The notes below the pieces were generated by a model that saw nothing but the letters and a program-made list of their open reading frames with translations, was not told where the DNA came from and searched no databases. This document shows positions 1 to 64,000 of a stretch of DNA of 64,000 bases, one piece after another. The stretch is from Stegostoma tigrinum (taxonomy: Eukaryota), in contig NC_081384.1 in NCBI RefSeq assembly GCF_030684315.1, positions 15,600,818 to 15,664,817 of the forward strand, read 5' to 3'. Position numbers and translations under genes: made by a program. Position 1 is the first letter of the stretch; every line of letters begins with the position of its first letter.

Positions 1-109
1 TTGATGTTCCTCTCTCATAAGTGGCTGCAGATTGTAGCTCTGAAAATCTTTAAAATGCCACAAACAGCTATACAAAACCCTGGTGAGACTCCATTTGGAG
101 TACAAATGA

Positions 110-640
110 GAAGATCTGGGCACCACACCTTAGAAAGGATATATTGGACACTCCCCTAGAAGGGAGTACAACAGAGGTTTACATTAATGATAGCTGGACT
201 TGAGGGATAAATTATGAGGAGAGATTATACAAATTAGGCCTATTTGTCTAGAATTTTGATTGTTATGGGATGATCTGATTGAAGTCTTCAAGATATTAAA
301 CAGAAAAAAAAAGACTGTAGATAAAGATAAATTTCCACTGGTTGGGGATTCTAGAACTAGGAGGCAGTTTAAAAATTAGGGCTAGACCATTCAAGAGAGA
401 TGTTAGGAAGCACTTCTACACACAAAGGGTGAAGAGGTTTGGAACTCCCTTCCATAAATGGTATTTGATGCTGGATCAGTTGTTTGTTTCAAATTGGAGA
501 TAGATAAATTGTTAAGCAAAAGTATTGAGAGATATGGGCCAAAGAGAGATATGTTGAGGTAGGCCACAAATCAGCCATGATCTCACTGAAATGGCAGAAC
601 AGGCTACAGGAGCTGAATAGCCAACTCTGATGTTCCTATA
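110..640 (+). mobile_element. decayed CR1-clade LINE 3' fragment
   Basis: Degenerate RT C-terminal motifs (W-A-P-H-L-R-K-D-I, LEGVQQRFT, DLIEVFKI) followed by a CR1-type 3' tail. Confidence 0.7.
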
Positions 641-1499
641 AGAGTCATACTGGATTTGAAATGTTAACTCTGTTTCTTCCTCCACAGATGCTGCCAGACT
701 TGTTGATTTTCTCCAGTATCGTGTTTGCTTCAGATTTCCAGCATCTGCTATACTTTATTTTTATTTGACTACAGATTGAATTGGTCAAGTCAAGGTGAAA
801 GCGGATTTCTAAATAAGATTCTAACCCACAAGAAACAAAATTTTCAAGGGTATTTACACAAAGAAAACCAATCACAAACAGAGGAGTGATCAGCTAACAA
901 AAATCCAACAGTAGTGCTCTACAGTCTACCGCTACTTTTCACGTGTGGGGTAGTGGGGTACGTAAATATTGTTAAGATATAAGTGGATAGATTCTTGTGA
1001 AGCAGGAGAATTACAGGTTATTCACAGCAGATGAGAATGTGGAATTCCAAACACAAACAAATCATCCATGACTTTGTTCAACAATAGAGCAGCCTCAAGG
1101 GGTTGACTGGTCTACTTCTGCTCTATTAATCCACGCCATCAGCTTTATTCTGCACCATACAAAACACCAGCCTCCAGCAATGACCATGTTGTTACTTTCA
1201 AACAGCTATCCAATTACCACGTTGCTTGTCCTTTCTCTGTAACCCAGTAAGTGTTTTGCTGTTCAAGCATACAGTGAAGATTATTATAATGCAGATGTTA
1301 GTGTCCAAAAGGTAAAAACATCACTAATAAGAAAACTCATTTTTAACAACTAAAATGAAGATTTAAATAAAGGTTATAACACTTTTGGAAGTCTTGAGAC
1401 CCCCAGACTACAAGCAAATCTGTATAATATTAAACCACAGTATAACAAACTTCCATTCAATTCTGCTTTGAAGGTTACTGTTTTAAAAAAATCTTTTAA

Positions 1500-3060
1500 G
1501 TGCAATAGATTGCAATAAAGCTAATTTTGAAGAATGAGGGATATATTTTTTAAAACGTTGAAAAAGGAGCTAAAATAGCCATAGGGATTCTTTAAGAATG
1601 CACTCATGTGAGTTCAGGGAAAATGTTTACTGTTCAACAAAAGTATAATCTAATCAATAACAAAATATCTTAGATGAACAAAAGGATAACGAAAAAGTAT
1701 TAGGAGAGCAAAAAGGATCAAAAAATTAAAATTTTGGAAGAACATAATAAATAGCACAAGTATAGAAAGAACAAAACAAAAATAAGGCTGGAGGTAGGAT
1801 CTCAAAGGATTGCATAAAATCAAGACTAATAACTATGAAATGGCACAAATATTGAAAGTTACTTCACCTCAATTTTCACCAGGGAGGTTAACATGACAGA
1901 CATGTCTTTTAAAAAGATGTCAAAATAAAATCTCAAAAACTTTAAGATGGGAAGGGGAGTGATAGCTGAAAGGATAACTATACCCCAAAAGGATAAAATT
2001 TGCGGACAAAATAGATTGCACTAACACATGCCAAAAGAAACTAAAGGAAGTGACAGCAAAGACTTATTAGATATGGACATATAAAATTCAAATAAAAAGA
2101 TGAAATGCCAAAACATTGATGAACAGGTAATATTACTCCTATACAGTATTTAAAAAGGGAGATAGAAAAGGTCCTACAGCACTGTAGGTCCTTTAGCCTA
2201 ATATTGGTGGGAGGACAGGTAATGTAATCTTTACTCAAAGATACATAGAAAGAAATCTGGAAAGAAAAAGCCAAGAACAGTCTGAGCAGATTTCAAACAT
2301 CATGCTTGGCCAAAAATGTTGCATTATTTAAGACAAGGATAATGCAGTGAACATAATATTCTTGCGATTTTTTTAAAGAAATCATCAGTAAAGGTATGTG
2401 TACCAGACCCATGACTAAGGTCAGAGAATGTGAAGTTAGAGACGAGTAGCAGAATGAATAGCTAACTTGTTACAAAAGAGATAACAGAGTTGAGTTTCAA
2501 GATGTTTATTCAGGATGGAGGAGGCTGGGAAGTGGTGTTCTACAGGATCACTGCTGGGAATACTGTTGTTCACCACGTTCATTAATTGATTTGAATCTGA
2601 TAATTGGATAGACAATATCAACATAAACACTATGACATCAAATTGGGGAAGATAGCTTATACTGAGGATGACTGCAGCAAAACATGCTATAGGTGTTAAC
2701 CAACTTGCAGTATGGGCTCAGAGCACAATCTGTGCAGATATTTGTCAGTATTATTGTACGATGCAGCCTTGTGCTGGAGGAATTAAGCCTTCAGTATGTT
2801 TCTCCCCCCTGCCTCAGTCTCAGCCCAGAAAATCCCTTGACAATATAACAAAAATTCAAATTTATAAGGGGAGAAAAAGTATGATCCTGTATTTTTGCAT
2901 TACATGGCACAAGTCACCAAGACAAGAATTTTAATGTAAAATTACTACATTGATTAGGTCCCCTTTATTTTAATACATTATATATAGTTGTCTTTGAGAA
3001 CCCCACTATAGGTAGGATGTCAAAACCATGGAGAAGTACCAGTGTGATTTGTTAAAGATA
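1500..3060 (+). mobile_element. highly decayed CR1-like LINE ORF2 remnant
   Basis: A-rich plus strand with eroded motifs (VTP-FKKG, Y/CR-LSL, SG-LQGSLLG-LLF); many stops. Confidence 0.5.
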
Positions 3061-4432
3061 TTGGAAAAGCAAAGAGCTGGATAGCTCATGCAGGGAGTAT
3101 GGTGTAAAGTGTAACTCAATAGCACTCTTTTTATATGGGGTAGATCACTATTATTAAGAAGTAGGCGGCTTTTCACTGGACGCTGAATTCTTAGTTTCGA
3201 TGTATATCTTCATAGAAAATTACTGACAAGTGCTTTTCATGGCTAATTGAATTTTGCACAATGAGTCAGTGAGTCATCTAGAGCAGGAAGGTCCTAAGTT
3301 TTATTTCTAGTCTGTGCAGTGTCAGCTGATCTTCACCAGATCAACAAAACAATTATCCACTGCACTCAACTGAATAAAGGGTGAAATGCTTCCCATTCAA
3401 GCAGCCTGCCCTGAGACAGTGGAAGCAATTATGGCTGTGTAGTAGTGTAACATGTAGGATAGTGAATCTCTCCCAATTTTTAGACCATGGAACAAAGCAC
3501 AGAAGGGAAATGGATTGTGTTCTTCCTGATTAACTTGAATTTAACTAAATTTCTATTCAAATTTGTATTTTAATACTAGGTCACCAAACTAAATTTGAAA
3601 CTCCGACATCTCCATGTACAGCAGCAAATGTTCTAAGTCTACCATAGTTGTGTGCTGCTACCCAAGTAATAGTCTCATCCATATATACCCCATATACTTT
3701 TTGAAGTGAAAGGAAAACACAATGTCATTCATATTTACTTATCCAATGTATATATTTTGCAACTGTGATGTAGTCATGTACATAACCATGACTTTACCAT
3801 CTTTATAAACTTCACATATTTCTCCCTGTGTATTATCATGTTTATCCAACGTGTTGCTGAGCTTAGAAGGCCCAGATTGTTTTTTGATTACTATTTTGGA
3901 ACTGAAGCTTGGGGAAGGATAGGATCAAGTTTGGCTGTAATACTCCAACATTCAACTAAGCTATTTTGTTGCATGCAAATACATGGGCATATGGGAAAGG
4001 TGCAGAGTATTTAATTATCTGTATGCAGTTAATGTCTTTAAACATGTGAGTAGCAGAGAAGATGGGGAAAACACTGCAAATGGAAATCATAACAATAATC
4101 ACCGCTGAACAAGTTCAGTGCCTATCATTATCGGGTGTTTAGTAGTTTGAATGTAACTATAATGTGGATTTTTTTAACAACATTTCTATTAAGTTAATGA
4201 AGAACAATGTACTTGGACTTTCATGACATATTTTCCATCAGAAAATAAAATATCACTTAACATAATTGCACCCTTTATTACTTCAATCCTTCCTTTCTTC
4301 TTCAAAATTCCTCAAAGGCGTTTCATCAGCCAAATCCGAGATGAGGTTTCCTGAAAATCCATATTTGAATTGCTCCAAATCAGGTGTTCATTTCTGCTAC
4401 AATACTGAAGTGGACCTGATCAAAGTCACAAA

Positions 4433-4530
4433 TGTGTGTGTGTGAGAGAGTGTGGGTGTGTGAGGAAAAGAGAGAGTGTGTGTGTGTGTGCGCGCGCGTG
4501 TGTGAGAGAGAAAGAGAGAGTGTGTGTATG
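4433..4530. repeat. compound (TG)n/(AG)n/(CG)n microsatellite
   Basis: Directly visible: gtgtgtgtgtgtgcgcgcgcgtgtgtgagagag. Confidence 0.9.
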
Positions 4531-4599
4531 GGTGTCTATGGCTATGGTATTCCTCCTAAACTTTCTCCAACATGTTGGCAGCCTTTGTCAGGTTAATCA

Positions 4600-5700
4600 C
4601 ATCATCCTCTCCAAATAACCCTCCTCCATCAACCAGCTAGGTGGGACCACACTTATTTGGCTCCATTCAGTAACTATCCAGTTGTAGTCAAAGAACGATC
4701 AGCAATTGTTTCTCTTCCAGTGCCCACACCATTATTTCTGGTCACCTCCAAGGATATATCATTGGCCCCTTTCTATTTTTAGAGAAAGATTACCTATTGG
4801 TGACATCCTCAGAAAACACATCAGCTTCCACATGTAAAATTAAAAGAAATAAAAACTTTACTTCACCATCATCTCTAAACCTTCACACAGATTGTCCCAA
4901 CATCCTAGTACTGAATGAGCAGAAAAATTCCTTCACAATATTTGTGACTACTGAAGCCATCATCTTTTATCTCCATCACAAACTATGCTCCCTGACCACC
5001 ATTCCATCCATCTCCCTGGCAGCTGCATGTCATCAAGCCACATCACTCACATACTTGGTTGTGTGATCCCAAGATGTACTTTAATTCACACATCTATTCC
5101 AATACAAGGCTTGCCTGCTTCCACTTCCTAAACTTCTCCAGCCTGTTCCTGCCTCAACTCATTTGCTTTTAAACTCAACCACGTCTTTGCTACCTCTAGT
5201 CTTGATTTTCCCAATGCTGTTGCCAAGTATTTTTCCATCCTTCATAAACCTGAGCTCATCCAAAACCCCACTAGTTATCCTAACATGCAGTGAATCCAAT
5301 TCACCCTGCATTCACCAGCCTACACTGTTCCGGTTTAAGCAACACCACTACTTTAAAATTTAAAACCCTTCCTCTCCCATACGTCCATGATCTCAACCCT
5401 TCCTATTTCTGGACACCTCCAGCTTTATAATCTCGAGATCTCCGTGCTCCTCCAATTCTGAGCTCTTGCACAATCTTATTTTAATCACTACCTATGTAAC
5501 CAGACCAGTACTCTAGGCTCACATCCCTGGAACTCCGTTCATAAACTTCCCTGACCTCCCTTAAAACACTACTTAACCTTACCATTTTGGCTACCTTGTT
5601 ACCATCTCCCTAAGTAGTGTTGCGTCTAAAACTTTCTTTGATAGCCTTGGGATCTTTTACTACATTCAAAGCACTATTTTTTAATGAGCGTTGTAAAATC
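4600..5700 (+). mobile_element. decayed L2-like LINE 3' part
   Basis: ccaaggatatatcattggcccctttctattt resembles PQGSILGPLLF; CT-rich plus strand and L2-type tail. Confidence 0.5.
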
Positions 5701-6143
5701 GTTAATAAGTAAAAGCTACACAAATTTAAAGGGGAAAATGTGCAGGGCTGGGGGAAAGAACCTCGGAGTCGGACTACGTGTATATTGATCACAGGAGCAA
5801 CATGATGAGCTGCATGTAAGATTCGAAGCGTCAAACGGTTGTAGAAGCGTGGACAATGCATCTGAACTACAATTGCCTGGCGACGTCTGTCGGCTGAACA
5901 TTGCCAGCACATTTGAGAAGTTAGAAGTTCCGAGCTGGATTGACCAAGCCTCTTTTTTTAAAAGATGAGGGTAGTTGTCTTTTGGGGGCGGGCGGGCTGA
6001 CGGCCACTTATAGTCAAATTACCGAATAAATTACTTTCAAATCATTAGAAATACGTAAACGTTTTATTAAAGGAAGTGCCAGTTTAGCAAAAGGAAAGCC
6101 AACGCAAATTCCTCCTACTCTTCAGTGTATTTTCCCCCATTAC

Positions 6144-6334
6144 CTTTCAAAGAGAAGCCGCAATACGTAGATCGCCCAGGTCCAGGGAAGAATAAAGTAC
6201 AAATCCTTAAGCCGGGGGTAGACTGGATCCTGCGAATTTTCCAGCTGCGCCCTGCTGACGTTATGGGGCAGCCAAAAACTCTCGTCCCAGACTGAAATGG
6301 AAAGCCAGAGCGGCAGCCAACCGCTGCCCTCCAT
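6144..6334 (-). CDS. ceramide synthase CERS5/CERS6-like, first coding exon (gene continues beyond the left window edge)
   Basis: ATG at 6334 in strong Kozak context (ccgacgATGG). Translation MEGSGWLPLWLSISVWDESFWLPHNVSRAQLENSQDPVYPRLKDLYFILPWTWAIYVLRLLFE(R) matches the CerS5/6 N-terminus (W-x-E-x-FWLPHNV...DLY...P...RL-FER). Phase-2 donor GAAAG|gtaatg at the same position as CERS5/6 intron 1. CpG-rich context. Confidence 0.88.
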
Positions 6335-6480
6335 CGTCGGAGCTGCCAAATCCACACCAGACTGCAAGACTCAGCCTTACAGCGAACGTGACCCCTGCCG
6401 TTCTGTCTCATCGATTGGTTAAACATATTCGAAAACAAATTCCTGCGTCGGGTTCCACAAACCAGCGCTTCTTGTTAGAT
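6335..6480 (-). promoter_or_regulatory. CpG-rich 5' UTR/promoter of the CerS-like gene with CCAAT box
   Basis: CpG retention; aaccaatcg on the minus strand at about 6411-6421. Confidence 0.5.
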
Positions 6481-8102
6481 AAAGACACTAGGACCCTACT
6501 TCTTTAAAAATTAAGAAAAAAATCCATTGCGTATTAAAGTAGATTAGGTAACCATACACAATTAGATAACATTAAAATTATCACACAGGTAAGGCGTATC
6601 TATTGTGTGCACAAAACAGTTTGCCAAAAGGAATTGTCTTTTATAAGTTCTCGTGAAATTTTTTTAGAAGTTTAACTTTTCGCGTTGATTCAAAAAGTTG
6701 TTTAAGCCTAAATTACATAATGAACGAGTCACTGGAACCGCTCGTAGGAGGGCTCTGAATTGACATACACAAGATTGAAGATCAAACCTCTCGATATTTA
6801 AAAAAAATACGGAAGCACCGCGCCTTCTCTCAACGAGGAGGATACATTCACCAGGCCAAGAAAAATCTGAAACTGTTTTAGAGCAGAATAGAGTCTGTTC
6901 CAAGCACGGTAATTTCTGATTCTATTTTATTTTAAAATTGACCCATTAAACCACATTATAAATATGTTTGGATAGTTTTCATAAACAATCGATAACATAT
7001 GAAAAAATTATTATAGGAAATGCAGCCATTTCGGGAAAAAAACATGTTTAAGGCCATAAGCCTTATTGAAAGTTAAAATAAGATAACGAGATAAACACCT
7101 TTTTCTTATTTGTGAACTATCTGGTAAGCTTCAGTTTTGTAAACTGTCGACCCATGTCACTGGTTCATCAATCAAAACAATCTTTTTGATAGATTGGGAA
7201 CTTTCACCTAGCTAACTGAACTAGCTACACCAGTCGGAAACCACAACAAAAAAACTGTCAAAACCGATCAAATTAGTAGGCGGTATTGAATGCTGTTAAA
7301 TCATCTTTCCCACTATTAGGTGGACATGATAGGTTTAAGATGAGCTGATTGTTTCTGAGAGGTGCACTTGCAACGGTTTCATTCAGTACTTAACTGCAAA
7401 GCAGCTGAATATGGCAACTTTTAAAACTTCCCTTTAAACGACTTCGTGTCCAATATTTTAAAATAGACGTCGTTTCAATAAGAGTTGTAGATTTTCTATG
7501 ATAAGGAATATGGTCGGTTTTATTTAGCATTCCAACTATTACACTGACAGGATTTCCAAAGTTTTGAGTATAGAGGGGCAGAAGTGGTGGTGATAATTTT
7601 TAGTCTGAATAAATTACACTTTCTCATTTATAATTCTACAAGAACAAACTGTTATCCATCGGCTTAACTGTGTATGAGTCACACTGCCCAATTATGTTCT
7701 GTAACATACTGTTAGGTTTATTTGCACATTCATGGGTTCTTTGTTACTGTGTAGCAACTGACGGTGGGGAGGGAGGGTGGTGTGATGCTATCATATTAGT
7801 CCAAATTAAAACAGTCAAAATCAGGGTTATGATCTATGTGCTTGTTCATACAATTCAGTTTTGTACATTTTACTTTATTGGTTAAACACATGGCACATAT
7901 TATTTCCAGAGCAAGAAAAAACTTTACATTCAAAAACACAAAAAATTTGACTGTAACAGTGAACTTTTTTTGACATTTCTTCTGCATTCAGGGCCTGCCA
8001 CAATGTCCACCACCAACAGCGACCAAGCTGATCAAATCCTAAAGGACACATTGGGTCTGCAATTGGCAGTGAGACAACCCACAAGACAGAAAAGGATACA
8101 CT

Positions 8103-8432
8103 GTGGCATGATGGCTCAGTAGTTAGTACTGCTGCCTACAGTGCCAGGAACCAGGGTTTGATCACAGCCTCAGGCAATTGCACATTCTCTCCATATCTGT
8201 GTGGGTTTCCTCCGGATGCTCTGGTTTCCTTCCACAGTCCAAAGATGTGCAAATTAGGTGGATTGGCCATGCTAAATTGTCCATAGTGTCCAAGCATATG
8301 CAGTTGGGGTTGATTAGGAAATGCAGGGTGATAGGATAGGGAGGTTGGGTGTGGGTGAGATGCTCTTCAGAGTGTCAGTATGGACTTGATGGGCCAAAGG
8401 ACCAGCTACCACACTGTAGGGATTCTATGATG
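8103..8432 (+). mobile_element. HE1-type tRNA-derived V-SINE
   Basis: A/B box-like head (tggctcagtagttag...gggtttgatc), V-domain (tgtgtgggtttcctccggatgctctggtttcct) and tail ending gggattctatga. Confidence 0.85.
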
Positions 8433-8479
8433 ATATACTTGACCTCATCTGCACCAATCATCCTGCCATACATACACCT

Positions 8480-9600
8480 GTCTATGATAGTATTGACAAG
8501 AATGATCACCACTCAGTTCCTGTGGAGATGAAGTCCTATCTTCATATCAATGAGGCACTGTGAGCCACCAGCAGCAGAAATGTAGTCCAACTCAATCCAC
8601 AACCTCATGGTCCAGCACTTTCACCAGTCTACCTTTTAACATCAAGTCATGGGATCACTGAAGAATGTAGGAGGGCATATCAAGAGCAGCAGCAGCAGGC
8701 ATTTATCAAAATTAGGTGTCAACCTGGTGAAGTCACAAGAAAAAAGGACTACTTGCCTGTCAATCAATGTAAACTGGCAAATAATAGAGCTAATTGATTC
8801 CATAACCAACAGACCAGCTCTGTATTTCTGCCACATCTGGCTGTGAATGGTGGTAGATGAATAACTCAGAAGAGGCGGCTCACAATCATCCAAATCATCA
8901 ACGATGAAGCAGCCTAGATTACTGGTGCAAAAGATAAGGCTAAAGCATTCACATGATCTTCACCCAGAAGTGCCAAGTGGATGATCGATCTCAGCCTCTT
9001 CCCATAGTCCCCAGCATCACTGATGCCAGTCTTCAGTCAATTCAATTCATTCCATGCAATATCAAGAAACAGGTGGAGGCAATGGTTATAGTAAAGGCTA
9101 TAGGCCCTGACAATATTCCAGCAACATGGGGAAAAAAAGAGCTGAATTCCAGAGGTAAGGTAAGAATGACTGCCTTTGACGTCAAGGCTGCATATGACCC
9201 AGTGTGGCATCAAGGAGCAAACGTGGAGTCATTGGGAATAGGGGAAGCACTCCACTGGTTGGAGGTCAGTTATCTCAACCCAGACCACCTCTGCAGGAGT
9301 TGCTGAAGGTGGTATCCTAGTCCCAACCAATTTCAACTGTTTTATCAATCACTTTCCCTTCATCTTAAGATCAAAAGAGGGGATATTTGCTGATGACTGC
9401 ACAATGTTCAACATCATTCATGAATCCTCAGATACTGAAGTGGTTCGTGTCCAAAGGATGCAAGACTTAGAATATTCAGGTTTCGGCTGATGAACAGCAA
9501 GTAACATTCACACCACAGGTATTAGGGATTGCCATCATGAACAAGAGACAATCTAACCATTGTCCCCTGACATTCAAGCATTACCGTCACTGAATCCCCC
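8480..9600 (+). mobile_element. decayed LINE (CR1/L2 group) RT fragment
   Basis: KAIGPDNIPA, TAFDVKAAYDPVWHQG and FADDCT motifs across broken frames. Confidence 0.7.
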
Positions 9601-9604
9601 GCAT

Positions 9605-10385
9605 TCATACAATCATAGAACTGCACAGCATGGAAACAGACTCTTCAGTCTAATTCGTCCATGCAGACCAGATGTCCTAAATTAATCTAGTTCCATTTGC
9701 TAGCATTTGGTCCTTATCCCTTTAAACCCTTCCTATTCATATACCCATTCAGACGCCTTTTCAATGTTGTGATTGTACCAGCCTCCACAACTTCCTTTGG
9801 CAGCTCATTTCTTACATGCACCATCCTGTGTGAAAAAATTGTCCCTTAGATCCCTTTTAAATCTTTCCCCTCTCACCTTAAACCTATGACCTCTAGGTAT
9901 GGACTCCCTCATTCCAGGGAAAAGACTTTGTCTATTTACCCTATCCATGCCCTTTGATTTTATAAACCTCTATAAGGTCACCCTTCAGGTTCCTATACAC
10001 CAGGGAAATAGCCCCAGTCTATTCAGCATCTCCCCTTTGCTCAAATCCTCCAACCCTGAAAACATCCTTGCAAATCTTTTCTGAACCCTTTTGTGTTTCA
10101 CAGCATCCTCCCTACAGGAGGGAGGCCAGAACTGCACACAATATTTCAACAGTGGCTTTACCAATGTCCTGTACAGCTGCAACATGACCTCCCAATGCCT
10201 GCACTTGATGCACTGACCAATAAAGGCAAGCATACCATACACCTTCTTCGTTATCCTATCTACCTGCAACTCCACTTTCAGGGAACTATGAACCTGCACT
10301 CCAAGGTCTCTTTATTCAGTAACACCTCCCATCAAGTATAAAGTCCTACCCTGATTTTCCTTTCCAAAATGCATCACCTCACATT
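9605..10385 (-). mobile_element. CR1-clade LINE 3' fragment
   Basis: ORF 9985-10299: MLQLYRTLVKPLLKYCVQFW...RVQKRFARM; CR1 3' tail near 9610. Confidence 0.9.
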
Positions 10386-11844
10386 TGTCCTTGACAACTG
10401 AAATGGGTTTGCTTCTCTCTTGTGATCACATAGCCTTGCTACACAAAACAGGTAAAAATGCATTGTAAGCTGTATGGGAACTTGCTTCCTTGCACAAGAA
10501 CACAGCCCTATTTGATCATCAAACTGGAGACAAAACAAACAAGAATCAGAAAGTTGGTTTCTAATATTAAAGGACTTCATCATGAGTGAAAACGGGAGAA
10601 ACGTGGTTCTCAAATAACAGCACCAATAATATGAACACCTTTAATATTATAAAACATTCCAAGACACATTGCAGGATTACCTTAAAATCCTGTAATGACA
10701 GCCAGCCACATAAGGATTCATCAGATCACATGACCAAACCTTTAACGGTCAAGGCATTTGCAACTTTAAATTAATACACACAAAGAAAGTAGGACTGATT
10801 TGGATTGTGATAAACTATTTTTTTCTTACTAGACCAGTTTGCAGCATTTGATTCAACTGATCACACTACACTTCATAGCAGAATAGAAATATCCTCACGT
10901 GGTACTATTCCTATCTGTCAATTTGTAGCCACAACATTTCATGCAATGGCTCCACTATATCAGGAAACCCCAAACAATATATTCTTAGTTCTCTGCTACT
11001 TTATTTTCCATTCATAAGTTGCCCCTCAGTTACATCATCCTAAAACACAACAACAAATTCTATGTGTATGTTGACAACACCCAGTTAAACTTAGCACTGC
11101 ATCTGCCGATGTTTCCACTTGCTCTGATTAACACATTGCATGCCTAACATCGAATATTAGATGGACAGAAATTTCTTCAATTAAATATTAGGAAGAATAA
11201 AGCCATTGTCTTTGGTCCGTGCCAGAAATTTTGTTATTTAACCACCAATTCCATCCCTCTTCCTAGCAACTATCTAAACATGTGTAATGTTTTAGTACTT
11301 GCACAGAACATCTTCATTATGATATATTATAGAAGAGGTTCAACCAATCACAATTTGCTTATTTGGTTGGGCACACAATTTGCCCTTGAGTTGAGCTTCT
11401 GACTCCATTTCAGCTCTGTCACCAAGACTGCCTACTTACATTTCTATTACATGTGCATCACGCTTCCTGCCTCAGTCCAGCTCCTGCTGAAGCTTTGCTC
11501 TTATGTTATTACTTCTAGTCAACTATTCCAATGCTCTGAAGGTCAGCTTCAATCTCCCATTCTTCAATTTTGAGCTTATTCAAATATTTGTTGTCTGGAT
11601 CTTAATTTCTACCCCTTATGCCTTTGCCTTTCATTCTGGAAGTGGGTTCAATTTAAAGAGAAAATTCTCATGCTTGAGATGCCTCCATACCTCAAGCTTC
11701 CCCTTCTCTGTATCTTCCAGCCTTCTAAGCAACTTAATCTCCTAGCTCTCCAGTGCTGACTTTGTGGATCACTAATACTCTTCATTCTATCACAGGCAGC
11801 TGAAGGCACAGCTACCGAAAAGCTATCTTTGGACTTTCTTCCTT

Positions 11845-13112
11845 AAACATAGAACATTACAGCACAGTACAGTACAGGCCAGGCCCTTCGGCCCTTGATG
11901 TTGTGCTGACCTGTTATACCTATCTGAAGCCCATCTAACCTACACTATTCCATGTACGTCCATATGCTTATCCAATGATGACTTAAGTGTACCTAAAGTT
12001 GGCAAATCTACTACCGTTGCAGGCAAAGAATTCCATTCCCTCGCTACTCTCCGAGTAAAGAAACTACCTCTGACATCTGTCCTATATCTTTCATCCCTCA
12101 ATTTAAAGCTATGCCCCCTCGTGCTTGCCGACACCGTCCTAGGAAAAAGGCTCTCCTTATCCACCCTATCTAACCCTCTGATTATTTTATATGTTTCAAT
12201 TAAGTCACCTCTCAACCTTCTCTCTAACGAAAACAGCCTCAAGTCCCTCAGCCTTTCCTCGAAAGACCTTCCCTCCATACCAGGCAACATCCTAGTAAAT
12301 CTCCTCTGCACCCTTTCCAAAGCTTCCACATCCTTCTTATAATGCGGTGACCAGAACTGTACGCAATACTCCAAGTGCGGCCTCACCAGAGTTTTGTACA
12401 GCTGCAGCATAACGTTTTGGTTCCAGAACTCGATCCCTCTATTAATAAAAGCTAGAACACTGTATGCCTTCTTAACAGCCCTGTCAACCTGGATGCAACT
12501 TTCAAGGATCTGTGTACATGGACACCGAGATCTCTCTGCTCATCTACACTACTAAGAATCTTACCATTAGCCCAGTACTTTGCCTTCCCTTTACTCCTAC
12601 CAAAGTGCATCACCTCACACTTGTCCACATTAAACTCCATTTGCCATCCCTCAGCCCAGCTCTGCAGCTTATCTAATGTGTCTCTGCAACCTACAGCATC
12701 CTTCATCACTATCCACAACTCCACCGACCTTAGTGTCGTCTGAAAATTTACTAACCCATCCTTCTACGCCCTCATCCAGGTCATTTATAAAAATAACAAA
12801 CAGCAGTGGACCCAACACCAACCCTTGCGGTACACCACTAATAACGGGTCTCTAGGATGAACATTTCCCATCAACTACCACCCTCTGTCTTCTTTCAGCA
12901 AGCCAATTTCTGATCCAAACTGCTATATCTCCCACAATTCCATTCCTCCACATTTTGTACAATAGCCTACTGTGGGGAACCTTATCGAACGCCTTGCTGA
13001 AATCCACATACACCATATCAACCAGTTTACTCTCATCTAGCTGTTTGGTCACCTTCTCAAAGAACTCAATAAGGTTTGTGAGGCACAGCCTTCCTTTCAC
13101 AAAGCCGTGCTG
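11845..13112 (-). mobile_element. relatively young 5'-truncated CR1-clade LINE
   Basis: QHGFVKGRLCLTNLIEFF, YVDFSKAFDKVPH, WQMEFNVDKCEVMHFG, MLQLYKTLVRPHLEYCVQFWSP; few frameshifts; 3' tail at about 11845. Confidence 0.93.
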
Positions 13113-13129
13113 ATATTGGTGAGATTTTA

Positions 13130-14458
13130 AATAAGTACTTAGGTTCAATATTCATCCACGAAAAGGATAAGAAGAATAGTGAGATTTTGCGAAGAATGCT
13201 CATATGCTAGGGCATCTTGAGATCAAGAAAGAGGTGGTGTTGAGTATCTTGAAGAGCATTAAGGTGGATAATACACCAGGGCCCATTCCAGGAAACTATA
13301 GACTGGTGAGTCTCAAGAGTGATTAGGAAGCTACTGAAGAAAATTCTTAGGGGTAGGATTTACACACATTTGGAAAAGCATTGCTTAATTAGGGATGGTC
13401 AGGATGGGTTTGTTCGGTCATGGTTCAGCAATTTGATTGAATTTTTCAAGGAGGTGATTAATGATGTTAGAGCAATGGATGTTGATTACATAGATTTTAG
13501 TCAGGCTTTTGACAAGGTCTGTCATGGCAGCCTCGCCCAGAAGCTTAAGATGCATGGGATCCATGGTGACTTGGCCATATGGATACAGCTGGATATAGAT
13601 TAGCTGCAGATATGGGTGGAGGAGTGGCAGATGGAGTTTAATCCGGGTAAGTGTGAGGTGCTGCACTTGGGCAGGTCAAATGATAAGGAAAAGTATAGAC
13701 TTAATGGCAGACCCTAAACAGCATTGGTGTACGAAAGGATCTTGGGGTTCAAGTCCATAGCTCCCTGAAAGTTGCCACACAAGTAGATAGGGTGGTAGTG
13801 AAGGTGTATAGCATGCTCATCTTTATTGGTCAGGAAACTGAGTACAAGAGTCAGGATGTCATGTTGCAGCTTTACAAGACTTTGGTTCGGCAACATCTGG
13901 ACCATTGCTTTCAATTCTGGTCACCACAATACAGGAAAGATATGAAGGGCTTTGGAGAGGGTGCAGAAGGGGTTTACCAGGATGCTGCCTGGATTAGAGG
14001 GTATGAGCTGTAAAGGAGAGGGTAGAAAAACTTGGATTGTTTTCTCTTGAATGGCAGAAGTTGAGGGGAGACTCGACAGAAGTCTGTACAATTATGAGTT
14101 GCACAGATGGGATTGACAGTCAGAATCTCTTCCCCAGAGTTTAAATATTTAATACTAGGGGCATGCATTTAAGGTGAGAGGGTCAAGTTCAAAGCAGATG
14201 CAAGGGGCAACTTTTTTTTTAAAAAAGCACAAAAAATGGTAGGAGTCCGGAACATGCTGCCAGGGGTGGGGGTGTTGGAGGTAGATACGAAAGAGGCGCT
14301 CAAGGGATTTTCAGATAAATTAATGAACATGCAAGGATTGGAGGAATGTGGGCCAAAGGCAGGCTGAAGGGATTTGTTTAATTTGGCCTCATGCTCGGCA
14401 CAACATCATGGGCTGAAAGGTCTGTTTCTGGGCTGTATTGTTCAATGTTCTATGCTAG
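13130..14458 (+). mobile_element. CR1-clade LINE with internal deletions
   Basis: YIDFSQAFDKVCHG, MLQLYKTLVRQHLDHCFQFWSP; tail ttgttcaatgttctatg. Confidence 0.9.
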
Positions 14459-14591
14459 AATATCAGGCTGCTAATCTGACACCCAAAACAGGAAGAGTTG
14501 GAATTTCCTCCAATTAAATACTCAAAAGATTGAAGCCAATATTTTTAGTTCCAGTTCCAAACTCTGCTCCATAACAACCAACTCACCCCTC

Positions 14592-14709
14592 AGAGATAGT
14601 AGGAACTGCCAATTTGCTGAAGGGTCCAGACCCGAAACATCACCCTTCCTGCTCCTTCGACACTGCCCAGCCCACCACGTTCATCCAGCTCTACATCCCG
14701 TTATCTCTT
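14592..14709. mobile_element. short Penelope-like terminal-repeat insertion with 13-bp TSD
   Basis: Direct repeat caactcacccctc at 14579-14591 and 14710-14722; degenerate hammerhead motif ctgaagggtccagacccgaaacatc. Confidence 0.7.
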
Positions 14710-15094
14710 CAACTCACCCCTCTCCCTGGCAAGTAGGAGATTAAGCCAGTTTGCTCACAACCATGGTATCATAAAGATCTTCAGCAAAGTTTCCAACTTC
14801 ATGTTCATGTCATCACCAAGATCATCTAATTCCAACTTTGAAGCATTGCTGAACTTCACCCCATCTCACCTATTTGCTACTCCCACATTCCACACTGTAA
14901 GCTTGAAGTTATTCAAAATTCCACATGTTTGAACATGCATCAAGTCCAATTACCTACTGCCCCTCTGTCACAGGCCTGGTCATATTGTTGCAGTCAAGCA
15001 ACATCTTAATTTTAAAATTTGTTCCTTGTTTTCAAATCCTTCTGTGGCCTTGGCCCTGAGGATTCTGCAAGTAACTCACCTCCCACCTTTACAC

Positions 15095-15421
15095 GATTAG
15101 ATTAGATTAGATTCGATTCCCTACAGTGTGGAAACAGGCCTTTCAGCCCAACAAGTCCACACCGCCCCTTGATATATCCCATCCAGACCCGTGGCCCTAT
15201 AACCGACACACCGCTGAATACTACGAGCAATTTAGCATGGCCAATCCACCTAGCCTGTACATTTTTGGACTGCGGGAGGAAACCGGAGCACCTGGAGGAA
15301 ACCCACGCAGACACGGGGAGAATGTGCAAACTCTGCACAGACAGTCGCCCGAGGCTGGAATCGAACCCGGGTCCCTGGTGCTGTGAGGCTGCAGTGCTAA
15401 CTAATGAGCCACCATGCCACC
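15095..15421 (-). mobile_element. HE1-type V-SINE with (TCTAA)n tail
   Basis: tRNA-like head near 15420, V-domain, and gattagattagattag tail at 15095-15112. Confidence 0.9.
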
Positions 15422-15475
15422 CCGATGTAGCGCAGCAACTCACCAAGGCTCCTAGACAGCTGTTCCCAAACCATG

Positions 15476-15572
15476 GAATAACAAGATGTACAGCTGGATG
15501 AACACAGCAGACCAAACAGCATCAGAGAAGCAGGAAGGCCGATGCCTCGGGCCTAGACCCCCCCCCCCCCCA
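15476..15572 (-). mobile_element. Penelope-like element 3' terminal fragment
   Basis: Same sequence as the terminal repeat of the GIY-YIG elements at 23098-24346 and 42584-43455. Confidence 0.7.
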
Positions 15573-15944
15573 AAACCAAGACCTCCACAACCTAGAAGGA
15601 CATGGAGAATGGACAAATGGGAATAATACCATGTGAAGGTTCCTCTCGAAGCCACACTCGATCCTGATTTGGAAACATATTACCATTCCTTCAGCATGAT
15701 TGGGTCAAAATCCTCAAACTATACCCCACAGCACTATAGATGTTTAACACCACATAACTGGCAGTGGTTCAAGGCAACAGTTCACTACCACTTTGCTCCA
15801 GGGCAACTGCGGATGGATATCGAGGAGTCAAATCATAAAATAAAATTTTTTTTAAAACCCGCTGCACTGTCCCCATCAAACACCCACAAGAAAGAGATAG
15901 TACAGGGTTTAAATAAAAGTTACCTTCGGTTCCTGCATATCTGC

Positions 15945-16685
15945 ACACCACCTCACGCTCCCATCCCCTCTCTCCCCCAACTCTCACTGGCAGTCCCCTC
16001 TCTCCCTCCTACTCTCTTTCTCGCACACCCCACACCTGTTGTCTCCCCAATGCTCTTGCATGCACACCTCCCCCCACTCTCTTGTGCATGGGCTGACCCT
16101 ACTCCCTCTCCGCTCCTCTCCCTCACAAACGCTGCCTCTACTCTCCCCACTTCTCCCTGGCGCACGCCCCTCACCTCCCTTCTCCACTACTACCTTGTAT
16201 GCGTGCCCCCTGTCGCCTACTCTCTCACACACCCCCTACCCTCTTCCTCCCCCGTCTCTCACGCACACGTACTGCACTCACACTCTCGTGCATGCGCCCT
16301 CTCTTCTCCACCCCCACTCCCACTCCCACGTGCCAAACCGTGCCCCCCCCGAGACTCACCCCCACTCCCTTGCATGTGCTCCTCCCTGCTCTAAAGCACG
16401 TGCCTCTCCGCGCTAATGCACACGCTAAGGCATTTGCAACCACCTCTTCACTCCCTACCAGCACTCGTGTGCCGGCGGACCCCGGTTCTCTTATGGATTC
16501 CCCTAATCACTGTCATGCGCACCTTCTCTCTCCCTGCCTCCCTCACTCATGCATGTCCCATCTCTAGCACTCCTTTCGTCCCAACTCTCCTGCACGCACG
16601 CCACCCCTCTCTCTCACACAAGCGTCCGTTCCCCCCCACCCCCCCAAACACACTCCTACCTACTCTCTCCCCTCTTTGTCTCATG
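15945..16685. repeat. C/T/CA-rich low-complexity tract (G-rich on minus strand)
   Basis: Strong strand asymmetry with recurring cactc, ctccc and cacgc words; yields spurious Pro/Ser/Leu ORFs. Confidence 0.75.
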
Positions 16686-17289
16686 CATGAACATATTACA
16701 TTAAAAGTTTTCTAATCCTCTGGAACTTTTCCACAACTAAGGAATCTTGGTAGATTTCTATTCGTACATCATCCATCTCGAGATACATCGGATGCATCTC
16801 ATCAGGGGAACAGAACTAAAGTAGTTTTAGCACCACAGATTTCCCTAGCTATAGCTACTGTATTTATTTTCTCTTCCTTTTGCCCTTTGATTATTTATTA
16901 ATTTTGGAACATTATTCGCGCCTTCTATTGTGAAGATCCATTTATTCAGCTTCTCTACCATTTCTTAGTTCCATTTTGGCCTGGCTCTCTCCTTCTCTAA
17001 GGGATTATTACAAATATCATGACAGCAGGTCATATTTGGTTCAGCTCATGGTAACCATATTCATAAACGTTGGTGGATGTTAGCCTGTGATGCCGAAACA
17101 ACTGAAGTGAATTTAATGTAAACAGAAATGAGTCAGTAGAGACAGTCATTAGAAAAAATAAGACAATTAGTTGATTAAATGGGTGGGAGGGAAGGGAGAA
17201 AATCAAACTTAGCATTGGTTATAAATAGCTTAAACCAGGACAGGCCATATGCACTTGCACACCTGCCTTCTTCTTAGTCCCTTCGGATT

Positions 17290-17680
17290 GTAGAGGCCTT
17301 GCTTTTCCTTCAGTGTGACAGATTCCAAGTAGGCTGGTAAGTCCAGTGTGTTCTGCAAAATATATGGCAAGTTGTGCCTGAAATGCGGGTTTGACATAAT
17401 TGTTTGAAGGTTTGTGTGCTTCCTTCAATTTCTCAACTTTGCAATTGTATGTTCCCAATGGAGTTTCTCAACATGTTTTAATGACATCTTTAATAAGCTA
17501 TCTCCACTTTGGTTTTCCTTGAGTTAGCGAGTATTTTTGACTTCAAGGAATTTTTGGAGGTCATTCTTAAAGCATTTACACTGATCTCCTGGGAGCCTTT
17601 TGCTATGACAAATAGAACAGTTGCTCTGCCTTAGAACCCATACAAATGACATGACAGTCCTTGTGGCATCATGATTGTGC
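17290..17680 (-). mobile_element. decayed RTE-like LINE C-terminal remnant
   Basis: Minus-strand HVICM...QLFY...KRLPGDQCKCFKNDL resembles the RTE motif GHV-RM...QLLY...KR-GGQ-KRFKD-L. Confidence 0.45.
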
Positions 17681-17979
17681 CTCCATCTGACTGGAGTTTG
17701 AGTCCCACATGCTCCAAAGGTAGGTTATAACGTGCCGGAGTCTCATAGTGAGAGAACACTGCTGTTAGTCTGCCTTTCTTGCGACCAAATTCAGAGGGAC
17801 TTCACCCTTCGAAACTTGGAATGATTGCAGTACAGGAGGCCATTCAGCCCATCATGCTTGTAACAACTCAGTCACAATTGAACAGATTTCTTTCCTTCAG
17901 GTAATTATTCAGGTCTGTTTTGAAAGCCACGATTGGATAACCTCGATCGATAACAACTTGCTGCCCAAAGAAAGGGAGC

Positions 17980-18191
17980 TCTCTTCGCCGCCGACTTTTG
18001 CCGTAGACCAACTGGAACCAGTTTCCAGAACATACCAAGGTCTCCGGATGACGTCACGGCGGCGATGCAGTGACGTGTGTGATGATGTGGCGGCCGGGCG
18101 TAACGTCAGGTGCGCCGTCCCCACAAGATGGTGGTTGTCTTCCGGATGCTCTGAACCTGCAGTGAGATCTGATCGTGTTAAGTGGCTCGGG
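17980..18191 (+). promoter_or_regulatory. RUNDC1 CpG-island promoter/5' UTR with CRE and YY1-like sites
   Basis: Perfect CRE tgacgtca at 18049-18056, related sites tgacgtg (about 18071) and taacgtca (about 18101), YY1-like caagatgg (about 18124). Confidence 0.65.
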
Positions 18192-18572
18192 ATGGATGAC
18201 ATATCTCTCTCGGACTCTGAGAGATTGGCTGGGGAGCGCTGGGCGCCCGTCGGTGCGGTGGCCAGCCCCGAGGAAACGGAGAAGGCGGTCATCCCACCCG
18301 AGGTAGGCCTGGTGTGCGGCGGCGCTACCGCCGGAGTGGCAGTGATGGCGGAGAAGATGCAGCGGCTAGAGAGCGAGCAGGAGCTGTTGAACTCGTCGCT
18401 GCTCGCCCTCACCTCCCACTTCGCCCAGGTGCAGTTCCGCCTCAAACAGATCGTCAACGCTCAGAGCGACGAGAAGGAGCGGCTGCTGAAGGAGCTGGAG
18501 GACTTCGCTTTCAAAGGCTGTCCGCAACCATTTATCAGCCGGGCTGTGGACGGGCAGCACCTGGACAGTGCG
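18192..18572 (+). CDS. RUNDC1: RUN domain-containing protein 1, exon 1
   Basis: MDDISLSDSE...GERWAPVGAV...EQELLNSSLLALTSHFAQVQFRLKQIV...LEDFAFKGCP; donor gcg|gtaagg, phase 0, 381 nt. Confidence 0.93.
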
Positions 18573-18885
18573 GTAAGGGGCATCATTTTCACTCCACCTA
18601 CTGCAGAATCCACTTTTTATATAAAAGTCTATTTAAATTTGAATGCAGTGGAAGAAATTGACTTAAGTCCACGAATTTTCGGATTTAAAAGTGATAGGAA
18701 GCTGGCAATCATAACCAACTACTAACAAATCAGATATGCTGAAACTCATCTCCAGGGTGGCAAGATTATGGCCCGTTTCTCTTCTGCCTCTTGTCGTCTA
18801 CCCCCTTCACCCCACCCCCATCTTATGTTTCTAGTTTGTAGTTTAGTATGCCAAATCAGCCAACCTGACCTAACTCAAGTTGTAT

Positions 18886-19051
18886 ATAGATAAGTGTGGA
18901 GCTGGAGAAATACAGCCGGTTGATGTTTCTGATTGACTTCTGAAGAAGGATCCTGACCTGAAATGTCAACTTTCCTGCTCCTCTGCTGCCAGGCCTGCTC
19001 TATTCCTCCACCTCCACACTGTTAGCTCTGACTTAAGCACAGGCAGTTTTT
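18886..19051. mobile_element. older Penelope-like fold-back terminal insertion
   Basis: Opposed terminal-repeat halves, degenerate ctgaagaaggatcctgacctgaaatgtc, flanked by ctaactc(c)aagttgtat direct repeat. Confidence 0.6.
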
Positions 19052-19249
19052 ACTAACTCCAAGTTGTATGATCTTTTATTGATGACTTGCTGAAATAAAA
19101 TGCATGTCATTCAAACATCCAGCCTGGAGTATACTTAACGATGCAACCTTAACAGCCTACTGCATCAAAGAATCCCTCAGATTTCCCACCCCTTTGTGAG
19201 GAAAAAATTCCTTTTCATTCCTGTCCCTGGGTGACCCTTACTCTGTTCA

Positions 19250-20450
19250 TGAAACAAAGGTAGTGCACACATGCAGCAGCTCCAGATTCAGTGTTCATAC
19301 CAGGGATATCCATGGTTGAGTTCTACTTGTTGCAATTTAAAAGAATGATAGATGGTCTCATTGAAACATATAGGATGCTTAAGGGGCTTGACAAGGTAAA
19401 TTCTGAGAGGATGGTTTCCCTCTTGGGAGTATCTAAGATCAGAGAGTGTAATCTGAGAATTAAGGGGTGCTAATTTAAGGCTGAGATGAGGAGGAATTTC
19501 TTGAGTGTTGAGCCTTTGGACTTCCTTACCACAGAAAAGGGACAGTGTCTTTGTGTATATTTAAGGCAGCGATAGACCCTTCCTCGATCAGTACTGGAAC
19601 CAAAGTGGATGTGAAGTGATAATCAGCTGTAATCGTTTTCAATGGTGAAACAGGCTTAAGGGGGTGAATGGCCTACAACCATTCAATAACCTCTGCATCT
19701 ACCCTTTCAAGCTGCCTAAAAGTCTAAGGTTCTCCTCCAACCTTAAATGAGTCTAGGCCCAACTCTCACTAGCAGTGTAGTGGACAGTGAAGAAAGTGAC
19801 CTCACAGTACAGTGCGCTGAGGAGTCAAAGATGGAGCTTAGTTTAGATAAATGTGAGATGCTGCATTTTGGAAAGGCAAGTCAGGCCAGGATGTACACGT
19901 TAATGGTAAGGTCCCAGGGAATGTTGCTGAACTGAGTCCTTTTGAGTGGAGGTTCAAAGTTCCTTGAAAGTGGAGTCACAAGTAGAGAGGATAGTGAAGA
20001 AGTTGTTCAGTATACTTGCCTTTATCAGTCAGTGCACAGATTACAGGAGTTGGGAGGTCATGTTGCGGCTGGACCGGACATAGTATTCCTGTGCTGGTAT
20101 AAACAATGTACAATTCTGGTCTCCCTGCTGTAGGAAGGATATTATGAAACTGGAAAGTGTTCAAACAGATTTGCAAGGATATTGGCAGAGTTGGAGGGTT
20201 TGAGCTTTTGAGGAGAATGGCCTGCTAGACTGGTGTTATTTTCCCTGGAGAGTCAGAAGCCGAGGGGTGACCTTATTAAGGTTTATAAAGTCATGAGGGG
20301 CATGGATAGGGTGAATAGCCATGGTCTCTTCCCTGGGGTGGGGTGAGTCCAGGTCTAAGGTGAGAAGGGAAACATTTAAAAGGGACCTAAAGGACAATTT
20401 GTTTTCATGCACGTGGGTGGTGCATATATGGAATGAGCTGCTGAGAACAG
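19250..20450 (+). mobile_element. two adjacent decayed CR1 LINE fragments in RUNDC1 intron 1
   Basis: GLIETYRMLKGLDKV and DKCEMLHFGK motifs. Confidence 0.75.
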
Positions 20451-23097
20451 TCTTTAACTGTACATATTTCTAAAGTGCTAGTAAATAAGTGAGCCTATGA
20501 ATACTGTCCAATTTTAAAAGTTGCATTTGTCCAAATGTAGCATATTACCAAAAAAAAGCATTTGGACACCCTTCAAAAACCTCACTATCCAAATTGTAGA
20601 AAGATACAAATAATTGCGAGATTGCACCAAACTGTCCCAAATAAACACATTGCCTTAATGATCTGTACAGTTTTTTATGTAATTGAACTTATTTTACAAT
20701 TTTTTTTCTGTACTGGATATGAATTTACACATCAATTCTAAAGGGAATTATGCCATGCTTGTTGCTTTCTTGAATGAATAGATTTAGTTCATTTTAGGAT
20801 GTAACATATATTTCAACAGGATAAACAAAAGAATTATTTTAACCACTAGGCAAGTCAATATTGGCCTTGTGAAAACAGGTGTTTTTGAAGTATGTTTTGC
20901 ATCTTTGCAAATGTATTAAAATTGTAACTGTACATATCGTGAAAGCAAGAGCTTACATTACTGATACTACAAGGTTAAAAGATTAGAAAATCCAATGCAA
21001 AATACTGATAAAGCTGTAAAGCACTGACTTATCAGTCTGCATTTCTGAAAAGGGAAGACAGGTCAAGTGTGCACTTGGCATTTAATATTAAGACAAAAAG
21101 TACTGAAGATGGTTTACTGTTTTGCTGGCTGTGCTCTCTCCTCCATTAAATTATTTGACCATAGTGATAACTGACTACATTGATGTTGGGGCCTTTTACA
21201 AACCTCTATAGGAGATGAGTGACAAATTTTCCATTACTGGTCTTTGTCCTCAATACCAATAACAAAGTAGCCTGCCTACCTTTAGAATTGCTGCTACGTG
21301 TTATACATGTGATATTTGAGATGACATCATAAACCGTATTCAAAAATCTCAAGTGACAGGTTTCTGAAATTATGAATTTTGCTTAATTTGCAACCACTAT
21401 ATTTACATTTGGAAATTTGAGGATTCTTAACTTGCAATATTCTCAATTTGCAATATTCTCTTGGCTAAATAAATAATTCATGAGATACAAATCACCTCCA
21501 AATGGACTGCTTAGGATTGTTGCTGAATAATAAAGTAGACAGTTGCCAATAACTGGTCAATTTTGCAAATGGCTGAGTCTGCTGGTTCGGTTTGCATATA
21601 GAAAGACTTGAAAATTTTATCCATGTAGCATAGTGTAATTTGGAATAAAAAGTTTGATTTAAAGAAGGATAATTCTGAGCAGCAGAAATTTGGAAAAAAT
21701 TTAGTTGCTACTCATTAAAATGGCTCTAATCTTCTGTTTTTGTTCTATTGATCCTGCCTAACCAACAGGAAGGATTGGTAAGTTTATATTCAAAGTTTAA
21801 CGTCTTTATCTAGATTACTGATAATTGTCTTTTATAAGTAATGCAGATAACGAAATATTGTTTTCTTTTTGTTTAAGTATCAGCTTGCCAGGTCATGCAG
21901 CCCTTTTTGAGAGTGAGCTGTCGGTTGAAAAGAGGGAAATTCTCATCACATCTACTTTTTAGCTGTGGTCCTCCTGACTTCAGGAGCCAGCAATCGTTGA
22001 AATCATTTTGATGTGGCAAGATGTTTTGTTTTGTGTTCTGCTGTTAATCAAGTGTAACTGGGTCTTTAACCATCTGAGTACTTATTGCTGAGCAGCAGAT
22101 CTGATACTGCAAAAATTACTTTTGTATTTGTATAATGTTTTAACCTTAATTACTTTTAAATCCCTTTTTAAAACCACCTTTAAAAGGTTTGAGTGAAACA
22201 TTTTAGCATCTGCCTTGATTCCATAATCAAAATGTTATGTTGCATAATGAAAAGGTTTGTCATTTTGATCTCGGTAGTTCTCATTTCGTGTTTGGCCAAC
22301 TGTGGAATTCTTTAGGGATTGGATGTTTGGACAGCGTGTTGACATCCATAGGGCACACAAGGAAATGCCATCACAGAACATTGTAATCATTCAGTTACAA
22401 GAAAGGTAGTGTTTTTGCCACAGATTAATAATTTAACAAAGTAGAAATTTTGCTGCTAAAGAGACCAGATTAACTGAAGTTCAATGAGCCAACTTTGACG
22501 AAAAAGCAACAGATTATTTTGCATGGTTCAAGAACTGCAAAAAATAACGCGTGTCCATTTGGTCCTTGCATAACTTACATGCACATCTGTTAACAAGAAT
22601 TTGCTTGCCCTGTATAATCATGTTCAAAGACCCTTGATGTAAATTACGATAAGTTTTATTTCATGTTAATTTTATCAGACTTTTTTTTTGTTCCTTTGAA
22701 ATCTCCAATTATCAAATACCTTGCTTTGCCTTGTACTACTACAATTTGCAGGGTTTTTAAGCAATTCTTTTAGTCTGAAAATGTCTGCCAGTTTGCTGTT
22801 AGGATGCAAGAGCATTGTCCTAACAATGACTGTTCTGTCTCAAAAGATAAAGTAGGTTACAGGCTGCAGCTTGAAAACCACAACTCAGGACCAAGGCTGC
22901 ATCAATTGGGATGTGTAAATGTGTTTACAAATTGCTGACTTGGTTTGCCCCTGCTGGTACTCACAGCTTGCGCAGATAGGAAGGGCAATGCTGAAGTATA
23001 TTACTTTAATTCTTTGAAAACACAATGGCTATATTTGTAACACCCGTATTGCCCAGCCCTAATTGGGTTTGAACTGAGCACGTCATTTCAGAGATCA

Positions 23098-24346
23098 AGA
23101 TAACAAAATGTGAAGCTGGATGAACACAGCAGGCCAAGCAGCATCTCAGGAGTACAAAAGCTGACATTTCGGGCCTAGACCCTTCATCGGAGAGGATTCT
23201 GAAATAAATAGGGAGAGAAGGCGAGCCAGACTGAAGATGGATAGAGGAGAAGATAGGTGGGGAGGGGATAGGTCAGTCCAGGGAGAATGGATAGGTCAAG
23301 GAGGTGGGATGAAGTTGGTAGGTGGGAAATGGAGGTGCGGCTAGAGGTGGGAGGAGGGATAGGTGAGAGGAAGAACAGGTTAGGGAGGCAGGGACGAGTT
23401 GGGCTGGTTTTGTGATGCAGTGTGGGGAGGGGACGAGCTCGGCTGGTTTTGGGATGCAGTGGGGGAGGGGGAGATTTTGAAGCTTGTGAAGTCCACGTTG
23501 ATACCATTGGGCTGCAGGGTTCCCAAGCGGAATATGAGTTGCTGTTTCTGCAACCTTCGGGTGGCATCATTGTAGCACTGCAGGAGGCCCATGATGGACA
23601 TGTCGTCTGAGGAATGGGAGGGGGAGTTATAATGGTTCACGACTGGGAGGTGCAGTTGTTTATTGCGAACCGAGCGGAGGTATTCTGCAAAGTGGTCCCC
23701 AAGCCTCCGCTTGGTTTCCCCAATGTAGAGGAAGCCACACCGGGTACAGTGGATAGAGTATACCACTTTGGCAGATGTGCAAGTGAACATCTGCTTAATA
23801 TGGAACGTCATCTTGGGGCCTGGGATGTGGGTGAGGGGGGACGTGTGGGGGCAAGTGTAACACTTCCTGCGGTTGCAGGGTGTGGTGGGGTTGGAGGGGA
23901 GTGTGGAGCGGACAAGGGAGTCAGAGAGTGGTCTCTCTGGAAGGCAGACAAGGGTGGAGATGGAAAAATGTCTTGGGTGGTGGGGTTGGATTTTAGATGG
24001 CGGAAGTGTCGGGGGATGATGCGTTTGTATCTGGAGGTTGGTGGGGTGGTATGTGAGGACGAGGGGCGGTTATTGTGGGGGTGGGGTGTGAGGGATGTGT
24101 GCAGGAAATGTGGCAGACATGGTCACCTCTCCACCTATCTTCTCTATCCATCTTCAGTCCGCCTCCTTCTCTCTCCCAATTTATTTCAGACCTCTCTTCC
24201 CCATTCCCCCCCCCGCCCCCTCTGAAGGGTCTAGGCCCGAAACGTCAGCTTTTGTGCTCCTGAGATGCTGCTTGGTCTGCTGTGTTCATCCAGCTTCACA
24301 CTTTGTTACTTGGATTCTCCAGCATCTGCAGTTCACATTATCTCTA
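23098..24346 (-). mobile_element. 5'-truncated Penelope-like retroelement (GIY-YIG endonuclease, Neptune-like) with inverted 5' terminal repeat
   Basis: ORF 23380-23811 VVYSIHCTRCGFLYIGETKRRLGDHFAEY...LGTLQPNGINV; inverted copy of the 3' end at about 24125-24346; 13-bp TSD atttcagagatca at 23085-23097 and 24347-24359. Confidence 0.9.
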
Positions 24347-25199
24347 ATTTCAGAGATCAGTTGAGTCAGCCATGTCACTATAGGTCTGAAGTCACCTGAA
24401 CTGTGTGGACCACTGTTTCCTTCCATAAAGATGGTTTTCAATGACAATTGATGTTTGCTCATGATAACTACCACTGAGCTGATGTGTAATTCCAGATTTT
24501 ATTTATTGAATTTATATTTCACCAGTTGACATGGGGAATTTGAAACCTTGCTCCCAGAACATCAAATTGTGTCTCTTGAATACTAATCCAGTGACATTAT
24601 CAAGATGATGTCACCTTGATAGTCATGTGTTGGATTTGAGGTTTAGGGCTGTAGTCCAACTTAGATTTGTGATACGTATATTCGTGATGGACCTCAGCCT
24701 GGTGGGTGCAGGAAGTTACTGGGTTTAGTGCCTAATCTTAGACGGTACAAATGATTAACCATGCTGAGTCAGGGTGGTGTTTATTGTCCAATACCATAAG
24801 GAACAGACTCAAAGTCAAGGACCGTTAGGTGTATTGTGTACTTCAAAGCTAGAAGGTTTAAAGTTTTACATTGTATGCAAGAGCGCATCATTGTGAAATT
24901 GTAGGAGGATGGATCGTTTTGAGCTTGCATGAAGTTGGATGAGTGAATTAATAACCATGCTAGCATAGAATTGTTGGATGAGGCTATGTTTGTCTCCCCT
25001 GGAATTTCAAGAGGAACAGGGGGAGGGCTAATTTGAACATGGTGAAGCAGCTTTGACGTTACTTCCAGCTTTCTATATTGCATCTCTGAAAATTTCAACA
25101 TTTTCAATTTTTAAAATGAGCATTTATAAAATATCTTGTTTTGAAGCTACCTGCAGTTTCAACATTGAAAGTGTAAAATGCACCAATTTATCTCAAATA

Positions 25200-25408
25200 T
25201 AGTAGGAACTGCAGATGCTGGAGAATCTGAGCTAACAAGGTGTAGAGCTGGATGAACACAGCAGGCCAAGTGGCATCAGAGGAGCAGGAACGCTGACGTT
25301 TTGCGCCTAATATGATTTCTGAAGAAAGATCTCGGCTGGAAACATCAGCCGCCTTGCTTCTCTGCTGCTTGGCCTGCTGGGTTCATTCAGTTCTACACCT
25401 TGTTATCG
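25200..25408. mobile_element. Penelope-derived fold-back mini-insertion with 16-bp TSD
   Basis: Direct repeat caatttatctcaaata at 25184-25199 and 25409-25424; two opposed terminal repeats. Confidence 0.85.
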
Positions 25409-25790
25409 CAATTTATCTCAAATAGCCCCTTTCGCACTGAAAACTTTGCTTTTGCTTGAGATTATTTTTAACCCTGTTTCAAATTTGTGTTTATTACACT
25501 CATCTCTGTAGGATGTAGCTGCACATGTTGTGACTTGTTCACTTTTTTTTATTTTGTGTATATTTCTAACTTAACTAACTTAATCTGCTTTGTTGACAAT
25601 ATGTAATATCCCTGAGTATTGTATTCAATAACACCTGATTTCAAATTATTCTCTGGTTTCTGTAGACTTGCAAATATGTGTTCATGAATAATAAAGCTTC
25701 AGTTTTCCCAGCATTTGGCCAACTTGGATAGAACCTGCGATTGTAATGTGCATTTGAAAATACAATATAATTTTTCTCCCCTTTTCTTAG

Positions 25791-25967
<177 letters not shown>

Positions 25968-26119
25968 TAGAGTTGAAACTCATTGTACAAGAAATGTGTT
26001 TTCTGATGTCATTCATAATCAATTTAGTCTAGTGGCATAGTCAACCAAAAATAACTAATATTTCAACAGCTTTAAAGTGTTTGGATCTGGATCTTTTGTC
26101 AAGACAACCAGAGAAGGCT

Positions 26120-26440
26120 GTGTAGCATCGTGATTCTGGGAACACAGTTTTGAATTCCACCATGGCAAATTGTGAAATGTGAATTCAGTTGAAATTAGCA
26201 GCTAAAAGCTAGACTGTTGGTGACCGTGTAACAATAGTTATTGAAGAAAAACTGTCCTTTTAAGGATGGCAGGTTTCCTTCCCTACCTGGTAACTCCAGA
26301 CCCACAACAATGTGGTTGACTCTTAATTGACCTCAGAAATGGCCTAGCAAGTCATTCAGTTCAAGAGCTGATAAGGATGGGCAACAAATGAAAGCCTTAC
26401 CAGTGATGTCTGCATTCCTTCCAAGAATTGGAAAAAAAGC
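26120..26440 (+). mobile_element. decayed tRNA-derived SINE
   Basis: Shares ccagacccaca(g/a)caatgtggttgactct...aaatggcctagcaag with the copy at 61350-61580; A-rich tail. Confidence 0.6.
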
Positions 26441-26732
26441 TAATTATGTAAAGAGCTTCATGTGCTTCAACTGTCAGCATAGTTAAAAATCCAGAACCAT
26501 CTCCACCTTAGCACTCCAGGTTGGGCTGTCTTAATCTCAACCAAAACTGATTTTTTTTTAGGAAAGTGCACACTATGGCACCAGAAGAAGGTAAGTAGAT
26601 TTAAGATACACATCAGAAACATCTCAGTTGCCAGGAAGCTGAATGACCTATCTCTGTTCTTGAATTCCTAAGTAACAGTTATTCCTCAATTCTCAAAGGC
26701 TCTTCCTGAGAAACCATGCAAATGATAAAATG

Positions 26733-27325
26733 TTGAGGTTGGTTGGCTTGCCAAGCTGGTTTCTTGTATCGTAGATGTTTCACTACCATGCTAGGTAACA
26801 TCCTCAGTGTAGCCTCCAATGAAGTGTCAATGTGCTTTCCTGCCTGGTTTTAAACTCTGGGGTCCGTTGAGCTGGACTGCCTCACTTCCAGTTTTCCTAC
26901 GGGGTAGAGTTCAACGTGTTTATTGATAGCATGCTTTGTGGACTGCCCTCCTTTTATGAATCCTCATGCCTGTCTCTGCCTAGCATGACCCAGAATTTTG
27001 GTGTTGACCACATGGCATGCTATGCAGAGACAGGCACGAGAATTCCTAGAAGGTCGGCCCTCCACAAATCATGCTATTAATAAACACGTGGAACATATAC
27101 TGGGTTGCGTTCAACTACGTAGGAAACTGGGAGTGAGGCAATCCAGCTCAACGGACCCCAGGGTTTAGAAACCAGGTGGGAAAACACAGGCACTTCATCA
27201 GAGGCTGCGCTGAGGATGTTGCCCAGCATGGTAATGAAAGGTCTGCAATACAAGAAACCAGCTCAGCGAGCCAACCAACCTCAATGCCCACAAGCCGAGC
27301 TACAAATCTACTCCAAAACCTTTAG
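26733..27325. mobile_element. Penelope-like inverted pseudo-LTR pair (second family) with 12-bp TSD
   Basis: Arms of about 260 bp (about 26733-26990 and 27012-27286) are reverse complements with mismatches and indels; hammerhead-like ctgagga...gaaa at 27210-27243; direct repeat aatgataaaatg at 26721-26732 and 27326-27337. Confidence 0.85.
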
Positions 27326-27649
27326 AATGATAAAATGCGCAAGTATGGAGCTCGCTCTTAAAGTTTAAAAATTGCGGAAACATCCCCCTCCCCGCCCCCC
27401 ACCTTGCTGGTGGATGTTGGTATTTTTACCTTTTTTAGCATGGACCAGGGAATTCATAATTTGTGATTTCACAGATACAGTGGATTTGCTGTATCCACTT
27501 TTTTTTCATACGAAATTGCATTTACGTGGAGGGTTTTGCTTAATGTCATCCCCCAGCATGCTACACTTAATGTGCTGATTTTGAAGTGTTGTCATTATTG
27601 TAGTGTAGGGAGAATAGCAAACTACTACAAACAAATTTAAATAGTTCTG

Positions 27650-30250
<2,601 letters not shown>

Positions 30251-30619
30251 ACGTTTAAAAATCATACCTGAAAGATGGCACTTCTGATTCAGTAGTACTG
30301 AGTGAATGCTGCACAAAATTGTTGGCCTAGATTATACATTTTGTTTCTGGATTGGGGCATGCACCCATAACTTTGATCCAGGTGAGGAATGCCACTGAAT
30401 CTAGGCTAACATTGTTGGGCTCTGTACCAGCAAGCTGTTAGTTTGCAGCCGCAGCTTTTAATCATAAGGAGGAAGGAGAAGCGAAAATGCAGTCTTCTAG
30501 GAACAGACAATATCAGCAATATTGTGTTAAACTATTTAATGGCAGAACATTTGCAAGTATGTCTTAAGTGAGCCTTTAAAATTTGGTAAAAAGGTGGGTC
30601 TAGAGATGAAATGTTTTGA

Positions 30620-30847
<228 letters not shown>

Positions 30848-31630
30848 TAGAAAAATTGTTATAGTCTCACTAGCCATTCACATTTATTGTATTAATTGAT
30901 CTTAGGATCAATTATCTTACCTTTTTTTAGAACTTTTGTGTTGCATGTACAAAGAGAGCATGACAGGAAACAATTCCAGGGGATGCCGTTTTTTTACCAC
31001 ACTCAGCCTTGCTTCGCCCGCCATTTCCCCAAAAAGATTGCCTGTGTAATTTGAAAAATGACTTGTGGATGTGCCAATCAAAACAGTATGTAATAGTTAA
31101 CAATCAAAATACAACTAGCTACAGGATTTGCAATTGTACAGTAACCATACTTGTTCTGATCTTTTTCATGTTCTCTCTTGCCACCGCCCCTGTCACTACC
31201 ACTACCACCCCACACCCCCATCCCCAAAACATGCCTCTGGGTCTTCAGAAACTGTAATCTCTTGACCAGAGAAAGAACTGTTTAAGATTATGCTTTTTTT
31301 CATTGCTATTTGTTTCAGCTTACTAAATTTGGGAGCAAACTGAGACTTTTTCTAGGTTATCAGGTGGTCTCAACTTGCTGGCAGAAAGCATTTTATTACT
31401 GAGCCTAAGGTCATGTGTGATAGGTGATGTGTAGTTTTGATTCTGATCTTAAATCAACATGAACTGTTTTAGTTTAAATTCCTGGAGTTAAAATCTGAGG
31501 TTTTGCCTAACTGTGTAATTATATAATACGGTCAGATTATGAAATTTTTTTAAAGCTCAGTTTGATTTGAAGTGGTGACCCACAAATTTTGCCAAAGTGA
31601 TATGATCTCTACACTTGCTTTCATTCCCAG

Positions 31631-31741
31631 ATGAAGTTGGAAACCCTCCGCAGGTTCAGAATGGAAAGTGCATGTGCAACGTGCACGGAGTGAAAGATTC
31701 TCAGGCATCAACTGCAAAATTGTCAAATGGAAGTCATCATG
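31631..31741 (+). CDS. RUNDC1: RUNDC1 exon 4
   Basis: Acceptor ttcattcccag|; (D)EVGNPPQVQNGKCMCNVHGVKDSQASTAKLSNGSHH; donor g|gtgagg; 111 nt, phases 1/1 keep the frame. Confidence 0.88.
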
Positions 31742-32241
31742 GTGAGGTTCAGTCTTACTGATTCATTTTATTTCTTGGTATAATGGGCTGTTGTGATAAT
31801 ATAGATAAATTTCATTATTCAAAGAGCCTCCACATTCTAAATGAAACATGGTTATATTCCCAAAGTGTTAGTGGTTGGTCTTCTGACTTGTGCAGAGTGA
31901 TTCAACCGAGTAATTTTTTTTAAAAAAAGATGTCACATACCTCTACATTTAATGTACGCTTTCTCTCTTGCCTGTCCACTCCTGTCACATTTTATATGAC
32001 CTGGTTTTTGGAAGTAAAATCTAATGCTTATAAAAATCATCTTTAAAATGTAATCAATATGTTCACCTTTACAAAGCAACAATTTGGGAAAATCTAGGAA
32101 TACTTCCTGGGACTTTTTATAAGGGCTGTTTATAGTTGTCACTGCACATCAATGGTGATTACAGACCACAAACTCATGTGGCAAGAGATGGCTTTATATA
32201 TGTGCAAGTATTATCTAACTTCTGTTTTGGGAGTATATTGA

Positions 32242-33120
<879 letters not shown>

Positions 33121-34937
33121 TGTTTCCTGTGTATATATTTTATCCTATGAAAGATTTGATTATAAATGTTTAGATCCATTGTAAGTTATGCCTCTTGCTT
33201 TGAATATTCAAATTGAAGGTTTGAAGTATGTTGACACATAATCAATTACAATTGTATTTTAAATCAAATGTATACATTACTGTAAATATTGACTATTTTA
33301 ATATTTATTAAATATGACAGGTTGCTCATCCACAGGTGACAGTGAAACATAGGATGTTTTTTTGAACAATGGTGTTATCAGCAACTTGTGATATGACTAA
33401 TGTTGTAGGAATTGTGACGTTTGCACAGTACATTGCAAAGCTTTAAATATCGCAGTTGGAGTTTAAATCATTACGATAAAAGAAACACTAGGGAGTTGTT
33501 GGGTTTTTGTTTACTTTTTCTCGAATACATTCAACTACTGAGGACTGACCTTTGAACCTGTCACTTGATGTTTATCTCAGTTCCTAATCAGCAGCTAGGA
33601 ACTTTAGCAATAACGAGACAGGACATCAGTGCTGGAGTCTGGTCAAAAAGCATTGAGTTTTTGTGGGACCTGGAGAAGGTCAAATAGCCCTGAGCCCATT
33701 CTGCCAATTCTTAGGTTTATGACTCACCTGCAACTTGGCTCCATGTTCCTTGGTTACAAGCTCAAATTTATTTATAATGCGGCCCCATGTTAAGTCTCAT
33801 TCCTAAGTTTAAAAGCAAGTTTGTTTTGTTTCTCAGCTTTTGTATTTCATAGCTTTGTTTTTTGCCTTTTTCTTTGGTCAAGAACTAGGAGACAATGAAG
33901 GTGGTCAGGCATGCTACTTTGGGGTATGTGCAAGGTTTATTTGAGGAATGAGAACTCAGGATGTGGAATATGGCTTCAAGTTTACTCTTTCCATTTAAAT
34001 AACTTAATCCTGTATGTTATAAATCTGCACAGATCCACAGAATACCACTCCATGGCATTGAGCATTGAAGCATCATCTGAACTGTGTAGCCTGTTTAAAT
34101 TTGTTCTTGTTGGCTGTCTGTGTCATGTGTAATAGTGCAGTACTTTTTGGACATTGGGTGTGTCCTGTGTTTTGTTGGGATCATTTTCTTTCAGACATAA
34201 TATTTTTCAAGGATCAACAAGAGCCAGCTGTTACTTAATGGATACGGTTAGACAAATGTCTTAAATGATTTGGTTACAAACATTTAATAGAATTTATTTA
34301 CAATTTATGTAAATATAATGTGTTCTGCTATGGTGTGATGTTTAGTGACACTGAGATGTTCTGATATAAAATCAGGGTTTGAATTTTCTTATGTTTTTCC
34401 TTACCTCTTTCCGAGTTGTGTATTCTCAAGAAGTTGTTCTGGTTAATGTTGTACATCTTATGGCCTGCAGTGCTCTTTGATACATAGAATATGAACCACA
34501 TTTGTTGGAAGAAAACATGATATAATGTTCTTTTCTGTAATCCTATTTTACACAATATTAAGTTGAAATGTAACCATGCATGTCTTTACAGTTAAGTGTA
34601 GCTTATGAATCATTTTCATTGAGGTCATGAAATGGAATCATTTGATTTTGGACGCATACAGTTCATTCGATGCTGTAACCTCTGTGCCTCACAGGAGCCA
34701 GGTTAAAACCTTGCAAGGTCTAGTGGTCTGTGTGATTGCGTAATGAATTTGTTTAGCAAGACATGGATCTGAAATGTTTTGTTCCTCTGGAACACTGAGT
34801 ACATACTACATTAGAATTTAGAAAAGCAAAAGTTTATTTGTGATATTAATGTGAAAATTGCTCTGTAAACACTATCTCTTAAAAGAAACTACGAATAGAA
34901 GAAAAGATATCTATTCTGTACATACTCCTTGAGACAA

Positions 34938-34943
34938 AATAAA
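34938..34943 (+). terminator. candidate polyadenylation signal for RUNDC1
   Basis: AATAAA at the end of a repeat-poor, AT-rich 1.8-kb stretch after the stop codon; alternatives at about 38344 and 38390. Confidence 0.4.
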
Positions 34944-35234
34944 AGTGGAAAGCAAGATTTTTTTACCTTGCATATTTCATAACCTAAATATGTATGAAAT
35001 TAGTTTCTATTTTTCTAAAGATCTAAGCAAAAAAGTGAAAACCAATTAAACCAAATTTGAGATGATTATGTGAAATTTGTAGTAATGTTTAGCATTACAA
35101 CAATTGCTGTTTGATATCAATTTCTTTTGTCTTTTCCAAAGATAATGCTGATCAACTCAATGAGTAGCCAAATCATATGGGGATCTAGCTGCTAGTCCTT
35201 TGGAAACTTCTAAAGAAATATTTATAACAGCAGT

Positions 35235-35797
35235 CGTAGAGGGATTGAGTTCAAGAGCCGTGAAGTTATGCTCCAGCTGTACAAAAGCCTGGTTTGGTCA
35301 CATCTGGAGTATTGTGTCCAGTTCTGGTCCCCTCATTACAGGAAAGTGGAAGCTTTGGAAAAGGTGCAGAGGAGACTTACCAGGATGTTGCCTGGAATGT
35401 AGGGAAGGTCTTAGGCGGAAAGATTGAGAGAGCTAGCGCTTTTCTGTTTAGCGTGACGAAGGATGAGAGGTGACTTGGTAGAGGTATACAAAATGATCGG
35501 GATGTAGATCGAGTAGACAGCCAGAGACTCTTTCCCAGGGTGGAGGTAGCTTTTACAAGAGGACATAGTCTCAAAGTGAGTGGAGGTAGAAACCTGGGAG
35601 ACAACAGAGGTAAATTGTTTACTCCGAGTGGTTGGGACATGGAATGCATTGCCAGAGAAGGGTAGTGGAGTTGACTTCATTAGGGGCATTTAAGCAGCTA
35701 TTTAGATAGGCATGTGGAGGTTAGATAGACCTTGGGTTTAGGGTAAAAGTTTGGCACAACGCCGTGGGCCCAAGGGCCTGTACTGTTCTATTTTCTA
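35235..35797 (+). mobile_element. CR1 LINE 3' fragment
   Basis: MLQLYKSLVWSHLEYCVQFWSP-like region and CR1 tail. Confidence 0.85.
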
Positions 35798-36794
35798 GCA
35801 GTTTTTGTTTAAAGAAACAGCCCCTTTATGGTTTTTATTGCTTAAATTGTGTTGGATAACTTTGAATTGAAACTGTAAGTTTTTTTTTGAAAAAACCTTT
35901 TATAATTATCCTTTTTCTGGCTACCAAAACTCTAATTCTCAAATCAATCTTTATATCAATGTACCTTTTGGTATTTGACTCCTTTACAAGTGGAAGTGTC
36001 TCTTATGACTCTCTTGAACCCATTGTAATTCTGAACACCCCTATTAGATCACTTTTATCATTCATCTCTTAAGAGTAAGAAGCTTTCAGAATGGTCATAG
36101 TTTCCTAATAGGTGTACGTTTTTTTTTAAAAAAACAAGTTTGATATGCTTTATAAAATAGCTTTTGCTTTTGAGGCCTAATTATCTTAAAAATAGTCCAT
36201 AGTGCTTTATTTGCACTTTATGGCTTTAACATGCATTGCTGTTTTTACTGACTTCTGTATCTGTGCCTTAGTACTATTTTTCGGTTCTATATTTCCAAAA
36301 CTGTCTAACTTCCCAATTCCTTATACCCAAAACATGCAAACATTTGAATCCATATCTAAATTCATTTCCCATTTTATGAGCATTATGCAAACATATTAAT
36401 GCCTTAGTTTGTACTCCTCCAGATGTTAACAGTGTTTAATTTTAATTTCTAGATGACAAAAAAAGGTATCTTTTGCAACATGAGTCATGCATGGATTTAG
36501 CCTGAATGTAGTGCCTTCCTTCCAAATCCATCTAGCATTTAAAGGAGGTTATTTTTACTGCACTTCAGTATAGATATTTTTAATCAACCTGTTCATCCAC
36601 CTCCTGGGAACTTAACCTGAGCTTTCTGATTCAGAAGTAGGGACTGTTGCAAGAGTCTCGAGCAGTAATCTGCTTCTTGGGATTTCATTTGCACCTGGTC
36701 ATATGGCACAGAAAAGGATCCTCTTGGTCCAACCAGTTCATAATCATCCAGTCTGTCTTTATAACACTTAACCAGGATGTTGCCCGGTATGGAG

Positions 36795-37155
36795 GCTTAA
36801 TCTCTTCTGAACCCCCTCCAGCTTGATATTTTCCTATAACTGTGCCACTAAAACCAGACACAGTTTCACAGAAGAGGCCTTGTCAATGTTCTGTACAACC
36901 TCCACAGGATGTCTCAACCCCTATACTCAGGCTGAGCAATGAAGCCAAGCATGCCTAATGCCTTTTTAACCACCCTGTGTACATGTCACACAAACTTCAA
37001 AGAATTTTCTACTGAACACCTAGGTCTCTCTGTTCTACAATGCTACCTGAAGCCCTACCATTAATTGTGTAAGCCGTACCCTTGTTGGTTGTACCAAAAT
37101 GCAATACCTCTTATTTTATCCAGATTGAACTCCCATCTGCAGTTTTTCAGTCCAT
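36795..37155 (-). mobile_element. decayed CR1 LINE fragment
   Basis: Resembles the 10090-10385 CR1 segment. Confidence 0.65.
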
Positions 37156-40100
37156 TCTCAAACTAACTATTTTGACAGTTTCAGGTGATCTCCTAATGTT
37201 TGAACAGCTCTCTCACTTTGATTAAGTTGTTAGAATTTCCTCAATTTATGAATTAATCTGTAATCTATTGATACACTTTGGTAATGTGTTACAACAATGC
37301 TGTCTTTTGGTTGAGATGCACTAATGAGCTTCCATAGCCTTTTTAATTGAGTGCTAAAAGATCCCTGATGCTCAAACAAATTTCTCTCCAAACAATATCA
37401 CCAAAAATGGATTAACTAGTTATTCATCTGGTTATATTTAGGAGGCCTTTAATTTTGCTGAATTTACCCACTACAGTTACTACCCTGCCAGAATAATTTG
37501 TGGTTGAACATTGTTTTCTGGGATATAAATTCTGATGGAGTCAACAGTTGTAGGCTCTGACCTCAGTGGAAACAAATGTCTTCTGAAATTCTCTGACCTG
37601 ACCGCAGTAAATACAACACTCCTTGATTAAAGGAATATCTGATCTGCTTCCCAACTCAACTTTCAGCTGTCTAGTCTAACACTTCATCGTGTCAGGCTGC
37701 AGCCCACGAGGGGAATCAGCAAAGTTTACCCTTGCTTTCTCACTTGACCATTGCCCCAAAATGTTCTCCACAACTCATAAAGGAATATGAATATCTTGTT
37801 ACACTTGACTAAAAACACATTCTATTTTAATTTGAGGAGAAGCTAACATTTAGCTTCTGTTGAAAACCAGTTGTGCAATGTTTTAACGCCTGGATAAATA
37901 GAACAGATGGAGGGACTGTACGTCGTCTGAGAAGTATAACATTCAGTTTTAATTTTCCCCCCAATACAAGTTCCTAAACGTTTTAACTGGTATTTAGCCC
38001 TGAAATTCACTTATTTAGTAAGTTGTATGGTATTTAATTCTAAAGTTTTTAAGCTGTACATCATGATAGTATCAAGTGATATTTGTTGCAATCTCCAAAA
38101 TTTAAAGTGCCAATTTGGATGTTTATTAATAGTTATATCCAGAAGTTGACCTTAATGACTTAAGTTAATACAATTTTAGTTATGGCTAAATTACACATGA
38201 AGCTGACATGCAAGGTTCGACAAATGCTAAGATATCACTGTTCTAATTTTAAATTTTATTACTTCTAGATACAAAATTCACCAACTTGTTGATTTTTAAG
38301 GCAATGACTTCATTTTAAGGAGAATGCACTACTTCCTTTTTAAAATAAAAACTTTGGAATGCGAAATGGTCACTGTACTGTACACTTACAAATAAACTGA
38401 ACTTTAACCTATAAATCTGTACTGAAATCTATTCTCACTTATGACCTTTTGGGAGTGGTGAAAATGGCATATTTGATGATGTATATTGATATTTAGGAAC
38501 ATATTTTGGAGTTTGTGACTATCCTGTAGCATAATTTATGTGGAATGAATTATTGCTGTAATTGAAATTCTGTCAAAGTACCAAAGTATACACAGTCAAC
38601 TAAATATGAAGAGCTTGGAGCAGGAGTAGGCCATTCAGTAGGATTATAGATGACCATCCGGATCAACTCCTAGCCCCATAGTGTCTCCACATGCCTTAAA
38701 GCAATGCACTTTTTAGGTAAAAAGGTAATTATGTCAACAACTTTCTCTGGCTTACAGGCTTCCAGATTCACAACTTTTTTTTTGCATAAGAAATTTCTCT
38801 GAATCTCCTAAATGGCTGACCATGCACTGAAACGCTGACCCCTATGCAGGAAAAACATTTTCTCAGTATTTGCCTTTGGAACCCGTTCTTTATTTTTCAG
38901 TTCAATCTCTCATTCTGAATGGTGGGGCATGTTCACTGAAATTACTCAAACACACCGGTTTAGAACAAACCGTTTACAGAAATCAGTCTATTGAAATTTG
39001 CCATCTTCTCTAGGTAAGAAGGCTAAACCCATACACAGCAATTCAGTTTGGGCTCACTAATTCCCTGTGAAACTATAACAAGTTGACTTTACCATCATAA
39101 AGCAAGAAGGCTTACTGTATCTTTGAATTTCTATTCCCCCCCCCCGCCGACAAAATACAGATGTTATACATAGGCAGTAATCTTAACACAAAGTACAAGA
39201 TCAGTTTCTGTCCAGAGTACATGAGTAAACGCTAGACTTGCTATTACAGTTTGTACTTGGTTTAATTTGCATTTAATTTCCAACATTCTTTGCATGCTAT
39301 CCAAGGAGATTAAAATGGGCTCCAACCCAAACTAGTATTGCAAAAGGACATAATGACTTTTATTTTTGCAGTCTTAATGGTTGCTTCAAGCAATTTAGCA
39401 TTGTTGACTGGCTAATTCCATTACTATTCAGTAGGAAAGCAGCAAGTTTCAGGCAAACTAAAGAGTTCACTAACTTCATGGTTATCCAGTAATAATTGAA
39501 TTGAATTGAATTCAATCTCTGGGAACTGCCCAGAGAGAATGTTGTCCTCCATCACAAAGCTTACTTAGAGTGAACCTTTTTAAAAACGATTGGATCTCAT
39601 TCCAGGTTTGATTTACCATGGCACATTACAGGAGAAGCTGGGTGATAGAGTCTCAGTACCTTTATAGAGAGACCATGTATTCTGTTCTTCCCCATCAGGC
39701 AAGCTATGTCTTGCTGCTTGTTTGAAAATGTTGGCAATGAGGCATTTGCCAAATGATTTGACTGCCTTGCTGAGGGAGCTATCTAACAGGATCCAGCATT
39801 TTTTAAACATAAAGAACCTCAATGCTATGAGCTGCAACCACTGATGGATTTGTGGTCAAATGTATTCTTTTCCACAGCCTCTTCTCAAGGAATAGATAAA
39901 GCAAGTTGCATTTGAAATTTCCCTGGCAATTTAGCCAAACCCATCCTTTGCAATACTGGGACAGATCAGCATGTAGTCCACTTGGTGTTCATTAACAAAA
40001 CTGATTACTTTACACCATGTTGTAACATGTATCATGCCTACTCAATCAGCCTATTTACATCCTTTCCCACTGCTAATTTCTCAGCTAATATCTCACCCTT

Positions 40101-40735
40101 ATTCTGTCTTAACATAATTCCTTCTAATATCTTTTCCACCATCATGGTTAGAGTGACTGGTATGTGAAATATGTTTTAATTTATCAAAAAAATCATTCAC
40201 GGGATGTGGCTATTGTGGACAAGGCAGCTGCTTATTGCCCATCCCTAAATGGGTTTGAGGTTTTGTACAGTAACTATTTGAATGGCACCATTTCTGGCAA
40301 TAGGAGTGAAAATGGGAGTGAACATGGAATTTGCCATGTTCTTTTTCCAAGCTGTTCCAGTGCAGTTACAAAACTTGTATGTCTCCATGTTGCAATGTAG
40401 AAAATTGCCAAGCTATGTCCTGTACATGAAGTGTAGGATAAATCCAGTTGGCCAATTTCTATCCACATAATCTCTTCCTCAAAGTGTTATCAAGCTGCAT
40501 TTGCTCAGCAATAACCTCTTTGCTGATGCTCAGGCTGAGTTCTACCATGGCCACTCAACTCCTGACTTCATCACTGCCTTGATTCAAACATTGGTAAAAG
40601 AGCTGAATTTTGGGTGTGAGGCGAGACTGATTACAGCTGACTTCTAGACTCAATGTGGTGTGAAAAAGCCCTAGCAAATCTAGGAATTGTGGGCAAGACC
40701 TATCACTGGTTGGAGTTGACCTTGCACAGAAGAGG

Positions 40736-41168
40736 AGGGGCGTTACAGGAACAGAAACTCATTCCGCTTGGGAACCCTGCAGCCCGATGGTATCAATGTG
40801 GATTTCACCAGCTTCAAAATCTCCCCTCCCCAGCTCGTCCCTGCCTGCCTAACCTGTTCTTCCTCTCACCTATCCGCCTCCCATCTCAAGCCGCACCTCC
40901 ATTTCCTACCTACTAACCTCATCCTGCTAATTGACCTCTCCGTCCTCCCCAGACTGACCTATCTCCTCCCTACCTCCCCACACATGCTCTCCTCTCCACC
41001 TATCTTCTTGATCCATCTTCAGTCCGCCTGCCCCTCTCTCCCTATTTATTCCAGAACCTTTTCCCCCATCCTCCCTCTCTGATGAAGGGTCTAGGCTTGA
41101 AATGTCAGCTTTTGTGCTCCTGAGACACTGCTTGGCCTGCTGTGTTCATCCAGCCGCGCGCTTTGTTA
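40736..41168 (+). mobile_element. Penelope-like element 3' fragment nested in an older LINE
   Basis: LGTLQPDGINVDFTSFKI followed by the CT-rich UTR and a mutated hammerhead (ctgatgaagggtctaggcttgaaatgtc). Confidence 0.85.
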
Positions 41169-42583
41169 CAAAGGAAGACGGTTGTGTTTGTCAGAAGTCA
41201 GTCATCCTGGCTCTGGGACATGTCTGCAGGAGTTTTTCCAGAGTAGATGTCTTCCAATCGACCTGTTCAGAGATGTTATTACATGTCTCTGGAGTAAATG
41301 AGACTTGAATCTGGACTTCCTGTCTCTGAAAGGAATACTGCCACTGCACTACAAAAGCACTTTCCCTACATAATCTTATTCTGAAGAAGAGTTGCTACAT
41401 CTTTTAACTCTGCTTTCTCGCCATGGATGCTACCAGACCTGCTGATTTTTCTCCAGCAATTTCTGTTCCTACTTCAGATTTCCCTGATCTACAGTTCTCT
41501 GTTTTATTTGTGTTTGGATGTTAACTTCCTGTCATAATCTCTGCAGTATAAACAAAGAATCCTCCATCAAACACTCAGCAGATTTGTATGTGCCTACTTC
41601 AAACAAATCTGGATTTGATTTCAGAGGGGACACTCTGACTTTGATTTTGTTAAGCTCTTTAATGAAAATAATCAAAACGTGAATGCTGCTAGTTTTAAAT
41701 CAAAAGTCTCCAAAAATTATCATGACCTTTCATCACATCAAGTGCATATGCCAGTTATAAGATGTAAACAATAAGCATTGTTTGTTTTTTGTGATTTCAC
41801 TCACTGGAGGTAGTGTATCATTAATGTCTACTTGATTTAAATCTTGTGGGGGCAAATGGAGGTTGTAGTTAAAATGTTCTCTCAAAAGCATTAGGCTGGG
41901 CTTGTGTTTATTTCATTTTGTATTTGCCGCAACATCGAGGGCCAACGGGCCTGTTCTGCGCTGTATTGTTCTATGTTCATAATGTTCTTCTGTAGCAGCT
42001 GCACTCCTATGTAGTCACCCAGTTCACGAATATCATTTATAAACAAGTGAATACTGCCATCTGCTGATCATTGGTATGACTATGTTGTAGCTCGTGAAAA
42101 AGCAGTAACACAAAAAACACTGAAACAAAAACAGAAATTGCTGGAAAAGCTCAGCAGGTCTGGCAGCATCTGTGCAGAGAAATCAAAGTGAATGTTTCGA
42201 GTCAAGTGTCTCCGCAATGTTATCTCTGACTGCAGCATTGACGGTTATTACTCTCTTCCTTCTTCAGAAGTTTATGTTCACTTTTAATGAATGCCAAGGG
42301 GATGGAGTGCACTTCTGACTAGTGCCCACCAAGAAACTTTTATCAGTTTGCATGAGGAGGGGAGGTTGTAACCTGAAAATCATCTTGAAGTTACTGCCGT
42401 GGAATTGTCATCAGACTACACAGGGTTCATTTATGTACTGTTAATTTACTATTAATTCTTCAGCTGCTTATTTCAAGGATCCACTAAAGTGACTCTGACA
42501 TCAATAGGCAGAATGTGGTGTAGTTTGCCTCCAGTGCATTTTACTTAGAAAGACCATGTTTATGTTACCTCTCAAACTGAAAT

Positions 42584-43455
42584 ACCCCACCACACCCGGC
42601 ACCTTCCCCTGCAACGGCAGGAAGTGCTACGCCTGCCCCCACACCACCTCCCTCACCCCTATCCCAGGCCGCAAGATGACTTTCCATATTAAGCAGAGGT
42701 TCACCTGCACATCTGCCAATGTGGTATACTGTATCCACTGTACCCAGTGTGGCTTCCTCTACATTGGGGAAACCAAGCGGAGGCTTGGGGACTGCTTTGC
42801 AGAACACCTCTGCTCAGTTCGCAATAAACAACTGCACCTCCCAGTCGCCAACCATTTCCACTCCCCCTCCCATTCTTTAGATGACACGTCCATCATGGGC
42901 CTCCTGCAGTGCCACAATAATGCCACCCGAAGGTTGCAGGAACGGCAACTCATATTCCGCTTGGGAGCCCTGCAGCCCAATGGTGTCAATGTGGACTTCA
43001 CCAGCTTCAAAATCTCCCCTTTCCCCCACTGCATCCCAAAACCAGCCCAGTTCGTCCCCTGCCCCTACTGCATCACACAATCATCCCCTCCCACCACTGC
43101 ATCCCAAAACCAGCCCAGCCTGTCTCTGCCTCCCTAACCTGTTCTTCCTCTCACGCATCCCTTCCTCCCACCCCAAGCCGCACCTCCATTTCCTACCTAC
43201 TAACCTCATCCCACCTCCTTGAACTGTCCATCTTCCCCGGACTGACCTATCCCCTCCCTACCTCCTCACCTATACTCTCCTCTCCACCTATCTTCTTTTC
43301 TCTCCATCTTCGGTCCGCCTCCCCCTCTCTCCCTATTTATTCCAGAACCCTCACCCCATCCCCATCTCTGATGAAGGGTCTAGGCCCGAAACGTCAGTTT
43401 TTGTGCTCCTGAGATGCCGCTTGGCCTGCTGTGTTCATCCAGCTCCACACTTGCT
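42584..43455 (+). mobile_element. young 5'-truncated Penelope-like element (Cys linker + GIY-YIG)
   Basis: Open frame PGTFPCNGRKCYACP...VVYCIHCTQCGFLYIGETKRRLGDCFAEH...QPNGVNV; intact hammerhead core at 43368-43395. Confidence 0.92.
43368..43395 (+). ncRNA. minimal type-I hammerhead ribozyme motif (Penelope-associated)
   Basis: CUGAUGA, stem II (gggucu/aggccc), GAAAC-GUC; identical cores at 47795-47822 and 54968-54995. Confidence 0.7.
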
Positions 43456-44029
43456 TCTCTACCTCTCTTTCATCCCTTAAAGGGAATCTTTTAATACCTT
43501 GCTTCCACAGCTTTTGATTACCTGTTTTGAAATCTCCTTCTGTTATTCAGTGTTGAATTGTGATTGATTTTTAATTAATCAAGCAATCGTGTGAAATGTC
43601 TTGGGATGTTTTTCTGTATTAAAGGTGCTTTTTGTTGTGTGTCATTTTGCTGTTTAGTGAAAAGATGTAATTTGATAATGTTCTGTAAAGTGTCTTGAAA
43701 TGCTGTAATTCAGCATCACAGACCTTCAAACGTAATAAATCATTACAATAAATTAAATAAATAAAAGTATTTTATAATATAAAATTTGAAAGTAATTCTT
43801 TTTAATGAGAGAATTTAAGACTACGGCCGTCTTACTCCATTTCAAGACGTTGGTCTCGAGGCTCTGACCCCCGCGTTGGGACCTTGTGGATGCTGGAAAT
43901 CTGACGCAAACGAAACAGAAATTGCTGGAGACCCTCAGTAGGTTAGTGGAGAGAAATCAGAGTTAGTTAGAAGTGGAATACAGTGATCCACCTTCGGAAG
44001 AAAGTTCTGATTATATGACTCGGCTGCAG

Positions 44030-44159
44030 CTTCGAGGCGGTTGCTAGAGAGCGGAAGTGGCGTTAAGTGGGCGGAGCGGAGTGCGGTCAAAGGTCAGAGT
44101 GAGCGGCGGTACTTCCTTTCCGGCGGGTGACAGCCATTGACCAGCGAGCGGCGGAGCCG
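44030..44159 (+). promoter_or_regulatory. RPL27: RPL27 promoter and non-coding exon 1 (5' TOP)
   Basis: ETS/GABP site cggaagtg at 44052, GC box, polypyrimidine initiator cttcctttcc at 44112-44121, YY1-like gccat at about 44133, donor gccg|gtgaat at 44159. Confidence 0.8.
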
Positions 44160-44712
44160 GTGAATGATGCGATTACAATCCTTGTTCATCCGCCATCGGG
44201 ACGCACCGCGCCATTTCCATCCCGGCCCCTCGTCAATCCAGCGGTCCTCCTTTGGACAGCGGGCGCGCTATTTGTGGTGTCGGTGCCCCGGTTAGGCCGC
44301 CGGTGGAGGAGGGAGGTTGATTAGGCCTTCCCTCAGTCTCCCGCTTTGCCCCTTTCTCCCTGTGCAGTAAAACGCACGCTTTTCACGGCAGGGATACCCT
44401 CAGCCGCCTGCATTTCTATTTAAACCTCCCCTTGTGCGGAGAAATGTGTGCCTTTTGCAATCGGGGCTCATCCGCCACTGGGGCTTTGACAGAATCCAGC
44501 ATTGCAATCAGATCATTGGAAGGAAGTAAATGTAACTCATGCCAGCCCCCTTAGCACTAACCGGAAATGATTCCAGGCAAAAGAATCACCGAAAATTTGC
44601 AGCATGGGCGAAATCAGAACCAGCGAGGCCCTCAGCCCCAGGATGCATTATGCACAATGAAATGAATTTCTGGCTAAATCTCCTTGCTGCAGGGTGAGCC
44701 TTGATCACCTGA

Positions 44713-44889
<177 letters not shown>

Positions 44890-45494
44890 TGATGGTGGTT
44901 GTTAATGAAATACCATAAATAGTGCTTTTAATAATGAGGCTGCAATTTCTGCATGCTTACTCAACTGCAGGATTAATCTATTTTTGAGTTACAGCTGGTT
45001 GCAATGTATTGAGAGATATTTTGTAAGGATGTGTACTTGATCTGGCAACTTGTAGCAAATTATCTCCAGATCTACCACGTATTGGCTACTAACTGGTGTC
45101 TTTTAATGGGAAGGAAAGAGGGGGGCTCTGATGGTCACAGTTAAAATCAGAGAAATTTGGACTTGAACAGCAACATTTGGGGAATCAAGGACCTTGAAAT
45201 GTCTGTGTCTGTTTTGTCTGCCATGTATCTGCTTTGCCTATACATAGATTTGTAAGTGGTGGGCCATGAAGGTGAGCTTTAGGCCCAAGAGTTCTAATTA
45301 AGTGGCTGCAGGAGGAGAACTGAATGAAGCTGAACTGGCTTCATTGGGACAGGTGAGGATGATATTGGCAACGCTCAATGCCAAGAAGGTGGACCACAAC
45401 CAAAGGTTGGACTTGATCTAATGAATCAGGAAGCAGATTTTTGCTGATGGACTTTGAGCTAACTCGAATTTAAATATTATGCTTTACCTTTTAG

Positions 45495-45665
<171 letters not shown>

Positions 45666-45999
45666 TAAGAATTAGAACATGCATCACTGTGGAAATTGAG
45701 TTCAATTGCTGCTGCAGTCATATGTTTAGAACTGTCTTTAGTGCTAGAATTTCAGAAGTATGTCACTTTAAATTTTGGTTGGCAAACTGTCAGGCTCTGG
45801 GATTGCATTTTAATCCTAAAAGCTCCCTAATGTAATGTCCTGAGAGTTTTCTAGATCTTTATTTGTGTTCCTTCCCAATTCCAATGTGGAAAATCCACTA
45901 GTATGTGACCTACTTATGTGATGAATTTTATATGACACCTTTATAAAAATGTATTTACCATTTAACAGTGTTATGTTGAGAGCTTGAGTGCTTCATTTT

Positions 46000-46590
46000 G
46001 AGAAGCTAGAATATAAAAGCAAGGATGAGCTGCTTGAGGCTGTATTAGCCTCTTGTCAGACCGCATCGGAATGTTGAGTAGTTTGGGCCCCATCCTAAGG
46101 AAGGATGTGCTAGCCTTGGATGGGATCTAGAGGAAGTTCACAAGAATGAAGGGTTTGTCTTAGAAGTAGTGGTTGAGGACTCTGGGTCTGTGCTGAATGG
46201 TGTTTTAAAAGGACAAGAGGGTGAGTCTCATTCCAACTTGAGTATTGAGAGGCCTGGATAGAGTGGACTTGAAGATGTTTCTGCAGGTAGGAGAGACTAG
46301 GGCCCAGGGGCACAGTCTCAGTGAATGAGCAACCCGTTAGAACTGAGATGAGGGATTTCTTCAACCAATGTGTGGTGAATCTATGGACTCATTGTCTTAG
46401 AAAGTTGTGATGGCTAAGTCATTTAGTGTCTTTAGGGCAGAGAGAGGTAGGTTCTTAATTAGTAAGGCGTTAAAAGGTTATGGGGAGAAGGCCGGAGAAT
46501 GAAGGTGAAAAACATGTCAACAATGATTCAATGGCAGAACAGATTCAATGGGCCAAATGGCCTAATTCTGCTCCCATGACTTATGGTCAG
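46000..46590 (+). mobile_element. decayed CR1 LINE 3' fragment in RPL27 intron
   Basis: LRLY*PLVRPH...FGPH-RKDV motif remnants and CR1 tail. Confidence 0.8.
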
Positions 46591-47665
46591 TTTGCAGGAT
46601 GTGAGCTGAGAAATTCCAACTCACCAAAATACTGCATTTAACCCCAGGCGTAATACAGAGAACATGATGCGATGGAGGAGAGGCACAGGTTCTAAGTCTT
46701 CAAACTTGAGTTAAGCAATTTTAATATGCAATGTGATGTTGAGAGCTTAAATGCAAATTCCAGGCTTGCTGAGTCTCTCCAGTAATTTTTTTTGTTTGCT
46801 TCAATGGGTAGACAACATGTTTTCAACGGAGAGTGCAGTTTGTATAAAAAATCCATCCACTTCAATGAAGTTGAGTTTTGAGTACCTAATTAGATGTGGT
46901 TTGATGGTGTGAAATGTTGTGACAGTTTTTCACGATTTTAATAAAAAGCTGAAAAATGGATTTGATCAAATATTAGGCGTAACAAAGCACCCAAAATGTC
47001 ACTGACCAATTTTACTTTACTGCTGCGGTTATGAAATGCTTTTTGCTTCAAGCACTTAGGTCATGTAGTAAACATAATAGACATTTGTTTTTTTGCAAAT
47101 GTAGCCTTCAAAGTTGAAGATGTTCTGAATAAGAATTTAATTTCAGGTATCTTGTAGGTATTGAAGTTGGCAAAGCATTTCTTGACTGGGACCTAACTTG
47201 ATTCTGAACCAGATATTTGGTATAAATTGGCACACTCTTATTTCAATAACCTTTACTAGTTTCTCTAGGATTGTTGACACAGTTTCTGGGATGAGACTTT
47301 TTCCATTTAATCTGGTAGAACAGAAGCTTGCCGGTCAGAATCTCTGATCTAGATTGATTTGGAGCCACAGGTGGTGGTCTTGGAGGTCATGGCTTGGGTG
47401 TTTGGGAAATTTTTTGGAAATTTTGATACCCTACATAAGTTGTAGGGAAATCTCCAAGTCTTGTAAATAGTGATACCTCAGTGAGCAAGGATGGACAGGG
47501 AAAGAAGGCACATGAGAGTAAGGATGAGGTGAGGAGACCTAGTACACCTGGGGGTCGGGGAGGGGAAGACGGTGCAGCCCGTTGGCAGCTTTGCTTCGTT
47601 GGATAGTTGCATCACTTTTGGGAAGCCATTCTCTAGCCTCCAGAACAAATCCCACCTATAATGTG

Positions 47666-47881
47666 ATAATGGGAACTGCAGATGCTGGAGAATCCAGGAT
47701 AATGAAACGTGAGGCTGGATGAACACAGCAGGCCCAGCAGCATCTCAGGAGCACAAAAGCTGACGTTTCGGGCCTAGCCCCGTCATCAGAGGGCCTGATG
47801 AAGGGTCTAGGCCCGAAACGTCAGCTTTTGTGCTCCTGAGATGCTGCTGGGCCTGCTGTGTTCATCCAGCCTCACATTCCG
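47666..47881. mobile_element. young palindromic Penelope-derived mini-insertion with two hammerhead cores and 13-bp TSD
   Basis: 81-bp arms 47709-47789 and 47795-47875 (2 mismatches, 5-nt spacer); direct repeat cacctataatgtg at 47653-47665 and 47882-47894. Confidence 0.92.
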
Positions 47882-48933
47882 CACCTATAATGTGGTGTGC
47901 TCGGCTCTTGGTTATTTTTGGCTTATAGATTTCCATTTTTTTTCCACTCAAAATCAAATTGCTTTTGTCTTTGAGCTAATTGAACTGAATTTACTGTCCT
48001 GGGAAATTTTTGCACTTTTTTTTCCTGCTGTGTATTGTGAGCAGTACCAATGAGGTAACCTTTATTATTCAATCCACTTGCACTGAGGAAGCAGTATTGG
48101 CCTGTTATTTTAATTTGCTGTTGGGATTATGATGCTGGTTATTCAAAACCAATGGCTGGCTTGTGATGCCAACAGCATGGGTTTAATTACCGCAGTATCT
48201 GATGTTACCAGGAGGGACCCTGTTTTTCAGTTCTCCACTTGCCTGAGGCCGGGTGACTCTCGGGTTCAGACACAATCAGTCATCTCTCTCTGAAAGAGCA
48301 GCCCTACATACTGGTAAGACTGGCAACTTTTCCTTACCCTATCCCAAGAGCACTGGAGCCATTTTTAACATCCCTGCCACTGCCATGGCTTCTCTGGATT
48401 CTTAGTCATGGGATGTTGATACCACTCTCGTTTATCTGGAACGTTTGCTTCTCTAAAGGGCATTAGTGAACCAAAATGGTTCCTGTCTCAAAAGTGGCCA
48501 TCATGATCCATCTGCATGTCTGCAGTTGTGTAACCATAATGTCATGCCAGCAATAATATGAAACTGGTTAGAAAGTCTGAGAAAAGTCAAGCAGTTATAA
48601 TCCATCTGTAAACTTCTCTTGGTGCGAGAGTTCTTAGTGTTCAATGAATAAAGGCCAATTAATTGTCAAATGACATTGCACTGCACCTGTACGGAGACCA
48701 GGTTTTTTAAAATTTAGCAACTGATAACAACCACTTCTGAGCTTTCCCAGACCTTAATGTAAAAAAAATTACTCTCTGGTTACTTGTTTCCTGTTAGTAA
48801 TGAGTATTGGTAAAATTGACACAGTCATGTGCACCAGATTTTGATGGCCGCACCCCTTGCCTTGCAGACTGCAAAGATTTGCCTAGAGGTGGCATTGTCA
48901 TAAATGTAGTCCTTTTTCCTTTGTTAGCCTTAA

Positions 48934-49062
<129 letters not shown>

Positions 49063-49730
49063 TAGGAATCAAATATGGATCAAATAAGACAGGAAACATT
49101 TTAGAAAAAACTTTTTCTTTTCCAAAAGAAGACTGATGGAACTTTGTGCTTGGGCCTTGTCCATTTTACTCGCATGTACCCTGCTTTGAAGATAAGTGTT
49201 ATGATCAAAACAATTGTTAAAGCTAATTATTCTTCATGAAAGATTTGTATAAGTCCATCAAGATGGCTATGAATATACTTATTGATTGTTCTATAAAATA
49301 AAAGATCTGTTTAAAAGTAAGGTTGTTGACCAACAGACAAGTGACATGTTAAGAGATTATTATTGTTAAATGTGTCATAATTGATACTCTAACCTCACCT
49401 ATGTGAAAGACTTTCCTAAGCATGTAGACTGCAGTAAATTATACTTTGCAAGTTTCCTGTGTTTAGATTGTCATGTTTTTTTTTTGTAGTTAACGTATTG
49501 TTCACCTTCAAAATCACTTCTGTCTATTGCTGACCTTCTAATTTCTTTGTTACATCTACCAACTTTTGTAATCGTTTGCACCAAATAGGGAAGTTTACCT
49601 AAGGTCTATTTAAGATATCTCTGGCTGTTCTGGGATTACTTCTAATTATTTATGGATTACCCTTTTTAGAACAATAACACCAAGCTGTCCCTTTGAGAAG
49701 TTAACCATGTGCAACTTTGTTTTTCTGCAG

Positions 49731-49779
49731 GTACAAGACAGGAAAGAATAAATGGTTCTTCCAGAAGCTCCGATTCTAA
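49731..49779 (+). CDS. RPL27: RPL27 coding exon 4 (stop)
   Basis: YKTGKNKWFFQKLRF*; joined CDS 411 nt = 136 aa. Confidence 0.97.
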
Positions 49780-49795
49780 GTTGTATTTCAATATA

Positions 49796-49801
49796 AATAA
49801 A
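49796..49801 (+). terminator. RPL27 polyadenylation signal
   Basis: AATAAA 16 nt after the stop codon, consistent with the short 3' UTR typical of ribosomal protein mRNAs. Confidence 0.8.
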
Positions 49802-51604
49802 TATTCATGTAAAATATTGAGTATTGATGGAGTCATTAACTTACTTTGTCAAAATTTTGTTGCATTGACATTTTCAATATTGTTCTGTATGTGTCATAAA
49901 TGTGCACATTGTAAAAGCATAGTCTACCTTTGTCCATTTAAATCAGTCTATTCAAAGATAATGTTGCACACCTCCAGAATAGGTGGCATTTTAACCCAAG
50001 CCTCCTGGCTCAGAGATGGGGCATTACCACTGCACCATAAGAACTGTGGACTTTTCTTATTTTTAGGCTAACAAGTAAGTATTAATTAGAAGGCTGTAAT
50101 TAAAGACAGTGATATTTTAGATTTTTTAAAAACACTTTCCTTCTTGGAGAAAAATAAATGGAGGGGAAAATAGTACGACTGATTTGTTTTTAAGAATTAT
50201 CCACAAATTCTGTAGCTACCGCCTTTAATCTGTTTGGGCAACTACGAGTGTAATTGAGATTGCAGAAAGCCAAACAATACTTGGTTCGAAAAGAGCATGA
50301 TTTATAGATAGACAGTCAGTCCATGTTGGGTTTTATAAATTCCTACTTTAGAAATAGTCAGTCTGACTTCAAATTAAAGCACAATCAGTGCATCAAGGCC
50401 TCATGCCTAACATGCATTTTCTGACCTAAAATGTCACCTCCTCTTTATACTGATAAAACTTTTTATTTGTTCTCTGAAAGGAATTTGGGAATTTACATAT
50501 ACGTATTAACCAATTAAAACCTTCAAACTGATTTATTGGAATCAACTTGTTCAAACGTGACACATTTCCTTGACAGAGGGGAGTTAAACCTGAACTTGTG
50601 GCCAACAGGGATGCAATCGCTGCCACAACCTGGTGAGTGGTCCAGATAGGGGCAATGGGAAGGAACTGTAAGTATCAAAGCCTGAGGATGAAGTTAATTG
50701 GCAAAACAAACAATAGGAGCTAAAATAAAATTGTGCAGGAAGTAGATAGGATCTGGAATATATACTGTCCGTGTGTTTGATCCCAATTCACTTGTAGCAT
50801 TCAGAAGGACTTGTGGTCTTCATCTGAAAAGAAAAATAAACTTGCAGCATCACAGGGCAAAGTTGGAGTAGCACATGCAAACTTGCCCTTGAGAATGGAC
50901 ATGGAAGGGGATTGAATGACCTGCACTGTCACCATTCTATGATTCTATAAATGGCCACCATCCACTCAACATACTTTTCTAGATTAATCTGATTTAAGTA
51001 TGACTGTTTTCAAAAACCTAAACTAGTTGAAAGTTATTGTGACCTGCTGTTGATTGATGTATATTTGTTTAACCTGGTCTTATGTGGCACATTCTTATTT
51101 TTCAATACCAGTGCTGCTTTCTATCAAGATTTCATGGAAAGTTGTTAATTGACTTAATGAAGTAATCTTAAACTGAAATTGCAGTACTTATACGTAGTGC
51201 TCCTGTTTCCTGAGAGAAAGAACATTCACCCAATGGGTCGTGAAAATCTGGAACTTGCTGCCTGTTAGGCTGGTAGAAGGCAGAAACCTTCATAATATTT
51301 AAGAAGCATTTAAATGTGCACTTGAGATGCCAAGGCATACAAGGTTATGGGCTAAGTGCTGGAAAACATGAATAGCTGGTGGTTTTTAACTGCCATGGAT
51401 GCAACGGGCTGAAGGGCCTTTTTTAATGTGCTGTAGATCTTTGTGATTCTGACACATTGGAAATGGAATACCAGTGTAATAAATTCTAACAGGTTCCATT
51501 GTTACATTTACCTACTGCCCTTCTGAGTAAAATTCCTGAACATCTTGTGTTTTTAATTGTCTGTTGCAATCAGCTAGTTACTCACTATGATCGTGATGTT
51601 GAAC

Positions 51605-51945
51605 CATAGAACCCCTACCATTTGGAAAGAGGCCATTCAACCTATCAAGTCTGCACCAACTGTCCACAGAGCACACCCACCCAGATCCTTACTCAATCCC
51701 TCTAACCTTGCATTTGCCATGGCTTACACAACTAGCACGCACAATGCGAGACACTGCAGGGCAATTTAGCAAGGGCAAATCCATCTAATCTATACATTTT
51801 TGGACAGTGGGTGGAAACGGGAGCACCTGGTGGAAATCTGCATTGTCCTGGGAAGAGCATGTCAACTCCACACAGTCGCCCAAGGCTGCAAACCTGGGTA
51901 TCTGGTTCTGTCACGGAGCAGTACTAACCATTGAGTCACCGTGCT
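51605..51945 (-). mobile_element. HE1-type V-SINE (older copy)
   Basis: Similar to 15095-15421 along its length. Confidence 0.8.
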
Positions 51946-53479
51946 AATCGAGAATTCCCCATGCTAAAACTAGTTGCTGGAGAAACTCAGCAGATCTGGC
52001 CTCATCTGTGGAGTGAACACAGTTAACATTTTGAATCCAGTGACTTACCCATTTGTGCTTCTTGTGCTATTTTAAGACTGAAGCATAAAAGACAAGAGCT
52101 AGGAGCACTAACTGGAGATGACAAGGTCTTCAATGCAAAAAGGATTGAAACTGAACCTAGGATTTGGTGCAGGTGAGGAAAGAAGTAGTGATTTTTATAT
52201 ATTTTTCTTCAACCTCCTGTAGCTGGTGAATGTTCAAAGGTATTAATTAGGTTAGTAACTCAGTGCTTGTAAGTTTTGAGATTTAATCACTAAATAGGGT
52301 CAGTAACTTTAAAACAACACTGAGGAGATACCCGTATTAAATGTATAGCTTAACTTGTTAAACTTTAAAATAATTATAAACTGTTGTCAAGGGGCACTTC
52401 TAAGCTTGGAGCTTAATTATTTAAATCCAACACAACTGAGATGGCAGAACACAATGCAGCCTGAGAATGTGGGAGTGGGTGGCCACCTGTGTGATCCAGA
52501 GTAACAACATGCAGTAAGTGTGTGGAGTATGAGAAACATTGGATCACAGTGGGTCAGAGTCAACTTGTCAGACATTGCCATGCATAAGGGTTATTTCTTC
52601 AGATCTTTGTGGTACCTGCTGTAGGTTGTCTGAGTTTCCACAGTAAGGGGGCCTGGAGATCACTGCCACCCAGTCAACCATGTCCTTACAAGGTTTCATT
52701 ACTCACTCAGGGATGTAGGCATTGCTGGCTGGTCCAGCATTTGTTGTCCATCCCTATTTGCCCTTGAGAAGGTAGAGGTGAGCTGTCTTCTTGAACTACT
52801 GCAGGCCATTTGTTGTTGGCAGACACACAGTGCCTTTAAGGAGGAAGTTCCAGGATTTTGATCCAGCAGCACTGAAGGAACAGTGATATATTTCCCACAC
52901 TGGAGAGTGAGTGACTTGGGTTTGATATAGGTGACTTAGTATTAGATGATAATACCATTTTGAAAGTCCTTTATTGAATGATTATAGTCGTCATTCATAT
53001 TGATGAGATGTATGAAATAATTCATACCAAAGCAAGCTAGAAAATGTACCCAGCATTTTTGAAGCAAGTGGGATATTTAGTTCAGTTAATGCTAGAATAG
53101 TACAGTACAGAAGAAAGTCATTTGGCCCTTTTGAGTCTGCATAGGTTTCTTTTTAGATAAACTCAGTCCAATTGCAGTGCCTTTCTCTCTGCTTACCCCT
53201 GCATATTTTCTACTTGAAATATTTATTCTAGTTTCTTAAATTTCTACCATTGAAATTATATCCTGTCAGGTAGTGTACTCCTAGCTACTTGTTCCACCAA
53301 ACAGCTTCTTCCTTGATAAATAGTAATGAATTAGATTTTTAAAAAATTAAATGTGAAATTGACAAATCTATACCGCCCAAAGGTGTGGAAGGATGTGGAA
53401 CTTCAGCAGGATATACTGACATCAGCCAGGTAAGACATGTTTGGGGACGCTCAATGGCTGACTGTTTCCATAGAGTTAA

Positions 53480-53915
53480 TATAATAAAGGGTCACCAGTC
53501 TAATTCCTGGGAGGGCTAGTTTGTGCCATGAGGAAGAGACTGAGGTCGCTGAGCCTGTATTAGCTGGAGTTTGGACGAATGAGAGGTGATGTTATTGAAC
53601 GTTATAAAGTTCTTAAGGAGCTAGACGGTGTACATGCTGGTTGTCTTGGGTGGGACATTTAGAACCAGTAAACACAGCTTCAAAATAAGGGGAAATCATT
53701 TAAGGCTGAGGTGAGGAATTTCTTCACCATGCACTATGGCAGCTCAGTCTTTGAGTGTGTGTTCAAGACAGAATTTGACAGATTGCAAATTATTAATGGA
53801 ATCGTGGGATCATTGGGGATAACATGACAAAATGGAGCTGAGATGATGATCAGATATGATCTAGAATAGTGGAGCGGGCGTGAGGGGCTGAATGGCCTCC
53901 TCCGCTGTCTTTCAT
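53480..53915 (+). mobile_element. decayed CR1 LINE 3' fragment
   Basis: RMRGDVIERYKVLKELD-like motif and tail ggggctgaatggcctcctcc. Confidence 0.7.
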
Positions 53916-54179
53916 GTCTTCTTTGGTTCTTTTCCTAATAATCTGAACTGAAATCCTTTGGTTCTGACCCGACAAACCTCTACTTATTCTTCGTACCTTT
54001 AAACAGAAGAAGTGGCCTTGCAGGGGCTGTGAGAAATCATTATCACAGGTTACAGAGATGGGGGTGACATCAGTAACGCGTGCATGAAATAGTATGCTGG
54101 GCACTGAGAGGACATCTAGATTTAAATCTCCAGCCACCTTCTGGCCTTTCACTTTGCGCTCTCGGATACTTGTCACCGT

Positions 54180-54287
54180 ACTGCAGCGCAGCTAAGTTTC
54201 GGGTTCCCGTACGACGGGTGATGTCAGGCTGGAAGTCGGAAGTGACCAGAGCTCCTTCTCTTCCCTGCTCTATGGGCTGATTTCATG
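54180..54287 (+). promoter_or_regulatory. promoter and first exon of a probable interferon-induced gene (IFI35 by synteny)
   Basis: ISRE-like agtttcgggttcc (about 54195-54207), tandem ETS ggaagtcggaagtg (about 54231-54244), CpG retention, strong donor catg|gtaaga at 54287. Confidence 0.6.
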
Positions 54288-54544
54288 GTAAGATCTTGGG
54301 GTCTCCCCGCCTCTTTCTCCTCGACTCATGAATAATGAAAAGTTTGGCAAAAAAAAAGGCAGTTAGTACCTTTCATTCAGTAAACACCGCAAAACCTAGG
54401 CGAAAGTTAAAAGAGGCAATTAACTTTTTTTTCATTGGGGTGGAGGTGTTGGTGTGTGATCCTATGTTCTGCATTGAGGGAGGAAATTTTAATTTTGGGG
54501 TACGGATGTCAGCAAGCGATGATGATTTCGACTTGCTTGCCAAT

Positions 54545-54561
54545 GAAACGAAAGTGAAAGT
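54545..54561 (+). promoter_or_regulatory. tandem IRF-binding element/ISRE in first intron
   Basis: gaaacgaaagtgaaagt contains three GAAA cores, including a consensus GAAAGTGAAAGT. Confidence 0.65.
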
Positions 54562-54965
54562 AATGGTTTTCATGTCTTAGTGGATAAAATGTACGAGTTG
54601 TGAAAGTTAGTTAAATATATTTCCGATGGTGATTATTTGAATGTTACATTTTGTAACCTCCGCGTGTTTAAAGTTGAAAACAAAGGTAATAAATAAACAC
54701 GCTGCCACGTTATTTACCGTGGGGGCGATGTTCAGGTTTGTTTTACTTCACAGTGTATTTCATTGTTAAAATCGTAAATGCCCTTTGTGACGTTTAAAAT
54801 AAAACACGGTCAAAGAATAATCTCTGGAGTTTTGACATCCTCCTTGAGGTGTTCTCTCGCCCCTTCCACACTACGTATCCATTTTAATTCCTGTATTTTT
54901 GTTCACTCTATCTCTCTACTTCCCTCACCCATTCACCGTAACCTATTCCCCACAAACAGACAAAT

Positions 54966-55096
54966 GTCTGATGAAGGGTCTAGGCCCGAAACGTCAGCTT
55001 TTGTGCTCCTGAGATGCTGCTGGGCCTGTTGTGTTCATCCAGCCTCACATTTTATTGTCTTGGAATTCTCCCGCATCTGCAGTTCCCATTATCTCT
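54966..55096 (+). mobile_element. Penelope-like terminal repeat with intact hammerhead core
   Basis: ctgatgaagggtctaggcccgaaacgtcagc...gcatctgcagttcccattatctc. Confidence 0.85.
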
Positions 55097-55811
55097 CATC
55101 TGCAAACCTTATTTCAGTACTCACATGTAAACACCTGCATTAAGGCTCTTGTGGCACAGTGGTATGTCCCTACCTTTGAGCCTGGGGACCTAGGTTTGTC
55201 CCACCCTTCTCCAGACTTGTGTAAAAACATCTCTGAGCAGTTTGGTTAGAATTTGTGCTGTCTGGATAATGTTACCATTCCTGAAGAGAATTATAACTTT
55301 GAAAATAGTTAATAGTTGTAAAAATGACATGATTTCATTTGTTAAATGATGGATGCAGATGCGATTACAACGTTTAAAAGATATTTGGATAAGCGTATGA
55401 ATAGGAAACAGTTGGAGGGATATGGGCCAGAAGCAGGCAGGTGGGACTAGTTTAGTTTGGGATTATGTTCAACATGGACTGTTTGGATCAAAGGGTCTGT
55501 TTCCATGCTGTATGACTCTATGACTCTGCGATGTTTACTGCAACAAACCAAAAATACTATAACTAACCATTCATTTTGCAGGCAATTTATATGTAAAGCT
55601 ATAGGACAGAATGTTTGACAATACTGAAAAATCCCGTTACGAGGTATCTGTTATACTATGCTTTAACTAGAAATTCAGTTATCCCCAAATTAATCCAAAA
55701 TGGTTCTTGGCTCCTGCGAGTATATTTCTTTTCCTTTCCCAGCATGGAAGCTTTAAGCTCCAGAACTGTCATTCTCAATGAGTTTACCTGCAAACATCTT
55801 CCTCCAACTAA

Positions 55812-55963
55812 AGAGATAACGAGGTGTAGAGCTGGATGAACACAGCAGGCCAAGCAGCATCAGAGGAGCAGGAAAGCTGCTCCTCTGATACTTGGCCTGC
55901 TGTGTTCATCCAGCTCTACACCTTGTTATCTCAGATTCTCCAGCATCTGCAGTTCCTACTATC
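55812..55963. mobile_element. Penelope-derived fold-back mini-insertion lacking the hammerhead core, 15-bp TSD
   Basis: tcttcctcca(a/g)ctaa at 55797-55811 and 55964-55978; opposed arms meet at gagcaggaaagctgctc. Confidence 0.85.
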
Positions 55964-57689
55964 TCTTCCTCCAGCTAACGTGAGGCAAACCTTGAAGCTC
56001 TGTTTCAACTCTCCATAAATATGATCCTTTCAGTCTGAATGGGAGCTATCAGTTACATTTCCTGCACAGTGAACCATGGGTCCTGGAGCTATAGTGCCCT
56101 CCCTACCTGGATCCTGACAGTCAATTGTATTTATGTGTTTTCAGGGGTATCTTAGAAACCCCTCTCCTCTCAAAGCCCATTTCTATAGAATATGAATCAT
56201 GTGGGTGTTGTGTCCAGATTTTCTTGAGAGCTCAAGTTTGGAAGTAAATGGACAATTTGAAGTACAATTATTTACAACCCAGCATTCTCAGTCCTTTCTC
56301 GGGACTTTGGACATCCATTGTTAGCACACAGGCTGCTGCCATTATCTCCCAAATATACAGACTCTGTACCTCCTTCTCAGTAAAGGATCTGTGGTCGTTT
56401 ATCTGTTAAAAATTCAAACCAACCAGGTTATCTGTCAGACAGACTTCATGACTGGTCACACAACGTGTTTAATTTAACTTCAAAGAATTAATCCAAAACA
56501 TAACAATGTTACAAATGTTGTCACACCACTCTGTGATCAGAATCAAGCTCTGCTACTCGTGGAGTCATCACAAACGTTTAAGAAATATACAGTGATTGCC
56601 CAATTTACCTGATTTTCAGACCCAGATTGATGGAAAGCACAGACTAGGTTACTACTCTTAACAACAAAACAATTCATTATATGTATCTGCACTCTAACTA
56701 CAGATAAACTGTTAAAATTCTAAACCCCTTGGAAACTTTCTCTTGCACTCACACATAAAACCACACCCACATGTGCACTCAGAAACAGATAAGAAACATG
56801 AGGGTTATAGTTGGAAGGATCACTATGAAAGGAGTTCAGTAGTTCCTGTTCTCAATTGCTGAGATGATTTGTACATTTCTTGTGCTGGCCAGAATGATGC
56901 TTTTTACTTGACCTTCTCTGAATGCTTCCAGTGAGTTTGCAAGAGACACAGGGTGGCTGGTATTCCACTAAAAGACCTCTGATTTATTAGCCTATAGCAA
57001 CTGCTCAGTGAAAGGTAAATTGCTTTTCTTCAGGTTGTCAGAAGGACGTGAGAAGGTCCAGAGGAGATTCACCAGAGTGTTGCCTGGGATGGAAAGTCTC
57101 AGTTAGAAGGAGAGACTGGATAGGCTGGGTTTGTTTTCTTCGGAGCAGTGGAAGCTGTGTAGTGGTCTAACTGAGAAATACAGTCGTTACTGGCATAGAC
57201 ATGGTTGATGAAGGCCTGTTTCTATGCTGTGTGCCTCTGTTGATAGGGCTTGCTGTGGAGAACAGAGAGGGAGCTCCTAAGTTGATGGTGGTCTGAAGAC
57301 CTCCATCCATCTTGTTGACTATCTCAAACTGTTCAGCTACTTGAGAATCAATCATGCAGTTGTTGGCAGGCAGAAGATCTTTATCGTTGGTAATTGGTCA
57401 TTAGCCCACAATCCAGTCCGCTTCTTGTTGCCAACCAAAACTCCATTTGAAATTCCAGAGAATTTTGCAGCACATACCACTTGCAAACCTGGCAAGCAGA
57501 AGAGTGTAAAACCCCTCTCTCTCTAAGAATGAGAATATCCTGGTGTGTGAGGTTTAAAAACTCACTTTGGCCGTGCTTGGTTTGCTGTATATTTTGTTAG
57601 AAACGAAGAAAGAATAATCATTTTACTTTGCAATCGTATAACATCAGTCGTCTCTGCAAGACTTACTAGGGGTAATATCCTGATCTGAA

Positions 57690-58262
57690 ATATCTCAGCT
57701 GCTTCATCAACGACCTTCTCTCCATCATAAAGTCAGAAGTAGAGATGTTTGCTGAAGACTGCACAACTTTCAGCACCATCCACCTCAGGTACGGAACAGT
57801 CTATGCCCAAATGCAGTAAGACCTGAGGAATCTCCAGATTTGGACGAATGTAATATTCATGCCAGTGAAGTGGCAGACACTAACCATCTTCAACAAGAGA
57901 GTCCAATCATTGCCCCTTGGCATTCATTTGCATTACCTTTGTTGTAACATCCATTGTCAACATCTAGGTGGTGACAAGCCTTATAAATACTTTGCCAATA
58001 AGAGCAAGTCAAAGGCTAAGAATCCAGTAGTGAGTAATTCTCCTCCTGACTCCTCAAGCCTGTCCACCATCCACAATGTACTAGTCAGCAGTATGATGAA
58101 TATTCCCTACTTTGCCTTAATGGTATAATTCCAACAACACTCAAGATGCTTGGGCAAGTAGCCTGGTTGATTGGCACTACATCCACAAACAAATTGTAAC
58201 AGCAGTGTATCCCATCTACAAGACACACTGCAGAAATTTAACAAATGTCCTTAGATAGTACC
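57690..58262 (+). mobile_element. decayed LINE RT fragment
   Basis: FSCFINDL-SIIKSEVEMFAEDCT motif; same family as 8480-9600. Confidence 0.65.
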
Positions 58263-59725
58263 TGCTAAGGAAATGGCAACAGTCTTTTCATACAGTGTTT
58301 CAATTTCAGGACCTGTCTGTGCACCTGCACAGAAAAAAATACATTAACTTTAAAGGGGCCATGCACTCTTACCCTCTATTATTTTACAAACATCAGATCC
58401 CAACATCCTGCCTTCCAATCCACAAGTACTATACCAACTTCACAACACTAACATTTGACTATATTAGGAATTATTATCTCTGCATAATAATCCTTGTTTC
58501 TCTATTTTTGAGAATAAAGTTAAGCTACTTATCTGATGTCTTAAATACTATAACCTCTGCTTCTAGTCTCAGATGAATAACGTAGAAGCTAAGTTCCAAT
58601 TTAAAGAAGCGGATAAATTTAAGGCTGATGAATATCAAGGAGGGCAAGATACGCATCAAATTTTAAAATCAAAATTAATATTTTATCATTTAATGGCTGT
58701 GCAGTTTTTCAGTAGTCTGACTGAAATTTTACTTTAATGTCTCAATATGCACTGTACTTCAAAAAGCTGTCAGAGACCCCAGAGGAACCCTGAAGTCTTA
58801 CCTTTGATTAAATATGTTTCCCAGCTATCTAGATTGAACTATTCAATTCATTGTCATAAGGAATAGATAAATTCAGTGTTACATTAGGCCTAAGCTTTTT
58901 GCTCAGGTCCTTCAAACCCTGCCACAGTTATTGGTTTCAACCAACCTGGATCATAACACTGAAAGTCGCTATTCATGTGATTAAAGCATGCCAAGTGGAA
59001 TCTGTGTAGAATCTATCACTCTAAATATTAAATGTGTGAAATTGGCTGCTGCAGGTAGTTTGGGTGAACCATACACCTGCGTCGGTATCACATGGGCTAG
59101 TGTTTCCCCAAAAGCTAAGTTAGTGTTGAACTGCCAAGCTATTAGATTTAACATAGATCCACATTTGATCCCTGATTTATGGTGGGTCAGCTGGTAGCAG
59201 TTTGAACATTAAATTTGGCTGCAATGCTCGTGAGCTAGGAAGTTTAAAAAAAAATCACGGAAGAAGAATGTCAATATAACGGGAGGGCTGCTTGCTCACA
59301 TGGAGCAATACTCCATCAAGTTACCCTTCAGGAACGAGGATGAGTAAACTGGGGAACACAAGGTACATCTAGACTGTTCTGATTAACCCAGAAAGGAACA
59401 TCATAACTGGAGGAGGCCATTTAGCCCCTCAAACCTGTTCTATCATTAAATGAAATCATGATGGATTTGCAACCTAACTTCATATATTTGCCTGTGTCCC
59501 AAATCCCTTAATATTTTTGCATTATAAAAATCTTTAAATCAAACAATGTCAACAGTAGTAGTGGTGAAAACATTAATGTGATAGCAGTAACCTCCATTAT
59601 TCTTACACTTAGTTTCACACCAGGATAAGCAAGGTGCAGTTGGTTTATACAATTTAAATCACCCTGGTAGTCTCAGCAACATCTCCTACAGGAGATTAAT
59701 GTGAAAACTTGTCCTTTTTTGGCAG

Positions 59726-59772
59726 GCTTGTGGCATGGAGACTCTGTAAATTTCAGTATGGAAACGGATCAG
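59726..59772 (+). CDS. IFI35: probable exon with start codon (ATG 59758, METDQ) of the downstream gene, putative IFI35
   Basis: Strong acceptor ccttttttggcag| and donor cag|gtgagt; ATG in good Kozak context (agtATGG). Identity rests on RUNDC1-RPL27-IFI35 synteny and ISREs, not on protein similarity. Confidence 0.45.
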
Positions 59773-59869
59773 GTGAGTCACTGTTTTTGAAGTAACTTCA
59801 TTCAATAATGAAAGTGACACAGTTTCCCTGAGTACAAATGCTTGTGAAGCCCTTATAATTTCTCTACAG

Positions 59870-59893
59870 AGTGAGCCTGCACAGAAGCAACAG
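59870..59893 (+). CDS. IFI35: 24-nt in-frame microexon (SEPAQKQQ), putative IFI35
   Basis: Acceptor tttctctacag| and donor cag|gtgagt; phase 0/0 continues METDQ. Confidence 0.45.
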
Positions 59894-61289
59894 GTGAGTT
59901 GATCATTGTTTCTGTCACTGTGACAAAAAACAATAAGGACAGGAATACACCACTCAGTCTCTGAGCCTGTTCAGTTCAGAAATTGTTCAGTTGCCATGTC
60001 GTTGATTTGCCCAACTCCATTTACCATCCTTGCTCCATAGTCCTTGCTATCCTTCGCAAACAAAAATCTATGAGTCTCAATTTTGAAAATTTGAATTGAC
60101 CCAACATCCAGATTTCCACTACCCTTTGTGTAGAAAAACTATCCAAACTGCCCTCGTTCAAATTTTAAAATTATGCCTGCTTCTTCAGGATTCCCTCATC
60201 AAAGCAAATAATTTTACTCTATTTACCCAGAAAATTGCTTCTTCATCTTAAGCATCTTGATTATCATCTAGACTTATTACAATACCAGCTTCCAAGACTA
60301 ACCTTTTAGCCAGAAAGTAGGGGGTCAGCTTTTCCGTGGGTTTGAGGATTTGAAAGTCACCTGCTCTCATTGTCAGGAGGGCAGAGACTGTTCTGGTCAA
60401 CTTACCCCTCCTAAAATTAGTTCAAAATGTGCCAAAAGGTATTTTTACTCATGAACTGCTGAAAAAGACACATTTGGTTAAAACTTTTTGCACTCATCAG
60501 GACAATTCACAAGAAACATCAATTTAACATTAATAACTGCACTCTCCATAGCAACGCTTCTACCAATCAGAGTCTATTTATCAACCAATCAGAATTCCTT
60601 TCTCATACAGTACAAATATGTTGGCTTTTCCTTTAATTTGGTACCTTAACAAATTGGCCTAAAGGGTACCTTTATTATTGAATTTTATTTAAAATTGTGA
60701 AACTTTGGTCTTATGTCACTGTACAAAATTGATTCTTGTTATACACCTGCTGCATCATCCAGGGCTGGCTTTGAAGTCTGCAATGCCCAATCATTTTGCT
60801 TGTTTTGGGATAAAGATTCAGATAGAATCTATCTGGCAATTTTCACTGATGTGTCTTCATCTTCCTTTTCTCCCAATGGCTTTCCACTGTTTGCATGTTT
60901 TGCATATCAAAATTATTATTCTTAGGAAGGGATGCTGGCAGACCTGCTGAGCTTTTCCAGCAACTTCTGTCATTGTTTCTGATTTACAGCATCTGCAGCT
61001 CTTCAGTTTTTACTATGTATCTGCTGTTTCTTCTTAATGCCATATTGGCAAATCACACGACAGGATTGGTGGGAATGCAGTGTGCACACATGAGGTGATA
61101 ACCTTGACTTCATTAATTGACAGGAATATCTGATAATAGCTGTCTTCAATGGTATGCAATTCTATAATTTTGTGAATGTGTAGGATTGCGTCCAGTGGAG
61201 TTTGTCTTCAACAGCAAGAGAAAGAGTTTGGGCGTTTTGGTCAAAAGTCATAGGTTGACATCCTTTCATATTATTCATGCAATACGAGG

Positions 61290-61985
61290 CACCACTGTCC
61301 AGGCCAACATTTGTTGCTGATCCCTGTTTTCTAATGGTGGATGTGGTGATGATTGTTGAAAAAACCCATCTGGCTCAATAATGTCCTTCAAGGAAGGAAA
61401 TCTTCCATCCTCACCTGGTCTGATCTACCTGTGACTCAGCCGATTCACAGCAATGTGGTTGACTCTCAACTGCCCTTTGAAATGGCCTAGCAAGCCACTT
61501 AGTTCAAGGGCAGCTAAGGACATGCAATAAACACTGGCCAACCAGTGATGCCTATGTTCCATGAGTGAATAAAAAAATAAAATTTGTGAAGCCCCATCTC
61601 CTGTCAGTTGTTTAATTGTCCACTACCGTTCGTGACTGGTTGTGGCAGGACTGCAGAGTTTAGAGCTGATCCATAAGTTATGGGGACTGTGATATGCTGC
61701 TTCCAATGTTTGGTATTCAAATTGTACTACGTCGTAACTTCATCAGGTTGATACCACAATTGTTGGTTTGCCAACTGCATGTCCTCCTGCACTGAACCTG
61801 GGTTGATCTTCCAGCTTGGTGGTAATGCTAGAGTGGGGCTATATAAGTCATGATGTTGCAGACTCTGAGTACAGTTCTGCTGCTTCTGCTAGCGCACAGT
61901 GTTTCATGGATGCCCAGGTTTATGTTGCTAATGTTTTTCCAAGTCTGTCCTATTTAGCACAGCAGTAGTGCCACACAATTTGATC
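61290..61985. mobile_element. decayed minus-strand LINE fragment with a nested plus-strand SINE (about 61350-61580)
   Basis: SINE shares sequence with 26120-26440 and ends in gaataaaaaaataaa; flanks resemble the LINE tail also seen at about 52705-52920. Confidence 0.55.
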
Positions 61986-62884
61986 TGCAAGATGTACGAA
62001 CGATGAAGGACTTTTAGCCAAAAAAGCCAAGGTGCAGCAGGCAATCAACAATTGGTCAAGCGTATTGAGCACTCATCAAATTTCTCAAATCAAAGGAATC
62101 CAAGCCAAATTTATGCAACCTGGTCTCATACCTTACTCCTTTATACACCAGTTTCACTTTAGTCAAACTATGCTACACCACTTCCACAACTTTCCTGAGG
62201 TACAATTTAACACAATAGCTCAGTATAGACCAGTTATCACCTGCAAGTGATGTATTGTGCTTCTTTCTGACTTGATAGAGTTGTGTTTTCAAAGGAGCAA
62301 TATATTCAATGAACACATTTACTAATAAACAGCAAGTGCTAAGAATGCAGAGCAGGATGTTCAGTATTCTTAGGTAACTTTGAAAAAGGCAGAAACACAA
62401 TGAGTTTACACAGCACATTATCACATCCCTGAGACATCCTGAAGTACTTCACCAATTAATTTTAGAGTGTAATCAAGCAACTTCCAGCTTGCATACAGTG
62501 AACTCGCATAAACAACAGAGATGAGTGACCTGGCAATTTGCCACCATTGGTTTTGGGTTAAACAAGGGATTTTGATCAAAGCAGCAGGAAATCTCCTGGT
62601 GCTCAAATGTTCAGAAATGAAAATATTCCGTGATTTCTTACTAATTCTATGTAAATTGAAAAACCCCTTGCAACAATTTAAATAGATTTTTTAATCTGAA
62701 TTAAATGGAATACAACTTTAGATATGATGAAATGCAAATTGCTTTGAATATCGGTTGTGAGATTGTATCCAATTAATCAGCATTATAAATCCTTTATCGA
62801 TAACTATATAATGTGATTAGCAGCAAAACAATTCATCAGCTTAGCTGAACTCATCCTTTCCCTTAACATCTTCCCTTTCAATTC

Positions 62885-64000
62885 CTCCCACTTCCTACAG
62901 ACAAAGGGGGTGGCCATGGGTACATGCATGGGCCCAAGCTATGCCTGCCTCTTTGTAGATAACGTGGAACAATCTCTCTTCCGTAGCTACACTGGCCCTT
63001 AACCCCACCTCTTCCTCCGTTACATCGATGGCTGTATCAGTGCCGCCTCGTGCTCTCACGAGGAGCTCGAACAGTTCATCCACTTCACCAACACCTTCCA
63101 CCCCAACCGTAAGTTCACCTGGACCATCTCTGATACCTCTCTCTCCTTCCTGGACCTCTCTGTTTCCATCTCTGGCAACCACCTGGAAACCAATATCCAT
63201 TTCAAGCCTACTGACTCCCACAGCTACCCAGAATACACCTCCTCCCACCCAATGCCATCCCCTATTCCCAATTCCTTCACCTCTGCCGTGTCTGCTCCCA
63301 GGATGAGGCATTCTACTTCTGAACATCTCCGATGGCTTCGTTTTTCAAGCACCGCAATTTCCCCCCCTCAGTGGTTGAGAATGCCCTCGACCGTGTCTCC
63401 TGCATCTCATCCCTCACACCCCCTCCCTGCAATAACCACCAAAAGAGAATCCCACTCATCCTCACATACCACCCCACCAACCTCCGAATCCAACGCATCA
63501 TCCTCCGACACTTTTGCCATCTGCAATCCGACACCGCCAAAGACATTTTTCCCTCCCCATCCTTATCTGCTTTCTGGAGGGACCACTCTCTCTGTGACTC
63601 CCTGGTCCGCTCCACACTCCCTCCCAGCCCCACCACACCCGGCACTTTTCCCTGCAACCGCAGGAAGTGCTAAACCTGCCCCTAGACCTCCCCCCTCACC
63701 CCCATCCCAGGCCCTAAGAAGACCTTCCACATCAAACAGATGTTCACCTACACATCTGCTAATGTTGTACACTGTGTCTGCTGTTCTCGATATGGCCTCC
63801 TGTAAATCGGTGAAACCAAGCAGAGGCTTGGGGACCGCTTTGTGGAACTCTTGCGCTCGGTTTGCAACAAACAACTGTACCTCCCAGCTGCAAACCATTT
63901 CAACTCACCCTTCCACTCCTTCGACAACCTCCTGGGCCTCCTGCAGTACCTCATATTCCGCTTGGGAACTCTGCAGCCCAATGGTATCAATGTGGATTTC
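62885..64000 (+). mobile_element. Penelope-like retroelement RT + GIY-YIG (disrupted; runs off window end)
   Basis: QTKGVAMGTCMGPSYACLFV...LRYIDG(D)...FLDL...KPTDSHSY; IPLILTYHP; PGTFPCNRRKC; GIY-YIG region with stops. Confidence 0.92.

Follow-up and report, generated by a model that had tools for sequence, protein, structure and literature searches.

Humans carry six ceramide synthase (CERS) genes, and of the two that concern us here, CERS5 maps to 12q13.12 and CERS6 to 2q31 (PMC2211742). The catalytic and pocket residues of CerS6 have been described as H211, H212, H238, D239, D242, R275, Y142, Y189 and W318, with a His at 315; the enzyme forms an acyl-histidine intermediate, and the loop between TM6 and TM7 closes its acyl tunnel (PMC11919693). 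A passage of PMC7876150 places the chain-length loop at 11 residues, CerS5 299-309, and does not make it the sole determinant. A role has been described for the N-terminal sequon, and replacing a nearby Trp of CerS5 (the equivalent of Arg28 below) by Ala lowered activity by over half (PMC11742613); a C-terminal dimer motif, DxRSDxE, has also been reported (PMC8789539). As to the chromosomes, the Hox clusters of gnathostomes fall into two groups, A with B and C with D, separated by the first genome duplication (PMC10972751), and the distribution of the G6PC family over human chromosomes 2 and 17 agrees with the Hox paralogon (PMC2566581). CHST16, from an unrelated enzyme family, offers a described case of the same pattern that we propose here, a vertebrate subtype seen in non-amniote genomes and lost in amniotes (PMC7353957).

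We analysed 64,000 nucleotides of zebra shark (Stegostoma tigrinum) DNA, referred to below as the window, near the left end of which lies a first coding exon of CERS5/6 type (Table 1). Our preferred reading, to which we assign a probability of roughly three in four, is that it belongs to an intact third gene of the CERS5/6 group, ancestral to jawed vertebrates, that sits next to RUNDC1 and represents the HOXB-side copy.

Table 1. Features of the 64-kb zebra shark window, in window coordinates.
Feature	Position	Strand	Remarks
CpG-rich, promoter-like stretch around exon 1	5501..7500		CpG observed/expected 0.70-1.12 in four 500-bp windows
Probable 5' untranslated region	6335..6467	-	Contigs reach 6467 (X8) and beyond 6700 (X1); they cannot show the transcription start
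CerS coding exon 1	6334-6144	-	191 nt (63 codons and two further bases); encodes the lumenal N-terminal part and the first transmembrane helix of the third CERS5/6-type enzyme
N-glycosylation sequon N25-V26-S27	6254..6262	-	Equivalent of CerS6 N18; predicted from sequence
Arg28	6251..6253	-	Replaces the Trp conserved in Hox-type CerS (CerS6 W21, CerS5 W29)
Intron 1	1..6143	-	GT donor 6143-6142; extends past the left end of the window
RUNDC1	18192..33120	+	Five coding exons; faces the CerS gene head-to-head and anchors the synteny
RPL27	44797..49776	+	Pfam KOW and Ribosomal_L27e matches
Putative first coding exon of the following gene (by synteny, IFI35 would be expected)	54506..54559	+	In a CpG-rich stretch; without Pfam support

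The exon boundaries given in the first-pass annotation, 6144..6334, proved exact. The exon runs from its ATG to ...GAA AG, directly behind which GTAATG forms a phase-2 donor at 6143, and its translation shows FWLPHNV, DLY and RLLFE(R). We presume that this intron position is conserved with human CERS5/6. When exon 1 was compared with solved structures by phmmer, human CerS6 (8qz6) was the sole match up to E 10, with an E-value of 7.2e-11; a Pfam scan of the 63-aa exon by itself returned no domain. It is 100% identical to XP_048416824.2 and to the named records P0006, P0008 and P0014, the last of which is from zebra shark. No further CerS exon was found by tblastn inside the 64-kb window. Contigs from 4/4 runs (four studies; three coded organisms, all relatives of the zebra shark, the RNA nature of the runs being guessed rather than on record) leave exon 1 at the donor and pass into exon 2 sequence, and in all four runs the bases past the donor encode the next residues of the full-length proteins. 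A retrocopy is ruled out by the coding intron together with these spliced contigs. That the gene is intact is supported by full-length orthologues in relatives and by splicing of exon 1 to exon 2, exon 1 alone having been read in the window itself.

An upstream ATG at 6426 (minus strand) lies 92 nt before the CerS start and is out of frame with it by 2 nt; the contigs have no indel between 6334 and 6426. The frame that it opens (6426-6144, minus strand) stays free of stops through the whole of exon 1, and the same stretch forms an in-frame extension in records from white shark, basking shark and a stingray. Two readings suggest themselves, an upstream ORF that overlaps the CerS frame, or promoter sequence, with a CCAAT box, that is simply conserved. 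We rejected the 30-aa N-terminal extension of some records as the true start, since it is out of frame here and the contigs carry no indel. Record P0014 is flagged LOW QUALITY, and its model begins at the ATG at 6426, 2 nt out of frame with the exon. A 2-nt shift upstream of the true ATG is enough for that flag, further corrections downstream being possible. We likewise discarded a pseudogene reading based on the flag, as the visible break sits upstream of the ATG; P0014 contains no X and has all catalytic residues.

The divergent arrangement with RUNDC1 at about 12 kb held up on measurement, with 11,858 bp between the CerS ATG and the RUNDC1 ATG (18192, plus strand). The RUNDC1 exons of the window are 98.5-100% identical to zebra shark record P0262. 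That record carries a 131-aa N-terminal extension (13204-13308 and 17901-18191, plus strand) absent from other shark records, which is probably an over-prediction. Intron 2 of RUNDC1 holds an inverted copy (29136-29246, minus strand) of part of exon 3 (30726-30836, plus strand), 111 nt long and 99% identical, sitting in frame within a 126-aa ORF (28960-29340, minus strand) that resembles a retroelement fragment, perhaps a Penelope-like one. From the ORF translations, we also assume that fragments of LINE reverse transcriptase-like and GIY-YIG endonuclease-like repeats lie at 11.9-14.0, 23.2-24.2, 42.5-43.4 and 62.9-64.0 kb. The presence of IFI35 in the window, asserted earlier, gained no support: the Pfam IFI35/NID family matched 0/85 plus-strand ORFs scanned from 54.3-62.7 kb, these being part of 111 listed.

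A search with exon 1 returned three full-length clusters of 27, 1 and 2 members. The 18 members listed come from sharks, rays and one chimaera or are unnamed, and those with names are called 'ceramide synthase 6-like'. Identity is 83-94% within this clade (83-85% when a full-length member served as query) and no higher than 54% to the other 117 of the 120 matches listed (of 625), CERS5 and CERS6 included. Between zebra shark and chimaera, the third paralogue is 83% identical and CERS5 81%; conservation as high as that of CERS5 argues, at the level of sequence, for a needed function. Linkage to RUNDC1 was assessed by proxy, from equal sizes of the contigs carrying the two genes and from the distance between RefSeq protein numbers. 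By this proxy, the third CerS gene lies on the RUNDC1 contig in all 14 of the cartilaginous species with both values. The RefSeq numbers of CerS and RUNDC1 differ by 1-2 in 11/14 pairs and by 13, 80 and 117 in the other three, in a comparison that leaves aside the zebra shark (two records, different number series) and in which one species was assigned from number prefixes. CERS5-type genes are found on different and smaller contigs; the exceptions are Narcine, Hemitrygon and Mobula birostris (P0295, P0301, P0302), in which they share the RUNDC1 contig. In these rays, a HoxC-bearing X block has been reported as fused with an autosome, yielding a Narcine chr12 of 103,180,129 bp, the same size as the contig found here (bioRxiv 10.1101/2025.02.26.637739). 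We therefore attribute the joint presence of CERS5 and RUNDC1 on one ray contig to this published X-autosome fusion, and the three rays would have two CERS5/6-type genes on an X-derived chromosome.

The third paralogue is neither CERS5 nor CERS6. In Leucoraja, Amblyraja, Chiloscyllium punctatum and Scyliorhinus torazame, all three paralogues lie on different contigs; zebra shark records of CERS5 and CERS6 were not among the members listed (15 of 27 and 15 of 38). The Leucoraja protein is 50% identical to both CERS5 and CERS6, whereas the latter two are 72% identical to each other. In a 51-row maximum-likelihood tree, the shark, ray and chimaera sequences form their own clade (100/99) outside CERS5 (98/89) and CERS6 (100/98), each of which has shark and bony-vertebrate members, and CERS5, CERS6 and the lamprey genes are united at 97/96. 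Grouping with CERS5/6 instead of CERS2/3/4 received 97/97 in the 51-row tree, with Ciona inside, and 98/94 in a 24-row tree. AU tests on the 24 rows rejected union with shark CERS6 (p 0.0007) and with shark CERS5 (p 0.0003). The trees returned the third CERS5/6-type paralogue that the first-pass annotation had suspected, and not an orthologue of CERS5 or CERS6 or a recent duplicate. By sequence, the clade lies outside the CERS5 nest and outside the CERS6 nest, and the four species named above have a separate gene of each kind. Single residues also mark the clade: Arg28 is fixed among its cartilaginous-fish members, being present in 16/16 that show the motif (2/18 isoforms are without it) and Trp at that position in 40/40 CERS5, CERS6, lamprey and outgroup rows, while the position of CerS6 Y181 is His in 11/11 clade rows and in 0/40 others. 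Names in the databases are a poor guide. The RefSeq 'ceramide synthase 6-like' models of cartilaginous fishes are this same gene, and the automatic label also covers true CERS5 orthologues: by the tree, Callorhinchus 'ceramide synthase 6' and several shark and skate 'CerS6-like' entries are of CERS5 type (P0022, P0306, P0115, P0293, P0297, P0305).

That a gene tied to RUNDC1 has been kept in cartilaginous fishes, as first proposed, holds for sharks, rays and a chimaera; the proposal was too narrow, in that a caecilian, the tailed frog, sturgeons and paddlefish also appear to have it. Candidates were sought among 150 cluster representatives by a 255-row overview tree (rows of 330-460 aa), blastp of all 150 and reading of the sequences, and four named 'CerS6-like' emerged, from Ascaphus truei, Rhinatrema bivittatum, Acipenser and Polyodon. 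In the 51-row tree, support for a union with the shark clade is 96/92 for the two amphibians and 85/91 for sturgeon and paddlefish, bootstrap values for the latter ranging only from 85 to 93. The 24-row AU tests rejected a position of the amphibian sequences beside frog CERS6 (p 0.00015) or frog CERS5 (p 0.00002). Seven residues are common only to the shark clade and the amphibian rows and absent from the CERS5 and CERS6 rows (controls 0 and 0), and eight are common to the shark clade and sterlet (controls 0 and 0), several of the residues shared with sturgeon and paddlefish being present in outgroups as well. The caecilian protein P0352 and caecilian RUNDC1 P0173 are on contigs of equal size, 87,785,054; outside cartilaginous fishes the linkage data cover the caecilian alone. 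All the joined branches are long, at 0.6-1.4 changes per column in the 51-row tree, and an ESM Atlas look-up gave generic CerS clusters only. Sequence data suggest survival in these lineages as a fast-evolving copy.

Among the matches listed (120 of 625; representatives at 50% identity), sequences from mammals, birds, reptiles and teleosts all stayed outside the clade. The shark clade is not listed as a representative of its own in the 50%-identity library, so that further members could go unseen in coelacanth, lungfish, bichir, gar, teleosts, salamanders or reptiles. The third paralogue is not among the six human CERS genes. Both amphibian proteins are unusual. In the frog protein (P0312/P0458), the customary N-terminal motif and the position of the sequon are gone, the caecilian record P0352 is short and has Leu at the position of H238, and the chain-length loop is strongly altered in both, the two members having 1 and 3 of 11 residues in common with CERS5. 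As judged from these loops, the amphibian members are better candidates for a new specificity than the shark protein.

The predicted shark product is an ER-membrane ceramide synthase of about 369 aa, of the Hox-domain class. In P0014, a Hox-like domain (PF00046, 25.8 bits; cut-off 22.9) precedes a TLC domain with the Lag1p motif (PF03798, 153 bits; cut-off 24.6). An AlphaFold2 model (pLDDT 79.7) has 8qz7 and 8qz6, both CerS6, as its top Foldseek matches (E 6e-25), which is consistent with a seven-helix fold like that of CerS6. The catalytic and pocket residues named in PMC11919693 are retained in 7/7 cartilaginous rows. With human CerS6 (8QZ6/8QZ7) and CERS5, the third paralogue shares the Hox-like and TLC domains, a Trp equivalent to W14, the sequon, the His-His pair, HD..D, R275, Y142, Y189, W318, the core of the TM6-TM7 loop and, as modelled, the fold. 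It differs from them in its identity of about 50% and in its separate clade and locus, in W21R, Y181H and W190G and the loss of W282 and W302, in the last two loop residues (K/R-I/T, not P/A-S), in a longer, Trp-bearing N-terminus and in a shorter C-terminal tail. CERS2, CERS3 and CERS4 have in common with it the family, the domain layout and a His at the 315 position; however, it is only 39% identical to bird CERS2 and shares 0/11 loop residues, and these three paralogues fall outside the CERS5/6 group in all trees. The dimer motif is present as DxRSDx in 17/18 members (one isoform is without the C-terminal end), with E as the last residue in 6 and D in 11, P0014 among the latter; yeast Lac1 likewise departs at this residue.

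Going by the conserved residues and the fold, the first His of the His-His pair would attack the acyl-CoA, the acyl chain would sit in the tunnel shut by the TM6-TM7 loop, and it would then be handed to a long-chain base. A distinct acyl-CoA specificity had been envisaged in the first-pass annotation. For the shark protein, the sequence lends it no support, with 9/11 residues of the P0014 loop identical to a primate CERS5 row and 0/11 to bird CERS2. Because the loop is CERS5-like and the catalytic residues are kept, the C14-C16 range is the likelier one, and we would expect with some confidence a preference for these chain lengths. An altered chain range seems rather unlikely, and an enzyme with little or no activity of its own more unlikely still.

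How the gene arose is a separate matter. It is very probably older than the split of jawed vertebrates, a dating drawn from the trees: the clade stands outside CERS5 and CERS6, each of which has shark and bony-vertebrate members, and it includes amphibian and probably sturgeon members of its own. In the best tree of the 51-row, 24-row and reduced 19-row sets, it is sister to CERS5+CERS6, a topology that fits a HOXB-side copy of the first duplication. We presume that human RUNDC1 and RPL27, at 17q21, lie near HOXB; the HOXB chromosome is not named in the passages searched of the shark and paddlefish genome papers. The picture that we favor is that the copy beside RUNDC1 would have remained on the HOXB-type chromosome, with CERS5 (HOXC side) and CERS6 (HOXD side) descending from the other first-round copy, and we consider it probable that the gene is an ohnologue of the first genome duplication. 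With 24 rows, AU tests rejected a position sister to CERS5 (p 0.020) or to CERS6 (p 0.006), a union of all jawed-vertebrate genes (p 0.007), and grouping of the clade with lamprey A (p 0.006) or lamprey B (p 0.04). The placement outside CERS5+CERS6 is nevertheless sensitive to long branches and depends on taxon choice. In the 19-row set, with four bony-vertebrate rows dropped and one outgroup, three alternatives were not rejected (sister to CERS5, p 0.09; sister to CERS6, p 0.12; with lamprey B, p 0.12). In a 20-row set with Ciona, the group of CERS5, CERS6, lampreys and Ciona reached only 78/43, the CERS6 node was without resolution, and alternative placements of Ciona had p 0.30 and 0.36. 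Lampreys have two CERS5/6-type genes (clusters P0068 and P0081), on different contigs. No cyclostome member of the clade was found, both lamprey genes grouping with CERS5+CERS6.

These sensitivities are the main opening for another history, in which a single gene, the CERS5/6 ancestor or CERS5 or CERS6 itself, was duplicated to a place beside RUNDC1 before jawed vertebrates split, or an older chordate paralogue persisted there, and then evolved fast. The long stem branch, the missing lamprey member and the sister-to-CERS5 or -CERS6 positions left standing in the 19-row set would all suit such a duplicate, and the Ciona alternatives leave room for a split before vertebrates. However, the topology of four trees matches what is expected of Hox A/B against C/D, CERS5 and CERS6 both map to Hox chromosomes (PMC2211742), the neighbouring G6PC family fits the same paralogon (PMC2566581), and an intron at a coding position means that the gene is no plain retrocopy, so that we regard this history as unlikely. 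Much less likely is a duplicate confined to cartilaginous fishes, with the amphibian and sturgeon 'CerS6-like' genes as separate fast duplicates drawn in by long-branch attraction. The length of every joined branch and the weaker attachment of the sturgeons are what one would expect of it, but the AU tests rejected both a clade united with shark CERS5 or CERS6 and amphibian sequences placed beside frog CERS5 or CERS6, the exclusive shared residues number 7 against 0 and 0, and the contigs of the caecilian gene and of caecilian RUNDC1 are equal in size.

The remaining explanations concern the state and the identity of the gene. It could be broken or decaying in zebra shark, or its product could have weak activity and serve chiefly as a dimerization partner for other CerS; the LOW QUALITY flag, Arg in place of a conserved Trp with the W190, W282 and W302 equivalents also lost, and the D that ends DxRSDxE in 11/17 clade members might be read in this way. 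Yet the 2-nt shift upstream of the true ATG would suffice to account for the flag, P0014 is free of X and complete in its catalytic residues, the zebra shark-chimaera identity is on a par with that of CERS5, and spliced contigs come from every run, which together make decay or weak activity highly improbable. That this is CERS5 or CERS6 proper, translocated to the vicinity of RUNDC1, a reading in keeping with the database name 'ceramide synthase 6-like', has next to no chance of being correct, given the separate CERS5 and CERS6 genes in four species that group with their bony-vertebrate counterparts. The HOXB-side ohnologue thus remains the reading that we prefer.

Our literature search, with most subscription papers and supplements outside its scope, turned up nothing published on a third CERS5/6-type gene, and the words shark, lamprey, Callorhinchus and cartilaginous do not occur in the main text of a paper on CerS6 phylogeny (PMC6315813). 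A sequence of this kind may be present in the table of TLC-family sequences in PMC8789539. Gene models exist already under an automatic name; treatment as a separate subtype was not found in records or papers. Old paralogues lost in mammals are a familiar kind of finding, and the surprise is accordingly moderate. There are consequences for annotation all the same: 'CerS6-like' entries of sharks, sturgeons and amphibians carry a misleading label, which the result corrects.

Work on ceramide synthases has taken the six mammalian enzymes as its frame, and a further ancient subtype alters the history of the family, giving the jawed-vertebrate ancestor three CERS5/6-type genes. The clade also supplies natural variants at sites that have been studied by mutagenesis, namely the N-terminal Trp, the chain-length loop and the dimer motif; the C16 enzyme of this family is a drug target. 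More tentatively, and with the odds somewhat against it, we suggest that this is a seventh vertebrate CERS subtype, the sole Hox A/B-side CERS left, which strong selection has maintained in cartilaginous fishes, which bony vertebrates lost on several occasions and whose tuning was altered in amphibians. If that is true, the rewriting of the loop in amphibians may give other ceramide chain lengths, and the gene would provide a natural series on acyl-chain choice.
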